A stretch of DNA of 64,000 bases, from contig CBDBFU010000023.1 of the NCBI GenBank assembly GCA_965205025.1, forward strand, positions 32,001-96,000. The letters run 5' to 3'. The number at the start of each line of letters is the position of its first letter. Position 1 is the first letter of the stretch. Of the stretch, positions 1-64,000 are shown in pieces. The notes below the pieces were generated by a model that saw nothing but the letters and a program-made list of their open reading frames with translations, searched no databases and had not been told where the DNA came from. The DNA comes from Candidatus Poribacteria bacterium. Lineage in GTDB: Bacteria; Poribacteria; WGA-4E; WGA-3G. Both the position numbers and the translations under genes were made by a program.

Positions 1-1989
1 CTTGCTTGAACCAGCACTCATGATAGTAGTATCATCTGGTGAAAATGCTATAGACTCTACAAAAGCTGTATGTCCTTCTGTCACAACGCGTTTATTATTT
101 TTGTTAGCCAGATCCCATGAACGTATTGTCCCATCTTTGCTGCCACTGACAAGTGTTTTACCGTCTGGTGACAGAACCAGAGAAGTAATTGTATATCTGT
201 GTCCAATCAGTGTATTAAGTTCCTGACCCGAATTGACATCCCATACTTTTATATTTCCATTACCTCCACCGGTAATAATCTTTTTACCATCATTTGAAAA
301 TACCAATGAATAGATCCAATTGGTATCATCTTCAAGTGTAACTTTTTCTTTCCCACTTATTAAATCCCAGATTATAACTTCTTTGTCTGGAACTACTGAA
401 GCAAATAAGCTTTCGTCTTGAGAAATTGTTATTGCTTCTATAGGTTGGTCAATTTTCTTTTTAGGTTTCCTAAAGAAATTAAAAACCTTATCCCAATTGA
501 TCCAATTAGAATGACCCCTAATTTTGTAGGATAGTGTGATCTTAGGAATTTCTCCATCAAAGTGAATATCTTTCTTACTAATTTCGCCACTGTTATGGCC
601 TATTATCATGAAACTATGATCGGAATTTATGGCATAGACAGCATCCCTATCAATATAATTTAGGGTTAAAGGACTCCTGGATTTAATATCCCATAATGAC
701 AGATGTCCAGATATTCCATCTGATCTTATTCCATATAGAATATTTTCCCCTTTTGAATAAGAAACTATAGATCCTGGAGCATAAATTTGTGATGGGAGAT
801 AGGTCCTATTTAATATTTCAGCTTGTCTATGAAATATTGATTTCTGTTTACCTGTATGAATATCCCATATTTGAATACGACTATTATAACCACAGGTGGT
901 GAGAGATTTTCCATCAGTTGAAAAAGTTAATGCTGTTATATTTCTTGGTTGATTAAATTGGATTGGGATACCTTCCCCAGTTTCTATATCATAAACCCAC
1001 GCACCAACACTACTTCCAACTGCAAGTTTAGATCCATCGGGAGAGAATTGCATTACATTAATTCCACCCTTTCCAAGACGGTAATTAACTTGTGGTGGTA
1101 ATCCTTTAGAATGATATTCTGGATCTGGCTCAAGATCTTTTTGAATATCAGTAACCAAGTCAGGTATCTTATATTGTAACTTCTGTATTACGTTGTAATC
1201 TTGAATTGGATTATTACTGATATGTAATACCTCTAAATTTTCAAGTTTACTTATCGGACTTACATCCATAATATTGTTATTGTTAATCCGTAAATCATAT
1301 AGTTTAGAGAGAATACCGATTGGGTTAATATCACTAATCTGATTGTTAGCCAACTGTAGTCCTGTCAGTTGATGGATTTCATATAGTGGAGATATATCTT
1401 GAATTTGGTTCTTTTGAAGTGATAGATATTTCAAGCGTAACATACCTTTTAAGGGAGAAATATTCAGAATATTGTTCTCTTGAAGTGATAAATATCTCAG
1501 TTTTCTAAGATTAGATAATGGACCAATATCTTGAATATTATTTCCTTGTAACATCAGGTATTCAAGCTGTTTTAATTCTCGTATCGGTGAAATATCATGT
1601 ATGTGGTTATCATGCAGTAATAAAGCCGTAAGTTGAGATAATTGTGCCAATGGACCAATTTCACTAATGTCATTATTATAGAGATTCAAAAATTTTAATT
1701 GAGTCAATCCTCTTAAAGGCGATAAATCAGTGATATTATTCTCATTAAGATGTAAGGTTGTTAAACTTGTGAATTTTTCTAATCCAGTTAAATCATTTAT
1801 ATCTCTATTATGAGCATTAATGATTTTTAGCTTATCTATTTTGTTAATTGAAATACGAGAATTAGTTTTTAATTTTAGGGCTTCCCGAATTACTTTAGCC
1901 AGATTCTCATCTGGAATATCAACAAATTCAGATGTAGTACAACTCATAAAAATTATACTAATCAATAATAATAGAATGATATTTTTCAT
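1..1989 (-). CDS. LRR (internalin-like) + WD40 repeat protein, probable lipoprotein; 3' end runs off the window
   Basis: Not in the ORF track. Manual translation from ATG 1989 gives MKNIILLLLISIIFMSC (lipobox-like), then DIPDENLAKVIREAL and about 9 LRRs (LxxLxLxxNxIxDIxPL), then WD40 repeats (QFSPDGSKLAVG, IKVWD, LIGHRYTITSLVLSPDGKTLVSGSKDGTIRSWD). Open to base 1. Confidence 0.9.
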   Translation of the reverse strand, partial: MKNIILLLLISIIFMSCTTSEFVDIPDENLAKVIREALKLKTNSRISINKIDKLKIINAHNRDINDLTGLEKFTSLTTLHLNENNITDLSPLRGLTQLKFLNLYNNDISEIGPLAQLSQLTALLLHDNHIHDISPIRELKQLEYLMLQGNNIQDIGPLSNLRKLRYLSLQENNILNISPLKGMLRLKYLSLQKNQIQDISPLYEIHQLTGLQLANNQISDINPIGILSKLYDLRINNNNIMDVSPISKLENLEVLHISNNPIQDYNVIQKLQYKIPDLVTDIQKDLEPDPEYHSKGLPPQVNYRLGKGGINVMQFSPDGSKLAVGSSVGAWVYDIETGEGIPIQFNQPRNITALTFSTDGKSLTTCGYNSRIQIWDIHTGKQKSIFHRQAEILNRTYLPSQIYAPGSIVSYSKGENILYGIRSDGISGHLSLWDIKSRSPLTLNYIDRDAVYAINSDHSFMIIGHNSGEISKKDIHFDGEIPKITLSYKIRGHSNWINWDKVFNFFRKPKKKIDQPIEAITISQDESLFASVVPDKEVIIWDLISGKEKVTLEDDTNWIYSLVFSNDGKKIITGGGNGNIKVWDVNSGQELNTLIGHRYTITSLVLSPDGKTLVSGSKDGTIRSWDLANKNNKRVVTEGHTAFVESIAFSPDDTTIMSAGSSK

Positions 1990-2174
1990 ATTCTTAATAT
2001 CTTGTAATTCTTTGTATTCAAATAATTCAGTTATGAATGAGTAATTTGTAACGGAATTAGTCGTTTTGAACTTGAAAAGGCGCGATAATCCCTATTATAG
2101 AGTGGGTTTATATGGTATCTTATAGGTGAGAAATTTAGGAACTTTAACCCAAATTAAACACGAGTATACAAGTT

Positions 2175-2447
2175 ATACCATTTCTGGTAATTAAAGTCTC
2201 ATTAATAGAATCTCTATAATGTAGCACAAACTTCATGAGGATTAAGTTTTAAATTCGGTAATTCCCATTTTCCCAAACTTGGTAGGTTCGGTTTCCTAAC
2301 CACGGGGAATGCTATATAGCATTCATACTGTTGATTCGAATTTCTAACACATTACCGAATTATTATTTTAATCTTCATCCAGTTTGTGTAGTATTTCAAG
2401 ACATAAATATCACCCAATCGTGGGAGAATCATTTATAGAAATGGTAT
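2175..2447. mobile_element. MITE-like element (ATACCATTTCT...AGAAATGGTAT) carrying a nested insertion
   Basis: 11-bp terminal inverted repeats at 2175-2185 and 2437-2447. Left part nearly identical to 18146-18272. Internal GTAGCACAAACTTC|CAGTTTGTG hairpin is interrupted at 2235-2378. Confidence 0.7.
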
Positions 2448-2600
2448 TATTATTCTGATGTTCTTGCTAATCTAAATTGTATCAGAATCCGTCGGAAAAA
2501 ATCAACTCATTACGGAGTATCCCTTGATATACTACTTGAATTCAAATTATAAATGTGATTTAATGCAACCATTATTTACCATACCATAAGGAGCTTGGGT

Positions 2601-3143
2601 ATGTTTAATAGAATTGCAGGTATGATATTCATCATCTGTTTACTCTTAGTTGCGTGCTATGTTTTGTATCAATATGATACTGCACCTGCCAAGAAAGAAG
2701 CAGCCAAAAATGCTGAAATTGTGCATCAATGGGAAAGAGAGCAATCTAATACTGGCAGCACACCAGAAACAGTGTCACCCCAAGAAACTGTGGAAAGTGC
2801 GACACCAATCGCTTCGGTGAACCCCGAACATGAGTTACTCTTCCGTGTTCGAATCAAACTATATCAACAAGGTATTCAAGCTACAGGAGCAACTTATTTA
2901 CGTAACGGACTAATTTATCCTATCATAAAAGGTGTCTGTTATGTTGAATGGGATACGGTGGAATATCCAGATGGCACTGTTAAAAGGTATGTTTCTCGTT
3001 CTACAGGACATCCTGACGATCATTTCATGCGTGGAGCAAAGGGTCGTGTTTTAGAAAGTGATATTCCAAGTCACCTCAAAATTTACACATACCCAGATGG
3101 GGGTATTGATCCCTATGAATTTTTAAATTTATCAAAGGAGTAA
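2601..3143 (+). CDS. Hypothetical protein with N-terminal membrane anchor
   Basis: ORF with AGGAG upstream, hydrophobic N-terminal helix and a T/P/S/E-rich linker. ATG 2601 preferred over TTG 2595. Confidence 0.7.
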   Translation: MFNRIAGMIFIICLLLVACYVLYQYDTAPAKKEAAKNAEIVHQWEREQSNTGSTPETVSPQETVESATPIASVNPEHELLFRVRIKLYQQGIQATGATYLRNGLIYPIIKGVCYVEWDTVEYPDGTVKRYVSRSTGHPDDHFMRGAKGRVLESDIPSHLKIYTYPDGGIDPYEFLNLSKE

Positions 3144-3218
3144 TTTGAATTGCTTACACTCATTTATAATAAGATGAAAATCAAAAATGTATTCCGTTCA
3201 CTCTTAAGTTATATTATT

Positions 3219-3318
3219 ATTAACATACGTGATTCACGGAGAATTGGTATACTTTAAATTATAAACCCTTATACAATAAGGGTTCGTAAAATTGCTCCGT
3301 GAAGGTTTCCGTGAAAGT
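3219..3318. repeat. Dispersed ~100-bp non-coding module; inverted copy at 51676-51775
   Basis: TTCACGGAG...AAACCCTTATACAATAAGGGTT...CTCCGTGAAGGTTTCCGTGAAAGT matches the reverse complement of 51676-51775. Confidence 0.85.
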
Positions 3319-3379
3319 ACAATCATCTCAGAACGATAAATATTAACACTTTTCCATTTATATTAACGGATACACAGTA

Positions 3380-5521
3380 CTATAACTTTGATGGTTCGAT
3401 TACCAAGTCCGGTATAGGATTCCCCATTTTATCAGTTATACGAAAATAAAAACCCCAGCCACCAGTTTCTTCACATACCTTAACGAGAATACTGTTTTTA
3501 CCTGCTTTAAGAAATACAGGAAATTTATAGTCATCAATCTGAGCTGTGAAAGTTTCTGTATGTTGAAATATTGCTTTTCCATTGAACCATACTTTTCCTT
3601 GATCATCTGAATCAAAACGGAATTGAACGACTTGATCTTTTGGTGAGATTACCGTTGTATATGCATAACCGACTGCCCAATCCACATCCTTTCCAAGATG
3701 AACATACCCATTGAAGATTTCATCCTTCCCATTCCTCCATTGGATTTTATCATATTTCCCTTCATATACTTCATCAGTGTTAAATTCGGTTAACTCTTCA
3801 TTAATATATGATTTTTTACATCCATTACCCATCCTGTTATCAAAAGGACCAAGAACAATCCAGGAATCTTCCGTAATAAATGCTGTCTTGTTAATCTCTG
3901 TCCTTGCTTTTTCATTCATTCCATTTTCTTGATAAAAATCCGCTAAAGCTAATGTTGCATGATAATATGGTGATGAGTTATTAGGCATTAAGTCAATAAT
4001 AGATTTCAACATTTCTGCATAAGTATCTTTATTTTTGATATTTTTACTGGTTTTTACAATCCGTTCAAACCATCTACGTTCCATAAATGGTAATCCAATA
4101 GATTCAATATTAGTTTCAATTAGGTGAAGGGCATCCCCAAATCGTTCATTAACAAGAAAAGCATGCCCGAGTGTAATAGTATTGTTTGAATCATATCGAT
4201 TACTGAATGCTAATAATGCACAATCTAAGGCTTCTTCAGGGAGTATATTCTTAGCGAGTAGAAATTCTGCAATTCTGTTATATTCAGTTGATTGATTTTT
4301 TAGATCCGCTAATATCCTCTCATTTTTATACCAGTTTTTGTATGCATTTTCTGCTTCCTTATGTTTGCCTAACTTTGAGTATGTATCTCCTAACAATTTA
4401 AACAAGACAATACTATCATCCATTGTTGGTTCTAAACCTTCAAGAATCTCAATCAGACTATTTTCCTTCTCTTGTAGAGTATATAGATTACTTAGATCCA
4501 ATAAAATGTTATCATGCTCAAACATAGTTAAATCGGCATCTAATGCTTGGAGGTACAGATTTTCTGCATCTGAAATACGTTTAGATTTAACTAACGCCTG
4601 TGTCAAAATACGATAATATTCAAATATATTGGGATCTTTCTCAATTTTCTGTTCATAGATTCTTATAATCTCTTGAAACTGTTCAGGATTTGCTTCAACA
4701 GGTTCAGGTTTAATATACTCGATAATTTTTGCGTTACCTTCAAAGAATCCAACATTATTATTTTGTGAGATGTCAGTAATAATTGAAACATTTTTCTTAT
4801 CAAAGTTCCAATAAGCCACTAAACCATCTTCATTTCCATTCAATTTATTTTTTATAGAAATCTGTATTTCATCGCTTGTTAGTGCTTTGTTCCAAACGGA
4901 TACATCGTCTATCTGACCAATAAAAGTTGAAAGTGCCACTATTTCTGTTTCATGGGCATGTCCTATCCGAAGTGGTAATTTACTTTCATAGATTTCAGGA
5001 TTCCAATTAAATCCATTACTTCCAACCTCCAATCCATCTATATATAGTTGCATTATATTATTCTCTGTATCAATGACACCTGCAATGTGAGTCCATTCAT
5101 TTAACGAGACTGCCCCTGAATGTGAAAAGATATATCTTTCACCTTGACCTTTCGGTGAAAATGCAAATTGAATTGCACCATTACTGCGTAAAAATAGGGC
5201 GAAACTTCTATTGCTAATTTCAGGAGTACGTTTATCACCTTTATAGACAATAGATACATATTTGTTGGGAAATGCTATAGGTCTTATCCAAGCGGTAACC
5301 GTAATCTTCTGATTAATTGTATTCAATATATTACTATCAATGATTTCTACATAGCTATTGTTGCCGTCAAGATGGAGTGCAGAATCCATAATTATGTTAT
5401 CATTCTTGTCAATATTATTTTTGATATCATTCTGTGCATAAGAAATTGAATATAACGAAAACACAACTAAATTAATCGTAAGTAGAATTATGGGTTGAAA
5501 TCGGAGAATTTTTAAAGGCAT
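3380..5521 (-). CDS. Secreted LamG-like jellyroll + TPR + C-terminal beta-sandwich protein
   Basis: Signal peptide. LamG motifs (ALHLDG..YVEI, TVTAWI, WTHIAG, LYIDG, IDDVSVWNKALT, LVAYWNFD). Helical TPR middle. C-terminal WIVLGPF..SDDQGKVWFNG..LKAGKNSILVKV module. Confidence 0.8.
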   Translation of the reverse strand: MPLKILRFQPIILLTINLVVFSLYSISYAQNDIKNNIDKNDNIIMDSALHLDGNNSYVEIIDSNILNTINQKITVTAWIRPIAFPNKYVSIVYKGDKRTPEISNRSFALFLRSNGAIQFAFSPKGQGERYIFSHSGAVSLNEWTHIAGVIDTENNIMQLYIDGLEVGSNGFNWNPEIYESKLPLRIGHAHETEIVALSTFIGQIDDVSVWNKALTSDEIQISIKNKLNGNEDGLVAYWNFDKKNVSIITDISQNNNVGFFEGNAKIIEYIKPEPVEANPEQFQEIIRIYEQKIEKDPNIFEYYRILTQALVKSKRISDAENLYLQALDADLTMFEHDNILLDLSNLYTLQEKENSLIEILEGLEPTMDDSIVLFKLLGDTYSKLGKHKEAENAYKNWYKNERILADLKNQSTEYNRIAEFLLAKNILPEEALDCALLAFSNRYDSNNTITLGHAFLVNERFGDALHLIETNIESIGLPFMERRWFERIVKTSKNIKNKDTYAEMLKSIIDLMPNNSSPYYHATLALADFYQENGMNEKARTEINKTAFITEDSWIVLGPFDNRMGNGCKKSYINEELTEFNTDEVYEGKYDKIQWRNGKDEIFNGYVHLGKDVDWAVGYAYTTVISPKDQVVQFRFDSDDQGKVWFNGKAIFQHTETFTAQIDDYKFPVFLKAGKNSILVKVCEETGGWGFYFRITDKMGNPIPDLVIEPSKL

Positions 5522-5639
5522 AATCTACCTCTTTAATAGACAGCGTTAGACTATCTATGGTAATCATTTCTTTTGTTTAATTTGTGGAACTATATCTTTC
5601 TATTGTAACGATAAATTGGATGCAACTTGTATAGATTGG

Positions 5640-6446
5640 TTAAAGTCCAAGTGAGGTTAATGTGAATGTATCGTGATACCATCCCGTACAATTACTATGT
5701 ATATAAACGATATCGTCAATAATCATCTGAAGATTATTCGGGAATTTCTCTACAAGATCATGTCCACGAAGGAAACGTCCATCATAACGTCTAAAAAACA
5801 CAGTGCGACCATCCTCGTTCAAATATACTTCACACATTTCTCCACCATGTTCCGCCTCAATATCAGGATCTATGACTCGAAGACAATGAAAGGTGTTATC
5901 ACCAATTGTAACATCGTACGTTCCTGCCCCTAACCCGTTCCCATCAGTGATTTTGTATGAACCATCTGGTTGAAGTCCATATCGTCCATCGTCAAATATA
6001 TGACGATTACAAGGACCACCCCATTGGTCTTCAAACCATTCATCTCCAAGTGTATTATATATCCTCTTACCATCAATAGTATTTACAACTGCTATCCATC
6101 TTGTGTGATTATCATCAATGGCAACATACATTAAATCTGGAGATGGTGGCCAATCTTTTGTTAACAATTCATTAAATTGGATTTCTACACATTCAGTATC
6201 TCTTATGTAAGCGTTTGCAGTAGGAATCATTTCCGTAACCGCATCTAATTTCTGAGTTTCTCCATCGTATTCTGCCCACATATACCGTTCACCCATGCGT
6301 GGAATCATAAACCACCATTGCAACTCCTGACAATCTACTTGTTTGATGGTATGTGAACTCTCAACGATTTTAATCTCTGGACGAGTAGGGGGAAATGGAT
6401 GTTCAAGTATTTCTCCAGTTGGTTTTATCGTAAATTTCTCACTCAT
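5640..6446 (-). CDS. Hypothetical protein (resembles the C-terminal extension of some ECF sigma factors)
   Basis: Long ORF. ATG 6446 preferred (GGAAGA upstream). The family resemblance is from memory and has not been searched. Confidence 0.7.
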   Translation of the reverse strand: MSEKFTIKPTGEILEHPFPPTRPEIKIVESSHTIKQVDCQELQWWFMIPRMGERYMWAEYDGETQKLDAVTEMIPTANAYIRDTECVEIQFNELLTKDWPPSPDLMYVAIDDNHTRWIAVVNTIDGKRIYNTLGDEWFEDQWGGPCNRHIFDDGRYGLQPDGSYKITDGNGLGAGTYDVTIGDNTFHCLRVIDPDIEAEHGGEMCEVYLNEDGRTVFFRRYDGRFLRGHDLVEKFPNNLQMIIDDIVYIHSNCTGWYHDTFTLTSLGL

Positions 6447-6504
6447 GATATTATTTTTCTCTTCCACTTGAATATTGATATAGGATTGCACTTGTCTGTT
6501 CGTC

Positions 6505-6597
6505 TTATGTCCTTTTCACTAAAATTATGAGAACTAATAATAAAAGTCCTACAAACACTCCACCTATAATTATCATTTCATATAAACCGAAAAACAT
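6505..6597 (-). CDS. Small single-TM protein (30 aa, MFFGLYEMIIIGGVFVGLLLLVLIILVKRT)
   Basis: Manual translation. AGGAG RBS upstream of the ATG. Paralogous to 6684-6788. Confidence 0.6.
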   Translation of the reverse strand: MFFGLYEMIIIGGVFVGLLLLVLIILVKRT

Positions 6598-6683
6598 AAT
6601 ATCTCCTGTCCTCTATTAATGAATAAGTGAATTGAATTACATGTGTAGTTGAGTTTTTATAATATGGCAAACACTATATGAAC

Positions 6684-6788
6684 TCAACTACCTTTTGGAT
6701 TGATAAATAGGATTATCGTTAATATAATTCCTACTATAAAAATAACAGCAAAGAACAATATTCCAATTTCAAATAAACCGATAGACAT
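6684..6788 (-). CDS. Small single-TM protein (34 aa, MSIGLFEIGILFFAVIFIVGIILTIILFINPKGS)
   Basis: Manual translation. GAGGA RBS upstream. Shares the M-x-x-G-L-[YF]-E start with 6505-6597. Confidence 0.6.
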   Translation of the reverse strand: MSIGLFEIGILFFAVIFIVGIILTIILFINPKGS

Positions 6789-6838
6789 AAAAATATCCTC
6801 AAATATTACTTAGTAATTCCAACTAAGAGTACGAAATT

Positions 6839-7651
6839 TTATTCATTTTTCCATCGTTTTACAGCATCCAATTTAGTTTGTTGCCAATCTGTCCAATCTT
6901 TTTTGCCTTCATATCTGACAACGTCATGTATTGTTGCACGTGGTTGATAAGTAATATAGTTCCCCGTATGCCATGCAAGATTCCTATAAATCATAAAGTC
7001 ACCGGGACCAAGGTGTACCTGTACAGCCCCAGGAAACTGTTGACAATGTTCCAAATTATAACGTTCGGCTTCCACATTTGACTGTCCTTCCTGCGGTTTT
7101 CGCAACTTCGGATCTTTTGTAGATTGTTCTTCTCCCGGCATATCCCATTGACGCAGATGACTTCCTGGTACAAACCATGTACAAGAATCAGAATAAATTG
7201 CACAATTTACCTGATTAAAGTGTCTTAGGTCATACCAGACTTCTGCTAACTTTGCCACGACCTGTTCATCTCTTGCTTCAAGAGGAACTTCAACAACACC
7301 ATCACGATGCCAACCAATATGCCATGGATGTTCCAAAGGTTCAACTAACAAACCCATTATATCTACATGACCATGCGTATAGTCATCTCCAAGCAAATTC
7401 TGTATAGCATCTTTAAGTTCAGGAAGTTCTGTATAATCGTAGAATGGTTTCAGGTTCAGTTCATCACCATAATTTGAGAGTGGTTGAATACGTTGGGTTT
7501 GAGGACCATTAAGTTTGTGTGCCAGGTGTCGTGCTTTTTCAGCTTCTATGCGTAAATCTGTGAGTAATGATGGAGGAACAATGCCTCGAAGTATTAAATA
7601 CCCTTGAGATAGATATTCATTCACCATATAGTTGTGAAATTTGAATGACAC
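6839..7651 (-). CDS. Phytanoyl-CoA dioxygenase (PhyH) family protein
   Basis: GYLILRG N-terminus, WHRD (HxD), FVPGSH, distal WH. Confidence 0.85.
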   Translation of the reverse strand: MSFKFHNYMVNEYLSQGYLILRGIVPPSLLTDLRIEAEKARHLAHKLNGPQTQRIQPLSNYGDELNLKPFYDYTELPELKDAIQNLLGDDYTHGHVDIMGLLVEPLEHPWHIGWHRDGVVEVPLEARDEQVVAKLAEVWYDLRHFNQVNCAIYSDSCTWFVPGSHLRQWDMPGEEQSTKDPKLRKPQEGQSNVEAERYNLEHCQQFPGAVQVHLGPGDFMIYRNLAWHTGNYITYQPRATIHDVVRYEGKKDWTDWQQTKLDAVKRWKNE

Positions 7652-7756
7652 TGTTTACCTCTATGGTAGACAATTAGATATTGATTCTTATGCGAAATCA
7701 AATATATATGTAAAGTATTAGATATTGGATGATATTTGTTATACCAGATTCCATTC

Positions 7757-7785
7757 ATTCTACAATAATGATTTTTAGATGTCAA
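7757..7785 (-). promoter_or_regulatory. sigma70-like promoter for the PhyH gene
   Basis: TTGACA (7785-7780), 17-bp spacer, TAGAAT (7762-7757). Confidence 0.5.
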
Positions 7786-7808
7786 TAAAAAGCAATATTC
7801 AATTCTAC

Positions 7809-7836
7809 TTGACGAGTGGTAATTCTTATGTATAAT
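7809..7836 (+). promoter_or_regulatory. sigma70-like promoter for the sulfatase-PhyH-amidase operon
   Basis: TTGACG, 16-bp spacer, TATAAT. Confidence 0.5.
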
Positions 7837-7871
7837 GTGGAAACTATAATAGTTATAGAGTAAGCTTGTAT

Positions 7872-9323
7872 ATGTCTCAACCAAATTTGTTATACATTCA
7901 CTCCGATCAACACAACCCCTATGTTACAGGTTGTTATGGGGATGATTTAGTAAAAACCCCTAATTTGGATAAATTAGCATCAGAAGGTGTTATATTAGAT
8001 AATGTATATTGTCCATCTCCTATCTGTGTGCCATCCCGCATGTCTATGTTGACAGGTCGTTATCCTTATGAAAACCGAGTTTGGACGAATAGTCATATAC
8101 TTGATTCGGGTATTCCAACATTTGCTCATGGGATGGGTGCAGCAGGATATGAACCAGTTCTAATTGGTCGTATGCACGCATTGGGTCCAGATCAACTTCA
8201 CGGATATACAGAAAGATTAGTTGGAGATCACGGACCAAATCATCCTGGTGGAATAGGAGTTGATCACGGTGAGCTGTCTGGAACAGCAGGACCTGCAAGA
8301 GTTAGTCTTGTAAAATCAGGACCGGGACAAAGTGCCTATCAGGTACACGATGAAGATGTAACAGCTGCTACAATTGATTATATGAATAGACTTGGGATTC
8401 AGAAAAAAGCAGGACTCCTGAAAAAACCCTTTTCAATTTCAATCGGTTTTATGTTACCACATCAACCATTTGTTGCAAGAAAAGAGGATTATGAACTTTA
8501 TGAAGATATTATGACAATGCCACAACATCCTGAAACATATTCAGATAGTTTACATCCATATTTTAAGTGGTGGCGTGACAAGTGTGGAATTACAGATGTG
8601 GAAAATGATGAGATAATACGCGCTCGGACTGCATATTGGGCACTGGTTACACGCATGGATATAATGATAGGACAAATATTGACTGCACTTCAGGATAACA
8701 ATCTTGACGAAAATACACTCATAATCTATAGTTCTGATCATGGAGAACAGGTAGGTGAACATGGTCTTTGGTGGAAACAGACATTCTATGAACACTCAGT
8801 AAAAGTGCCGGCGATTCTATCGTGGCAAGGAGTTTTACCTGAAGGTGAACGCTGTGAAAGAGTCATTAGTTCTTTGGATATAAATGCTACTATAATTGAT
8901 GCACTTGATTGTCCATCCCTACCTAATTCACGAGGTAGAAGCCTATTACCACTATTAAAAAATGAAGATACCGACTGGGAAAATATTGCATTTTCAGAAT
9001 ACTGCACTGATGATAATTGTTATCATAGAATGATACGACAAGGAGATTGGAAACTGAATTATTATCATGGTCAACCATCACAACTGTTTAACCTTAAGGA
9101 AGATCCTAATGAATTGCAGGACAAAACTGATGATCCAAAATGTCAGGATATTAAGAATGAACTAACCAAGAAAGTATTGGATGGTTGGAATCCTGAAAAA
9201 ATAAAACTTCAGATGGAAGAGAAGAAATTAGATACTCAAATACTTGGTAGATGGACTCGGAATACCAAACCTGTTGATCATTATAGATGGACTCTCTTAC
9301 CAGAGATGGATTATTTGGATTAA
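7872..9323 (+). CDS. Sulfatase (choline-sulfatase-like, Cys-type)
   Basis: PNLLYIHSDQH, CVPSRMSMLTGRY (CxPxR), GRMH, SDHGE. Confidence 0.92.
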   Translation: MSQPNLLYIHSDQHNPYVTGCYGDDLVKTPNLDKLASEGVILDNVYCPSPICVPSRMSMLTGRYPYENRVWTNSHILDSGIPTFAHGMGAAGYEPVLIGRMHALGPDQLHGYTERLVGDHGPNHPGGIGVDHGELSGTAGPARVSLVKSGPGQSAYQVHDEDVTAATIDYMNRLGIQKKAGLLKKPFSISIGFMLPHQPFVARKEDYELYEDIMTMPQHPETYSDSLHPYFKWWRDKCGITDVENDEIIRARTAYWALVTRMDIMIGQILTALQDNNLDENTLIIYSSDHGEQVGEHGLWWKQTFYEHSVKVPAILSWQGVLPEGERCERVISSLDINATIIDALDCPSLPNSRGRSLLPLLKNEDTDWENIAFSEYCTDDNCYHRMIRQGDWKLNYYHGQPSQLFNLKEDPNELQDKTDDPKCQDIKNELTKKVLDGWNPEKIKLQMEEKKLDTQILGRWTRNTKPVDHYRWTLLPEMDYLD

Positions 9324-9358
9324 AAAAATGACTATCCTTTATTACCTCATTAACTAAT

Positions 9359-10234
9359 TTGGAGACAACAATGACTAATAGTCCAATTTTAAAAGGTGAA
9401 CCTTTCAGTGAAGAGAAGACTTTAGAAATTGCAGAACAATTCTTCAAAGAGGGATATGTCCATATCCCTGGTGTTCTCACCGATAATGAAGTTTCTGCAT
9501 TAAGAGATAAGTCAGATGAATTATTTGATGATCCAGAATTGATGGAGAGAACTAATCCTGAACTGGCAGATGTACGTTATATCCAGATGGGGAGTCATGC
9601 AGAATCAGGTAATACACTCCCATTCATACTTCGAAACACAATTGAGCTTGATCCGATATTTCGTGATATGCTTCTCCGTGAACCTATACTCAGTCTTGCA
9701 GAAGCCATTGTAGGGAAGAATTGCAAATTTTGTGGACAGAATGTACTTAGAAATCTCCCTGGTCTTTCAATCAGTACTTGGCATGTGGATGGATCTGTTC
9801 ATTTTCCAGTAACAGATGAGATGCCACAACATGATCCACGTTTAAGGATGCCTGTAATGTGGTTCACCGTTCAAATGGCGTTAAATGACATTGACACTAT
9901 AGAAGAGGGACCGACACAATATGTCCCAGGTAGTCATTTCTCAGGAAGAAATCCTAACGATCAAGAAAATCCAGAATTTAATGGAAATAAACCTGTATCC
10001 ATCTTCTGTAAAGCAGGGGATATTTATCTACAAGATCCACAGTGTTGGCATCGTGGTGCCCCCAATAATTCTGATAAAACACGTTATATCCTCCAATCAC
10101 AGTATGCAGCATATTGGGCATATTGGCGATTTAGTTTATGTAATGATGTACCTGTTTCGGAAGAAGAGCTAAAATCAGCAGATGATGAATTGTTACGTTT
10201 GTTGGGTCGAAGTAGACCAAATGGTTCAGATTGA
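9359..10234 (+). CDS. PhyH family dioxygenase
   Basis: GYVHIPGVL, WHVD, YVPGSH, WHRG. The true start may be ATG 9371. Confidence 0.85.
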   Translation: METTMTNSPILKGEPFSEEKTLEIAEQFFKEGYVHIPGVLTDNEVSALRDKSDELFDDPELMERTNPELADVRYIQMGSHAESGNTLPFILRNTIELDPIFRDMLLREPILSLAEAIVGKNCKFCGQNVLRNLPGLSISTWHVDGSVHFPVTDEMPQHDPRLRMPVMWFTVQMALNDIDTIEEGPTQYVPGSHFSGRNPNDQENPEFNGNKPVSIFCKAGDIYLQDPQCWHRGAPNNSDKTRYILQSQYAAYWAYWRFSLCNDVPVSEEELKSADDELLRLLGRSRPNGSD

Positions 10235-10255
10235 GGTTATGTTAAGGACAAATCA

Positions 10256-11656
10256 ATGCCAGAAACACCCCTTCATTATAAGACGATTACTGAGCTTTCT
10301 GAATTAATCTCATCAAGAAAACTGTCTCCTGTTGAGTTGACTAATTCTATTCTACAACGAATAGATAAACATGATGACAGATTGAAAAGTTATGCTACGC
10401 TCATGACTGACCATGCATTGGATTCTGCCAAAAAAGCTGAACAGGAAATAATGGATGGTAAGTATAGAGGTTATCTACACGGTATTCCAATAGGTATAAA
10501 GGATCTTTGCTTTACCAAAGGTGTTAGAACTATGGGTGGTGCGAAAGTATTGGAGAACCATGTACCCACCTATAATAGTACAGTTGTCAATAAGTTGGAA
10601 TCTGCTGGGGCTGTAATCCTGGGTAAGTTAAATCTAACTGAAGGTGCAATGGGTGGTTATCATCCTGAATTCGACATCCCAATCAGTCCATGGAATCCTA
10701 ATAGATGGACAGGATCATCATCAAGCGGTTCTGGTGTTGCAACTTCTGCAGGTTTATGTACAGTTTCAATAGGAAGCGATACAGGTGGATCGATTCGATT
10801 TCCATCGGCTGCTTGTGGAATCGTTGGCATAAAACCTACATGGGGTAGAGTCAGTCGATTTGGCGTATTTGCACTCGCTGAATCTATGGATCATGTCGGT
10901 CCAATGACACGAAGTGTATCTGATGCTGCTATTTTATTAGAGACAATTTCTGGCTATGATGAGAATGACCCAACCTCATTACCCAATCCTGTACCCAATA
11001 TGCTTGAAGGTATCGGAAATGAAATAAATGGGATTCGAATTGGATTTGATAAACTCTATACAACTAAAGATGTAGATAATGAACTTGCAGATGCGGTATG
11101 TTTAGGTGTTGATATCTTAGAGGATTTAGGGGCAGAAATAGTAGAAGTTAAAATACCAGATATGGATGAATATGCCCTTGCATGGCCAACGATATGTACT
11201 GCTGAAGCAGTTTTAGCACATAAAGATACATATCCTTCAAGGCGTGATGAGTATGGACCTTGGTTTCAAGGTTGGCTTGATATGGGTGCTGGGATTACTG
11301 GGACACAATATGCTGAAGCAAATAACCTAAGAAATGAATGTTCAGGACACCTTAGAAGTGTTTTCAAAGATATAGATGTGTTAGTATGTCCATCAATGTC
11401 TGCCCCACCACACCCCGTCACTCCAGAATTGCTATATGGTCCAAAAGAAACCAGACCGGCAAGATTCCAGCGATTTACCGCTCCTTTTGATTTCAATGGA
11501 GCACCAACCCTCTCTGTACCATGTGGTATGACAGAAGATGGATTACCATTAAGTATTCAGTTTGTAGGTAAACATTTATGTGAACCGTTATTATGTCTGG
11601 TTGGATTTGCCTACGAAAATGCAACTGAATGGCACAAACTTCATCCAGAAATCTAA
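10256..11656 (+). CDS. Amidase (amidase signature family)
   Basis: GIPIGIKDL, GSSSSGSG, GSDTGGSIRFPS. Confidence 0.93.
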   Translation: MPETPLHYKTITELSELISSRKLSPVELTNSILQRIDKHDDRLKSYATLMTDHALDSAKKAEQEIMDGKYRGYLHGIPIGIKDLCFTKGVRTMGGAKVLENHVPTYNSTVVNKLESAGAVILGKLNLTEGAMGGYHPEFDIPISPWNPNRWTGSSSSGSGVATSAGLCTVSIGSDTGGSIRFPSAACGIVGIKPTWGRVSRFGVFALAESMDHVGPMTRSVSDAAILLETISGYDENDPTSLPNPVPNMLEGIGNEINGIRIGFDKLYTTKDVDNELADAVCLGVDILEDLGAEIVEVKIPDMDEYALAWPTICTAEAVLAHKDTYPSRRDEYGPWFQGWLDMGAGITGTQYAEANNLRNECSGHLRSVFKDIDVLVCPSMSAPPHPVTPELLYGPKETRPARFQRFTAPFDFNGAPTLSVPCGMTEDGLPLSIQFVGKHLCEPLLCLVGFAYENATEWHKLHPEI

Positions 11657-11673
11657 ACTAAAACTAAATAAGA

Positions 11674-12621
11674 TCATTTCTGTGGTAGATGATACCCATC
11701 AATCCCTACCTCTATCCTTAGTAGACTTCCACCTGCAGTAATGTAGAGATTTTTGCTTGCATCCCCACGTCCAAATGCGACATTCGTTGGTAATTCAGGT
11801 GTATTGATGAAACCTAATTCCTCTCCATCTGGAGCATATATGCCAATTCCAAATCGTGTTGCATCCCGAACAGCAACATACAAATTACCTTCGACATCAA
11901 CTTCAAATCCATCTGGACCGTGTTCTGGTGCATAGTCCACGAGGGTTTCACGATACGTTGCAGTTCCATCAGATGACAAATCATAGGCAAGGAGTGCCAT
12001 TCTACCCATACATGTAGGTAATTCATCTGGCATTTCTCTCAACGAACCACTATCATTACTACCGACATATAGAGTTTTCTGGTCAGGAGAAACTGCGATT
12101 CCGTTCGGTTTTCCAGAATCCGCAATGACTAATTCAATAGATCCATCAGTATCAATTCTATATACTCCCATCACAGGTTGTTCAACCGGTTCATGTCCAA
12201 CATACCTTGGATCTGTAAAATAGATTCTACCTTTCTCATCAATAGTCAAGTCGTTTGGTGAATTGAAAGGTCTACCTTCAAATATTCCTGCGATAATATC
12301 ACTTTTTCCAGTATTCATATCGGTACGTGTAATTCGTCTTCCACCAAAATCTGCACCTTCAGCAACAACTAATCGGCCGTATGCATCAAACTTCATGCCG
12401 TTGGACATTCCACTTGGGGAACGGAATACAGACGTCTCACCTGTTGATGGGTCGTATTTCATGATATGTCCAGCTTGCATATCCGCTTGGTGTGTGAATG
12501 TAATATCACTGAAATAGACTGTTCCATTATGTGCGACAGTCGGTCCCTCAGTGAAATGTGCTTGATTATATACCTCTTCTAACACAGAATCTTGTGGGAA
12601 TACACTATCAGATTTCGCCAT
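11674..12621 (-). CDS. SMP-30/gluconolactonase family protein
   Basis: FTEGP, FNSPNDL, PNGIAVSPD, GPDGFEVDVEGNLY, PTNVAFG. Confidence 0.92.
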   Translation of the reverse strand: MAKSDSVFPQDSVLEEVYNQAHFTEGPTVAHNGTVYFSDITFTHQADMQAGHIMKYDPSTGETSVFRSPSGMSNGMKFDAYGRLVVAEGADFGGRRITRTDMNTGKSDIIAGIFEGRPFNSPNDLTIDEKGRIYFTDPRYVGHEPVEQPVMGVYRIDTDGSIELVIADSGKPNGIAVSPDQKTLYVGSNDSGSLREMPDELPTCMGRMALLAYDLSSDGTATYRETLVDYAPEHGPDGFEVDVEGNLYVAVRDATRFGIGIYAPDGEELGFINTPELPTNVAFGRGDASKNLYITAGGSLLRIEVGIDGYHLPQK

Positions 12622-12658
12622 ATCTACTCCTATGAAATTTAGTTGTAATCAAATTGAG

Positions 12659-13677
12659 TTAACCCATCGGATGAGGACCGTTGGTATTTACATTATGTCG
12701 GGCATGCGCGTAAACAGCATCTTGTATTTCAAGTATTCGCACTGCATCTTCTACCGATGGTACAAATGAATGTCCATTTTGTATTGCATCGAATGCCATA
12801 TTCATAATCCCCACGGATTCTCTCTCCATGTGGTATATCTTCATAAAATTCAACACCATCAGTTGTATGAACTTCTATAAGTGGTTCACCCTTTTTTCCA
12901 TATTGCTCAAAAACAGATGCCTTGGTTCCAATAAACCTAAAGAAATGATCTCCACCCCGTCTTCCTGCTGGATAGGTGTATCCAGATTCAATAATTCCTG
13001 TAGTACCACTTTCAGTTCTTAAGACACCTATACCACTATCTTCTACAATCCTACTATACATGGAATTAGACATGACACCTCCTACAACACTAATTTCCTG
13101 ATCACCAACAAATTGAAGGAATGTGTCTATACCGTGTGCAGCCTCAACTGCCCAACAACCACCACCTGAAATTACCGGATCATTATGCCAGTATGATGGT
13201 GTAGGGTCGTATCTGGAAGGTGGACCATTATTTAATCTACTGTTATAAAGAACAAGGTCACCAAAATCTCCCTGTGCTATCAACTCAGAGACGATATTGA
13301 CAACACGACTTGCTCTATTTGGTAGTACAAGTGCACTGAATACACTATGTTTCTCAGATTCTTCTGCGACAGGTCTGAGACTCTCAGCGGAATCAGCAAA
13401 AGGTTTATCTAATAGATACGGAATTCGTCTAACAACACATGCTTGAATGTGAGAAGGCATCTCTGTATGCTTTCCCAGCAACAAGAGCAACTTCAGGTTT
13501 TGTAGCATCAAGACATCCAGCTGCAGAATCGTATGCTGGACACTGAAAGTCGTTAGCTAATTGTTCACGCGGAGTGTGTTCAGCATCCATCACTCCAATA
13601 ATTTCATGTCCGAGTGATTCTGCTGTCTTAGCCATGCTACGTCCATGATGACTATAAGAGAGAACTGCTATTTTCAT
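12659..13677 (-). CDS. Gfo/Idh/MocA oxidoreductase, split by two +1 homopolymer indels
   Basis: Three ORF pieces (13677-13429, 13511-12729, 12859-12659) join if one A is removed from GGGAAAGCAT and one G from CGTGGGGATT. DKP motif and AAHGID present. Confidence 0.8.
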
Positions 13678-13750
13678 TATAATAGCTCGTTTTTAGTATT
13701 CACCAATGTTTTCAATTCTTTATTCCCTGGGTGATTAACTTCGATGTAAT

Positions 13751-14129
13751 TTAGTTTTCGATTGAATCTTCATGTATTATATGTGTAGATGATTTAAGCT
13801 TATGTGTGATAAGTGCGTACAAACTGATTCCTGTCCTTGAAGCTTCATTTGTTAAGGCATAAAATAAATCCGGTTCAATGGGTATATTATATGGTCTAAC
13901 GTGCCCATTTTTTAATGTAGGTTTTGGAATATGTTCTCCATCGTTTGCATAACATTCTTTCATTAATTCCCATGCACTCTTTAACTCTTCTAACGCTTCG
14001 TTAGGCGTAGATCCGAAAGCTGAGACCATTAGGAAGTTCTACCAGATGTGCCAAGTAATCACCATCCTCATCATAAAAGACATTTACTATGAAACCATCA
14101 AAATCATCGGAATTATTCTTCATTTTCAT
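13751..14129 (-). CDS. hicB: HicB antitoxin (1-nt frameshift near 14028)
   Basis: VFYDEDGDYLAHLVELPN|VSAFGSTPNEALEEL..IPKP followed by an RHH-like tail. Joined by removing one G from AATGGTCTCA. Confidence 0.8.
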
Positions 14130-14359
14130 TCTCCAAAGCATAATGTTTGAGAAATTGTCGGACTTGATACCCTTTTGCCATAGATTTATTCGGTTGAATA
14201 ACCAAACGGAACCCATTCGGTGAGTACCATATACGATGGCTACCCTTCTGCCGGCGTTGAGTCCAGTTATATTGTTGAAGTAGTTGTTCAAATTCTCGAA
14301 ATTTTAGTCCATTAGGATTTCGATGTGCCTTGTTAATCAATTCCTCTCTTTTGATTCAT
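14113..14359 (-). CDS. hicA: HicA toxin (mRNA interferase)
   Basis: LKFREFEQLL..RQKGSHRIW..AKGYQVRQFL. ATG 14359 is in frame if one T of the run at 14349-14352 is removed; otherwise TTG 14340. Confidence 0.85.
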
Positions 14360-14474
14360 AAGAATGTTTGTTATTAACTGGAAACTACAAATGTTTATTC
14401 ATTCTATCAAAGGAAAATTTATACTTCAATATCTGTTTTTTTCAATTGTTCCAATGCACACAAAGGTCTTTGAA

Positions 14475-15389
14475 TTAACCGGTAGCATAATCATCAGGAT
14501 TGTTCTTACGCCAATTAGGCAGATATCCTTCTGTGTGTCCGAATCCATAAGAAGGTCCAATTTGGTTCACACTTGACCAGGGCCATGCCTGCCCTCCAAT
14601 TAAACGAAATTCATCACCTTTTCCACATAACCAATAGAACATATGTGCAACATATCTTGCTATACCATGTCCACCATATTCTGCTGTTTGAAAATCGAAA
14701 TCAGGTTCATGTATCCAATCACGATTTGGCTTCTCAGTTCGCCAATAACTGTATTTCAACATATGTCTTAATCCAGATGCTGTTGATTCACCACGACGAT
14801 GTAAAATACTTTGGGAGTGAATGACAAATGATCCAGCAGGTCCATCACTTGAGACACCTTTCTCAGTTATATCACGATGTGTTGGTGAAATATGTGATCC
14901 GGGTAATATCTCTGTCGGTCCCAATTCCATAGAAGTATCTTGTGGAAAATAAAACACTTCGACGAAGTTTGTTTCAGGACCAAATACGTGATCGGCATCG
15001 TGATGCCATTCTTGTGCAGGCATTGGACATTCTACACGGTGATTACTAACTAAAACTGGTAGACCAACATTATTACCAAGTAATGAACGTAATGCTCCAG
15101 CGAGTTCCTTATTCAGAAGCACATGCTCAATATACCAATCTTCAAGTAGAAGAGTACTGGGTTCGTGTGTATCTCTCATCCTTTCTAAATCAGCATGTGT
15201 CAATCCTTTTGGGATATAACAAGGATTTATAGGTAAATCACCGTTTAGATAATCAAAAGTACGTTGGTTAATCTCTTCTGGGACAACACCCTTTAATTGG
15301 AGAAAACCATCACGGCAATATTGGAGTACCTGTGAGTCGGTGAGTGTCGGTTGACAATCAAAAGTACGATTTGTTTTATCATATTTCAT
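14475..15389 (-). CDS. PhyH family dioxygenase
   Basis: DGFLQLKGV, WHHD, GPTEILPGSH, ILHR. Confidence 0.85.
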   Translation of the reverse strand: MKYDKTNRTFDCQPTLTDSQVLQYCRDGFLQLKGVVPEEINQRTFDYLNGDLPINPCYIPKGLTHADLERMRDTHEPSTLLLEDWYIEHVLLNKELAGALRSLLGNNVGLPVLVSNHRVECPMPAQEWHHDADHVFGPETNFVEVFYFPQDTSMELGPTEILPGSHISPTHRDITEKGVSSDGPAGSFVIHSQSILHRRGESTASGLRHMLKYSYWRTEKPNRDWIHEPDFDFQTAEYGGHGIARYVAHMFYWLCGKGDEFRLIGGQAWPWSSVNQIGPSYGFGHTEGYLPNWRKNNPDDYATG

Positions 15390-15416
15390 AACTGTATACC
15401 TATTATATTCTCTTAT

Positions 15417-16850
15417 CTAAACATTATCTATAGTATGTGGTTCCATTCCAAGTTTCAAATAGGATTCAGGAGTAGGAAATATCTTTCCAGGATTACAGAG
15501 TCCTGTCGGATTAAAAATCCCCTTAACATTTGCCATTACTTGTAAATCTGCTGGACTGAAGATAAGAGGCATATAATCCATTTTCTCCACACCAATCCCA
15601 TGTTCTCCGGTTATTGTACCGCCGACTTCAGCACATACTGTCAAGATTTCTTTGTTAACATGCTCCACTCGTTCACATTGGTCAGCATCACGTTCATCGA
15701 ACAATACTATTGGATGGATATTTCCATCACCAGCATGGAAAACATTGGCAATTGCAATTTGATATTTTTCAGAGATCTCTGAGATACGTCTTAATACCTT
15801 TGGAAGTGTCGTACGTGGTACAACCCCGTCCTGTGTAATATAGTTTGGAGCTAATCTTCCAAATGATCCAAATGCGCTCTTTCTTGCTTTCCAGAGTTCT
15901 TGACGTTCTGCATCATCTTTGGCATAGTTCACTTCACGTGCATTAAATTCATTAAAAATCTTGATAATTTTGTCAGTTTGATTCTGCATTCCAGCTTTAA
16001 TTCCATCAAGTTCGACAATTAGAATTGCCTCAGCATCTAATGGAAAACCGAATTTGAAAGCATCTTCTAACGCTTGTATCACCAAACTATCCATCATCTC
16101 AAGTGCAGCCGGGATAATTCCTGCACCAATTATGGTTGATACCGCATTAGATGCATCATCCATACTATCAAAAACTGCCATCGCTGTTTGATAGGATTGA
16201 GGATTTCTGGTTAGTCTAACTGTAGCTTTCGTTACAATTCCAAACGTGCCTTCTGAACCAATTAATACACCACGTAGATCGTAACCTATTACTTCCTCTA
16301 CTTCTCCGCCAAATTCAAGTATCTCACCATCAGGCATGACGACCTCCATCCCAAGAATATGGTCTGAAGTAACACCATACTTCAGGGTATGAGGACCACC
16401 TGAATTTTCAGCTATGTTCCCACCGATTGTGCATGCTTTTTGACTTGAGGGATCAGGAGCATAATGGTACCCTTGGTCCTGAACGGCTTGAGATAAAAGT
16501 AAATTCACAACCCCCGGTTCTATCACTGCTCGTTCATTTTCAATATCAATCTCAAGAATACGGTCCATTCTATTCAAAGCAATGATAATTCCACCCTTGA
16601 CTGATAGCATTCCCCCACTTAATCCTGTACCACCACCTCTTGCGATAAATGGTGTATTGTACTTATTCGCTATTTTGACAATATCAGAGACCTGTTGTGA
16701 TGTATCAGCGAATACAACAACATCAGGCATTGCTTTAAAAGAAGGTGCAGCATCACATTCATAAACAGAAAGGGCAGTCGTGTCTGTTAATACATTCTTT
16801 GAACCTAAAAGTTCGGTGAGATCAGATATAAGTTGTTCCTTATGTTCCAC
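15417..16850 (-). CDS. glcD: FAD-linked oxidase, glycolate oxidase subunit GlcD-like
   Basis: RGGGTGLSGG, APDPSSQKACTIGGNIAENSGGPHTLKYG, HAGDGNIHP, GEHGIG, NPGKI. Confidence 0.85.
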   Translation of the reverse strand: MEHKEQLISDLTELLGSKNVLTDTTALSVYECDAAPSFKAMPDVVVFADTSQQVSDIVKIANKYNTPFIARGGGTGLSGGMLSVKGGIIIALNRMDRILEIDIENERAVIEPGVVNLLLSQAVQDQGYHYAPDPSSQKACTIGGNIAENSGGPHTLKYGVTSDHILGMEVVMPDGEILEFGGEVEEVIGYDLRGVLIGSEGTFGIVTKATVRLTRNPQSYQTAMAVFDSMDDASNAVSTIIGAGIIPAALEMMDSLVIQALEDAFKFGFPLDAEAILIVELDGIKAGMQNQTDKIIKIFNEFNAREVNYAKDDAERQELWKARKSAFGSFGRLAPNYITQDGVVPRTTLPKVLRRISEISEKYQIAIANVFHAGDGNIHPIVLFDERDADQCERVEHVNKEILTVCAEVGGTITGEHGIGVEKMDYMPLIFSPADLQVMANVKGIFNPTGLCNPGKIFPTPESYLKLGMEPHTIDNV

Positions 16851-16955
16851 TTAAATAACCTAAAAAATCTGAGATTCTTATATATTCAGATTACCACATT
16901 TCTCTTTATATGTCCAATATGTTAACCAAGAGGGCTCCATAAATAATTTGTCACT

Positions 16956-17347
16956 ATAGGCGTCAATTTAAAAGCTTAGACTCTTCTGTAGGAGGGGATT
17001 CCGATTCCCGATCTTTCCTCACCCCAGATGAAGTTAAAAAAATAAAATAGGTAATTTGGACCCAGAGGCTGGTAGGTGCGGTTTCCTAACCGTACTATAG
17101 GCGTCAATTTTAGACTATGATTTATTGGTTTTGAGTCCCGTAGGGACGGAATGTCTATAGAAAACGCGTTTATGCACTTTCTTGAGTCCCGTAGGGACGG
17201 AATGTTTATAGAAGTCGTTATCACCAATATCCCAAGCCCCAGCGGGGCGAAAGGTGTGTAGAAAACGTGAAAACACAAAACAATAAGCCCAGCGGGGCGA
17301 AAGGTGTATCCTAAATTGACGCCTATGGTGCGGTTTCCTAACCGTAC
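16956..17347. repeat. REP/MITE mosaic
   Basis: Perfect 14-bp inverted repeat ATAGGCGTCAATTT (17097) / AAATTGACGCCTAT (17313-17326), flanked by the 21-bp direct repeat GGTGCGGTTTCCTAACCGTAC (17075-17095, 17327-17347). Internal TGAGTCCCGTAGGGACGGAATGT x2 and AGCCC(C)AGCGGGGCGAAAGGTGT x2. 16956-17015 resembles 20252-20310. Confidence 0.8.
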
Positions 17348-17379
17348 CGGATTCTACAAGAAACTGGAAATTACCCGAA

Positions 17380-17705
17380 TAAATTCTTTTAAGATTCTCC
17401 TCGGTGTCGTCGGTGAGCCGATGTAGATTGCTACCATCGTTATTAATAATATATACGGCGGACTTTTGCAGCTGCCTCGGTTCCACCGGCAGAAGTTTCC
17501 TAAAAGCAATCTGCTGACCATCCGGAGACCAAACAGGCCACCAGGCACTATATGCTCCGATCCTTTGGAGATTATTACCGTCATCATCCATCACATAGAG
17601 ACCGCCACCGGTGCGTACAGAACGATACGATAAAAAAACGATTTTTGCGGGTGCCAAACTCGGTAAGAATAACAGGAACAAGCAGTAGCAGAGGAGACGT
17701 TGCAT
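17380..17705 (-). pseudogene. Truncated TolB-like (PD40 repeat) protein
   Basis: Signal peptide, AKIVFLS, LYVMDDDGNNLQRI, PVWSPDGQQIAF, VYIINNDGSNLHRLT. The ORF then runs into the repeat mosaic after only about 2 blades. Confidence 0.75.
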
Positions 17706-17816
17706 AAAACTTGTTTACCTCCATTTTACAGTAGATTTTCCAATGCCCTTGATATTGACGTGCTGTCGGAGAGAATCGAAACGCTCTCCGACAGAGGATA
17801 CTGATCAATCATGAGA

Positions 17817-18076
17817 CTACTTATCTTCAACCCAGACTTTATAGGAATCCCAGTAAACACTTCCATCCCACCGGTAAACATAGGCGGTGATTTCGTAGGA
17901 TATGCCTCCCGCAGGCACATCATCCGGGAAACACGAGTAGGTCATCTTCGCATTAGCCAGATTATCTGGGCATGATCATCTTTGGCTAACCACGCAAAAA
18001 CGGGAAAACATGACCATAACGTAACAAAAAATATAAAAATATAGGTCGTGAGTTTGGATATAAATGATCTAAACAT
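17817..18076 (-). pseudogene. Possible remnant of a secreted-protein gene upstream of the TolB-like fragment
   Basis: Signal-peptide-like start (MFRSFISKLTTYIFIFFVTLWSCFPVFA), then in another frame ...YEITAYVYRWDGSVYWDSYKVWVEDK*. Confidence 0.3.
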
Positions 18077-18145
18077 TTGGTTTCTCTTTCATTATTATAA
18101 TAGGATATGCCAAAAAAGCATATCGTAAAGTTTATCGGGGTCCTA

Positions 18146-18272
18146 ATACCATTTCTGGTAATTAAAGTCTCATTAATAGATCTCTTTAATGTAGCACAAA
18201 CTTCCAGTTTGTGCAGTATTTCAAGCCATACATAACAAAAGTTGATGGGATAAACATTTTTAGAATTGGTAT
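18146..18272. mobile_element. MITE-like element, uninterrupted copy with a REP-like hairpin
   Basis: ATACCATTTCT...AGAATTGGTAT ends. Internal GTAG-CACAAACT-TCC-AGTTTGTG-C. Confidence 0.7.
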
Positions 18273-18846
18273 TATATTTAAACTCTCAAAATAAATGTCG
18301 AGAAGGGGTCCATCTTGAAAGTTTATATTTAAACGTTCAAGATTCGGAATACAATGTTCTGTGCTGTTTGCCTCAACACCACCAAACAACAAAAACCCGC
18401 AACGAGGCAAAGCCGGCGTCCAGGCGCGAAAATATCGCAGATTAAATTCAGCGATAAGAAATTATGACGTAAAAATATTAACGAATGTATCGTCGAGAGG
18501 GGGTAGTTAAAACCAGCCTTAAAAACATCGCATACACAAAAATCTTGATCAGATGAAAGATATCTGATGCATTTATTTCTGATTAGCAATTTCATTTTTA
18601 TTTTGGACTTTAGCATAAAATTTGTATTTTTTTGCAGGCAATTTAAAGCAATGAATTCAACATATGTTTACAAACAGAATAGACACACTGGTATGAATGT
18701 GAAACCTTATCTAAATTTATTTGATGATGTAAATGTCAGATGTTATAATTAACATATCTTGTGAGTTGAAATATATACTCCAACTCAATATTAGAGTAAA
18801 CTAACAATCAATCGTGTCTATAGTCATGCATTAAAAAGGAGTAAAA

Positions 18847-19626
18847 ATGCGTTTAATTTGTCTGATATTAGGAATTACTTTCTCAATTACTTTACTGTTA
18901 CCCCAAATTAGTACAGCAAAAATTGATCCAGAAACTGCTGCCGGAGTTTGGCTGTTCGATGAGGGTGCTGGTGATGATGCAGTCGATTCATCTGGGAAAG
19001 AAAACCACGGAAAGATCAATGGAGCTAAATGGAAGGATGGTAAATTTGGAGAAGCCCTTGAATTCGATGGTGCACATTCGGTTTCAATTGAATCTACACC
19101 AGATTTACAATTAGGTGAACAACATACCATGATGGCTTGGTTTTATGCTAAAGATATTACCACATGGCGACAACTTATTGCTAAGAACAATGAATATCTT
19201 TTACGGATTGATCCACCACAAGAAGGTAATAAAATGTCCTCGTTTGTTCATCTAGGTGGATGGGAACCCAGAGCTTCTGCAAGTGTTCCAGACACAGATA
19301 CCTGGATTCATTTTGCAGCTACTTACGATAAGTCAGCAAACAATAACCAGCTTAACGTATATGTTAATGGTAAACAAGCCGGGGCAAGCACACGTCCTGG
19401 GAATCCTGCTGGAAATGCTGATCCAGTTACCATAGGAACATGGAATGGTGGATCATTCTTTGTCGGAATTATTGATGAAGTCGCAATCTTTAAAGCTATA
19501 TTAACAGAAGCGGATCTTCAGACCATTATGGATAATGGGTTAGATAAAGCATTAGGCGGTGTTGCTGCTGTTGATGCCAATGAGAAATTGGCGACCACAT
19601 GGGCAAACCTGAAATCTGATAATTAA
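18847..19626 (+). CDS. Secreted LamG-like jellyroll protein with C-terminal VD..KLATTW motif
   Basis: Signal peptide, GVWLFDEG, GKFGEALEFDG, WIHFAATYD, GIIDEVAIF, AVDANEKLATTWANLK. Confidence 0.9.
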   Translation: MRLICLILGITFSITLLLPQISTAKIDPETAAGVWLFDEGAGDDAVDSSGKENHGKINGAKWKDGKFGEALEFDGAHSVSIESTPDLQLGEQHTMMAWFYAKDITTWRQLIAKNNEYLLRIDPPQEGNKMSSFVHLGGWEPRASASVPDTDTWIHFAATYDKSANNNQLNVYVNGKQAGASTRPGNPAGNADPVTIGTWNGGSFFVGIIDEVAIFKAILTEADLQTIMDNGLDKALGGVAAVDANEKLATTWANLKSDN

Positions 19627-19645
19627 TTTTAATATAATTCCACTA

Positions 19646-19684
19646 AACAAGGACAGAAGGTAAAATTCTGTCCTTGTTCTTTTA
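19646..19684 (+). terminator. Rho-independent terminator
   Basis: 13-bp stem AACAAGGACAGAA / TTCTGTCCTTGTT followed by a T run, 20 bp after the stop codon. Confidence 0.8.
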
Positions 19685-19794
19685 AATGTAAAAATATTGA
19701 AGAAAATCAAACCATAACACAACTAAAGATATAAAATAATTGAAATTAGACTGAAAAACAAGTAACAGAAGTAAATATACTATAGAATAATATC

Positions 19795-19910
19795 ATACCA
19801 TTTCTAATTGAAGATGTCTCTTTTTTGTAGCACAAACTTTCCAGTTTGTGGCGTATTAGATTACATTTCACAAAAACCTGTAATGCGAACCCATTTTTTA
19901 GAAATGGTAT
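19795..19910. mobile_element. MITE-like element, diverged copy
   Basis: ATACCATTTCTAA...TTAGAAATGGTAT terminal inverted repeats and GTAGCACAAACTTTCCAGTTTGTG core. Confidence 0.7.
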
Positions 19911-19928
19911 CACATAAAAAACTTTTGC

Positions 19929-20020
19929 TTGACAAATATATTTTTATTATGTTACTATATATATCACAATAAAAGTATAACAAAAAATTTGTTATGAAAC
20001 TTTCATAACAGTTATGAAAA
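19929..20020 (+). promoter_or_regulatory. sigma70-like promoter followed by an operator-like palindrome
   Basis: TTGACA 19929-19934 and TACTAT 19953-19958. Palindrome TGTTATGAAA-C-TTTCATAACA at 19990-20010 plus an extra GTTATGAAA half-site. Confidence 0.4.
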
Positions 20021-20539
20021 GGAAATTACAATCTGATACACCTACAAACCTATACCAGAACAGGATTCAGAACACTTCAAACAAGAACAAAGTATGAATT
20101 TTTAAAAAAAATAAAAAAACTAACATTTTTTTAGTATATCTACAAACCCTTTCTAGGACTGACTTTAGAGCAGTTTAAAACATGCTGCTTAATAATTGTG
20201 TTATGAAAATAAAATTATGGTATATCTCATAAATATGAATCGTTATTACTTATAGCGTCAATTTAAGGATTAGACTCTTCTGTGGGAGGGATTCCGATCT
20301 CCTATCCTTCAAGATCCTGTTCCTATTTTGATCGTTTCAACCCAGTTTTTCAGACACTCTCCTCACCCCCAGAGGGGTGATATGTCTATAGGAAAGGTAT
20401 GACAACTTCCTGCAATCCAACGGAGTGCTATGTAAGTGAATAGGTGGCAACTTAGGTTAATATACTTTTTGTGAGATTCACTAAACAGAATTCACATCTA
20501 CAGAGAGAAGATCAACTAATAAATAGGAAGATGGGAAAT

Positions 20540-21516
20540 GACAATCCAACATTTTTATAAAAATACAATCAGACAAAGAAAAAATAGCAAATGGCTTCAG
20601 TGGTCAGGAAATTCAGATAAACCAGAGAATGACACAAAAATCAAAATTCTCAAATTTCAAGAAAATTACCATAAACCCAGTCTACCACAGGGATTAGTGC
20701 GATTTTACAAAGTTACACCATGTAACGAAAAGTGTAACTTTTTCATTTTACTTCAGAATATCCCATTATTAAGAATACTTCTATTTGGTATAATTCCACT
20801 TTGTAGGGACGAAACCTCCCTCTTCTCTTCTGTAGGCGGGGAATGCGCGTATGGCATTCATACCCGCCGAATGCCATACGCGCATTCGGCGTTGATTTGG
20901 GGAATGCTAAATAGCATTCATACCGTTGATTCCCTGATTCCCTGATTCCTGGATTCCGATCCCAGATCTTACATTCTAATGAAAACTAACATGTCAAACC
21001 AATGGATAAGAACAAAAGAAAATGACACAAAATTCGTCACTGTGACAAATTCTTGTGACATAAAAAAAGTGGCTCTAAACCCAGTGTAGTACTGACGGGA
21101 AAGAGATTTTATCAATGTCACACCATGTGACAAAAAGTGTAACAATTTAAACATATTAATAATTTATATATTACTATTGTGAACAGTAAAAAAACAGCAA
21201 ATTTACAGAATAATACGGGGTTCAATATATAGTACATCGCAAGGAACAAAACACTCTCAATATAATGATTTATGAGATATAACCTAAACTATACACAAGT
21301 TGGAAATGACATAATAATTACGAATTTTCAGAGTATTCAGAGTAAATCAAAGAAACCATAATTTTAGAAAACACAGAGGAATCCAGACTATAACTGACTT
21401 TATACAAAATATAAAACATCACCTAACAGCATTTACTCTGAAAATTACACTGTTACTCTGAAACAGCTAAAAACTATATGATCCGTGATATTCATGACAA
21501 AAACTTTACATACCCC
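20540..21516. repeat. Cluster of non-coding modules, inverted counterpart of 51508-52990
   Basis: 37-bp perfect inverted match 20708-20744 / 52741-52777 and 22-bp perfect inverted match 21495-21516 / 51508-51529. AAACCC..GGG cores at 20673 and 21077. Confidence 0.8.
20832..20960. repeat. REP-like GTAGG hairpin cluster
   Basis: Perfect 19-bp inverted repeat GAATGCGCGTATGGCATTC (20841-20859) / 20869-20887. GGGGAATGCTAAATAGCATTCATAC also occurs near 2304. Tandem GATTCC(C)T. Confidence 0.75.
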
Positions 21517-21582
21517 TTACAATCGTTGAAGTTTGCAACACTATACAGAAACATGCTATAATGAAACTACTATTTAGGAGGT

Positions 21583-22326
21583 ATGGATATGCTTAGATTG
21601 TTCTTTATCGTCATTGGTCTCACAATTATCGGTCTTATAGCTAATATATCTGCAGATGTGTGGACTGATAATTTTGATGGTAATAAATTGGAAGAAGGAT
21701 GGGAATTCCGTGATCATAATGCCAAAGCAACTAAGTACGAAGTAAAAGATGGATTCTTACACATCACCAATCCTGGAAATTGGGGACACACGACACCTGA
21801 TAAACCAATGATTGAACGTGATATACCAAATAGTGCTGCAAAGAATATCACAGTAAGTGGAATATTTACGAGTGAACCTGATAAACCAGCTGATGCCTGG
21901 ATTGGAATTTTTCTATATAGTGATAGTGATCTCAATTACGCCTGCTTCTTATTTGGCGGAGAATCAAATCAACCACAGAAGACTCTAATCGGTAGTATGG
22001 TCAAGGGAAATTGGCAAGACAAAGGACATCCACAGACCGGTTTTGATGTTCCTCTTCATTTGAAAATTGTCAAAGAAGATGATACATTGTCAGGTTATTT
22101 TCGAAGAAATGAAAAAGAAGATTGGACACTTGCTGGTGGTAAAATGTGGAATCATAGTTTTAATATCAAACAAGTTGGTATTGGATTTATGAATAATTGG
22201 GGTGGAAAGACTGTTACATTTATGATTGATCAATTATCTATTGAGGGGGACGGTATAAAACCCTTTTCTGTTGATCCTAACTCTAAATTAACTACCACAT
22301 GGGGTAACATTAAAACTAATTCATAG
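21583..22326 (+). CDS. Secreted beta-sandwich (ConA/DUF1349-like) protein with C-terminal VDP..KLTTTW motif
   Basis: Signal peptide, WTDNFDG, C-terminal SVDPNSKLTTTWGNIK. RBS AGGAG. Confidence 0.8.
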   Translation: MDMLRLFFIVIGLTIIGLIANISADVWTDNFDGNKLEEGWEFRDHNAKATKYEVKDGFLHITNPGNWGHTTPDKPMIERDIPNSAAKNITVSGIFTSEPDKPADAWIGIFLYSDSDLNYACFLFGGESNQPQKTLIGSMVKGNWQDKGHPQTGFDVPLHLKIVKEDDTLSGYFRRNEKEDWTLAGGKMWNHSFNIKQVGIGFMNNWGGKTVTFMIDQLSIEGDGIKPFSVDPNSKLTTTWGNIKTNS

Positions 22327-22404
22327 TAATACGAGACTAACCGTTTTAATATCGTTGTTAAGGTAAGAAAGTTTATTAATCTACTATATCTTACACCTAA
22401 TTTT

Positions 22405-22449
22405 ATATGGATATTTGGGTATTATTTCAGTTTATCCAAATATCCATAT
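22405..22449. terminator. Hairpin / putative terminator
   Basis: ATATGGATATTTGG / CCAAATATCCATAT 14-bp inverted repeat downstream of the CDS. Confidence 0.4.
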
Positions 22450-22659
22450 TGCTGTATTATGGAATCATCTTGGTCTTATGTATGCCTTTCAGTCCACTAT
22501 AACGGAATTAGAGAGCAATAGAACAAAATCACGATTTTTTACTTTCAATACTAATAATTCATAATTTTACGGAAGTTCTATTGATAAATGTATGTCAAAT
22601 AAATTAGAAGAATTAAAAATACTTTCAATTGATTGATTAGAAGGAGTAGTATTTAATAA

Positions 22660-25600
22660 ATGTCCATTCCAAAAATATCTGTGAACAACCCTGTCTTAGC
22701 AAATATGTTGATGATTCTAATTATGATATTTGGGTTGTATGCATGGATTACCCTGCCAAGAGAACTCTCTCCTGAAATTGCCCTCCAAAGTGCAACTATT
22801 AGTACTTTGTATCCTGGTGCCTCACCGGAAGAAGTTGAAAAACTTATCAGTGCACCTATAGAAGATTCAATCGAAGAAAATGTAAATAAGATCAATCTCA
22901 TGATTTCTACATCGTCTGAAGGTAGATCAATCATCTCAGTAGATTTTGAAGAAATGACTGATAGGGAATTCGATAAGGAATTGGAGAATCTGCGGACAGC
23001 TGTAGAACAAGTTAACAATCTACCAGAAGAGATATTAGATGATCCTTTGGTGCAGGAATTGGATGTGTCATCTGGGTTTCCGATGTTAACAATTGTAGTT
23101 GGAGGAACCATATCTGAGACTCAAATGCGGGATATTGCTGAGAATCTAAAGGATGAGATATTAGAAATCAAAAATATCGCAGATGTACAAATTGCCGGTC
23201 TTCGTGAAAGAGAAATATGGATAGAAGTTAACCCAGATAAGTTGAAAGCCTATAACCTACCAATTACTGCGGTGAGTACTGCATTACAACTAAGAAATTT
23301 AAACCTTCCTGCTGGTACGATGGAAATTGCGAACACTGAATTTATGGTGAGAACGATGGGAGAATTCTCAAATCCAGAATTCATTGGTGATACAATTCTA
23401 TCTGTTCTACCATCAGGAACTCCTCTTCGTCTTAGTGATGTGGCAACAGTCTCAGATACTTACGAAAAACCAAGAACACTATCCCGAATTGATGGCGGAT
23501 CTTCAATCAGTTTGAGTGTTCAAAAGAAAAAAGAAGGAAACACCATATCATTAGTTGCACAATTACGAGAATTAGTTACAGAACACAATAAGAACCTACC
23601 TGAAGGAGCTGTATTGACTCCGGTTAATGATTATTCTGTAATTCTAAAAGAACGTCTTGGTATCCTTGAAACTAATGCTATCTTCGGATTAATACTTGTC
23701 ATCTTCATGCTTTTCATTTTCATAGGATGGCGTAATGCTCTATTTGCTGCGCTTGGAATCCCTGTTGCATTTATGGCAACGTTCTGGTTTATGTCTATTA
23801 CAGGATATTCGTTAAGTGGCGTATCTCTTTTTGGTCTCATTTTGGTAGTTGGAATTGTAGTTGATGATGCAATTGTTGTAATAGAGAATATCTATAGACA
23901 TATTCAATCAGGAGCTACACCAAGGGAAGCGGCAATCAGAGGTGCAGAAGAAGTCGGGTGGCCTGTAGTGGCAGCAAGCTTAACCACCATAGGTGCATTT
24001 GGACCCCTTATGTTCATGTCAGGTGTCTCAGGACAGTTTATGCGGATTGTACCTATAATGGCAATCCTTGTATTGCTCGCTTCACTCTTTGAGGTATTTT
24101 TTATATTACCCGCACATGTTTCTGAATGGGGCAGACCAGAGCATAAACAAACAAGATCAAATAGATGGTTTAATGTTATAAGAGGGTTCTATGTAAAAAT
24201 CCTGAAACGTACGATTAGATATCGCTATGTTTTTGTTGGAACTGTTTTGATGATAGGTTTAGTAACCTGTGTCGGTGCATTTCTGATTCTTGATAAAGAA
24301 TTGTTCCCTGGTGAAGATTTTCCACAGTTCTATGTAAAAGCAGAAATGCCAACTACTTATGGCCTTCAAGAAACTACAGACGTCATTGCTCAACTTGAAA
24401 ATGCAGCTAAGACACTACCAAAAGAAGAAGTTGCTGCTGTAGTCAGCAATATTGGAATTCATACACCAACAGGTGGATTAATGGAAGGAATAACTTACGG
24501 TTCTAATTATGGGGAACTCATAATTGAATTAGTTCCCAAAAATCAAAGATCACGCACTACCGATGAAGTAATTGCTTCTATAAGGAAAGAAACTGTTAAC
24601 ATTAGTGGTATAGAGAAACTAAATTTTGATAAAATACAAGGTGGACCTCCTCAAGGACAGGACGTTGAGGTTAAAGTTAAAGGATCACGCTTCAATCAGT
24701 TAATTGAAATCGCAGATAAGCTTAAGTCTACTCTAAGTGATATTGAGGGTGTAGAGGATATCCGAGATGATTTTAGGATTGGAAAATCGGAATTACGTAT
24801 ATATTTGAAACCTGAAAAAGCAGCTCAACACGGAATGTCTACTTTACAAGTAGCTCAGACAGTACGTATTGCAATTGAAGGGGCAATTTCTACAACTTAT
24901 CGAGAAGCTGATGAAGAAATTGATGTAATAGTCAGGTATCCTGAAAATCGTTTACAGTCAATAAATGAACTTAGCGATCTATTGTTAACAACCCCACTTG
25001 GCACTATAATTCCATTAAAGGAAGTTGCATATATAGTTGAAGAACAGGGGTATGCGGATATAAAACGATTTGAAGGTGAAAGAGCAATTACTGTTTTTGC
25101 CTCAGTAGATAGAACTATAACCACACCATTTAAAGTAAATCAAGCCTTAATCTCTGCCTTTGAAGATATTGAAACATTGTATCCTGGGTACAGACTTGAT
25201 TTTAGAGGATTGTTTGATGAAATTCAAGAGTCTTTCGGTGAGTTATGGAAACTCTTTGTCGTCGGTGTTTTTGTCATTTATATGATATTGGGGGCACAAT
25301 TCAAGTCCTTTTTACAACCTATCATAATTCTTTTAGCAGTTCCTTTTGGTATGATAGGTGCGATGTTTGGACTTCTATTTTCAAATGCAACTTTAAGTAT
25401 GGTAGCAATGTTCGGAATTGTTGCACTTGCGGGGATTGTGGTTAATGACTCTATTGTTTTAATTGATTTTATCAATAAGTATCGTGAACGTGGTTACAAT
25501 CGATGGTATGCTATTTTAAAAGGAAGTAGTCTTAGATTACGTCCAATTATGCTTACATCTATGACAACAATTATAGGTCTAATTCCAATGGCAAGCGGAT

Positions 25601-25809
25601 TAGGAGGTAAGTCACCTATATGGATGCCAATGGCAAATACCATTATCTTTGGTCTGGCTTTTGCAACCATTATGACACTATTCGTTATGCCTTCTCTGTA
25701 TGCGATTATATCAGATATAAAGAATGTATTTAGTAGAAGCAAGCAAGAAGACTATAAAATTGTTGAACACGAAGATATGATTGGAGTTCCCGCCCCAGCA
25801 GATGATTGA
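22660..25809 (+). CDS. RND efflux transporter permease (AcrB/AcrD/AcrF family)
   Basis: YPGASPEEVE, GIVVDDAIVVIENI, GIVVNDSIVL, RLRPIMLTSMTT; 1049 aa. Confidence 0.95.
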   Translation: MSIPKISVNNPVLANMLMILIMIFGLYAWITLPRELSPEIALQSATISTLYPGASPEEVEKLISAPIEDSIEENVNKINLMISTSSEGRSIISVDFEEMTDREFDKELENLRTAVEQVNNLPEEILDDPLVQELDVSSGFPMLTIVVGGTISETQMRDIAENLKDEILEIKNIADVQIAGLREREIWIEVNPDKLKAYNLPITAVSTALQLRNLNLPAGTMEIANTEFMVRTMGEFSNPEFIGDTILSVLPSGTPLRLSDVATVSDTYEKPRTLSRIDGGSSISLSVQKKKEGNTISLVAQLRELVTEHNKNLPEGAVLTPVNDYSVILKERLGILETNAIFGLILVIFMLFIFIGWRNALFAALGIPVAFMATFWFMSITGYSLSGVSLFGLILVVGIVVDDAIVVIENIYRHIQSGATPREAAIRGAEEVGWPVVAASLTTIGAFGPLMFMSGVSGQFMRIVPIMAILVLLASLFEVFFILPAHVSEWGRPEHKQTRSNRWFNVIRGFYVKILKRTIRYRYVFVGTVLMIGLVTCVGAFLILDKELFPGEDFPQFYVKAEMPTTYGLQETTDVIAQLENAAKTLPKEEVAAVVSNIGIHTPTGGLMEGITYGSNYGELIIELVPKNQRSRTTDEVIASIRKETVNISGIEKLNFDKIQGGPPQGQDVEVKVKGSRFNQLIEIADKLKSTLSDIEGVEDIRDDFRIGKSELRIYLKPEKAAQHGMSTLQVAQTVRIAIEGAISTTYREADEEIDVIVRYPENRLQSINELSDLLLTTPLGTIIPLKEVAYIVEEQGYADIKRFEGERAITVFASVDRTITTPFKVNQALISAFEDIETLYPGYRLDFRGLFDEIQESFGELWKLFVVGVFVIYMILGAQFKSFLQPIIILLAVPFGMIGAMFGLLFSNATLSMVAMFGIVALAGIVVNDSIVLIDFINKYRERGYNRWYAILKGSSLRLRPIMLTSMTTIIGLIPMASGLGGKSPIWMPMANTIIFGLAFATIMTLFVMPSLYAIISDIKNVFSRSKQEDYKIVEHEDMIGVPAPADD

Positions 25810-25890
25810 ATTCTTTGTTCCAAAGCAACTTTGTAGATAGAGAATAATACCAAATGTAAACATTCCATCAGAGTTAATAAAGGAGAAAAT

Positions 25891-26850
25891 ATGAAGATTG
25901 GATTTATTGGTGTTGGTGGTATAGCAGGAAATTATAGAGGAAGTCTAAAAAGACTGAATAAACCTATTAGAGCTGTATGTGATATAAATGCAGATAGAGC
26001 AAATTCAATTGCCTCTGACGAAAATGCCACATCCTATACAGATCACCAAGAAATGTTGGATAAAGAGAAACTGGATGTGGTGTTTATCTGTATTCCTCCT
26101 GGAGCACATACTACACAAGTTGCAGATTCAGCAAAATCGGGTGCTGCAGTTTTTGTTGCCAAACCGATTGCCCCAAATCATGAGGTAGGCAGAAATACCA
26201 GTGATGCAATTGCTGAGTCTGGTGTCATCAATCAGGTTGGTTATATGGCAAGATATAGTGATATTACCGATAAAGCAAAAGAATTAGTTGGTGATAATCC
26301 ACTTACCATGGGCATAGGTAGATTTCTTTGTAGAATGGGAGCAAGTCATCCTTGGTGGGGTAAATTTGATATTTCTCTTGGTCAGATGGTAGAACAGACT
26401 ACCCATGTTTTTGACCTAATACGTTATTTTCTTGGAGATGTTCAAAGTGTACAGGCATTCGGCATCAAAGATGTATCAGGGGATATTGCAGACTTTGAAG
26501 AATGTACTGTGTGTAACCTCAAATTCAGTAGTGGTGCAGTAGGGAGTATTACAAGTACATGTGCTGCACGGGCACATGATCATTTTGCTACCGAGTTGTT
26601 AGGAGACGACATATATCTCAAATTAACACATGATTTAGGGTTACGCGGACAAATTAGAGGAGAAGGGATCACCTACAATGGAGAGGAAGCAGGATATTTT
26701 CGTCAAGTAGAACAATTCATCAAGGCAGTTGAAGCAAACGATCAGAATATAGTTCGTTCTTCTTATGCTGATGCATATAAAACTCTTGCTGTAACACTTG
26801 CTGCGAATAAGTCCTTGGAATCTGGAAATGTAGAAAGTGTAATAGAATGA
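25891..26850 (+). CDS. Gfo/Idh/MocA oxidoreductase
   Basis: KIGFIGVGGIA, VAKP, EQTTHVFDL. Confidence 0.9.
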   Translation: MKIGFIGVGGIAGNYRGSLKRLNKPIRAVCDINADRANSIASDENATSYTDHQEMLDKEKLDVVFICIPPGAHTTQVADSAKSGAAVFVAKPIAPNHEVGRNTSDAIAESGVINQVGYMARYSDITDKAKELVGDNPLTMGIGRFLCRMGASHPWWGKFDISLGQMVEQTTHVFDLIRYFLGDVQSVQAFGIKDVSGDIADFEECTVCNLKFSSGAVGSITSTCAARAHDHFATELLGDDIYLKLTHDLGLRGQIRGEGITYNGEEAGYFRQVEQFIKAVEANDQNIVRSSYADAYKTLAVTLAANKSLESGNVESVIE

Positions 26851-26914
26851 AACAATTTACTGAAACTATATTACAGTTACATGCCTCTCATATAAGATGT
26901 AGGAGGAACTTAAT

Positions 26915-27417
26915 TTATCGTCTTATTAATTTAACCAATACTTGTGCAATATTACCTTTATAACCACAGCGAGTTGTATTAATTGGATAATCTTCTCCTC
27001 GAAATGTAATTCTTGATTTTTTTAGCTTGTCTCGTTGTACTCTGTGTAAGCTACCTCCATGTACTAAATAGGTACAAGGTCTATTTCAACTGTATTTGGA
27101 GTGTAGTGGTCTGCAATTCTTGCTCCAGTCTGTAATTGAAGTACTGCTTCAGATGCATCAACATCACCTCGTTTTAATTCCAAAGGGACACCAATTAGAC
27201 AATTCTTCACATCATCAATATGAAATAAGATGAAATCACATTGGTTGCTTCTCGCTTTGTCTGTGGGATAAGCTTTATCTACATCTAATACTACACGGTT
27301 TACAGGTTTAGACCTTAGATTAGCCATTGAAACGGTACATCCTTTTCTGGTATAGGATTTTGCATTACTGTTACCTACCCATTTCTTTATCTGATTAAGT
27401 GTATCAATTGGATTCAC
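26915..27417 (-). CDS. Small PD-(D/E)xK-like protein coupled to the AAA ATPase (1-nt frameshift near 27066)
   Basis: CDFILF...PLELKRG...QLQ motif. Adding one base at CCTATTTAGTA continues LVHGGSLHRVQ... to TAA at 26915. The start overlaps the ATPase stop. Confidence 0.6.
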
Positions 27418-28864
27418 TACGACTCTTGCCTTTCTTTCTCTCATATCGTTGTTGAAGATTTACAGTACGGTTGTATAGTCCTTCAGCAACATCCTCATAA
27501 TCCTGTGGGGAGATACCTTCTATAGATTTAAATGGTATCTCTTTCACTGTTTCGTTCTTTTGAAAATGCCATACGCCTACTTCTTCAGGCACTAACCAAC
27601 AATCAGATTTATCCGAATTTTCATCAATTAATCCTTCAAGAACAAGGTTTCCTATTTCCTGGAGCAACCAATCACTATGTGTTGTTGTTATAACTCTAAC
27701 ACCAGCTCTAACAAGATATGCGAGTATCACAGCCATGTCTGCTTGTGCACCTGGATGAAGATGAGCTTCTGGTTCTTCTATGATTAGTGTATCTCCAGGA
27801 TTAAGAATTCCTCTAATAAATAAAACAACTGGAGCTAATTCAATCACCATCGATGATGATTGGCTTAACGGTATGTCTTTTTCACTCTCATTAAAGGTAT
27901 ACCGTACATCAGGATTGCCACTAACAGATGATTTTAACTGGATTTTACCTTGTAGTATCTTGTTTTCTAATATTCCAGCAATATAATGCATATCACTGTC
28001 AATATTTTTGTTTTCTTCATATAGAATTATCTTAGCCAAGAAATCCGTTAGAACACTTGACATCGTAGGTATATTAGATAATTCTTCGACACCTATACGT
28101 GTAGTATGTCTAACCATAGAACTTGCAATCACTCTGTGACTTTGCATTAGACCACTACGTGCGCCAGGAAGATAATATCGACAATGTTTTCTTCCTTCAA
28201 TAGTAATTTCTGACTTGCCTTCATGTTCTGGTAAGATGATGGTTATAGCATGATTCTTAGGGATTAAAACCTGTTCATCACTTGATGAATAGGTCAAATC
28301 CAAATCAGATTCATCTGAACCTAAAGAATGCATACTTATATTCCAATATATTTTATTGTCTGACTCAATTTTTAACGAGATTGACATAGGATTATGTTGT
28401 TTTTTTAACACTCGATTAAGATTTGAAATTGAATCTAAATCAAAGCAATTTATGAGTTCTTCTTGTAAAGTCTTTTTAAAGGAATCTATAGTAAAATAAT
28501 TGTGTATACTTTCATGCATACTTTTTGGAAGATCCGATAATAAAAATGATCTGTCAATCATTGCCATTTTCCGTTGGATAATGTGCTTTTCTTCTTTTAA
28601 CAAATCTTGACCATTTAATAATTCTCTCAGTAAAGGTTCAAGACTACTTGGTTCAGAATTATAGATTAGATTTGGACCTGTAAAGTCGTTAAATACTCCA
28701 TGCAGAACATACATCAAGGTGGCAAGATATGTTTTTCCAGTATTACTCGGACCAACAAACACAGTCAAGGGACGCAGATCAATGTTGGCTTCGTGAATTG
28801 GTCCAAAATTTTTGACTTCAATACCTATCTTCAATTCTTGACTGGAGTCTTCTTTCTTACTCAT
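27404..28864 (-). CDS. ABC-type AAA ATPase (AAA_15/AAA_21, AbiEii-like)
   Basis: KNFGPI..LRPLTVFVGPSNTGKT (Walker A), SQSSSMVIELAP signature, IIEEPEAHLHP, TTHS. Confidence 0.88.
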   Translation of the reverse strand: MSKKEDSSQELKIGIEVKNFGPIHEANIDLRPLTVFVGPSNTGKTYLATLMYVLHGVFNDFTGPNLIYNSEPSSLEPLLRELLNGQDLLKEEKHIIQRKMAMIDRSFLLSDLPKSMHESIHNYFTIDSFKKTLQEELINCFDLDSISNLNRVLKKQHNPMSISLKIESDNKIYWNISMHSLGSDESDLDLTYSSSDEQVLIPKNHAITIILPEHEGKSEITIEGRKHCRYYLPGARSGLMQSHRVIASSMVRHTTRIGVEELSNIPTMSSVLTDFLAKIILYEENKNIDSDMHYIAGILENKILQGKIQLKSSVSGNPDVRYTFNESEKDIPLSQSSSMVIELAPVVLFIRGILNPGDTLIIEEPEAHLHPGAQADMAVILAYLVRAGVRVITTTHSDWLLQEIGNLVLEGLIDENSDKSDCWLVPEEVGVWHFQKNETVKEIPFKSIEGISPQDYEDVAEGLYNRTVNLQQRYERKKGKSRSESN

Positions 28865-28927
28865 GTTTGTCCTTTACAATAATCTTCCCAAATCATTAAT
28901 TTACAAATACGATATATAATTTAACAC

Positions 28928-30298
28928 TTAAAAAAATGTAAGATACGGTTTGCCTTCTATCTCGCGGAGCAACAATAGTGCAAGTTCTCTTCCATGATAG
29001 TCTCCCCACATAGATGCCTCTCCACATGGTATTTTTCTATCTTCTGGAACATAGTCCCACCCGTTGGGTCTGTGATATACTGAATGAAGAAGTAAACCTT
29101 GATGTGTTTCTGAGGCTGATAAATAGGGTTCATCAAAGAGAGTGTTTGCTACTGTTAAACCAGCTTGGTAGTATTTGGAACTTGATTCTTCTTCACCATG
29201 TTTTGAAAGGAAGTTCCCATATCTAATTAACCCTTGTGCCGCGATTGCTGCAGCAGAACTATCAACGGGTTCATAATCATTGTATGGTTCGGACGGAATT
29301 GATAGGTAATCTCCTAATTCAACCAGACCCGGAGCCCCTGTATCCCAGTAAGGTATTCCATCCTGTGCTGTGTTCTCAATGAAGAAATCTGCAGTTGCTT
29401 CAACTGCTTTCCTCATATGGGATGTCACTTCGAACTTCCCACCAAAAGAATCAAGGTCATCATCAGACAATGTATCAAAAAACTCAAGCTGCTCTGCATA
29501 ACCTGTTATAATCCATGCTAAACCACGAGTCCAGGTAGAAAATGGGGAATAACCTTGTTGTGTACTGGGACATCGGTAATTTCCATCATTAGTATTGAAG
29601 ATAGATTCATGAACTACCCGTCCCCGAATATCAAAAGCATCACGACCTTCACCGTAGTAAACATTATACTTAGCAGTTGTTTGAGAATGTTGGATTAACC
29701 GTTCCAATAAGTTTATTGCTACATCACCTTCACCCATAAGGACAGCCCCAAGTGTATGTCCTATAGCTAATACACGTAATGAACGTATGGTATCTGAGAA
29801 TAAAGAATGTGGTCCGTTGAAAGAAGCAATATAACCTGCTCCATCCTTAATCTCTGTCCATCGACTCGCTTGTACGGCTGCTGAAGATTTCAAAGCAATT
29901 TCATAAAAGTGCATTTCATTTTCATCAGTTGGGATAACACCTTCCCGCATAAGTCGACAAAGATTACCATAAGTGGAGACGTTATTAAACCCGTGATCAT
30001 GTACGCCAATATGTGTAACATGTGGATGCATTTTTTCAATAGTGTTCCGTCTTCCAATTTCTAAGAATTGTTCATCCCCAGTTGCATCATATTGAAGAAT
30101 AGCAGATCCAAATTGAAATCCTTGCGTCCATTCTGTCCATCCTCTGGTTGTGTATGTACCAGCAACTGTAAAAACAGGTGTGCCATTTTCTGGTAGCCAA
30201 GTGTCTTCAATTGACAATATTTTTTCACCTGAAAACTCAAAAAACCTGTCTATTTTGGTTTTCAGATCATGTATCTTTAATGAATTGTTTATCTTCAT
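28928..30298 (-). CDS. Glycoside hydrolase family 88 (unsaturated glucuronyl hydrolase-like)
   Basis: WTQGF, HDHGF, QGY..STWTRGLAW, PYWD, DSSAAAIAAQGL, WGDY. Confidence 0.85.
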   Translation of the reverse strand: MKINNSLKIHDLKTKIDRFFEFSGEKILSIEDTWLPENGTPVFTVAGTYTTRGWTEWTQGFQFGSAILQYDATGDEQFLEIGRRNTIEKMHPHVTHIGVHDHGFNNVSTYGNLCRLMREGVIPTDENEMHFYEIALKSSAAVQASRWTEIKDGAGYIASFNGPHSLFSDTIRSLRVLAIGHTLGAVLMGEGDVAINLLERLIQHSQTTAKYNVYYGEGRDAFDIRGRVVHESIFNTNDGNYRCPSTQQGYSPFSTWTRGLAWIITGYAEQLEFFDTLSDDDLDSFGGKFEVTSHMRKAVEATADFFIENTAQDGIPYWDTGAPGLVELGDYLSIPSEPYNDYEPVDSSAAAIAAQGLIRYGNFLSKHGEEESSSKYYQAGLTVANTLFDEPYLSASETHQGLLLHSVYHRPNGWDYVPEDRKIPCGEASMWGDYHGRELALLLLREIEGKPYLTFF

Positions 30299-30334
30299 GT
30301 ATCCTCTATTTCTTATATGAACCTACTTTAGGTT

Positions 30335-30829
30335 TCAAGATGTTCCATACTGTTCACATATTACTTCAATCAAGTTAGTTGTTGATTTACCTGGAACATT
30401 AATACCTACAACTACCTTACCACCATTTTCTTCAACAATTTCTCTTTCTACAAGCTGCTCTAATTTGTAATCTCCACCTTTTACATGAATGTTTGGTTTG
30501 AGATCTGAAAGTAATTCGATTGGTGTCAATTCAGGAAATATCACAACATAATCAACACATGCTAATCCTGCTAACATCTCTGCTCGTTCATCCTCAGGAA
30601 CAAGTGGACGATTCTCTCCTTTGAGTTGTCTAACAGAATCATCACTGTTAACAGCGACAACAAGAAGATCCCCCATCTTCCTTGCAGCCTGAAGATAACG
30701 TAAATGACCTAAGTGTAATACATCAAAACAACCATTTGTTGTTACGACAATTCTGCCTTGTTTTCTAAGGTCATTTAACTGCAATGATAGTTCAGATCGT
30801 GTATATATTTTCTTCTGTGTCATTATCAA
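30335..30829 (-). CDS. rfaE2: D-glycero-beta-D-manno-heptose 1-phosphate adenylyltransferase
   Basis: TNGCFDVLHLGHLRYL, NSDDSVRQLKGENRP, VKGGDY, STT. Confidence 0.92.
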   Translation of the reverse strand: MIMTQKKIYTRSELSLQLNDLRKQGRIVVTTNGCFDVLHLGHLRYLQAARKMGDLLVVAVNSDDSVRQLKGENRPLVPEDERAEMLAGLACVDYVVIFPELTPIELLSDLKPNIHVKGGDYKLEQLVEREIVEENGGKVVVGINVPGKSTTNLIEVICEQYGTS

Positions 30830-30977
30830 CTTTACTTTATAAGTACTTTTTAAAAATTGCTGTCAAAATTGTTGATGTTATATTCATACATTATTGCATA
30901 TTCACTATACTTTTGCTATAATAAACAAACACTAAAACAAAATCCATCCACATCATACAATTCCTTACGGTGTAAAA

Positions 30978-32135
30978 ATGAATAAGAAAAAGACATCCAT
31001 TCATCAATCGTTACCTATATGCATGCTTGGTGCTAATGGACATGGTAAGACTACGTTAACAACTGGTATGGAAAGAGTCGTTGAAAAAATTGGAACAATT
31101 CGTTCAGATACCAATACTGATTTTGCTGATCAGTTGCCAAATCACCACCAGATATGTGAAGGAGTTGGTTTTACTTTTCGATCTATTGACTATGAAACAA
31201 GCGGAAAACACTATACACAGATAGATTGTAATACACATCAGGATATAATAAAATTATTAGTTAGTGGTACTCTGGATATTCAAGGTGCAATATGGGTAGT
31301 CGATGCAGATGAAGGTGTAACGCCAGAATCTGAAGAACTGGTTTATATTGCCAATCGTGTTAAAGTATCCAATATTGTATCATTCTTAAATATTCATAAT
31401 ACCGATGACAGTGAGTTAGTAAATATCTGTCAACATGAAATGAGAGAATTACTCACTGAATGTGGATGGAATGAGAATAATTCACCAATATTAGTTGGTG
31501 ATGCACATAATACATTAAACTATAAAACTGTAAATTTGGGTTCAGACCAATGGAAACCTATCGTTGATACCATTTCTGCATTAAACAGCATAATGCCGGA
31601 TCCAATTGATAAATCACATCTTCATCTGGTTTTACCTATACATGAAATTGTGAAGGAAAGTAAAGAGACTGTGACATTTTCAGGTGAATTAATACAAGGT
31701 CATCTTTCTGTAGGTCAATCCATTGATATTGTTGGCAAAGGAGACAGGGTTAAAACAAAATGTTTAAATATTAAAGAAGATGAAATAACAGTAGAATCTG
31801 AACCAGACTGGTTATCTGTTGGACAGGTTGTATGTTCCCCAAAGACTATAAAAGCACATACAGAATTTATAGCTATTGTTTATTTACTAAGCCAGGAAGA
31901 AAGCGGAACACATATCCCTATAATTCAAAATGATAAGCTTGATATCCACCTATGGGGTATAGATGTTCATGCACGTGTTCAACTTCCACCAGAACTATCA
32001 ATCATATCTCCAGGATCAAATTGTGAGCTTTCTATTTACCTTGATCTTCCTCTTGTGATGGAAGTTGGTACAACATTCGAAATAAAAAAGATGGATCTGA
32101 GAATCGGTTTGGGAATCGTAACAGAAGTTACATAA
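30978..32135 (+). CDS. Highly divergent EF-Tu paralogue (three-domain architecture, degenerate G motifs)
   Basis: Colinear with EF-Tu: GANGHGKTTLT, YETSGKHYTQIDCNTH, GAIWVVDADEG, SFLN, EMRELL, TIKAHTEFIAIVYLLSQEESGTHIP, IGLGIVT. Confidence 0.8.
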   Translation: MNKKKTSIHQSLPICMLGANGHGKTTLTTGMERVVEKIGTIRSDTNTDFADQLPNHHQICEGVGFTFRSIDYETSGKHYTQIDCNTHQDIIKLLVSGTLDIQGAIWVVDADEGVTPESEELVYIANRVKVSNIVSFLNIHNTDDSELVNICQHEMRELLTECGWNENNSPILVGDAHNTLNYKTVNLGSDQWKPIVDTISALNSIMPDPIDKSHLHLVLPIHEIVKESKETVTFSGELIQGHLSVGQSIDIVGKGDRVKTKCLNIKEDEITVESEPDWLSVGQVVCSPKTIKAHTEFIAIVYLLSQEESGTHIPIIQNDKLDIHLWGIDVHARVQLPPELSIISPGSNCELSIYLDLPLVMEVGTTFEIKKMDLRIGLGIVTEVT

Positions 32136-32153
32136 AGTTCTTCTTGGTTCAAT

Positions 32154-32861
32154 TTAATTCACAATCTTAAGTACATCATTGAGTAAGAGATCACCTGTAT
32201 ATAAAGCACGTCCTATAATAGCACCAGATACTCCAATGTTTTTCAAGGATTCTATATCTGAAAGAGATGTAACCCCTCCCGATGCAATGACATTTGCAGA
32301 AACAGCATCCACTATTTCTGCGGTTGCTTTTAGATTAGGACCTTTCAACATTCCATCACTTTTTATATCTGTATATATCAAAGTCTGAACTACCGAAAGT
32401 TCTTTTGCAAAATGTATAGCAGATTTTTCAGACACTTCTAACCAACCATCTGTGGCGACCATTCCATCTCTCGCGTCAATTCCAACTGCAATTCTTTCAC
32501 CGTATAAATCACATGCTTCTGATACAAGATTAGGTTGTTTTAAGGCTGCTGTACCCAAAATTGCTCTATCAACCCCTAATTCCAGAACAACCTTGATCTG
32601 CTCGATATTTCTAATGCCGCCACCAAGTTGTGTAGGAATTGTAACTTCAGAGACGATCTCACCAACTATCTTTAGGTTTGCTGATACACCTTGAAATGCT
32701 CCATCAAGATCGACAAGGTGTAGGTATTCTGCTCCTTCCGATTCCCATCTTAGTGCCATATCAACAGGATTATTAGAAAAAACTGTTTCTTGTTCAGCAA
32801 TACCTTGGATCAGATTAACACATTTTCCACCACGTAGATCAATTGCGGGTAATATTTTCAC
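32154..32861 (-). CDS. hisA: ProFAR isomerase HisA
   Basis: ILPAIDLRGGKCV, LHLVDLDGA, QLGGGIR, YTDIKSDGMLKGPN, ASGGV, GRALY. Confidence 0.96.
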   Translation of the reverse strand: MKILPAIDLRGGKCVNLIQGIAEQETVFSNNPVDMALRWESEGAEYLHLVDLDGAFQGVSANLKIVGEIVSEVTIPTQLGGGIRNIEQIKVVLELGVDRAILGTAALKQPNLVSEACDLYGERIAVGIDARDGMVATDGWLEVSEKSAIHFAKELSVVQTLIYTDIKSDGMLKGPNLKATAEIVDAVSANVIASGGVTSLSDIESLKNIGVSGAIIGRALYTGDLLLNDVLKIVN

Positions 32862-32873
32862 TTAATTTCCTTT

Positions 32874-33776
32874 CTATTCCTCACGAAAAATACCGAGTAA
32901 TTTTAATTGTGCGATTGAGATGATTGCAATAATTATAAAAAGCACCCATCCTATTGTTGCAGCATAACCAAGTCGCATAAATTGAAAACCATTCTTATAT
33001 AAATACATTACAATTGTAGAACCCGCATCTGCAGGTTCACCACCATTCGTTAATATAAATGGTAGATCAAACAGTTGGAATGATCCTATCATTGAAACAA
33101 CAACCACAAATGCAATTACAGGTCGTAATGAGGGAAGAGTAACATGAATAAATGCCTGCCACCAATTTGCACCATCTACAGCTGCAGCTTCATATAAATC
33201 CTGACGTATTCCTTGAAGTCCTGCAATAAAGTAGATCATGTTAAATCCTGCCCATTGCCATACTCCTGTAAGAATCACAGCCGGCATTACATATTTTGCA
33301 TCATTTAGCCATCCTATCTCTTTTCCAAGAAGTATATATTCGTTGTTGATAATTCCTGCGCGCTGATCATAGATAAGATTAAAGATGATGGCAACAAATA
33401 CACCTGCGACAAGTACAGGTGTAAAAAATGCTAAACGTAATATGTTCTTTCCTTTGACATATTTTGAATTTAAGATTATGGCAAGTAATAAAGCTATAGG
33501 TAATTGTAGCGTTAATGTACCCAGTGCAAAATATGTCGTATTCCATGCAGATTTCCAAAAGATAGGATCAATAAAAAGATCTATGAAGTTGCTAAATCCT
33601 ACATATATTTTACTTTGAAACCCACGCATCTCATAGAAACTCATAATGAGAGATGAGAGTAGTGGATACCCCATAAAAACAATGAATAGTATATAGAATG
33701 GAGCAATAAACAGGTAGGGAGCAATTTTCTGTTGTTGATTCCAGATATTCTTACTAAAGGTTTTATTAATCGCCAT
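32874..33776 (-). CDS. Carbohydrate ABC transporter permease
   Basis: EAA motif LYEAAAVDGANWWQAFIHVTLP. Confidence 0.92.
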   Translation of the reverse strand: MAINKTFSKNIWNQQQKIAPYLFIAPFYILFIVFMGYPLLSSLIMSFYEMRGFQSKIYVGFSNFIDLFIDPIFWKSAWNTTYFALGTLTLQLPIALLLAIILNSKYVKGKNILRLAFFTPVLVAGVFVAIIFNLIYDQRAGIINNEYILLGKEIGWLNDAKYVMPAVILTGVWQWAGFNMIYFIAGLQGIRQDLYEAAAVDGANWWQAFIHVTLPSLRPVIAFVVVVSMIGSFQLFDLPFILTNGGEPADAGSTIVMYLYKNGFQFMRLGYAATIGWVLFIIIAIISIAQLKLLGIFREE

Positions 33777-33814
33777 AACTGATTAGGACTAACTTTATTT
33801 AGAAATTGAATTTT

Positions 33815-35179
33815 CTATTTAATCTCTTCTGTTCTCCATCTTGTTTGGTCTTTTGAGATAATATCCCTAACTGTAGTAGCAAGTTCAGTCAAAGCCTTTC
33901 TTGGTGACTTATCTTCAGTAACGACTTCAAAGATGGTATCATTCAATAAATCTGAAGCTTCCGACCAATACGGATTCTGATATCGTGGTGGTATATCTGG
34001 TGCCAAATCAATAAACAATTTTCCAATTCTCTGTCCACCTAAGTATTCGTCAGGTTCATGAAAAATCGGTATATCCAATGCAGATTTGATCGGAGGTATA
34101 ATCATAGTGGTTTCAAACCTATTTGCTAATCCTTCTCTATTGAAATATGTAAATTCAATCAGTTCCCATGCAAGTTCAGGATTCTTGCACTGTTTTGTAA
34201 TACCAATCATTGTACCACCACGTGTTGTTGTGCGTCTTCCCCCTTCTTCCCACGCAGGCATTGGTATTGCTTTCCACTTTCCCGCCATCTGAGGAACTTG
34301 ACTTTTTAATATCCCAACATACCAATCTGGTGCTAAAATGGAAAGTATCTTATCATCCTGCATTGCAGCGAAATTACTTGGATGTCCATGCCATGTTCCG
34401 TAAACAGGAGTTGCAATTTTATGTTCATTGAAGAGTGAACTATAAAAGGTTAAAGTATCTATCGCAATCTCGCTATCTATAATCACATTTCCATTTTCAT
34501 CAAAAAACCCACCTCCCCTTTGTAGCAGAAAGTTGAAGTAATCGCTCTCTGTCTTGTTATCCAGAACAATTGCATAACGGTCAGTGCTACCATCCCCATC
34601 CGTATCACGAGTTGCTTTTTTAGCAGCAATTATAAATTCATCCCAAGTACTGATTTCTGTCAGATCAACTCCTACTGCTTTAAAAAGATCATCTCTATAT
34701 AGGAGAACTACAGGATGTAAATCATGTGGGATTCCATATATTCTTCCATTATAAGACCAGGGTGTAAAACGATTTGGAACTAAATCATCCATCCAACCTT
34801 GACTTTCCAATAGAGGACGAAGGTCCAAGAACCCAATTTCATCTATTGCTCCCTTCAAGAAACGGCCAATTGAGGTAATTTCTACTTCAACAATATCGGG
34901 TGCACCGAAATTTGAAAGTAGTGCTGTTAGAAGCTTGTCATGCATCGTGTCACCAAAGTTAATCAACTCAACATTTACATCAGGATAAAGTTGATTAAAT
35001 AGTGGGAGTCGTGCTTGATATTCGTCATAATGAGTGGGTGCAAAAATCCAGAACTCTAAACTCTCATCTTTCTTTTCTAAAGATGCAACAAGAAATATTG
35101 AAGAGACTACAAACAGAACCAACATTGCTATGGGTGCTTTGCCAATTGGGAAGTTATCACTATCAAATGGAATTGTCAT
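33815..35179 (-). CDS. Carbohydrate ABC transporter substrate-binding protein
   Basis: APDIV, YGIP..LLYRDDLF, TWDEF, W..IPMP; family 1 SBP pattern. Confidence 0.88.
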   Translation of the reverse strand: MTIPFDSDNFPIGKAPIAMLVLFVVSSIFLVASLEKKDESLEFWIFAPTHYDEYQARLPLFNQLYPDVNVELINFGDTMHDKLLTALLSNFGAPDIVEVEITSIGRFLKGAIDEIGFLDLRPLLESQGWMDDLVPNRFTPWSYNGRIYGIPHDLHPVVLLYRDDLFKAVGVDLTEISTWDEFIIAAKKATRDTDGDGSTDRYAIVLDNKTESDYFNFLLQRGGGFFDENGNVIIDSEIAIDTLTFYSSLFNEHKIATPVYGTWHGHPSNFAAMQDDKILSILAPDWYVGILKSQVPQMAGKWKAIPMPAWEEGGRRTTTRGGTMIGITKQCKNPELAWELIEFTYFNREGLANRFETTMIIPPIKSALDIPIFHEPDEYLGGQRIGKLFIDLAPDIPPRYQNPYWSEASDLLNDTIFEVVTEDKSPRKALTELATTVRDIISKDQTRWRTEEIK

Positions 35180-35274
35180 GGTTTTGCTAAGAATTTATGG
35201 TGCTATATTATCTTGAGATGAATCATGTGTTCTACTACAAGTCTTAGTATTTTATCAAAAAGGTCAATTTTGTC

Positions 35275-35303
35275 TTGACATTTAGGAACTGACTAATTAA
35301 AAT
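35275..35303 (+). promoter_or_regulatory. sigma70-like promoter
   Basis: TTGACA, 17-bp spacer, TAAAAT upstream of the FmdB-CDF genes. Confidence 0.5.
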
Positions 35304-35352
35304 TTATCAAAACAATTCCTTTTTTTCAATGAATAAATGGAGTATCGTTTAC

Positions 35353-35652
35353 ATGCCTACATATGATTATAGATGTCTTGAATGTGAAACAGAATTTGAG
35401 AAATTTCAAGGCATCACAGAAGATCCGATTAAAGAATGTCCAGAATGTACAGGTAAAGTGAAAAGACTGATTGGTGCAGGGGCTGGATTGATCTTCAAAG
35501 GGTCTGGTTTTTATATCACTGATTATCGAAGTGATGGATATAAAGAATCTGCTAAGAAAGATAATAATACCTCAACCGATAAAGGTGATAAGAAAGAAAA
35601 GAAAACCGATAACAGTAGTGAATCAAAGAGTAAGAAAGAAACTTCTGACTAA
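35353..35652 (+). CDS. FmdB family zinc-ribbon protein
   Basis: MPTYDYRCLEC..CPEC..LIFKGSGFYITDY. ATG 35353 follows GGAG. Confidence 0.9.
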   Translation: MPTYDYRCLECETEFEKFQGITEDPIKECPECTGKVKRLIGAGAGLIFKGSGFYITDYRSDGYKESAKKDNNTSTDKGDKKEKKTDNSSESKSKKETSD

Positions 35653-35690
35653 CTGGAATTTCTACATCTAATCTACAATAGGATTCCAAT

Positions 35691-36632
35691 TTGCATACTC
35701 ACCATGACCATCATCACCATAATCAGGGTGAAGAACATTCCCATCAATATCATCTTCAAAAAAAGTTCAAGATAGCTATTCTTATTACATTCTGTGTGTT
35801 TTTAGGTGAACTTATTGGGGGTATTTGGTCGGGTAGTCTTGCTCTATTGAGTGATGCTGCACATGTAATGTCTGATGTAATTTCTTTATTATTAAGTTGG
35901 TTTGCCATATATCTTTCAACCCGTCCAGCAACTTCATTCCGTACTTACGGTTACCACAGAACAGAAGTATTTGCAGCATTTTTAAATGGTATCACCCTCA
36001 TAGGTATTTCTATTTGGATTTTTTATGAAGCATATCATAGATATATTTCCCCCACTGAGATAAAAGTAACAGGAATGTTCATTGTTGCATGTATAGGCTT
36101 TATAGCCAACCTGATTATTTTATGGCAATTACACGGTGAGAGTCATGGGAACCTAAATGTGCGAAGTGCTGTAATACATGTGGTTGGAGACGCACTGTCC
36201 TCCGTTGCCATCGTAATCGGTGGTGCAGTAATTCTTTTTTTTGGATGGACACCTATTGACACCATATTAAGCATACTTATTGGAGGGATCATACTGATTA
36301 GTGCGATAAATGTAACGAAGGAGGCAGTATATATTCTTCTTGAGAATTCTCCGCGTAACGCTGATGCCGATACAGTTGCAGAACACCTATGCAGTTTGGA
36401 ATCTGTTAAGGGAATCCATGATATGCATGTATGGTCATTATGTTCTAACTATAGTGCATTAAGTGCCCATATAGTAATCCATGAACACACAACACTCCCC
36501 TACGATCACATACTAAAACAGATCAATACCGAATTAATACAACGTTTTGGTATACACCATACCACTCTTCAACTTGAGAATGTCGCATGTACACAAGACA
36601 CCAATCTATTGTGTAATGCCCAACACACCTAA
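35691..36632 (+). CDS. Cation diffusion facilitator (CzcD/ZitB-like)
   Basis: His-rich N-terminus, SLALLSDAAHVMSD, TYGYHRTE, HVVGD, IHDMHVWSL, HTTLQLE. Confidence 0.93.
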   Translation: MHTHHDHHHHNQGEEHSHQYHLQKKFKIAILITFCVFLGELIGGIWSGSLALLSDAAHVMSDVISLLLSWFAIYLSTRPATSFRTYGYHRTEVFAAFLNGITLIGISIWIFYEAYHRYISPTEIKVTGMFIVACIGFIANLIILWQLHGESHGNLNVRSAVIHVVGDALSSVAIVIGGAVILFFGWTPIDTILSILIGGIILISAINVTKEAVYILLENSPRNADADTVAEHLCSLESVKGIHDMHVWSLCSNYSALSAHIVIHEHTTLPYDHILKQINTELIQRFGIHHTTLQLENVACTQDTNLLCNAQHT

Positions 36633-36644
36633 AATCCAATCTTC

Positions 36645-37220
36645 CTAAATATGTTCTTCCTTCAATCTATGTGCTTTCCTAATTAAGGTAGTGTCTTTTG
36701 AAAACTGTCGTGTTGCTTTGATCAGACCATCAACGTGTGAAACCATTTCTCTCTCAATTTGGACGATCCTTGATAGCAAATAGGGTTGATTGCTCTCCCG
36801 TATTGCTTGTCTGATGATGGATAATAGATACATATATATCGTATCTGACTCACTTCCTTCAATAGCAATTGCAATTTCAAAACCTTCATCTAAAGATATC
36901 CTACCACTTTTGACCTTCTTTTCATGGGATTGTAATGCATCTGTAATTTCTTGGATGGAAACATCTGGAAATGGTTGTAGGTCAGAGTCTTCATTGAGTC
37001 CATTAGAAGATATGTCCTTATTAATTCCAAATGTCTCAATACATAATGCACGACCAAAATCGACGAGTATATAGTGTTGCCATTCCTCTGTACTCATTTT
37101 TTCCCAAAATCGCGCAATGCGTTCATCAACATCACCCAATAATAGTGAAAGTGATGCATATAATTTCGCTTGCCGTAATTCCAGGTCTTTACAAAGTTCA
37201 AAGAGAGTTTCTAATGTCAA
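36645..37220 (-). CDS. Ferritin/rubrerythrin-like four-helix protein
   Basis: E..A.LY, EEWQH, AIAIE..E..Y, E...H di-metal-like pattern. Confidence 0.6.
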   Translation of the reverse strand: MTLETLFELCKDLELRQAKLYASLSLLLGDVDERIARFWEKMSTEEWQHYILVDFGRALCIETFGINKDISSNGLNEDSDLQPFPDVSIQEITDALQSHEKKVKSGRISLDEGFEIAIAIEGSESDTIYMYLLSIIRQAIRESNQPYLLSRIVQIEREMVSHVDGLIKATRQFSKDTTLIRKAHRLKEEHI

Positions 37221-37274
37221 TTTATCTCCTCATACAATCCTTAGAAGTTCTATCGTTATGCTATCTATTTTAAG

Positions 37275-38312
37275 TTATATTTGTAGTGGTAATGAAATCG
37301 TCGTACCTGACATCATACTTCGTGTAACGGCTTCAGTAAATTCCATATACTTTACCCCAGTATCAAAATCAGTGTGTGTTATTTTTTCTTCTCCGCGTAT
37401 TGCGTTTATAAATTCTGCTTCAACTCTCCAACCACCTTCTTCTTCCTTAGGTATATCAATTTCGATTAATTCTTCTTCAGTTCTTTTTCCACCATATAAT
37501 GTGTTTTCTGAGAAACGCAATGTTCCTTCACTACCAAATAAAATTGCCTCAGGATTACCCGCTAATCCTGTGACAGAGGATATTTGCATGTGTAATTGAG
37601 CACCACAAGTAAGTTCTCCAACAACATCAATATGTTCAGGAATTCTGACCGATTTCATATTACCATCAGAATCAGTACGCATTTTAACAAAGGTATTCCC
37701 CATAGCCATTATCTTTGTAGCCTCACCAACCCATCTCATCAATGCTTCATACCAAATCCCCATACTCATTATATTCATACCGCTAAGATCAAAATCCTGT
37801 CGCCATTGAATGTCTGATTCTCTGTCCAGAAAACTACCACCGGCGCGTACTTCAATAGCAAGTATGCTACCAACATATCCTTCAGCTATAAGTCGTTTTA
37901 TAGTCTTGTCTACGCGTAAGGTCATCGGTGAAGGAACAATCTGTGCTATTAGTCCGGGTTTTCTCCGAGATATCATTCGCATTGCATGTGCCTCGCGGGC
38001 GTTCATTGCCATACGAGCTTCACACATCACATGTTTATTTGCCATTAAAGCTGCAACTGTAGTTCGGCAATGCATATAAGGCCATGTCCCAATCACAATT
38101 GCATTTGTCTCGTCATCTTTAATGACATCCTGCCAATTATTATATATCTTTGAGATACCAAATTCATCAGCAACAGCTTGGGATGAATCCTTACTCCGAT
38201 TGCATACTCCGATTACTTCTACACCATCAATTGCTTGTAAACCAGGTATGTGTCGTGACTTTGTGTTTCTACCCGCCCCTATGATTCCAACTCGAATTGG
38301 TTCTGATGTCAC
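37275..38312 (-). CDS. Gfo/Idh/MocA oxidoreductase
   Basis: RVGIIGAG, HIP, KHVMCEARMA. Confidence 0.9.
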   Translation of the reverse strand: MTSEPIRVGIIGAGRNTKSRHIPGLQAIDGVEVIGVCNRSKDSSQAVADEFGISKIYNNWQDVIKDDETNAIVIGTWPYMHCRTTVAALMANKHVMCEARMAMNAREAHAMRMISRRKPGLIAQIVPSPMTLRVDKTIKRLIAEGYVGSILAIEVRAGGSFLDRESDIQWRQDFDLSGMNIMSMGIWYEALMRWVGEATKIMAMGNTFVKMRTDSDGNMKSVRIPEHIDVVGELTCGAQLHMQISSVTGLAGNPEAILFGSEGTLRFSENTLYGGKRTEEELIEIDIPKEEEGGWRVEAEFINAIRGEEKITHTDFDTGVKYMEFTEAVTRSMMSGTTISLPLQI

Positions 38313-38528
38313 TCCTATACTCCTTTCGTGTATAACTAATTAGTGATTATCATAGCAAATGAGGAGTATCATGTCAAGGTATAGTTTGGATTTAAAATGT
38401 ATGTTTCTTTACAGATTATGTCAGTTTGCAAATATAATTATTATTTAAAATATAGGAATAGACACATTAACAACATAAGAATCATAATGGAATTGATATA
38501 TTCATTCGTATGAAGTATACTCAATTGT

Positions 38529-39194
38529 ATGAAATCCATAGACAATAAAGGAAATGGTATCATAATAGGAATCACTGGAGGTATTGCATGTGGCAAGACT
38601 ACTGTCTCACAGTTACTTGCTAATAAAGGTGCAATTCCACTCAATGCTGATGAGATTGGACATCAACTTCTATTAGCTGATAGTCCTGTAATAGATAAGC
38701 TTATTGACGCCTTTGGGTCTGAAATACTTGAGGAAACAGGGGATATTAGTAGAGACAAATTGGGTTCTATTGTTTTTAAGGATGAAGATGCACGCAAGAG
38801 ATTAAATAATATACTACACCCAATAATAATAGAAAGATCCCGTACAGAAGCAAGACGACTTGTTTGTAATAATCCTGGGTGTGTGGTATTGTTGGATGCA
38901 CCACTTCTTATTGAGGCAGGTGCATACGATACCGTAGATCTGATTGTCGTTGTATCTGCTTCACAGGAAACACAATTAAATAGAATCATTGAAAGAAGTT
39001 ATTCATTAGATAGACCAATTAATCGAAAAGATGCACAAGCCAGAATTGATTCACAGATGCCAGTGTCAGAAAAAGTTAAATATGCTGATGTCGTAATAGA
39101 GAATGAAGGGAATCTAAATGAACTTAATGACCAGGTTGATGATCTGTGGGAACAGATTCAGACAAGTCTAAGGAATCCTGCCATAGTAGATTAA
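38529..39194 (+). CDS. coaE: Dephospho-CoA kinase
   Basis: IGITGGIACGKTTV, LNNILHP, DAPLLIE, ARIDSQMP, ADVVIEN. Confidence 0.95.
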   Translation: MKSIDNKGNGIIIGITGGIACGKTTVSQLLANKGAIPLNADEIGHQLLLADSPVIDKLIDAFGSEILEETGDISRDKLGSIVFKDEDARKRLNNILHPIIIERSRTEARRLVCNNPGCVVLLDAPLLIEAGAYDTVDLIVVVSASQETQLNRIIERSYSLDRPINRKDAQARIDSQMPVSEKVKYADVVIENEGNLNELNDQVDDLWEQIQTSLRNPAIVD

Positions 39195-40263
39195 CAGCGT
39201 TTGCTTTGATAACACAATAAACATCTGAGTTTTGTGATAAATTCAGTTGTTCTTTTGCACTATGTGTAATTTTCACTGATAGATGTAATCCTTCAACAAT
39301 AATATTCAATATTGTCTTATCACCAACTTTCTCTATTTTATCAATACTCCCTTTTAGTGAATTACGTGCACTTATAGGGAGATTGGGTTCGAGCGATACA
39401 ATTATATCTTCAGCACGAATTCCAACCGGAACAGATTCACCAATATCTTTATCAATATAGGGTATTTTAAGAGTTTGTTTACCTATTTCTAATTCCGTAA
39501 TACCTTTATATTTATCAGATTTCCTAACTGGTAATGAGAAGACATTTTCTATTCCTGTAATATTGGCAATAGGCATAGCGGATGGGGAGGTAAGTATTTG
39601 ATGTGGTTGACCATTTGCAGTTATTTCCCCATCTGTCAATACATATGCTTCATCAGCAATTGCTATTGCTTCCGAAATCATATGAGTGACATATAGAATT
39701 GGTATCTCAAACCTTTCTTTTATATGATGTAGATATGGTATGATCCTGTTTTTTAAACCTGAGTCAAGCGAAGCAAGTGGTTCATCCATAAGCAGAAGTG
39801 ATGGTTCCATAGCAAGAGACCTTGCTATGGCTACTCTTTGACGTTGTCCTCCTGATAATTGCTGGGGGTATCGTTCCAGTAGATCTCCTATCTCAAGTAT
39901 ATCGATAATATCTCTAATATCCTCATGCGGTTTTCGTTTTTTTCGCGATTGTCCATATCGAATGTTATTCTCAATATTTAAATGTGGGAAAAGGTGTCCT
40001 TCCTGAAAAACATACCCAATTCTTCTTTTTTCAGGTGGGAGATTTATCCGTAAATTTGATGAGTAAAGTTTACGTTCCTGAAATACAATTTCACCTTGAT
40101 CTGGACTTACAATTCCACTAATGCAATTTAGAAGTGTAGTTTTACCACTTCCTGATGCACCTAAGAAGGCTGTAACCTTTTCTTTCAGAATACTATCAAT
40201 ATTCAATGAAAAATTGGTAAACTTTTTTCTGAATTGGAGGATTAAGTTTGTATTGTTTGACAT
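39124..40263 (-). CDS. modC: Molybdate ABC transporter ATPase with TOBE domain
   Basis: GASGSGKTT, RRIGYVFQE, LSGGQRQR, LLMDEP, ISARN. Confidence 0.93.
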   Translation of the reverse strand: MSNNTNLILQFRKKFTNFSLNIDSILKEKVTAFLGASGSGKTTLLNCISGIVSPDQGEIVFQERKLYSSNLRINLPPEKRRIGYVFQEGHLFPHLNIENNIRYGQSRKKRKPHEDIRDIIDILEIGDLLERYPQQLSGGQRQRVAIARSLAMEPSLLLMDEPLASLDSGLKNRIIPYLHHIKERFEIPILYVTHMISEAIAIADEAYVLTDGEITANGQPHQILTSPSAMPIANITGIENVFSLPVRKSDKYKGITELEIGKQTLKIPYIDKDIGESVPVGIRAEDIIVSLEPNLPISARNSLKGSIDKIEKVGDKTILNIIVEGLHLSVKITHSAKEQLNLSQNSDVYCVIKANAVNLLWQDSLDLSESVPTDHQPGH

Positions 40264-40344
40264 TATATGAAAATAGATACTTGAGACTATTTGAGAGAAT
40301 CTCTTGATGACAATTAGTTTAAATATAGAATTTTAATTATCTGC

Positions 40345-40617
40345 TTAGAATAGGTCTCCATCAAAACTATCATCATATATATCCTCACTCGTTTCCTCAA
40401 CTATTTCCTCCTCAGAAGAATTATCATCAAATACATCACCAAGTATTAACCTAGTCAGGAGGACATCTTCAATATCGTCATTTGGATTCGTCTCTTCAAC
40501 TGTAGTTGTCCTCTCTCTTTTATGTTGTTTTTTCTTCGGTTTTCGACGGGATGAATATACCTTCCAAATTATGAATGCAAATAATAGAATTGTTATAATT
40601 ACAATAAGTTGAGTCAT
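40345..40617 (-). CDS. Small membrane-anchored acidic protein
   Basis: TM helix, basic patch and D/E-rich tail. GGAG RBS. Confidence 0.65.
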   Translation of the reverse strand: MTQLIVIITILLFAFIIWKVYSSRRKPKKKQHKRERTTTVEETNPNDDIEDVLLTRLILGDVFDDNSSEEEIVEETSEDIYDDSFDGDLF

Positions 40618-40667
40618 AATTCTCCTTCATAAAATAATTATATTCTACACAAGAAAATCTCTATGGA

Positions 40668-41348
40668 TCAATCACCTTTATTAAGTCGATAAATATACCG
40701 TTCAGTTACCCATATTGCTATAAAGGCAATTATTGTAGAAATTAAAACCAATCGAAAAACAGCAGTATCATTCCCTAATTGGACAGCATCAAAGATTGAT
40801 AGTGCAATCGTCTGGGTCTTACCTGGAATGTTACCAGCCACCATATATGTAGCCCCAAACTCTCCAAGAGATTTTGTAAATCCAAGTATAACTCCTCCAA
40901 GTATGCCTTTATATGCCAAAGGAAGAGTTATTGTAATAAATACCTTTAATGGATTCGAACCGAGTGTTCGAGCAGCATTTTCCAGTTCTACAGGAACAGA
41001 AGAAATCCCCGTCATAATCCCTCTTACCAACAGTGGAAACGAGATAATTGAAACAGCAATAACCACGGCTATAGGAGAAAATACGATATTATGTTTCAGT
41101 ATACTATATAATACACTTCCAATTGGACCTTGTTTACTTAAGAGAATTAACAGTAGGTATCCACTCACCACTGGAGGAAGGACTAATGGAGACATGACAA
41201 TTGTATTTAGCAATGTCTTTCCAATAAAATCTCGTTTAACCAGTAGCCATCCAAAAAATAGTCCGGGTGGTAACATTATTATCAGACTAAGCAATGCGAC
41301 CTTTACTGATAGTGTTAGTGCCGCAATTTCTATAGATGTAATCCTCAT
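40668..41348 (-). CDS. modB: Molybdate ABC transporter permease
   Basis: PLVLPPVVSG, AARTLG, SLGEFGAT, GNIPGKTQT. Confidence 0.95.
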   Translation of the reverse strand: MRITSIEIAALTLSVKVALLSLIIMLPPGLFFGWLLVKRDFIGKTLLNTIVMSPLVLPPVVSGYLLLILLSKQGPIGSVLYSILKHNIVFSPIAVVIAVSIISFPLLVRGIMTGISSVPVELENAARTLGSNPLKVFITITLPLAYKGILGGVILGFTKSLGEFGATYMVAGNIPGKTQTIALSIFDAVQLGNDTAVFRLVLISTIIAFIAIWVTERYIYRLNKGD

Positions 41349-41367
41349 TCTTTATATGAATTTGATA

Positions 41368-42156
41368 TTATTGTGACAACTCAGAAGTTAGACTGGTAAA
41401 ACCGTAGCGTCTAAATATATCTGACGCGAATTCTGATCTTAAATATGAAATAAATTCCGTTGCCAATTCTTTCTGTTTTGTATTGCTGATTATAGCTGTT
41501 GGATATTTAATTTTCGAATGGGTACCGTTAGGTATGTCAAGTATGATCTTTATGTTATTACTTATTATAGCATCTGTTTGATATACTATTCCTAAATCTA
41601 CATTTCTGGTTGAAACAAAGGCAAGTGTTGAGCGCACATTATTCCCAAAGATCAGCTTAGAGTATATCTTATCCCATAAATCTTGTTGAACTAATGACTC
41701 TTTTGTATATGTACCTGCAGGAACGATTCCCGGTTGTCCAATTGCAATTTTTTCAATTTTTGGATCTGTAAGGTCATTTAACTTATCAAGAGAGAGTCCA
41801 TTGTCCTTATGTGTAACAACTACCAATTCATTTGTAAGTAAATCGTGTCGAGTAGTGGGATTTATGAGATTTTGCTGCTGGAGAGCATCTAACTGATGGG
41901 AACTTGCTGAAATGTATATATCTACAGATGCACCTTTCTCAATTTGTCTTTGTAATGTTGTTGAAGCACCAAAATTGTAATATATTTTTACATTATGTTT
42001 ATCAGTGAAACTACCACCAATTTCAGTTAATGCATCCTTCAAACTAATTGCTGCAAAAACAGATAGTTCGTTATGTTTATCTGATCCACATCCTAAGAAT
42101 AGAATGAAGGGTATAAAAAATCCAATTGAAAAGAAAGGGATAATACCTTTGTACAT
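41368..42156 (-). CDS. modA: Molybdate ABC transporter substrate-binding lipoprotein
   Basis: LGC lipobox, FAAISL, LQRQIEKGA, VPAGTY, VYQTDA. Confidence 0.93.
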   Translation of the reverse strand: MYKGIIPFFSIGFFIPFILFLGCGSDKHNELSVFAAISLKDALTEIGGSFTDKHNVKIYYNFGASTTLQRQIEKGASVDIYISASSHQLDALQQQNLINPTTRHDLLTNELVVVTHKDNGLSLDKLNDLTDPKIEKIAIGQPGIVPAGTYTKESLVQQDLWDKIYSKLIFGNNVRSTLAFVSTRNVDLGIVYQTDAIISNNIKIILDIPNGTHSKIKYPTAIISNTKQKELATEFISYLRSEFASDIFRRYGFTSLTSELSQ

Positions 42157-42402
42157 CAGATCTCATTTATCAGTTATAATAATGTGGATTTTAACAGTTT
42201 TTTTCTGTCATGTCAAGGATGACTATAATAACAATAAGTTCTATTATGCTGCATTTCTATCTAATCTTGATACCAATATTTGTCTATGATATACTTAGAT
42301 ACTGACAATATTGTTATTAATTTCAATACATAGCATAAGATTAAAACCATCAAATAATAAGGAAACCTGTTAAATCTATCTCTAACCTGTTTTATAATTT
42401 CT

Positions 42403-44860
42403 ATGAATAATCATTCATTACCAACCGAAATTACTCTATCTGAAAACAATATTCAGATTCTTGAAAATATACTTGATTGTAAAATCGATGATCTTTTAGC
42501 AGATTCTGTTTTTGATTCAAGTATAATTGAGACCTTCCTAAATAGTCACCCAACAGATTCACTGGAAAGATATCTAACCCCACAATGGGTTATTCTTGCT
42601 GCTGGTAAAGGTACAAGAATTGATCCATCAGGTAGGATGAGTAAAACCCTTGACATAATGTTGGGAGAGCATAATATACTCCAACGTTCACGGCAATATC
42701 TACCGGGAAATCTACCCCATATAGTTATAATTAACAAACAGATGGCAGCTCGTATTTCTAAAGATAAATCTCAAGAAGATCTATTAGGTATTGATGTAAT
42801 ACCGTGTGTTCAGGAGAAGATGAATGGAACAGGTGGAGCATTGCAAGCAGCAATTTCAGAAATAAAAAAATCAAAAGCTGAGTGGATTGGTGTTGCATTC
42901 GGTGATGAACCTTTTTTAGACAGAAAGATCGTAGCAGGTACATTGCTTTCACATCTATTATCAGATTCGGATATAACATTATGTGGCAAAATCCCTGAAA
43001 CTGTTAAGGATAAAGGTGGTCTCTTTTTTGATGGCAAAGGGGATTTAGTATGTACTAAAGAATGGTACGATATGACAGAAGAAGAACAAGATGAGATGTG
43101 GCATCGATTAGACAATGGGAATGCATATACCAATACTGGGATAACAATTATACGTAAAAATGAGTTATTAAAACATATAGATAAGTTGCAACCCCATGCT
43201 AACCGAAATGACGAATTACATCATGTTGATTTAATTCGTCATTTTCTATGATAACGGACTTAAGACCAACGCATTCATTTATAAGGGTGAGGTATTATCT
43301 GGAGTAAATCGGTGGTCAAATGTGCTGGTTGGAGAAGAAGCTTTATATGTACAGACAAGAAAATTACTCACTGCAAAAGGTATACGGGTTGACCCCTCTG
43401 CTCAAATTACGCTTGCTTATGATGACATCAATATTGGGACAGGTTGCTACCTAATAGGGAAAGTTCATATTGGAAAGCAAGTCAAAATTGGAGATTACTG
43501 TAGACTTGAGAATGTAAATCTGAAGAGTAATACATCTGTCGGTGATTCAGTTGGATTACAGAATGTAGAAGCAATCGACACAGTATTTGTTAATAATACA
43601 TTACCATCCACAATTTCAAAGCAGGTAGATGGACTTAATACTATCAGTAACATTCATCATAGTAAGTTTGATCAAGTTTCAGTTGGTCATAATGTACAAT
43701 TATCTCGAATCAATGCACATGTAACAGTAATTCCATCAAGCATACATATAGATGGCCAAAACCTTGGTGTACCATATTCTCAACCACCAACTGAAGTTCC
43801 AAATCAATTATTCAAACAGATTGTTCCATTAGATTATAGACCTGGCGTTTATACATTTGGAGAGAAAAAGGGTTTACCAGATTGGGAAAACCTAAGAAAT
43901 CATATTGATTCGCATAGCATAGCAGAATTGATCCCACGATCTACCAGAAATCAGCAAATTCAAGAAACTATTCATAATGCAGTGTTGACTCTCTTAGATA
44001 TGCGTTGTGGAAATGGTGATTATGTCATTGAATCTCTTACAGCAGAAGAAGTATGGGGTACAATTTTTGAGATGACAAAAATTCATACAGGTAATCTTAA
44101 TCCATACCATCGAGATAAGATAAAAGCACGACAGACGGCACTTGAATTGATGCCCAAATTTTGGAATGATAATTGGTTAACCCGTTTGAAACTTGTCGTG
44201 GCAGGGAATGTAATAGATTACAGTAGTTCGAGGGTTGTGGAAAAGGTGAATTCAAACCCCCGATATTTCACTGAAGCACTTAGTGCTGCAGTAGAAACTC
44301 CTTTCGCTATAGATTACTTTGACAAATTTGTAAAAAAGGTAATTGATGCACCACCACAACAGATATTATGGCTCGCGGATAATGATGGAGAGATCATATT
44401 CGATCTTGCATTCATTCAGGATCTACTTAAATGCGGACATCAAATATGTATCGTAGGAAAAGTTGAAAATGCAAGTAACGATGTAACACTCGATGATTTG
44501 AATGACCTATCCAATTATCCTCAATTTGAGTATCTGAAGACAGCCATTCAGGATGGAAATGTTACCCTCATCTCTTCTGGTTCTAAGACTATTGGAACGA
44601 ATCTATACCGTTCTTCACCTGAATTTATTAATGCATTATTAGAATCAGACATAGTGATTTCAAAAGGACAGGGTAATTTCTTTACAACACCGGGATGGAA
44701 GAAGGATACATTCTATCTGTTAATGTCAAAAGGGGTTACGGCTGAACGTACAACGGGTGTTGTGGCAAATAAAGATCTTCCAGTAGACGGTCTTATTTTA
44801 GCATATCTTGAAGCAGGCACAGAACGAAATAAGACACTAATGGAGCTATGTGACTCTTGA
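42403..44860 (+). CDS. GlmU-like nucleotidyltransferase + left-handed beta-helix + DUF89/ARMT1-like phosphatase fusion (1-nt frameshift near 43245)
   Basis: ILAAGKGTR, QEKMNGTGGA, GDEP, NTG in the 5' part. Removing one T from CATTTTCTATGAT gives HFYDNG..GVNR and joins the LbH region and DUF89 motifs (AGNVID, DNDGE, NDVT, SKGQGN); about 818 aa. Confidence 0.75.
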
Positions 44861-46213
44861 TATTGTGAATTCCCGTTTACCTGACTTGGGTAAAGGAATT
44901 TCATCAACAAATTCTATAGATAAAGATACATCTGATCCTAAACAATCCTTGATAACACTTTCAATAAAAGATCTTTCGTCTTCGTTCCAATCATTATCTA
45001 TTACCAGCTTTAAACTACAACGATCTAATGTCTCTTGAATCAGTTGGAATTGAGAAACCCCTTTGAGATTGTAGAACTTTTGTGTGAAATAGCCACCGTG
45101 TATTAATTTCCCTTCTTTTGTTTTGAATGTTGCTGTGCTTCTACCCAACAATTCCGCAAGAATAGGTAGTTCATTTCCACATGGACACATTTCATCTGAT
45201 AGACGTCCAATATCACCAATCCTATATCGAATAAAAGGCATAATATAGTTATTGAATTGCGTAATGAGAATATCTCCAGGTTGACTATATGGATCAGGAC
45301 TATCTATCTCCAAATATAGGTCTCTACAGTTAATATGCATCCGTCCTTCAACACACTCCATTGCAATTAACCCTACCTCACGTCCCCCATACCGATTATA
45401 TACCTTTGTGTTAAATACAGATTCTGCTAATGTTCTATAATGTGGGTGCAACATCTCAGCAGAAGATATGATTCCTTGTATATCCCAATCTGGTAATAGA
45501 TTATTCTCGGACAAGAACTTTGAAAATTGATATAGAGATGATGGATAGCTGAGAATAGTAGTTGGTTTAATTTGCTGCATCTTATCGAATGTTTTCCTCA
45601 TTTCCGATTCAGTAAGATGATACCCATTCAACCAATACTGATTCCGGCAAAACCGATTTATTTTCTGCTTCCAGTTTCCATTTTTAAGATCTGCTAATGA
45701 CCCCCAAATTATCAATTGTGGTTCACCAAAATCCCATCCTGCCCACCGATCAAAATAGTAAACACTCAGATTACGACAATTCCAATAATATCTATTTTGA
45801 TAGAAATTGAGTGGAGTTCCAGTTGATCCACCTGTTGCATTTTTTATTCTTTCTCTCGGTTTGTATCTTGTGGAACATAACTCATCAAGATGATTTCTAA
45901 TATGTTGTTTCTCAAGCGGAGGCATGAATGATAGATTAATATTTTCATCAGTTATATATTCATATAACTGATTAAGCGTTATTCCTTCTATTAATTTCGA
46001 GTAATAAGGGGTTGATTGTTCTGCATTGTGTATAAGATAACGTAGACTGTCCACCTGATGATGTCTAATCTCTGGATGTGATGAATTAAAAGCGTCCGAT
46101 TCAAAAAGAAGAAGACTCTGATAATCTCTTCCAAAACGAAAATAATTATACGCATTCCATGCTGTTTTTGAGAACTTTTTTTTCAATTTACGTGTTTTAG
46201 ACATCATGAACAA
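44846..46213 (-). CDS. Phenylacetate-CoA ligase-like / CapK adenylate-forming protein
   Basis: TGGSTGTP, YGGRE, MPFIRYRIGD, CPCG, LGR, SGK. Confidence 0.88.
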   Translation of the reverse strand: MFMMSKTRKLKKKFSKTAWNAYNYFRFGRDYQSLLLFESDAFNSSHPEIRHHQVDSLRYLIHNAEQSTPYYSKLIEGITLNQLYEYITDENINLSFMPPLEKQHIRNHLDELCSTRYKPRERIKNATGGSTGTPLNFYQNRYYWNCRNLSVYYFDRWAGWDFGEPQLIIWGSLADLKNGNWKQKINRFCRNQYWLNGYHLTESEMRKTFDKMQQIKPTTILSYPSSLYQFSKFLSENNLLPDWDIQGIISSAEMLHPHYRTLAESVFNTKVYNRYGGREVGLIAMECVEGRMHINCRDLYLEIDSPDPYSQPGDILITQFNNYIMPFIRYRIGDIGRLSDEMCPCGNELPILAELLGRSTATFKTKEGKLIHGGYFTQKFYNLKGVSQFQLIQETLDRCSLKLVIDNDWNEDERSFIESVIKDCLGSDVSLSIEFVDEIPLPKSGKREFTISRVT

Positions 46214-46222
46214 CCGATTGTA

Positions 46223-47710
46223 TTAATTCCGTCTTCTCAGTGGATCAATTTGTGGAACATATCCTGGTGGGAGTCGGTCACTTGACGACCGTCCATCTTG
46301 GTAAAGTTGTTCAGCATCCGGATTTTCATTTTCATAAGGAGGCGTAAATTCGCGCCATTTATTACCATCAAGTGGTATATCATAACCATCCTCTTTGAAC
46401 CAGTTAATCAATCTGTTTCTATATTCATTTAATACACCACCATAGCCATGATTACCAGCAAGACTTCTATCATCAAGTTGTCCCGGTAATCGTCTAAACA
46501 ACCATTCCTTTCTATCAGCAGCAGAATATATGTATTTAAATTCATCAGTCATATACATATATACACCTCTATTCTGGTCTGCCAATTGTCCAATAATCCC
46601 CTCTCGCTCTACATGACCGCTTGCTATATCTGCTAAGTCAAGACCACTATGGTCAGATGAAGGAGTTAAACCAGCGGCACAAAGACTGGTGGGTAAAACA
46701 TCTACCAGACTTGTAGGTGTATCACACCGAATATTTGCTGAAAACCGTTGAGGATAACGAACCAACAGAGGTATTCTGGCAGCAGCATCAAGGAATGAAC
46801 GTTTACCATAGCAATCATAATCACCGAGTAATTCCCCATGATCAGAAGTATATATAATGAGTGTGTTATCAAGTTCATCCTCATCTTCAAGATATTCAAT
46901 TATTCGTCCAACTTGATAATCTATGAAAGAGATAGCAGCATAATATGCTGCACGCATTGTTCGTAACAAGTTCATATCTCGTCCTTGATCACGGTATTTA
47001 TATCGATTTTGATGACGATTCCAGTATGTATATAGATGTTCATAGTCCTCAGGTAGATATGGGAGTGGCATCTCAACAGGACGATATAGTCTATTCCAAG
47101 GGACAGGTGATTCAAACGGTGGATGCGGTTTGATAAAACTGCTCCAACATAGAAATGGTCTATCTGTATCTCTATCTGAAAGAAATTGTAGTGTTCTATC
47201 ACCAACCCATTGTGTATGATGGAGTCTTTCTGGAACTTGTGATTGTTGTGGTATATAGTAGTATTCGCTTCTTTCACCATGGGGTGCAACAATATGGTCA
47301 TAGCCATTTTCAACCAAAAACTCTGTATAATCGTCTGGTCCTGGTCCCTCTTCAGAAAAATCGCGTGTTTCATACCCCCACATTTTTTTTCGTTGTGGAG
47401 TAAAGTGCATTTTTCCGATTCCATGTGTTTGATATCCAACTTCATTGAGTAATTCCATTACGGATGGACGATCTTGTGGCATTGCGGAATTGGTTGTACA
47501 ACCAGTTTCGTGTGGCCATTGACCAAGTAGAAAACTACATCGAGAAGCCACACATACTGGTGAAGGACAATATGCGGATGTATAACTCGTTCCTTCACGT
47601 ACTATTCGATCAAGTGCAGGGGTTTGAATTATTGGATTACCAAGTGCTCTAATCGTATCAAAACGTTGTTGATCAGTCATCAGAAAAAGAATATTCGGTT
47701 GTTTTGCCAT
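46223..47710 (-). CDS. Sulfatase (Cys-type)
   Basis: PNILFLMTDQQR, CVASR, GKMH, PHPP, SDHGE. Confidence 0.92.
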   Translation of the reverse strand: MAKQPNILFLMTDQQRFDTIRALGNPIIQTPALDRIVREGTSYTSAYCPSPVCVASRCSFLLGQWPHETGCTTNSAMPQDRPSVMELLNEVGYQTHGIGKMHFTPQRKKMWGYETRDFSEEGPGPDDYTEFLVENGYDHIVAPHGERSEYYYIPQQSQVPERLHHTQWVGDRTLQFLSDRDTDRPFLCWSSFIKPHPPFESPVPWNRLYRPVEMPLPYLPEDYEHLYTYWNRHQNRYKYRDQGRDMNLLRTMRAAYYAAISFIDYQVGRIIEYLEDEDELDNTLIIYTSDHGELLGDYDCYGKRSFLDAAARIPLLVRYPQRFSANIRCDTPTSLVDVLPTSLCAAGLTPSSDHSGLDLADIASGHVEREGIIGQLADQNRGVYMYMTDEFKYIYSAADRKEWLFRRLPGQLDDRSLAGNHGYGGVLNEYRNRLINWFKEDGYDIPLDGNKWREFTPPYENENPDAEQLYQDGRSSSDRLPPGYVPQIDPLRRRN

Positions 47711-47871
47711 AATCGTCCGTTTCCTTCATTGAAAATAGGGTATTAACAGATTTTTTTATTACTATTATGAATTGAATAAAGACTATGTTTATGGTATTAT
47801 CATAAGCATTCTATGGGATATTATATCATTAATTTAGGTAGGAGTAATTAACATTCTTCTAATCCAAACTT

Positions 47872-48066
47872 ATGTATAAGTGGTATGAGAACACGACATT
47901 ATTAAACACTTTTATTCTCTTTATGGTGGTATGTATTTTTTCATATTTTTTCTTTCAATGGAAAATAGGTCTTTATCTCTTTCTCTTTTCTGGTACCGCT
48001 ATAATGGTAAGGGGTGTTACTAAGATTACTATACGTATGCGAAGACGGAAGAATAAACAAAATTAG
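47872..48066 (+). CDS. Small membrane protein
   Basis: Two hydrophobic segments and a basic C-terminal tail. Confidence 0.45.
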   Translation: MYKWYENTTLLNTFILFMVVCIFSYFFFQWKIGLYLFLFSGTAIMVRGVTKITIRMRRRKNKQN

Positions 48067-48082
48067 TCCAACAGGAGACGCA

Positions 48083-49074
48083 GTGAAACGAAGATCTTTC
48101 ATCAAATTAGCAGCAATCAGTTCTGCTGGATGGTATTGCCGATAAAGTTAGAAACATTGGCTAATGAAAATCCATTGCTAAAACCACTCACACTAATTAC
48201 ACCTAATGACCAGTTCTACATACTTCAGATTGGTAAACCAGCGCAAATCGAAGAAAATAATTGGCGTTTGGCAGTGACTGGAATGATAGAAAAAATGGTT
48301 GCACCATTCACCTTGGATTCAATCAAGGCTATGGAATCAGTAGAAACAATGCGTACTTTAAAATGTATTGGAGATCCCATTGGAACTGAACAAATGAGTA
48401 ATGCGATGTGGAAGGGAATACGTTTAAAAGATGTATTAGAGAAAACAGGTATAAAAGACGGTGTTAAGGTAGTCGTTTTTATATGTGCAGATGGGTATCA
48501 TACCGCTATACCTTTAGAGGATGCAATTCGAGAAGACACGATTCTTGCCTATGAAATGAATGGCGAACCGCTGCCAATCGAACACGGGTATCCATTACGG
48601 TTATTAAACCCAGGACATTATGGAACCAAGAATCCAAAATGGATTGTTAACATACAATTAGCCGCTGAACACGAAAGTTATTGGGAGAAAAGAGGATGGG
48701 ATCCTGTAGCCAACATAAAATTGGCCACAGTGATTGGAACCCCTTCACCGGATCAGAAGATTGTTGCCGGTTCTGAATTCATCGTAAGTGGTGCTGCTTT
48801 TGATGGTGGACATCATGACGGTATTAAAATGATTGAAGTCAGTATTGATTATGGTGAAACTTGGTATGAAGCTGAGATTTGGGCAAAAGATTCTCCTCTT
48901 GCATGGGTGTTGTGGAAATGGGTTTGGGATGTGCCAAAAGATACTGGACCTGTAGAGATTTATGCCAGAGCCACGACAAATAGTGGTATAACTCAAGATG
49001 AAATTGGAATAACCGCTGATCCTGTCGATGCAATAGGATATCATACAGTTGATGCTATGGTAGTTGATCCATAG
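48083..49074 (+). CDS. Tat-exported sulfite-oxidase/MsrP-family molybdoenzyme (1-nt frameshift near 48130)
   Basis: AGGAG then GTG 48083 gives MKRRSFIK (Tat motif). Adding one A at GGATGG joins it to ORF 48130: TLKC, AYEMNGEPL..HGYPLRL, KW, plus an Ig-like dimerisation domain. Confidence 0.85.
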
Positions 49075-49139
49075 TTAGGACTAACAACTTTCTTACAAAC
49101 AGATCGAATCATCTTTATCCTGTCATAGATTTGTACTAA

Positions 49140-50312
49140 ATGCAGTTAAAATCCAGTCACCTAATAATCATCTATTTTCCTGCCCTTTTTATTGATTATG
49201 CATTTGGTAGTGTTCTCAGTAATTCATCCTTTTATTCAAGCTATCTGACATTTTCCTCATCATTTTTTGGCATTTTAGTAGCGGTTGCAACAGCGTGTTA
49301 TACATTGCTTGCGATTCCGATGGGTAAATTATCCGATCGTATAGATCGCCGTAAGATGCTATACGCTGGGTGTCTCCTTCTTGCTATTGTAGGTCTGCTA
49401 CTCCCCTACTGTAACACAAGACTACATCTTTTAGTTATATTTCCTTGTATTGGTATCAGTATGTCTCTGTTTTGGCCAGCTTATGAAGCCTGGCTTGCTG
49501 AACGTGAAAGTGAAGGTAAACTTTTACACCGAATCATGCTCTTTAATTTATTCTGGAGTACGGGTCTAACGCTGGGACCAGCATTTTCAGGTTATTTATA
49601 CCAAGATTCAAATCCTTTCAGACCTTTTTACTTATCATCTCTATTTGGTATTATAACAATTGGTGTAATAACAATCTGTAAATCGAATCAACCTTATGAA
49701 AACTCATCCGAAGACAGTAATACCCAACAAACATTGTTTCCTTCTGCCAATATACGAAATAGTTATCTGAACATTGCAAGGTGTGCAAATTTCGCTTCTT
49801 ATTTTACTTTAGGAGTGTTGCGATGGTTATCACCTAAATTGACAAAGGAAATGGGTATACCCCCATCAATGTTTGGAAACATGATGCTTGCTCTTGGTGG
49901 AATTCAACCGATTGTATTTCTCTTTCTTGGTACAGGTTATTCAACTCGGTGGCACTACCGTCTAAATCCATTAATTGTAGTCCAATTACTATCTATAGTT
50001 AGTTTGTTAAGTATTGGAATGATTCAAAACAACTATATATGGATATTCGCCTTCATAGTAATAGGTATATCTGTTGCCTTTACTTATTTTAATAGTCTGT
50101 ATTACGGATTAGATAGACATGATGATATGGGAAATAAAAGTGGATGGCATGAAGCTATTTTAGGTTTGGGTAGTCTATTAGGACCACTGTTGGGAGGCTA
50201 TATATCTGATTCTAAATATGGAACTCAGAGTCCATATATATTATGTGCTGGTGTTATCTGCATTTCAATCTTGGTTGAGATATTAATCAGACCTAAGAAT
50301 CAAGATGTATAA
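49140..50312 (+). CDS. MFS transporter
   Basis: GKLSDRIDRR motif A and about 12 TM segments. Confidence 0.9.
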   Translation: MQLKSSHLIIIYFPALFIDYAFGSVLSNSSFYSSYLTFSSSFFGILVAVATACYTLLAIPMGKLSDRIDRRKMLYAGCLLLAIVGLLLPYCNTRLHLLVIFPCIGISMSLFWPAYEAWLAERESEGKLLHRIMLFNLFWSTGLTLGPAFSGYLYQDSNPFRPFYLSSLFGIITIGVITICKSNQPYENSSEDSNTQQTLFPSANIRNSYLNIARCANFASYFTLGVLRWLSPKLTKEMGIPPSMFGNMMLALGGIQPIVFLFLGTGYSTRWHYRLNPLIVVQLLSIVSLLSIGMIQNNYIWIFAFIVIGISVAFTYFNSLYYGLDRHDDMGNKSGWHEAILGLGSLLGPLLGGYISDSKYGTQSPYILCAGVICISILVEILIRPKNQDV

Positions 50313-51420
50313 GATGAGCTTTGATATATTCTTCATCAGGTAAAATGCCTAAACCAGGTCCATCTGGTACTGATACAACATGATCCTCTATTTCAATTCC
50401 ATCCGCGACCATAGAATCCAAGAATACGGGAGCATTCAGTTCAGCAGGTAATACCAGGTCAAAGGTAGAGAATAAATGCACACTTGCAATAAATCCGATA
50501 CCTGCTTCTGTTAAACCACTTCCAAGGATTTCTATAGAATTTGATTCTGCGATATTAGCAGTCTTTAGACATTCTGACAACCCACCTGATTTACATAGTT
50601 TAAGAACTACTGCATCAGCACATTCGAGTTTCGCTATTTTAGCAAGATCAAAATGTGAAAAACATCCTTCATCAATTGCAATTGGTAGATGTGATCCATC
50701 TTTTACTCGCTTCATACCGAACCAATCCTGACTGGCAACTGGCTGTTCCATACAGTAAATCTGGTTTACATCTTCAATCCTTCTTAGTAGTTCCAAAGCA
50801 TTAGCAGGTGTGTAGGATTGATTTGCATCGATCCAAAGATTTGCTCTTGGTGTTATGTCGTTAATTGTTCTAATCCGTTCTTCATCTTTTTCTGGTATTC
50901 CTTCAACTTTAACCTTAAAACATGAACAAGGTTGAAGTGCTTTTGCTTTCAATGCCATGATTTCTGGTGAATCGATACTCAAGGCATAACATAACGGTAA
51001 GGTATCGTGTTGTTTTCCTCCGAAGAGTGTATGTAAGGGGGTGTCTAATATTCTTCCGCAGAGATCGTGTAGTGCAATGTCAACGGCAGCCTTTGCAAAT
51101 GGATGGCCATTACTCACGGCAGGTTTCAAAGCATTATATATACTTTTTGCTATCTCATTTCTTGAGAGTGGATTTTGTCCTAAAAGTAAAGGAGCAATAT
51201 GATACCGTATAGTAGATGTAATTGATTCAGTGGTTTCATAACTCCAGGATGGTAATGCACGTTGTTCACCCCATCCTATGTACCCATCATCGGTTGTAAT
51301 CTTGACAAATATATGGTTGCCTGCAGCATCTGGATCCCCCACAAATCCAGTTCCAATGGTGAATTTATCAATCATTCCAACGGAAGTAGGAAAAACTTCT
51401 ATGTTTGATATTTTACTCAT
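50293..51420 (-). CDS. Mandelate racemase/muconate cycloisomerase (enolase superfamily) enzyme
   Basis: GWGE, AAVDIALHD, FKVK, DAN, EQP, DE, K..K.GG, PDGPGLG. Confidence 0.9.
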   Translation of the reverse strand: MSKISNIEVFPTSVGMIDKFTIGTGFVGDPDAAGNHIFVKITTDDGYIGWGEQRALPSWSYETTESITSTIRYHIAPLLLGQNPLSRNEIAKSIYNALKPAVSNGHPFAKAAVDIALHDLCGRILDTPLHTLFGGKQHDTLPLCYALSIDSPEIMALKAKALQPCSCFKVKVEGIPEKDEERIRTINDITPRANLWIDANQSYTPANALELLRRIEDVNQIYCMEQPVASQDWFGMKRVKDGSHLPIAIDEGCFSHFDLAKIAKLECADAVVLKLCKSGGLSECLKTANIAESNSIEILGSGLTEAGIGFIASVHLFSTFDLVLPAELNAPVFLDSMVADGIEIEDHVVSVPDGPGLGILPDEEYIKAHLIHLDS

Positions 51421-51472
51421 AAGTATTAATCATACCATTTCCTATTATTAATTGAAAGATCTGCTTTATACT

Positions 51473-51937
51473 ATACCATTTCAGATAATTAAAGTCTCTA
51501 TTATGTTGGGGTATGTAAAGTTTTTGTCACTAAACATTACACTCTTATGGTATCTGTATACCGATATCTATCTCAAGTATCATCTTAAGTATTCATCTCA
51601 ACCCCAGTTATGTTAGATGTATGGATACTGTGTATTGTAAAAAACTGTTAATTTTTGTCGTCTTGAAATGTTTACACTTTCACGGAAACCTTCACGGAGC
51701 AATTTTACGAACCCTTATTCTATATAGGTTTATAATTTAAAGTAGATCAATCCTCCGTGAATCACATACGTTAATATTTATATAACTAAAGCGTGAGTGA
51801 GATTTATCTTTGGTTTTTATCTGATAGCATTTCTATAAGTGTTTATTTCATGAATAGTTGTTATACGGTGCTTGAAATACTGCACAAACTGGAAGTTTGT
51901 GCTACATTTAAGAGATCTTAATTATAAGAAATAGTAT
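51473..51937. repeat. Repeat mosaic bracketed by two MITE left ends
   Basis: ATACCATTTCAGATAATTAAAGTCTC at 51473. Reverse complement of the MITE left end with its REP hairpin at about 51870-51937. Contains the inverted copy of 3219-3318. Confidence 0.7.
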
Positions 51938-51949
51938 GACTCTGAAGTC

Positions 51950-52990
51950 TGAATGTTTTCAAGTTTTTCAAACTCTTTTAGTTTTTCAAGTTTTTTTAGT
52001 CGCTTTTTCAGGATTGCCATTCTAAACAGTCCCTAAACCCTGTGGTAGACAGGGAGTATAAAGAATTCGATTGATCGGTGAAAAATTTCAAAATTTGAAA
52101 AACTTGAAAAATTTGCTGTGTAATTCACTTTATATTCCTCTATATTCCTTTCTTGGACTTTGTTTGTATATGTTTTGATAACATTCTTCAATAACTGATA
52201 ATTCTGAAGGTTGAAAGAACAATATAAACATAGGGTTCATCTTAATTTCCAGAGGGTGAATCAAGTTAGTATTGGATAAAACCTTAGAATAGAAAATATG
52301 AAAAAAGTTACACTTTTTGTCACACGGATTGAAATTGGGGTAAAAAACGGCTATAAACCCTGTATTAGACTGACACCACGGCAAGTTAAAAAGATAATTA
52401 AGAATTTCTAAAAATGTCATTTTTTCTCTTGTTTGCTTTTTGTCATTTGGAGATTCAATGTTCGCAAATTGGGGTGTATTCTTAGACGTATTTGTTGTTT
52501 GGTTATGGGAATAAAATTTTTGGAATTTCATCATGTTTTTTCTAATTTATCTTACGAGATGGTGCATTTACCACCTGGAAATTGTTCTTTAGTGATCTTC
52601 TGTTGGTCAAAAAGACATAAAAACAGATATTTAATCCTAATATACAGACAGAAAATAGGGTCTAAAAATAGGCATTTAATCCTAAATACTCAGACAGTAG
52701 ATCGTGTTGTTGTTGTATGAGTCTATGCGCCGAAAAGATGGAAAAAGTTACACTTTTCGTTACATGGTGTAACTTTGAAATTGGTGTAAATTACTCCTGT
52801 CAGCCCTGTCATAGACTGGGTTTACTCCACTTTGAATTGATTTTATAAGAATTTCTAAAATGTGTGATTTTGTGTTCTTTTTGTACTTTCTGATTTTGAC
52901 CTTCCTAACGGTTAAAAAGGTATGCTTTTTTGACGTATATGAAACTTTGTATTTAGGATTGTTTTTATAAATATTCATTGGTTTTAGTTG
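51950..52990. repeat. Cluster of non-coding AAACCC..GGG modules
   Basis: Cores at 52035, 52355 and about 52805-52825 with inverted arms (TTTTCAAG/TTGAAAA; GTTACAC/TGTAAC). Confidence 0.75.
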
Positions 52991-53289
52991 TTGGTTTTTA
53001 GTTTGTGTTCTAATCTTTAATTTTATTTTCATTTTGACAGATATTCTTAATATGTACTTCTGTTTTTGTGATATATGTATGTTAGTTGTTATTGATGGGT
53101 GTTTTCTTCAATTAATTTTAAAAATTTTATAAAAATGTTTGATCCGTTTCATTTAATGCTTGTAAATGGCAAAAACTTTAAACACCCTATGAACAGTCGT
53201 AATTTGAATTATTTAAATAAAAATGGTATAAGTAACGATTATCCGAAAATGAATAGGCAAATATTCAAAATATTAAGGAGAAGCGCTAT

Positions 53290-53679
53290 ATGGCAAAGGT
53301 AAAGGTTTTTTTGAGTTTTGAGTTTGATAAAGATAAAGAGCTTCAACCCAATTTTTACGCGCAAGCCAAGGATCACTCTTGTCATGAGATTGAAAATTAT
53401 TCGCTTAAAGAGACAAGTCGACCGAATGATAATAGTTGGTTGAGGAAAGCAGAGGAGCTGATTGCGCTTTCGGACATAGTGATTGTCGTTTTAGGGCAAG
53501 ATACGCATAATGCACCCGGTGTTAAAAAAGAGGTAACAATTGCTAATCAGTTGGAGAAACAGATGTTTCAGACTCGTCCGCAGAAAAGAACAAGCGGTGC
53601 TGTACCTGGTGCAGGTGATGAGATTACGTGGAACTGGAAGAAAATTGATGAGAATATTTCTGAGTGCTTGAAGAAATGA
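53290..53679 (+). CDS. MTH538/DUF1863 TIR-like protein (ThsB-like)
   Basis: KVFLSFEFDKD, SDIVIVVLGQDT..GVKKEVTIA with the putative catalytic Glu. AGGAG RBS. Confidence 0.8.
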   Translation: MAKVKVFLSFEFDKDKELQPNFYAQAKDHSCHEIENYSLKETSRPNDNSWLRKAEELIALSDIVIVVLGQDTHNAPGVKKEVTIANQLEKQMFQTRPQKRTSGAVPGAGDEITWNWKKIDENISECLKK

Positions 53680-53708
53680 TGAAGGTGTGGGATAGCGAGC
53701 GCGTTCTG

Positions 53709-54122
53709 TTATCCCACATCTTGTCCAATGAACTGCCAAAGCAAAACTATGCCGATAACAATTAGGATTGTAAGGTAAAAAGGTAAAAGTGTTTTAGAAA
53801 ATATGGATTTTATCCAATCCCATTTCTTCTTAAATGGAGTGGTGTTCATAGAGAAGTCTATTTTACCTTCATCTGTTTGTCTAACTGCATCGTATAACCT
53901 TCGGTACAACTGTTCTTGATTGAGATAGAAACCGTCTAATGCCCAAAAAGAAAGGGTTGGAATTGCTGCTAACCAAACATACATGGGTTTGGAATCTTTT
54001 GTAGCAAAACCTAACACAGCAGCAACGAATATAACCGTCCATCCTTTCAAGAAAAAAGAACTGTTTGCCAACCTGTTGATGACGTTCTGAATCATTTCTA
54101 AATGTTTTAGTGTTTTTTCCAT
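53709..54122 (-). CDS. 3-TM membrane protein (HLEMIQ..RLA.SSF.LKGW type), putative TIR-associated effector
   Basis: Three hydrophobic segments and LDGFYL..E.LYR.LY. Convergent with the TIR gene across a 29-bp gap. Confidence 0.7.
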   Translation of the reverse strand: MEKTLKHLEMIQNVINRLANSSFFLKGWTVIFVAAVLGFATKDSKPMYVWLAAIPTLSFWALDGFYLNQEQLYRRLYDAVRQTDEGKIDFSMNTTPFKKKWDWIKSIFSKTLLPFYLTILIVIGIVLLWQFIGQDVG

Positions 54123-54382
54123 TGATGGATCATCACTTGCTCGGAAAGCGTTTCCTTATGTGTGCGCTAATTTTGAGTGAATTCACATTTGTCACATTTA
54201 CCGATAGTATTATGCATCAAAACCTATATGTCAAGAAAAACGGAAACAATCATAAATGCAATGTGGAATAATTAATATGGTTGCTTTGAAATGGAGTGAA
54301 CGTTGATAGAATGGAAGCCATAGTTTTCTGTTGAACAGTGAGCTGATATTAGCGAATTGACAACTCATTACAACAAAAATCG

Positions 54383-55495
54383 TTAGCGTTTAAGTTTCGC
54401 CCGTCCATCATCGAGTATTTCAACTTCAACTAATTCAAGTTGTTTTTCTGAGAAAAACTCTTTTATATCTTCAGTAAGTTGTTCTATTGGTTCTGGTTCA
54501 ACTATATTCATCAATTCTTTCCCAACTGAAGATAGCAGGATCCCAGGCATTTTGAAATCCCAGTCCGGTTTATCTTTATCATTATGAGATTTTAGCAAAA
54601 AGTATTTATTTGCATATAAAAATGGGGCCGATGGTTTTTCAATATTTCCTATGAAACTATCTTTTAGGTTGAGTGAAAATCCACTATAGAAATGGCCCGG
54701 GTCAACCGCGGCTGATAGCAGCGAGAATTCTTGTAGATTATTTAACATCAATTGGCTTAATCCGTAATTTTCAAGAAAATTGTTACTGTCCATAGGTTGA
54801 AATTTTGGAAAAATTGAAGTATAGATTATACCAGAACCACGTGGGTTATCGAATGAAACGCACCCAGAACAGAAAATCCTAAATATTGATGCAGTCTCTG
54901 AATCTATTTCACCTAATAGTTTTATAGCACGTGTTGAAAAAGTTCCGGGGTTCATAATTTCGCCTGCGATAACTCGTGCAAAGCGTTCTTGCATTTCTTT
55001 GGAGCTTTTCTGACAGGCTTCTTTCTCAAAAATGTTAAACCAATCATCACTTATTGTCTTTTCCGATTCATTATCACCTTCTTGATTTGCTGAATTATTG
55101 TACTTCTTTCGTTTAAGTATATCCGTAGCAAAACCCATGATTTTCTCAAGATTGAACTGCTCTCTCAGTATCCTTTTTGCAAATGTGTTACTCGCTCTCT
55201 GTGAAAATTCTGGGTCAACCTTTATTTGTTGGAGGATTTGGGCGTTAACCTCCTCTCCAATTTTAATCCGTGCTTCCGATTCTGCCCGTTTTTCGGCAGA
55301 CCTCCGCTCAAGAGCTCCAACCGGTACATCAATTAAAGCAGAGCACAACCTGTCTAAAGCCTTAAACATATTACGCCTAATTGGAGCAGGAATAGTTGAA
55401 TCTGATATAAGGTCGGTAACAACGTCCAAAGTAGTATTTGTTTCATCTTCGGAAGTTGAATCTGGTGGAGTCAGTAAATCTTGCTCTTTATTCAT
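54383..55495 (-). CDS. DUF2806-type protein
   Basis: ISDDWFNIFEKEA..SSKEMQERFARVIAGEI..PGTFS motif. ATG 55495 preceded by GAGG. Confidence 0.75.
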   Translation of the reverse strand: MNKEQDLLTPPDSTSEDETNTTLDVVTDLISDSTIPAPIRRNMFKALDRLCSALIDVPVGALERRSAEKRAESEARIKIGEEVNAQILQQIKVDPEFSQRASNTFAKRILREQFNLEKIMGFATDILKRKKYNNSANQEGDNESEKTISDDWFNIFEKEACQKSSKEMQERFARVIAGEIMNPGTFSTRAIKLLGEIDSETASIFRIFCSGCVSFDNPRGSGIIYTSIFPKFQPMDSNNFLENYGLSQLMLNNLQEFSLLSAAVDPGHFYSGFSLNLKDSFIGNIEKPSAPFLYANKYFLLKSHNDKDKPDWDFKMPGILLSSVGKELMNIVEPEPIEQLTEDIKEFFSEKQLELVEVEILDDGRAKLKR

Positions 55496-56842
55496 AATTA
55501 TTTTCCTCAAATGATAAAGTGATACTTCAAGTATGGAGTTGTCTGGTGAACTTTCTATCATTCCGTAACAACCGTTTCCTCTCCAAGCATGTCAATAATT
55601 TTCACAGCGACTTGTGCATCAGCGCAGGGCAGCGATATAGTGTAATTTCCCTCAACAAAATCGGTCTTTTTCTTTGGAACATCACTCTCAACGATTGTGA
55701 AATGTACTCCCGTATAGTCGGTATCAATTAACACACAATCAATCTGTGCGCGGAAGTCGTCAATTTGTTCGTCAAAGATAGTTCGGTCTATGTCCATGCG
55801 TGCTAAGATGGTTGGACTGATATAGTCTTCTATGGTGATTGTGATGTTTTCTCCGTCCCTTTCGAATTTAACATCTGCTTCGGCGGGGACGTAGGTGGTG
55901 ACACCGTCGCGTTGAATATCACGGACAATGAATTTGTTGATGGGACGTTGTCGGTTTTCCTTTACAAGTTCTTCTTGGATTCCAATTTCACTGCCGTTGC
56001 AAAGGACTGTGATGTCGCGCGTCTCATCTGGTCGGTTTTTGAGTTCGTTCTTGATAGTTTGAATATCTAAAGGGGTGAGGGGTTTATTTAGGTCAATGAT
56101 TTTGACAAGTGTTCCGTCTAATGTGCCGTCAAAAAAAGCAGCATTGCGATCAATTTCTACACCGTATTTTGCAGTGACAATGGTTTTGAGTTCATGTTCG
56201 ACTTGAAAGTCGTAGTTATTGACGCGATAGTGTGCAATTCCTCGTGATTTGTCATTGCCATTCTGCATACGTTTTATTGTTGTTTGAATTGCTCCTCTGT
56301 TGAGATCTGCAGCGATCCAGCGTCTACCAAGTTTTTCTGCTACGGCTGCTGTTGTTCCGCTTCCGATAAAACAATCCAGAACGATGGAATCTTCATTACT
56401 CGATGCGTTGATGACACGTTCAAGGAGTGCTTCCGGTTTTTGAGTAGGGTAATCAACTCGTTCTTTTGATTGTGAATTGATAATTGATATTTCAAAAACA
56501 TCATCAGGTAATTTGCCAAGTGGGTTTACTTTGACGACTTTACCAAAAGATTTGACACCTGCTTTAGCTTGTTTAAGAGTTCCCTCTGAATATGGCACTC
56601 GAACTTTATCTACGTTAAAGATATAATCTGCAGTTTTTGCGTAAAAGAGGAGAATGTCGTGTTTTCGTCGGAAACTACGTGTTGTTCCACCCGATGGGTC
56701 TTTATACCACCAAACAATCTCATTTACGAACTTATCTTCACCGAATATTTCGTCTAACAATAAACGGAGGTGGTGACTTTTATGCCAGTCGCAGTGAAGA
56801 TATAAGCTCCCTTTTTCACTTAATAGTTCACGCATTAAACTA

Positions 56843-57747
56843 TAGTGACTATCAGAATTAAAGAGACATTTTTTGTATTTTGTAGTAGAATGTGTCTATT
56901 ATGGCATATTCAACAGATTTACGCAAACGCGTTTTAGATTTTATTGAAGCTGGCGGGAAAAAAGCCGAAGCTGCCCGTCGTTTTTCTCTGAATCGTTCAA
57001 CGATTTATAGATGGTTAGCCGCTGAAGACCCGCTTTCGACCCAAAAACCGGGGCCCAAAAGCATGAGAGTGCTTGACGAGGCAGCACTGAAAAAACATGT
57101 CGCTGATTTCCCAGACTTGACGCAAAACGAACGCGCCTCACATTTCGGTGTTTCAGAGTCTTCTATAGCCTATGGGTTGCGGAAACTCGGCATCACACGA
57201 AAAAAAAACAATCGGATATAAGGAGCGGTGCGATGAGAAACGGAGGGGCTACCGTCAGACACTCACCGAGAAACACGCCGCTGGTAAAAAGATAGTTTAT
57301 GTTGATGAATGCGGTTTTCGTGCTGAAAGTTATAGGCGTCATGGCTATGCCCCGAAAGGTGAATGTGTCTTAGGTTTGATCTCAGGCACAAGAACACGAA
57401 CAACGACGCTGGTCGCAGCGCGTATCGGTTCGACTTTTACGGCACCTTGTTTGTTTGATGGAAGCTGCGATTCTGCGTGTTTCAATGCGTGGCTTGAAGC
57501 CTATTTATGTCCACGGCTGTCTGTCTCAGACGTGGTTGTTCTTGATAATGCGAAGATCCACAAGACGCTTCGGACGCGTGAGTTGATAGAAGCATCGGGA
57601 GCAGAGGTATTGTTTTTACCACCTTATTCACCGGACTACAACCCGATTGAACACGACTTTGCGAATATCAAACGTCTCAGAGAATACAATGCTGATATAA
57701 CCATTGATGAAGTTATAAACATGTATCATTAATTCTAAAGTTTACTA
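56843..57747 (+). mobile_element. IS630-family insertion sequence (905 bp), TA target duplication
   Basis: TA at 56841-56842 and 57748-57749. Imperfect 19-bp terminal inverted repeats TAGTGACTATCAGAATTAA / TTAATTCTAAAGTTTACTA. Confidence 0.92.
56901..57732 (+). CDS. IS630 transposase (HTH ORF + DDE ORF, joined at an A9 run)
   Basis: MAYSTDLRKRV HTH; YVDECG, VLDNAKIH, LPPYSPDYNPIE. Frame change at A9 (57200-57208). Confidence 0.92.
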
Positions 57748-58257
57748 TAAGTCGCTCAAACATAAACTGAAGGTAGTTATCATTTGTCCAGATATCCATG
57801 TATTGTACTTTCTCAATATTTGAGTGTTCTTCCCCTTCCAATGACACCTTTGCACCTCGTAACTCTACCTTTCTAACATAATCTGCTCCGCTGGCGAACG
57901 GTGGATCTATATAAATAAGGTCTATTTTACCTCGAAAACCATGCGCGAGGAGTGTTGAAAGGATTTCTTTGTTGTCACCGTGAAATAGGAGGTTGGGACC
58001 ATCTTTAAAGTTGTCGTAAGACGGTTCTTTTTCTGGGTTTTCAACGTTATAGGAGTCTACCAATTGGGCGGGATAGGCGTTGACTGTGTCTATTGGTCGT
58101 TTGCCGACCCAGTGGAGCATGGGTCTGCCTTTAACTGACTTGATTTTCATTGTGTTTTCCTTTCGTATCGAAGTTTAGCAACTGCACGTTCTACATCTTG
58201 TTGGAATAAAACTACGGAATAAAGCAGTAATGTTTGGTTCCGTGTTCCTGGCAGTAG

Positions 58258-59745
58258 TTAGTTTTGCTCTTGATTTTTCCTAATTTGTAGGTTTAACAAT
58301 GCCTCATTGAGATTAGCATGTGCTGTAGTATAATTAGGATCAAGTTGTATAGCTTTTTTATAGTCTTGAATCGCTTGTTCAAAATCACCTTTGCTATTGT
58401 GAGCAAAACCCCGATTGTTATATGCAATAGCGTAATCTGAATTGAGTTCTATCGCTTTATTATAGTTTTCAATAGCACGATCAATTTCACCTTTTTTGTG
58501 GTAAGCATTGCCGCGATTGCTATAAGCTTCTACCAAATTGGGACCAAAGTGTGTTGCCATGTCAAAGTCTTGGATGGCACGGTCTATCTCGCCTTTGACA
58601 TCGTAAGAAAGTCCCCGATTGTTATACGCACCAGCATCGTTTGGCTTCAATTGTATTGCTATATCAAAGTCTTGAATGGCGCGGTCAATTTCACCTTTTT
58701 TGTGGTAAGCATTGCCGCGATTATTATAGGCCTCGGCAAGGTTTGGCATTAACTGTATTGCGATGTTGCAGTCTTCAATAGCACGCTCATATTCACCTTT
58801 GTTTTTGTAAGAAGTACTTCGGTTGCTATATGCTTCAGCATAATCTGGGTTGAGTTCTATCGCTTTGGTAAAGTCTTTGATAGCTTTGTCAGACTCACCC
58901 TTTTCCTCGTAAGCATTGCCACGGTTGTTATAAGCTTCCCAGAAGGATAGCTTCGATTGTATTGCTTTGGTATAATGTTTAATGGCCTCTTCATATTCCA
59001 TTCTATTGTCACAAACTAAACCTTTATAAAAGTATGTATAAGAATCCCCATGAAGATCCTGGTTTCTGATAAATCCATGCAGATCGTTATAGATGGTTTC
59101 CTTAGATATACCGTGATACTTCCGCAAATGCTGTAGCATCGCCTGTTTGAGGTATGCTGGAATAGTGACTACATCGTCCTCTTGTGGTTCAATAAAGCCT
59201 CTGGGATGTCTAACAAATACACTCTTCTGGGCAATTACACGGTGTCTTGGATTCTTAGGATGCTTGATCCAATTTTTAATTAGATCGGTCTTTTGTAGGA
59301 TAACCCGACCATCTTCATTGGGGGAACCGTCGCAGGCAAAGAAAAGTGCGATGAAGTAGTCGGTGGCAAAGTCTATAAGGTTTGTTTTACCCTCGTAGTG
59401 TTGGATATCAGTGAGAATTTCAAAATCAATGGTTTCATCAGTATCCTGTCCGGGCATACCTGGGGATGCTGTGTAATCCATAGGGTAATCCTGAGGTAAT
59501 TGTCCTATGTGTTTCTTAGCAGCATTAAGGAGTTCTTTTTGGATAACCTCTATATCAAAATGTTCGTTGTCAATACAGTATTCGCGCCAAAGGTTTGAAG
59601 AAACTTTTCCACAATATGGGTGTTCGTTATGAAGTTTACGTTCACCGCGATAAATATAACTGCCATCTGCAGATTTTGCCTCTATTGCGCTGATAATGTC
59701 TCGAATTGTAAGGGGCGGTTTTTCTTCTTTAGGTTGAGTTGACAT
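58258..59745 (-). CDS. FRG domain + TPR repeat protein
   Basis: YIYRGE, IQHYEGKTNLIDF..ALFFAC, RVIAQKSVF, then about 7 TPRs (AYNNRGNAY..KGE.D.AI.DF..AI.L.P). Confidence 0.88.
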   Translation of the reverse strand: MSTQPKEEKPPLTIRDIISAIEAKSADGSYIYRGERKLHNEHPYCGKVSSNLWREYCIDNEHFDIEVIQKELLNAAKKHIGQLPQDYPMDYTASPGMPGQDTDETIDFEILTDIQHYEGKTNLIDFATDYFIALFFACDGSPNEDGRVILQKTDLIKNWIKHPKNPRHRVIAQKSVFVRHPRGFIEPQEDDVVTIPAYLKQAMLQHLRKYHGISKETIYNDLHGFIRNQDLHGDSYTYFYKGLVCDNRMEYEEAIKHYTKAIQSKLSFWEAYNNRGNAYEEKGESDKAIKDFTKAIELNPDYAEAYSNRSTSYKNKGEYERAIEDCNIAIQLMPNLAEAYNNRGNAYHKKGEIDRAIQDFDIAIQLKPNDAGAYNNRGLSYDVKGEIDRAIQDFDMATHFGPNLVEAYSNRGNAYHKKGEIDRAIENYNKAIELNSDYAIAYNNRGFAHNSKGDFEQAIQDYKKAIQLDPNYTTAHANLNEALLNLQIRKNQEQN

Positions 59746-59807
59746 GCTTATTTTTCACTCCATATACTTTTAGGTTTATCAGAGAAAGCAGGATTCTAGA
59801 ATCATTC

Positions 59808-62468
59808 CTACGAGAGTGTTACATTCGTTTTATCGTTGCGGATCCACGCGAGGACATTATCAATTTCGTCAAGGTTCTCTCTCAGAAAATCAGTATTGGT
59901 ATAGATGATGTGATATTTGAAACGGTCATTGGATTGCATCTTTTCTAAACGTTCAACCGCTTTCTTTTTTGCTTTGACTGTCTCATTATTACGGTCTCTT
60001 TCAGATTTTATCTCAACGATGTAGAATTCACCCGTCTTTTTTACAATCACAAAATCAGGAAAATAGCGGTGAAAGTTACCGTCTTCACCTTTATATTCAA
60101 AATGGAAATCACTCTTTTTAGTATCTGTCAAACCACCTGTAAATAGAAATATGTCCACATCTTCCATTGCAGTATTCAGGGAACTCAGGATTGCTTCAAA
60201 AAATTCACGTTCTGGTTTGGTATCAAAATTGTAGGGCATATAGTGGAAACTTATACTGTGATCGTCCGGTAAATCTTCCTCACTGAATAGAAGTCTGTCG
60301 TTTTTCATCCGTTCAGCTGTCCGTTTTTGGACACGTAATCTGTGGATGTAGTTGCCGTTTGCGTCTTGTTCAAAAAGAGGGTTTCCGTTAGTGTCGTGTG
60401 TATGAATAAGGGCAAGTACCTCTTTGATTTCTTCTTTGATCACTTTGTAGTTTTGTATTTTGGTTTCGACTTGTTGAAACAACGGATATATGTGTGCGTT
60501 TGGGACTTCACCATTCGGATAGAGTTTATTTATACTCTTGAGTGTATTCATCACTGGTAGATGATAGTTTGTTGCAATCCTTCGAGCAATCGTATAACAA
60601 TCTGTTGTGTGATCAGAGACTTCAATATTATCACTTTCCCCAGTGTCTATAAATGGTGAGGTTGTTCCGCGGTTGGTAAAATTGGGTGTTAATATTCTGC
60701 GGACAATTGGTGGTGGTTCTTCTACATCGGTAGGAAGTTCCAACTGAATCTCCGTAGGTGTACGTTCCTTTCGGACGACACGGGATACCTTTCGAGTAAT
60801 TTCAAGTTTTGGCAATTCTGCTTTGAGAATGCGGATTTCGACATCCTCCGTATCAGCCGTGTGTCCGCTAAGTCTGCCAAGAGTTGTACCAAAGTTCTCC
60901 TCTAATTCTTTGTCTAATATGTATCTGTTCTTTGTATCCAAGAAAATTTTAGCAGGATATGTATTGCCTTCCACTTGACGGAGGCATCGGGTAGAGGCTT
61001 GCAGAACAAAGTTGCTACTTGTTGTCTGTTCCTTAATCAGTGCACAAGCGAATAAACTGGGACAATTCCATCCCTCTACACCTTTTCCGATGAGCAATAA
61101 GATACGTTTTTGATTGTCTGGATCGTTAAGACTGTTGAATTCGTCAATTTCGGCTTGATTGGATTTTTGTGTATTGACGAGTATTAAGGTGGAATTCTGA
61201 CCTATTTCTGCTAATGCCTTTTCAATATATGTTCTTGATATGTCGAGATGTTCTTGAGTCTTAAAATAGAAGGCGATTTTAGCTTTTGCACCGTTAGGTA
61301 GGGTTACGTCGCTGTAGTTTTGAAAAAATACTTCTATAACGTTCTGGATGACTTCTTCCTCAGAACCATCTCCAATATGGTAGTGAACAATGCCTTTGTG
61401 TAGACTCTTAAGGATGTTATCCTCTATTCCTTCACCGAGGCTATACCATGCAACGACTTCACGGAGCACCTGTCTTTTATAGTACGGTGTACCGGTAGTG
61501 TTGACAACTGCAATCAAGTCGGTTTTTTCATCTATATAGTTGACGGTTTCCCGTACCCGTTTGAGTTCGCTGTCCATTTTGTTTCCGTATGTATGGTGTG
61601 CTTCGTCTGAGAAGACTCCTAAACTGGGTAGACTTGTGATTTTTTGAAGTCGTAGATTCGCTTCTAATTCTGCCTGTTCTTTCTTTTTCTCAAAGTCTAA
61701 CAGTGATTGACTTTTACGTTGTTTCAAGTTTGCTCTCAGACTTATTTTCTCGGTATTCGTAACAATGACATTGTAAGTACTCTCAGGTTGTACTTGAATG
61801 TCTTTTGCACCAGTTTGTGGATAGGTGATTTTGAGATTTGCCAGAAAATCACGGTGTAGACTGAAGGGTAGAATTTGCTCAAAAGGGATATCGCTTATTT
61901 CACGTAGACTTTCAATGATAGTCGTGCCAGGGGCGAATACCAGGGCATTTTTCATGAAATTGGCTTCAGGATAGCGGAGTGCCATAGCGAATTCAGTTGC
62001 AATAATAGTACCGATCAGAACCGTTTTACCTGTCCCCATTGCAAGCGCGAAGATATAACTTGGATACGGAAGGGTTACCGCTTCATGAACGGGATTGAGT
62101 TGGTTTTCCTTAACGTATTCCGGATCGTTTTTTATTTTCTGAAGTACCATGTCAACATTCTGGATCCACTGTAGCTGATTTGGGTCAATTGGAATACCGA
62201 TTGCTTCAAAAAAATCTCTTTTATCAGGATAATAGTGTTTATAGAGTTCGACAATATGCGGGGTGTTTCGGACGAGTCTTAAGAACCAATAGAGTTCCAG
62301 AGATTGAAATTGCGGTTCACGGAGGTATTTGAGTATGATGTTTTCTTCAACTTCACCTTCAAATTGGTAACCTAATATTTCTCCGATGAGAGGGTAATCT
62401 TGGCAGGGGTATCCTTCTTTTCGCCAATTTAGTGTGTCTTCACGTAGATTTTCAAAAAGGTGCTGCAT
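59808..62468 (-). CDS. res: Type III restriction endonuclease Res subunit
   Basis: MGTGKT, DEAHH, TTGTP, EGWNCP, QASTRCLR, C-terminal YFPDF..VEIKS nuclease motif. Confidence 0.88.
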   Translation of the reverse strand: MQHLFENLREDTLNWRKEGYPCQDYPLIGEILGYQFEGEVEENIILKYLREPQFQSLELYWFLRLVRNTPHIVELYKHYYPDKRDFFEAIGIPIDPNQLQWIQNVDMVLQKIKNDPEYVKENQLNPVHEAVTLPYPSYIFALAMGTGKTVLIGTIIATEFAMALRYPEANFMKNALVFAPGTTIIESLREISDIPFEQILPFSLHRDFLANLKITYPQTGAKDIQVQPESTYNVIVTNTEKISLRANLKQRKSQSLLDFEKKKEQAELEANLRLQKITSLPSLGVFSDEAHHTYGNKMDSELKRVRETVNYIDEKTDLIAVVNTTGTPYYKRQVLREVVAWYSLGEGIEDNILKSLHKGIVHYHIGDGSEEEVIQNVIEVFFQNYSDVTLPNGAKAKIAFYFKTQEHLDISRTYIEKALAEIGQNSTLILVNTQKSNQAEIDEFNSLNDPDNQKRILLLIGKGVEGWNCPSLFACALIKEQTTSSNFVLQASTRCLRQVEGNTYPAKIFLDTKNRYILDKELEENFGTTLGRLSGHTADTEDVEIRILKAELPKLEITRKVSRVVRKERTPTEIQLELPTDVEEPPPIVRRILTPNFTNRGTTSPFIDTGESDNIEVSDHTTDCYTIARRIATNYHLPVMNTLKSINKLYPNGEVPNAHIYPLFQQVETKIQNYKVIKEEIKEVLALIHTHDTNGNPLFEQDANGNYIHRLRVQKRTAERMKNDRLLFSEEDLPDDHSISFHYMPYNFDTKPEREFFEAILSSLNTAMEDVDIFLFTGGLTDTKKSDFHFEYKGEDGNFHRYFPDFVIVKKTGEFYIVEIKSERDRNNETVKAKKKAVERLEKMQSNDRFKYHIIYTNTDFLRENLDEIDNVLAWIRNDKTNVTLS

Positions 62469-62523
62469 TTATGCGTGTTCCTAAAAGTTGTAAGCAAAGT
62501 AGTTGGTTTAGTGTCCGTTATTT

Positions 62524-63635
62524 CTAAGTTCCACCAGCAGAATCGGAATTGAGTTCACGAAGGGCATTCTCAATTATCTCTATATATTTTTCATTATTAT
62601 TTTGTTTTGCTAATTGTAATCCTGTTTGGTAATCTTGCCTTGCTTCGATCTTGAGACAAAGACAGGATTTGGCATAACCTCGAATTTCGTAGACATTTGG
62701 ATTAGGATTCCCTAACCTAATAACTTCATCAAAGTCTTCAATTGCTTCTTGATATTGTTGTATGTTGACTCTTGCGTGTCCACGCCAGAAATACGGATTT
62801 GCATCTTTTGGATGCCAGTTAATTGCCTTAGTATAGTGCAAAATGGCTTCCTCATATTCCTGACTTTGATAAGCATGGTGTCCAAGGTTTATGTAGTCAG
62901 GATTGGGGAAAGGCATGTTGTGCCCATGCTGACTTGCGAAACCTTCAAGATCTGGAAATAGTGTCTTTCCAGTAATATTTGAACAACTCTCCAGAGATTT
63001 CAAGATATTTTCTTTACTTCCTGCTTCTATAATGCATTCTTTATCTGGATAAATAACTTGATTTCCTCCCAGCAGGAAAACAGAATGTTGTGAAGAAATT
63101 CTATTGTTCAGATGTCTCGGTTGCCATCGATAGAGTTGAGGCTGCCATAGTTTACTACTTGGGGCGTTGAAATAGGATTCAAGACTTCTTTGTTCTAACA
63201 TTAGGGGTGTTATTTCTTCAATTTTGTGTGGAGTATTTAGGATTGCACCAACTTTACCGTTTGATGGCATACCACTACTTGGCTGACAGGCGAACCAAAG
63301 GGCAACTTGGGCACTATAGGTAAAGTCAATCAAACAAGTTGCTGCGCGAAAATGCTGGAGTTCAGCAAGTATTTCTAAATCGGTAAGTTTCGTCCATTTT
63401 TGTAATCGTGTCCCTGAAGACGTGCTTCTTTGATTAGAATCTTGTTGATTTCAAGAAATTCATCGTAACTACTTCTGTTATATGTACTTGGGAAACGACG
63501 CCAAGCGGACGCTTCTATTTGGTACGCATCATTTGACAAACCCCGAAATAAATATAATTCGGATTCTAAATTGGGATTTATAGATTGTACCCATTTTATG
63601 AAATCCTTCAGAGTCTTGATCTGGGTTGCATTCAT
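62524..63635 (-). CDS. FRG domain + TPR protein (1-nt frameshift near 63380)
   Basis: YLFRGL in the 5' ORF. Adding one base at AACTTACCGATTTAG continues ..DLEILAELQHFRAATCLIDFT..ALWFAC..RISSQHSVF and about 3 TPRs (~370 aa). Confidence 0.82.
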
Positions 63636-64000
63636 ATAGTTTTCCTTATCTGGTTACAATTTCTAATTTATAATGTTTCATTATCATTTCTGAAGAAAAC
63701 CCCTAAATCCTCTTATCAGTGGGATGTCTGATCTCTAACTTACAGTGGATTCAAATAGAAATGGTATTATTCAACGTCTTTGAAATTATATCATGCTTGG
63801 GTAAAAACGGCAAAGAAAGTCGGATGGAATTGGTTATGAGAAGTATGAAAATTTCGTTGATGTTGTTTGGTATAAGGGTGTGACCTATGAATGATAATAT
63901 TAGGTAGGTTAATGCCGATAAGAGTATGTATCAAGGACAATTGTTTAGCATTTTTTGATACGTGTTAGTTAAATCCACATAGACGTCAATTTCGTGCAAT

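Follow-up and report, generated by a model that had tools for sequence, protein, structure and literature searches.

The locus considered here raises the question of why a bacterium that possesses a normal tuf gene should also maintain a second EF-Tu-like gene in which the GTPase motifs appear broken. EF-Tu is among the most conserved proteins known, and distinct EF-Tu-like subfamilies are very rare in bacteria. The window, i.e. the whole stretch of 64,000 nucleotides analysed here, lies on contig C23 of a Candidatus Poribacteria assembly of 5.66 Mb (95 % complete). A first-pass annotation of this DNA had described a maintained, degenerate EF-Tu paralogue, probably a pseudo-GTPase, and had suggested a decoy or a tRNA-binding regulator as its function. 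The reading favored here, with a probability of roughly 60 %, is that of an EF-Tu-derived pseudo-GTPase that would act as a non-switching binding module.

The frame of the paralogue, already claimed to be intact, is open from ATG to stop, as read directly from the translation (Table 1). On one side it is flanked by a cytidylyltransferase-like gene, oriented divergently, and on the other by hisA, which is convergent; since both are located on the opposite strand, the paralogue is monocistronic. Its position outside any tuf or ribosomal operon was likewise verified: the canonical tuf gene follows fusA on another contig (C9) and its product scored 718 bits, above the EF-Tu cut-off. SelB of the same genome (644 aa) is encoded on contig C20. 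The notion that the paralogue has its own promoter-like region was more fragile. The upstream intergenic region is 148 nt long with a G+C content of 25 %, and an extended -10-like sequence (TGCTATAAT) was spotted there by eye; a consensus scan counted 8 promoter-like sites versus 11.5 +/- 4.1 in shuffled sequences and, as this is no excess, TGCTATAAT is regarded as a candidate only.

Table 1. Coordinates of the paralogue and of its features (window positions; residues numbered along the window protein unless they follow canonical EF-Tu)
Feature	Position	Strand	Remarks
Candidate extended -10-like sequence TGCTATAAT	30914..30922	+	55 nt 5' of ATG; spotted by eye
CDS, EF-Tu-like paralogue	30978..32135	+	385 aa plus stop, monocistronic; flanking genes on other strand
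G-domain-like domain I, ~residues 1-205	30978..31592	+	Pfam GTP_EFTU 13-184; AlphaFold secondary structure
G1/Walker A GANGHGKT, residues 18-25	31029..31052	+	GK[T] kept; His19/Asp21 lost
Degenerate switch I, E61-GVGFTF-67	31158..31178	+	Mg-binding Thr61 position is Gly64
Degenerate G3 DCNTH, residues 83-87	31224..31238	+	Asp and His kept; Gly of DxxG replaced by Thr
Degenerate G4 NIHN in place of NKxD, residues 138-141	31389..31400	+	From translation and alignments
Helix D equivalent, residues 145-161	31410..31460	+	Helix in the model; best-retained canonical surface of domain I
G5 position, G-D-A in place of G-S-A-L (G174)	31497..31505	+	S173 replaced by D in 21/22 of the f1-f4 subclade
Reduced domain II, ~residues 210-289	31605..31844	+	14 residues absent between K266 and E267
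Domain III, residues 290-385	31845..32132	+	Family-specific fixed residues, e.g. Trp326 for canonical Arg333

The descent of the protein from the EF-Tu fold family was readily apparent. Its description as a degenerate, colinear paralogue of 385 aa was upheld by a phmmer search against the PDB, in which residues 14-384 matched dozens of EF-Tu chains with E-values of 2e-52 to 1e-43. The Pfam models GTP_EFTU (PF00009; 68.7 bits versus a cut-off of 26.5, E 6.5e-19, residues 13-184) and GTP_EFTU_D3 (PF03143; 44.7 bits versus a cut-off of 27, E 1.8e-11, residues 290-384) were both matched, and the domain II model GTP_EFTU_D2 (PF03144) gave no Pfam match in the window protein. The scores remained below the cut-offs of models specific for EF-Tu itself: 195.3 versus 522.4 bits for the equivalog TIGR00485, and 201-205 bits versus 449-479 for three PRK models. 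SelB was not indicated either, as model TIGR00475 yielded 43.9 bits versus a cut-off of 242.25 and the 385 aa of the paralogue compare with 644 aa in the SelB of the host.

The window copy does not display the complete G1-G5 set of EF-Tu (GHVDHGKT, RGITI, DCPGH, NKxD, SAL). Its remnants are GxxxxGKT, Asp80, His84 and Asn135 only (E. coli tuf numbering), and within the otherwise intact Walker A motif the canonical His19, Val20 and Asp21 are substituted. The motifs initially reported for G1, G3 and G4 were all recovered in the translation. For switch I, the loss of the motif stood while its assignment did not: RGITI had been considered replaced by VGFTF, whereas HMMER and MAFFT both aligned R58-GITI-62 to E61-GVGF-65, so that the position of the Mg-binding Thr61 corresponds to Gly64. 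Thr66 of the window copy is situated two residues downstream of this Gly64, and the motif is lost under either alignment. Domain II, which had looked shortened, displayed 14 gap columns at the K266/E267 junction when aligned to the tuf product of the same genome. Together with the missing PF03144 match and the replacement of pocket residues, this means that a full EF-Tu domain II with its aminoacyl pocket is not present.

Structure prediction, one of the proposed checks, gave a confident EF-Tu fold. The AlphaFold model of the window protein (pLDDT 91, pTM 0.88) contained all three domains; the switch I region was modelled as beta structure and domain II was reduced in size. VIA-align superimposed 350-380 of its residues on GDP-form EF-Tu structures with Z-scores of 41-46 and rmsd values of 2.0-3.1 A, versus Z-scores of about 34 for EF-Tu:EF-Ts complexes and of 30.4 (rmsd 7.8 A) for the GTP-analogue form 2c78. 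These values fit a paralogue fixed in an open, GDP-like arrangement, although the open form of the model may simply reflect a training bias toward the many GDP-form structures. Retention of a GTPase fold, the first attribute of a pseudoGTPase, is thus predicted with confidence (pLDDT 91, Z 41-46).

Is this gene a peculiarity of one genome? Searches among 5.8 billion proteins collected 277 matches, of which the best 120 were 56-100 % identical to the window protein, about 386 aa long and, where named, assigned to Candidatus Poribacteria with annotations as 'hypothetical', 'GTP-binding protein' or 'elongation factor Tu'. When 1.84 billion cluster representatives were scanned in full with HMMER, only two were close (48 % and 38 % identity), the next being ordinary EF-Tu at about 30 %. 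From named genomes, 80 loci were retrieved, and every one of them belonged to a Candidatus Poribacteria MAG.

The distribution was further surveyed across the phylum in 176 genomes, including many single-contig chromosomes. Orthologues were defined by a best E-value below 1e-60 with the window protein, complemented by a profile search that detected the copies of f4 genus g17. Strong matches were present in 110/111, 11/11, 28/29 and 3/7 other genomes of families f1, f2, f3 and f4, respectively; three f4 genomes were added by the profile search. In total, 155 of the 158 further genomes surveyed in this order harbored an orthologue, though related genomes do not represent independent samples. Neither sequence nor profile search detected the paralogue in the remaining three, G115 (86 % complete), G030 and G063 (85 % complete). 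The representative at 38 % identity belonged to a second subclade, whose 14 proteins come from the same class but from families f6 and f7. With the same queries, families f5 and f8-f11 returned canonical tuf or nothing. The EF-Tu-like paralogue is therefore confined almost entirely to Poribacteria, where, as the dN/dS values below indicate, it is selectively maintained. Presence in related genomes had been named as a check on the gene, and the order-wide orthologues, with those of families f6 and f7 in addition, answer it in favor of maintenance.

Selection was estimated with a custom Nei-Gojobori script. Of 15 genome pairs, eight were saturated in dS and yielded no value; in the other seven, dN/dS of the paralogue ranged from 0.091 to 0.148. 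In the same pairs, it was 0.086-0.137 for hisA, 0.077-0.212 for the cytidylyltransferase-like gene and 0.011-0.065 for tuf. The paralogue thus evolves in a range similar to that of hisA and displays higher ratios than tuf of the same genomes (~0.12 versus ~0.02); a dN/dS near 1, which had been put forward as the mark of a decaying tuf copy, was not encountered. Four copies lacking the P-loop (genomes G058-G061) gave omega values of 0.134-0.172 in the three of six pairs that could be estimated (the other three being saturated), two of these values being based on dS close to saturation (1.2-1.6).

These figures bear directly on the simplest explanation of the locus, namely that it is a decaying or non-functional tuf duplicate or else an artefact of assembly or binning. 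The degenerate motifs would suit such an origin, as would the long terminal branch (0.46) and deviant composition of the window copy in the trees. The frame is nevertheless intact in all 150 matches listed, none of which contains an internal stop and which come from a survey including many single-contig chromosomes, and dN/dS lies between 0.09 and 0.17. Moreover, the 37 copies compared, whose identity descends to about 29 %, have 28 invariant positions in common. The long branch of the window copy goes along with a drop in G+C content to 36.6 %, as compared to 43-51 % in its relatives. Given the unsaturated dN/dS of 0.091-0.148 and the stop-free matches listed, the pseudogene and artefact readings were rejected, being scarcely credible. 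That the gene is maintained, as first proposed, agrees with the order-wide orthologues evolving at dN/dS of 0.09-0.15 beside a normal tuf.

Phylogeny with tuf and SelB, likewise suggested at the outset, recovered the paralogues as a single group. A careful maximum likelihood tree of 47 rows (22 of 37 paralogues, five of 37 representatives, 10 named bacterial EF-Tu, nine Poribacteria tuf and one SelB) united 22/22 paralogues in one clade with support of 100/100. A quick tree of 72 rows, from which 18/37 cluster representatives were omitted, did the same for 33/33 paralogues (SH-aLRT 99). In both trees the clade joined bacterial EF-Tu, away from the single SelB row that served as outgroup. It was divided into the f6/f7 subclade and the f1-f4 subclade, the stem to the latter measuring about 1.0 changes per site. 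Within the f1-f4 subclade, branching matched the family codes, as expected under vertical descent, and the P-loop-less copies of f4 genera g16 and g17 were sister to P-loop-bearing copies of f4 genus g18 (100/98). The Poribacteria tuf sequences did not form one clade, and the stem of the paralogue among bacterial EF-Tu was long and prompted long-branch warnings. An origin by duplication of a Poribacteria tuf is therefore regarded as plausible only. A single origin before the main Poribacteria orders split, followed by vertical inheritance beside the normal tuf, would account for this topology.

The fate of the individual motifs was followed in a site table of 33 paralogues and 20 canonical EF-Tu proteins (E. 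coli tuf numbering), which was read in the light of the residue roles established for EF-Tu. Main-chain contacts of the switch I Thr and the switch II Gly to the gamma-phosphate drive the GTPase switch, guanine is recognised by NKxD and SAL, and the aminoacyl pocket is formed by domain II residues around N273. K24, T25, D80, N135, K89, H319 and P321 were kept in 33/33 paralogues; D21, T61, G83, H66 and N273 were lost in 33/33. The f6/f7 subclade retained H19, NKxD, S173 and E215/D216/F218. Outside this subclade, NKxD was encountered in one g18 copy of f4 only (G064, NKAD), whereas G4 read NKxE or NQxE in f2 and f3 and NTGG, NTDS, NPRN or NIHN in f1. In the subclade of the window copy, H66, E215, D216, F218, T228 and N273, which we take to be the aminoacyl pocket residues of EF-Tu, were replaced or deleted. 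The f4 copies of g16 and g17 (G058-G061) had lost GK[ST], DxxG and NKxD altogether. In the other 33 of the 37 members, Walker A, Asp80 and Asn135 were conserved without exception. The statement that the catalytic His is kept applied to the window copy but could not be extended to the whole f1-f4 subclade: His84 was present in 28/33 paralogues and in 17/22 members of this subclade, the others displaying Gln, Pro or Tyr. The apparent order of dismantling is thus switch residues first, then guanine recognition, and finally the P-loop in two genera.

Loss of residues for switching and hydrolysis, the second attribute of a pseudoGTPase, is accordingly observed at several levels: Thr61 and Gly83 in 33/33 paralogues, NKxD in the window copy and Walker A in four relatives. 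The initial label of a probable pseudo-GTPase appears fair, since the motifs are incompatible with a classical GTP switch and the relatives devoid of a P-loop are under purifying selection. As all forms are under such selection, including the P-loop-less ones, the selected function is presumably independent of nucleotide switching; the losses in switch, guanine, pocket and P-loop positions under this same selection argue that the conserved function is not GTP-dependent delivery of aminoacyl-tRNA.

A competing reading is that of a specialised, still active elongation-type NTPase, comparable to SelB or to nematode mitochondrial EF-Tu variants, whose cargo would be an unusual aminoacyl-tRNA or a tRNA-like RNA and which would perhaps use ATP or another nucleotide in place of GTP. 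It would apply to the P-loop-bearing members, in which Walker A, Asp80 and Asn135 (33/33) and mostly His84 (28/33) are conserved, and it would explain the retention of all three domains and of K89, E315, H319 and P321, which are invariant in 37/37 paralogues and which we take to be tRNA-contact positions. At G4, the NKxE or NQxE of several f2 and f3 copies also resembles the NxxE motif, presumably that of the ATP-using YchF/Ola1 proteins. This reading nonetheless appears unlikely, for it has to accommodate the loss of Thr61 and Gly83 in every tabulated member, residues of a type that Vetter and Wittinghofer reportedly considered universal for switching, and the replacement or deletion of all six pocket residues in the subclade of the window copy. 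It is further opposed by the change of His84 to Gln, Pro or Tyr in 5/22 members and by the four copies that lack Walker A and yet remain under purifying selection. Some nucleotide-dependent activity of the window copy, e.g. with ATP, may still exist.

Under the favored reading of a non-switching binding module, the role of a GTP-driven carrier of aminoacyl-tRNA would have been lost together with the gamma-phosphate sensors Thr61 and Gly83, missing in every tabulated member. Guanine recognition through NKxD and SAL would then have been eroded stepwise, the amino acid pocket of domain II deleted or rewritten and, in two genera, the Walker A loop given up as well. The three-domain EF-Tu body, held in one open GDP-like shape, would most likely bind a partner. 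The window copy, with its GK[T], Asp80 and Asn135, may carry a bound nucleotide or phosphate as a static cofactor, a possibility raised by the strict conservation of Walker A, Asp80 and Asn135 in the P-loop-bearing members. In the P-loop-less copy the secondary-structure elements are predicted to follow the same order (AlphaFold; pLDDT 85.9, pTM 0.84). From these data we infer a protein without switching and without canonical elongation activity, which acts by binding.

Which partner might be bound can be approached through the surfaces that were retained. Only 33 of 214 canonical-invariant positions were kept in at least 90 % of the 37 paralogues. By region, they amounted to 0/11 in switch I, 4/11 in helix D, 5/46 in domain II and 9/50 in domain III. 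The four helix D positions were D142, E144, L145 and E152 (E. coli numbering), and it is on this helix that EF-Ts and bL12 presumably dock. Residues newly fixed in the paralogues were G15C, Y326D, R333W and E378K, the last three in domain III. Helix D is the best-kept ancestral surface, followed by K89/E315/H319/P321; together with the new domain III residues, these surfaces may point to candidate partners. The protein may be a tRNA-binding regulator, the second function suggested at first.

More specifically, the family could constitute a permanent, Poribacteria-wide look-alike of EF-Tu-GDP that, by virtue of its conserved helix D and a few tRNA-contact residues, docks on the ribosomal stalk, on EF-Ts or on tRNA and regulates translation without a nucleotide cycle, a proposal that is speculative and rather improbable as it stands. 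Were it true, ribosome parking or hibernation and titration of EF-Ts would be among the possible modes, and the family would form a natural series leading from a core translational GTPase to a nucleotide-free regulator. Duplicated partner genes were sought in the same genome, which contained a single tsf of the short form (197 aa) and a single bL12 gene. A Balon-like factor was looked for in an approximate manner, with eRF1_3 (PF03465) alone among the baeRF families, the Pfam family to which we take Balon to be linked, and no match was obtained there. A complex prediction with the 197-aa EF-Ts of this genome and the paralogue alignment gave an uncontrolled score of 0.01, which speaks neither for nor against binding.

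The gene neighbourhood was variable. Placement of the paralogue between the cytidylyltransferase-like gene and hisA, both on the opposite strand, was conserved in family f1 only, and the neighbours in f2-f4 included genes for an M20 peptidase, an isochorismatase, NamZ, DUF3500, AccA, an SNase and a sigma-54 activator. As no neighbour gene was common to families f1-f4, no partner can be deduced from the neighbourhood. Protein Atlas returned generic EF-Tu/EF-1-alpha clusters only.

This context also concerns the first function proposed for the locus, that of a decoy or sponge for EF-Tu-targeting toxins (Doc, CdiA-CT, Tse6), phage proteins or elfamycin-type antibiotics. In the window, a defence-like ATPase (PD-T4-4_A and AriA-like) is encoded about 2 kb upstream of the paralogue, and the EF-Tu shape is kept in a GDP-like form, as in the Tse6 and CdiA complexes that were among the structural matches. 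The ATPase is, however, absent from the conserved synteny, and PADLOC gave no meaningful match for the paralogue itself (best 18.7 bits, E 1.7e-4). Membership in an anti-phage defence family was thus not indicated, the neighbours being metabolic and varying by family. The near-universal, single-copy and vertical distribution (155/158) is that of a core gene, unlike the patchy occurrence of defence genes. In addition, every one of the positions G59-I60, T382, A375, G222 and G275, which we take to be the contact sites of toxins and drugs (targets of Doc, Lit, kirromycin and GE2270A), differs in the paralogues, and the survival of only 33/214 canonical-invariant positions leaves little for an EF-Tu-specific toxin to recognise. 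The decoy was consequently abandoned as the preferred function and is considered very improbable.

The pseudo-GTPase reading was finally compared with known systems. In fold and domain order (model Z 41-46), E-values of about 1e-50 and tree grouping, the paralogue resembles bacterial EF-Tu, from which it is distinguished by degenerate G2-G5 motifs, a shortened domain II and a location outside the str operon. Among translational GTPase relatives, Ski7 is presumably a eukaryotic pseudoGTPase. SelB and the archaeal protein MM1309 are similar in being EF-Tu paralogues recruited to a special task; unlike SelB, the Poribacteria protein has no C-terminal extension, scored 43.9 bits versus a cut-off of 242 and stood apart in the tree. 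MM1309, related to SelB, EF-Tu and aIF2-gamma, is reported to bind GTP and Cys-tRNA, so that nucleotide binding was kept in that case. The actEF-Tu and EF-Tu3-type copies of Streptomyces also represent a second, distinct EF-Tu-like subfamily within one bacterial lineage. According to Atkinson 2015 (PMC4342817), actEF-Tu was the sole such bacterial subfamily then known. The Poribacteria family differs from actEF-Tu by the absence of switch residues and, in part, of the P-loop. A literature search at the level of article full texts did not detect any description of a Poribacteria EF-Tu paralogue or of a bacterial EF-Tu pseudoGTPase.

If the favored reading holds, the main lineages of a candidate phylum have retained a second EF-Tu body while its GTPase machinery was visibly dismantled, and the family would offer a natural experiment on the passage from molecular switch to pseudo-enzyme. 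It points to a lineage-specific factor in uncultured sponge symbionts, the partner of which could reveal a new regulation of translation or show the EF-Tu fold in a moonlighting role. The pseudoGTPase concept (PMC12490416), exemplified by the N-terminal domain of AAGAB, is that of a GTPase fold that has lost its G motifs and persists as a binding module, and the Poribacteria proteins would conform to it. Unlike Ski7 and AAGAB, which come from eukaryotic or unrelated lineages, they display a gradation within one family, from members bearing NKxD to members without a P-loop.

Five copies of the EF-Tu-like paralogue belonging to family f3, namely L046 (genome G029), L033, L034, L045 and L047, displayed low-complexity inserts in the alignment, each ~8-55 residues long and located exactly where domain II of the window's paralogue carries its deletion. 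The insert of L046 was a Pro/Ser/Gly-rich stretch, and two additional inserts were encountered in L040 (genome G066). The position of the domain II deletion behaves like a surface loop that tolerates insertions.

The EF-Ts of the genome was of the short form and matched TIGR00116 in two pieces, corresponding to positions 2-95 and 175-274 of the 293 positions of the model.

Features of the window and the EF-Ts locus
Feature	Location	Positions	Strand	Evidence or remark
EF-Ts, short form, ~197 aa	L152	1198-1788	-	TIGR00116 match
Small ORF accompanying the 486-aa ATPase gene	window	27064-27444	-	
AAA_15/AAA_21 ATPase, 486 aa	window	27404-28864	-	domain and PADLOC matches
456-aa protein	window	28928-30298	-	conserved f1 neighbour

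Upstream of the paralogue, the gene of the 456-aa protein adjoined the cytidylyltransferase-like gene in six of the eight compared loci of family f1; the protein itself had no match in Pfam and PADLOC searches. The gene of the 486-aa ATPase, a defence-like protein, was also found ~2 kb upstream of the paralogue. Its product matched the PADLOC models PD-T4-4_A (1e-33) and AriA (7e-28) as well as OLD/GajA-type models, and it was absent from the synteny conserved among the compared f1 loci.

Three genomes of family f5 (G004-G006, 76-95 % complete) displayed no EF-Tu-like match with the paralogue as query. In G005, the same was true with the tuf of the window's own genome as query and in a search with profile A2. 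This is surprising because the gene is essential, and the missing matches may reflect an assembly or binning gap, or sequence left out of the searched set.

G+C contents were compared using the window as a whole, and loci L009-L012 against L013, L029, L031 and L041. The four genomes of the window's lineage (G000, G096, G073 and G079) displayed 35-37 % G+C, far below the 43-51 % seen in the rest of the genus and order. This low G+C content accompanied a long, compositionally deviant branch of the lineage's paralogue in the trees.

Follow-up and report, generated by a model that had tools for sequence, protein, structure and literature searches.

FRG-TPR genes lie behind restriction-modification enzymes of several classes and within a disrupted type III-like locus of a Candidatus Poribacteria bacterium

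The linkage of FRG-TPR genes to restriction-modification (R-M) genes is recurrent, not a one-off: an R-M enzyme is encoded upstream, on the same strand and in the same gene run, in 26 of 35 FRG-TPR loci (a raw count that includes related loci), and two such genes lie in an R-M locus of the window, the 64,000-nucleotide stretch of DNA analysed here. With moderate confidence, we interpret FRG-TPR genes as autonomous abortive-infection modules that habitually hitch-hike in R-M operons. The source genome looks like that of a Poribacteria-type sponge symbiont, and the window also has genes for an LRR-WD40 protein, sulfatases and PhyH proteins, which are typical of such symbionts. The region of interest is best explained as the end of a defence island. 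It contains five genes on the minus strand, in the order FRG-TPR#1, res, FRG-TPR#2, mod and DUF2806 on the open reading frame (ORF) map, with the following features:

63785..63813, minus strand: promoter-like site, TTGCCG-17-TATAAT with TG, upstream of FRG-TPR#1 (consensus scan)
63375..63635, minus strand: FRG-TPR#1 N-terminal piece, an 86-aa ORF with the LYLFRGL motif; frame lost at its 3' end
62524..63393, minus strand: FRG-TPR#1 C-terminal piece, in another frame, with the rest of the FRG domain and about three TPRs (ORF 62524-63333, 269 aa)
59808..62468, minus strand: res, type III-like helicase-nuclease, 886 aa, intact
58258..59745, minus strand: FRG-TPR#2, 495 aa, intact; FRG domain at about residues 1-235, then seven TPRs
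57749..58150, minus strand: mod 5' part with the DPPF motif; its ORF (57713-58150, 145 aa) continues into insertion sequence
56843..57747, plus strand: IS630-family element inside mod, about 905 bp, with a TA duplication on both sides
55558..56841, minus strand: mod 3' part, a 425-aa ORF (55558-56835) with the FIGSGTT motif and a 230-aa C-terminal extension
54383..55561, minus strand: DUF2806 protein, 392 aa, with a 4-nt overlap between its start and the mod stop

Spacers of 55, 62 and 107 nt separate the first four genes; DUF2806 overlaps mod (-4 nt). The minus-strand order with short spacers, proposed earlier from the letters of the sequence, is thus upheld by ORFs and family matches, as is the position of an FRG-TPR gene (FRG-TPR#2, 58258-59745) between res and mod. 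Two of these five are defective in ways that the sequence-only reading had not detailed: FRG-TPR#1 has a 1-base frameshift, and mod is interrupted by the IS630 element. The count of promoter-like sites in the region was not above shuffled expectation in the consensus scan, and the site at 63785..63813 is therefore a mere lead to a possible operon start.

In type III R-M systems, the DNA of the cell itself is marked by Mod, which also recruits the Res helicase-nuclease to cut unmarked DNA. The window proteins resemble EcoP15I-like type III enzymes in that Res combines SF2 helicase motifs with a PD-(D/E)xK nuclease and Mod is a beta-class methyltransferase, with DPPF preceding FxGxG. The Res translation contains GTGKT, DEAH and, C-terminally, PDF...EIK; it matches Pfam ResIII (1.4e-6) at residues 137-315 and, weakly, a TnsA-like nuclease family (1.2e-3) at 790-840. 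Unlike characterized type III enzymes, Res has neither a match to PADLOC REase_III (no PADLOC family matched at E<=0.01, whereas the Res of survey locus L029 scores 2e-226) nor a sequence match in the PDB, and its similarity to the NCBIfam BPTD_3080 restriction endonuclease (5.4e-16, 57.7 bits) falls far below the cut-off of 800. For this reason we use the label type III-like. A further difference is that another gene lies between res and mod and that mod is inactivated. A counterpart is survey locus L002, with the order res, FRG-TPR, TIR-TPR, an ORF and an intact mod, in which Res (L002:587-3253) is 79% and the FRG domain 72% identical to those of the window. Res is also 40% identical to the product of an Ideonella plasmid gene directly 5' of a DNA methyltransferase gene. 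Homologous res/mod pairs are directly adjacent on Ideonella and Yoonia plasmids, which agrees with the initial statement that the two genes normally adjoin and indicates that the FRG gene between them is an insertion.

In the window, res and mod are neither contiguous, as FRG-TPR#2 lies between them, nor both intact. The 5' part of mod matches PADLOC MTase_III (9.7e-21); the 3' part matches Pfam N6_N4_Mtase (5.4e-43) and, equally well, PADLOC MTase_II (5e-47) and MTase_III (1e-44). DPPF in the 5' piece precedes FIGSGTT in the 3' piece, as in beta-class N6/N4 methyltransferases. The 5' part is 76-78% identical to the L002 mod up to ...FMFERL, and the 3' part 57% identical to it over 482 alignment columns spanning all 425 residues. 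The L002 gene reads uninterrupted across the insertion point, and removal of the element restores ...ERL|SLM... in the window. The two overlapping transposase frames, 56892-57221 and 57172-57732, span an A9 run and carry HTH_Tnp_IS630 (4.7e-27) and DDE_3 (1.8e-31) Pfam domains; imperfect terminal repeats (12/17) were read by eye, and the repeat finder, at its thresholds, reported no inverted repeat at the ends of the element. With mod split in this way, Res is without its targeting partner.

The last gene of the run encodes a DUF2806 protein (Pfam 4.4e-18; 66.4 bits where the cut-off is 24.5; 219 of the 221 profile positions aligned) with no PADLOC match. Its family includes Belisama, a validated single-gene defence from Vibrio cholerae integron cassettes that brings about lysis of infected cells and shows toxicity on over-expression (bioRxiv 10.1101/2024.07.02.601686). 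The window protein is likened to Belisama through this domain, and differs in that its gene is translationally coupled to mod. Its nearest plasmid relative stands alone.

The frameshift in FRG-TPR#1 involves one base near 63375-63400, beside five consecutive A. One unbroken ORF in each of L005, L004 and L017 aligns with the two pieces end to end: the N-terminal piece is 44-48% identical to the N-termini of these intact FRG genes, and FRG-TPR#1 is 41% identical to L005:14684-15931, which is contiguous there and scores 63.6 bits for Pfam FRG. PADLOC assigns both pieces to PDC-S15 (N-terminal 4.6e-6, C-terminal 5.2e-14); the C-terminal piece matches TPR_2 (7e-13) and reaches just 17.6 bits for Pfam FRG (cut-off 25). 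In FRG-TPR#2, Pfam FRG is above that threshold (8.8e-9, 36.6 bits), TPR_1 matches in seven stretches (4e-68), and TPR-S remains at 20.9 bits, under its cut-off of 27.6, which is exceeded in L002 by both the FRG-TPR (32.9 bits) and the TIR-TPR protein (38 bits). We found 2752 relatives of FRG-TPR#2 at E<=1e-3, with identities of 63-94% among the 120 matches listed. The sequence-only reading had named three motifs (FRG/YRG, QH..T.LIDF..AL.FA and R..Q.SVF), and the translations of both proteins contain them, as LYLFRGL, LQHFRAATCLIDFTYSAQVALWFAC and RISSQHSVFL in FRG-TPR#1 and as YIYRGE, IQHYEGKTNLIDFATDYFIALFFAC and RVIAQKSVFV in FRG-TPR#2. It had also ascribed different TPR arrays to the two, and indeed about three repeats follow the FRG domain in the first and seven in the second. 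The C-terminal piece of FRG-TPR#1 is merely 31% identical to FRG-TPR#2 over 231 aligned residues (1e-19), indicating that the two are old paralogues.

Both window proteins match the PDC-S15 family of PADLOC (4e-14 for FRG-TPR#2, 5e-14 for FRG-TPR#1) and carry FRG motifs; we take the S to denote a single-gene candidate. They differ from the family as listed in that long and variable TPR arrays are attached to the domain and the genes sit within R-M operons. Across 146 sequences, R33, S50, R54, Q115, H116, N122, D125, R147, R169 and Q173-K174-S175 are near-invariant. An AF2 model of residues 1-235 of FRG-TPR#2 is confident (pLDDT 91.5, pTM 0.86), and its 12 best PDB matches are all ADP-ribosyltransferases (ARTs), among them cholera toxin A1, CARDS, PltA, Rhs TreX/TreTu, typhoid toxin and Arr, none of them significant (best E 0.31, TM 0.22-0.35); no match at E<=1e-3 was found in the PDB or BFVD. 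The initial statement that FRG domains had been proposed to be ART-like proved correct, since Aravind and colleagues placed Pfam FRG (PF08867) in the ART superfamily and predicted an antiviral effector and possible NADase (PMC9503650); the fold search echoes this weakly. The published prediction fits the defence context of the window. In the literature naming FRG or PDC-S15, judged mostly by title, we found no anti-phage test of either, and the available part of PMC9503650 offers predictions only.

For the survey, an FRG alignment (A1) served as query and gave 162 pattern matches, 37 of them confirmed by tblastn, from which 36 loci of 20 kb were fetched; L036 was left out for its 34-residue match, leaving 35. 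Neighbours were labelled from ORF maps, from Pfam matches of 59 neighbouring proteins or parts of them and from PADLOC on 17, with labels in the distal flanks covering homologues of the query set only. Poribacteria are named in the titles of 32 of the 36 loci, and the orthologous pairs L011/L014, L015/L016, L022/L023 and L005/L017 were counted separately. The 26 upstream R-M enzymes comprise 23 type IIG-like enzymes with Eco57I/TaqI_C domains (in L005, for example, PADLOC REase_MTase_IIG at 5.5e-106), two of type ISP (L018, where each of the five ISP domains is present, and L035) and the type III-like enzyme of L002; of the other nine loci, three have R-M parts nearby and six (L001, L007, L013, L025, L026 and L027) have no R-M gene. 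All genes between the R-M and FRG genes are co-oriented in each of the 26 loci. The median distance from the R-M stop to the next start is 108 nt, and the next gene overlaps the R-M 3' end in nine, by 4 nt in seven and by 29 and 38 nt of called ORFs in two. FRG-TPR directly follows the R-M gene in 17 loci and TIR-TPR in four. The neighbourhood survey therefore supports the suspected R-M linkage, mostly with type IIG-like and once with type III-like enzymes; scattered homologues and an order confined to one genome would have spoken against it, and L002 has a related order.

The same data bear on whether the genes came together by chance in a genome rich in R-M systems, through accidental insertion and decay and with no selective meaning. 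The two broken genes of five, the IS element and the restriction of the DUF2806 linkage to the window (no homologue in any of the 36 loci) are what such an accident could leave behind. We nevertheless judge it improbable, given the shared order in L002, the strict polarity and co-orientation in the 26 loci, and the rarity of other R-M-labelled ORFs in the 20-kb loci, where they occur only in L033, as a helicase gene lying 6 kb downstream, and in L029.

Other genes for immune effectors share these runs. TIR-TPR genes alternate with FRG-TPR genes in seven loci, and in L030, from a Nitrospirales genome, the cassette reads type IIG, TIR-TPR, FRG-TPR, FRG-TPR. FRG-TPR proteins are built like TIR-TPR proteins, with a predicted NAD-linked effector at the N-terminus and what is probably a TPR sensor array at the C-terminus; they differ in that FRG replaces TIR, and no NTPase (STAND) module lies between effector and repeats. 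PADLOC matches in these runs include AriAB-like ones at 6e-37 and 6e-61. In L022 and L023, AriAB-like genes come directly after the R-M gene, the position held by FRG-TPR or TIR-TPR in 21 of the 26 loci; in L025, a locus without an R-M gene, one precedes an FRG-TPR gene. Further members are a Pycsar system farther down the run in L020 (PycC 5e-101, PycTIR 3e-108) and a NucC-like protein. This company makes it very improbable that the TPR proteins are eukaryote-like repeat proteins that manipulate the sponge host, with R-M proximity incidental. Poribacterial TPR proteins are discussed in that light in PMC3909097, and the LRR-WD40 protein, sulfatases and PhyH proteins of the window would suit such a lifestyle; but the TPR proteins considered here begin with an FRG or a TIR domain, each counted among immune effectors, their genes adjoin R-M, PARIS-like, Pycsar and NucC-like genes, and the family figures in PADLOC as a candidate for defence.

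Abortive-infection back-ups of restriction are exemplified by PrrC with the type Ic system EcoprrI and by PARIS (AriA/AriB) with Ocr; PrrC is an anticodon nuclease tied to one R-M family. FRG-TPR genes resemble both in placing an abortive-type effector gene inside or beside an R-M operon, and linkage to R-M is likewise consistent. A single cognate R-M family, however, was not found: FRG-TPR, with its predicted ART-like domain, follows three R-M classes or none. The sequence-only reading had envisaged a PrrC-like guard of this type III complex with two specificities, an idea that finds no support here, given that the same FRG clade stands behind three R-M classes and alone in six of the 35 loci. 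In the FRG tree, loci labelled III, ISP or "none" are dispersed between type IIG rows (2, 2 and 5 changes, respectively); neither of two FRG genes on plasmids has an R-M gene beside it, and FRG-TPR#2 is sister (99/97, 77% identity) to L001, a lone FRG-TPR gene amid housekeeping genes. Self-contained systems (PARIS-like, Pycsar) occupy the same gene runs, and DUF2806 is absent from the fetched loci. Since no R-M partner class is conserved across loci, specific protein-protein guarding of Res or Mod is unlikely.

A looser coupling would make FRG-TPR and TIR-TPR back-up effectors of a composite system, firing when restriction is defeated, for example by anti-restriction proteins or when the R-M enzyme is stalled or inhibited. 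The linkage (26 of 35, always upstream, co-oriented, nine overlaps) exceeds that of the usual loose island and fits functional coupling just as well. The three R-M classes are what a sensor of generic anti-restriction factors would be expected to accompany, the PARIS-like AriAB genes of L022, L023 and L025 point the same way, and the whole cassette of L030 suggests transfer as a unit. In addition, three effector-TPR proteins (L004, L008 and L032) end in a TaqI_C-like target-recognition domain of R-M type, a hint that their mechanism may be linked to DNA recognition; these tails, on TIR-TPR and FRG-TPR alike, are 57% identical to one another and only 24-30% to the neighbouring enzyme's own domain. 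Against this stand the six stand-alone loci, the window's nearest relative among them, the lack of a conserved partner class and the persistence of an intact FRG-TPR#2 beside a destroyed mod. We consider a composite system possible, though unlikely.

In our preferred account, that of autonomous modules, the backbone of the locus would be a type III-like R-M operon, from res to mod, in which three self-contained genes of abortive-infection type have probably lodged and are probably co-transcribed with it. Two would be FRG-TPR genes of different lineages, whose TPR arrays may bind a phage-derived protein; the bound array would switch on the N-terminal FRG domain, predicted to be a divergent ART-fold enzyme, which would destroy NAD+ or ADP-ribosylate a target, and the infected cell would stop growing, a form of cell suicide. 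The third would be the DUF2806 gene, from the Belisama-containing family. The modules would be independent of this particular R-M enzyme, and the arrangement is decaying, with mod split by IS630 and FRG-TPR#1 frameshifted. Restriction would provide a first layer of defence and NAD-linked abortive infection a second. In most of the related genomes examined, relatives of FRG-TPR stand behind restriction enzymes of three kinds; because FRG-TPR and TIR-TPR modules occur behind type IIG-like, ISP and type III-like enzymes or alone, the tails of R-M operons may be a preferred docking and co-expression site for them.

The minus-strand run from 54383 to 63635 comprises seven ORFs, which correspond to five genes named from Pfam, NCBIfam and PADLOC matches.

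Genes of the minus-strand run, in operon order.
63375-63635 and 62524-63333, minus strand: FRG-TPR#1, in two pieces that both match PDC-S15 (a PADLOC candidate family), the second with about three TPRs.
59808-62468, minus strand: res, 886 aa, ResIII (1.4e-6) with a weak C-terminal match to a TnsA-like nuclease.
58258-59745, minus strand: FRG-TPR#2, 495 aa, FRG (PF08867; 8.8e-9), seven TPR_1 stretches, PDC-S15 (4e-14).
57713-58150 and 55558-56835, minus strand: mod, in two pieces, N6_N4_Mtase (5.4e-43), with DPPF before FIGSGTT.
54383-55561, minus strand: DUF2806 gene, 392 aa, DUF2806 (4.4e-18).

Successive genes are 55, 62 and 107 nt apart, except that the last two, mod and the DUF2806 gene, overlap by 4 nt; these short spacers, together with the ORFs and family matches, bear out the interleaved gene run described by the sequence-only reading. 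GTGKT, DEAH and PD...EIK motifs are seen in the res translation, and a search of the Res sequence against solved structures returned no matches. The two FRG proteins share only 31% identity and are therefore old paralogues; the same value rules out a recent duplication.

A word-indexed protein search with the FRG domain of FRG-TPR#2 found 2752 relatives (E<=1e-3), the best 120 of which are nearly all TPR-array fusions of 273-758 aa, and 1514 relatives were found in a representative library; a protein atlas search re-found only FRG clusters. A single-sequence scan of species-representative genomes gave no relative, and the scan was repeated with an alignment of the family (A1) because the peptides encoded in the window depart from that family's consensus. 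This identified 36 loci (L001-L036): 32 from Poribacteria, two from an "uncultured bacterium", and one each from Nitrospirales and Methylophagaceae. The Methylophagaceae locus, a 34-residue match only, was left out, and the remaining 35 loci, which cover one FRG subfamily and are not independent of one another, were surveyed by ORF maps, Pfam searches on 59 proteins or segments, and PADLOC on 17.

Ahead of the FRG-TPR run, 23 of the 35 loci encode on the same strand a protein of about 1200 aa with Eco57I, TaqI_C and N6_Mtase domains (REase_MTase_IIG, 5.5e-106), and in nine of the 23 an HKD-Snf2 helicase-nuclease comes before that protein. A type ISP enzyme precedes the run in two loci (L018 has all five ISP domains) and a type III-like res in one (L002). 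Methyltransferase or Res genes lie close by in L028, L029 and L034, and no R-M gene is present in the loci L001, L007, L013, L025, L026 and L027. In all 26 loci preceded by an R-M gene, every gene between it and the FRG gene is co-oriented. The gene following the R-M enzyme starts at a median of 108 nt downstream; it overlaps the 3' end of the R-M gene in nine loci, by 4 nt in seven and, as ORFs were called, by 29 and 38 nt in two. This next gene is an FRG-TPR in 17 of the 26 loci and a TIR-TPR in four; across the survey, ten loci have two or three FRG-TPR paralogues and seven have TIR-TPR genes.

The linkage of FRG-TPR genes to R-M therefore extends beyond one genome, and the order res, FRG-TPR, further genes, mod recurs in L002. 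Homologues scattered independently of R-M loci, with the window's order confined to a single genome, were looked for and are not what the neighbourhood survey found. Sponge-symbiont genomes habitually carry FRG-TPR and TIR-TPR genes in the tails of R-M operons, and these operons are of several types. As a pattern this falls under a known heading, back-up immunity that is linked to R-M or housed in defence islands. We found no description of it in the parts consulted of the literature on FRG and on poribacterial R-M and TPR proteins; the primary source for Frg, Burroughs & Aravind 2020, may already describe an Frg-R-M linkage.

Within the window, the position of FRG-TPR#2 can be compared with plasmid relatives of the res/mod pair. 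In the closest match to Res, on an Ideonella plasmid (40% identity over 99% of Res), res ends 36 nt before a gene for a site-specific DNA methyltransferase, beyond which lie AAA and DUF4276 genes and Mrr; on a Yoonia plasmid mod and res overlap. That res and mod are normally adjacent holds in the plasmid relatives examined, which makes FRG-TPR#2 an insertion into a normally contiguous pair. Searched by tblastn against the 36 loci, the window's Res is found only in L002 (79%) and its Mod in the same locus; L028 and L029 give weaker methyltransferase matches. The L002 order is res, FRG-TPR, TIR-TPR (TIR_2, 1.8e-10, plus 12 TPRs), orf191 and mod, with no FRG-TPR#1 upstream and no DUF2806 gene downstream.

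Two of the window's genes are broken. The reading frame of FRG-TPR#1 shifts next to five consecutive A residues, near 63375-63400, and the gene's pieces align consecutively with single intact ORFs of L004, L005 and L017. An IS630-family element (56843-57747, about 905 bp) splits mod. It is flanked by a TA duplication and carries its transposase ORFs on the plus strand; its ends were read by eye, as the inverted-repeat finder reported none there. The intact mod of L002 is continuous across the insertion point. Without Mod, a type III Res cannot find DNA, and because mod is split, the R-M function of the window is predicted to be off. The locus is probably a decaying type III-like R-M operon with three autonomous genes of abortive-infection type. 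Another FRG-TPR locus has an IS630 transposase close by (L035:1661-2499), 60-63% identical to the copy that interrupts mod in the window.

DUF2806 is also found in Belisama, a protein described from Vibrio cholerae integron cassettes that causes strong culture lysis upon infection and is toxic if over-expressed (bioRxiv 10.1101/2024.07.02.601686); its likeness to the window protein is in the domain alone. Just downstream of the operon are a 137-aa match to a second PADLOC candidate family, PDC-M50A (53709-54122, minus strand, 2.4e-47), near which no PDC-M50 partner was identified, and, convergent with it, a 129-aa ThsB-like TIR protein (53290-53679, plus strand, Pfam 2.1e-7). No DUF2806 or PDC-M50A homologue was found by tblastn in the 36 loci. 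Housekeeping genes occupy the window from 51.4 kb towards lower coordinates. A second defence-like spot contains an AAA_15 ATPase (27404-28864, minus strand) resembling PD-T4-4_A (1e-33) and AriA (7e-28), flanked on the same strand by proteins of 456 aa (28928-30298) and 126 aa (27064-27444), neither with a family match. Other genes encode an LRR-WD40 "eukaryote-like" protein (1-1989, minus strand), two sulfatases (7866-9323, plus strand; 46223-47710, minus strand) and three PhyH proteins (6839-7651, 9359-10234 and 14475-15389), content of a type described for Poribacteria (PMC3909097).

The FRG domain had been proposed to be ADP-ribosyltransferase (ART)-like. PMC9503650, citing Burroughs & Aravind 2020 (J Bacteriol), places Frg within the ART superfamily and predicts an antiviral effector that may be an NADase; Kaur et al. 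2020 and 2021 (eLife) do not mention Frg. A first AF2 model from 26 close sequences (pLDDT 37.4) was discarded, and one from 146 diverse sequences reached pLDDT 91.5 and pTM 0.86. Foldseek gave this model no significant match in the PDB (best E 0.31) or BFVD (best E 0.042), so the structural search did not establish the proposal; the best 12 PDB matches, none significant, are all ARTs (TM 0.22-0.35), which is coherent with the published assignment of the modelled domain without proving it. Near-invariant among the 146 sequences are R33-G34-E35, S50, R54, Q115-H116, N122-D125, R147, R169 and Q173-K174-S175.

Several loci encode variants of the TPR proteins. Three carry a C-terminal tail like a target-recognition domain (TRD).

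Effector-TPR proteins with TaqI_C/MmeI_TRD-like tails.
L004:11630-14608: TIR-TPR-TaqI_C/MmeI_TRD-like, C-terminal TRD-like tail.
L008:11580-14447: TIR-TPR-TaqI_C/MmeI_TRD-like, C-terminal TRD-like tail.
L032:9953-12613: FRG-TPR-TaqI_C/MmeI_TRD-like, C-terminal TRD-like tail.

The L004 and L008 tails are 88% identical and the TIR and FRG versions 57%, whereas identity to the adjacent type IIG-like enzyme's own TRD is only 24-30%, which rules out a recent copy of the neighbour's TRD as the source of the tails. Elsewhere the FRG domain and TPR array are two ORFs, overlapping by 4-8 nt in L010:3375-5038, L027:9977-12887, L029:9977-12479 and L009:13902-15384, separated by 3 nt in L006:12520-14043 and adjacent in L008 (16120 onward), an arrangement that suggests natural two-gene versions of the module. 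A Peptidase_M10 (matrixin)-TPR gene adjoins FRG-TPR in L007:11971-14442 (4e-11) and L013:12535-14952 (7e-12), so that the TPR scaffold is joined to three kinds of effector. Both type III-like and type IIG-like loci have a small conserved ORF (L002:7210-7785, L005:5615-6034, L006:4960-5316) immediately before their methyltransferase gene; it has a weak antidote/HTH-like match (9e-4) and may encode a controller protein.

The sequence-only reading proposed that the FRG-TPR proteins may guard the R-M complex, as PrrC does for type I R-M, with two specificities. A dedicated guard of Res and Mod was not supported by comparison with the relatives. A maximum-likelihood tree was built from 44 FRG domains. 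In it the sister of the window's FRG-TPR#2 is L001 (99/97), which stands among housekeeping genes: H+-pyrophosphatase and dihydroxy-acid dehydratase flank it on one side, fatty-acid genes on the other. The type IIG rows of the tree are interspersed with the labels type III, type ISP and "none", which need 2, 2 and 5 changes, respectively. Because FRG-TPR is spread over unrelated R-M classes, a specific binding interface with R-M is unlikely. Moreover, the runs between R-M and FRG-TPR genes include complete, independent defence systems. In L022 and L023 the R-M gene is immediately followed by a fused PARIS-like AriAB, and in L003 by a NucC-like nuclease; a Pycsar pair (PycTIR, 3e-108; PycC, 5e-101) lies between TIR-TPR and FRG-TPR downstream of a type IIG-like enzyme (L020:8196-9827). 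A third PARIS-like AriAB precedes FRG-TPR in L025, which lacks an R-M gene. Two plasmid FRG genes outside this lineage, which have no R-M neighbour, also count against a dedicated guard. So do the DUF2806 relatives: those on an Acaryochloris plasmid stand alone, and others occur on about 300 conjugative plasmids of enterobacteria.

A looser functional tie between effector-TPR modules and R-M is kept alive by linkage that is polar, tight and repeated across three R-M classes, by a Nitrospirales genome (L030) with the whole cassette, and by the three TaqI_C-tailed proteins. In the full form of such a tie, which we consider improbable, FRG-TPR and TIR-TPR proteins would be an undescribed class of R-M-coupled, NAD-linked back-up effectors; sponge-symbiont operons of three unrelated R-M types would be two-layer systems whose repeat sensors fire when restriction is evaded, and the TaqI_C-tailed sub-class, having gained a target-recognition domain of R-M type, would wire the reading of a DNA motif directly to an NADase-type suicide enzyme.

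R-M is the commonest bacterial defence, and to our knowledge only a few abortive back-ups tied to it are known (PrrC, PARIS). Systematic co-expression of effector-TPR genes with R-M, if true, would amount to widespread modular layered immunity, and the uncharacterised FRG domain would gain a role that can be tested; part of the large set of TPR "eukaryote-like" proteins in sponge symbionts would also be immune hardware, not host-interaction machinery. On the conservative reading too, the tails of R-M operons are a specific place in which to look for new defence genes of uncultured symbionts.
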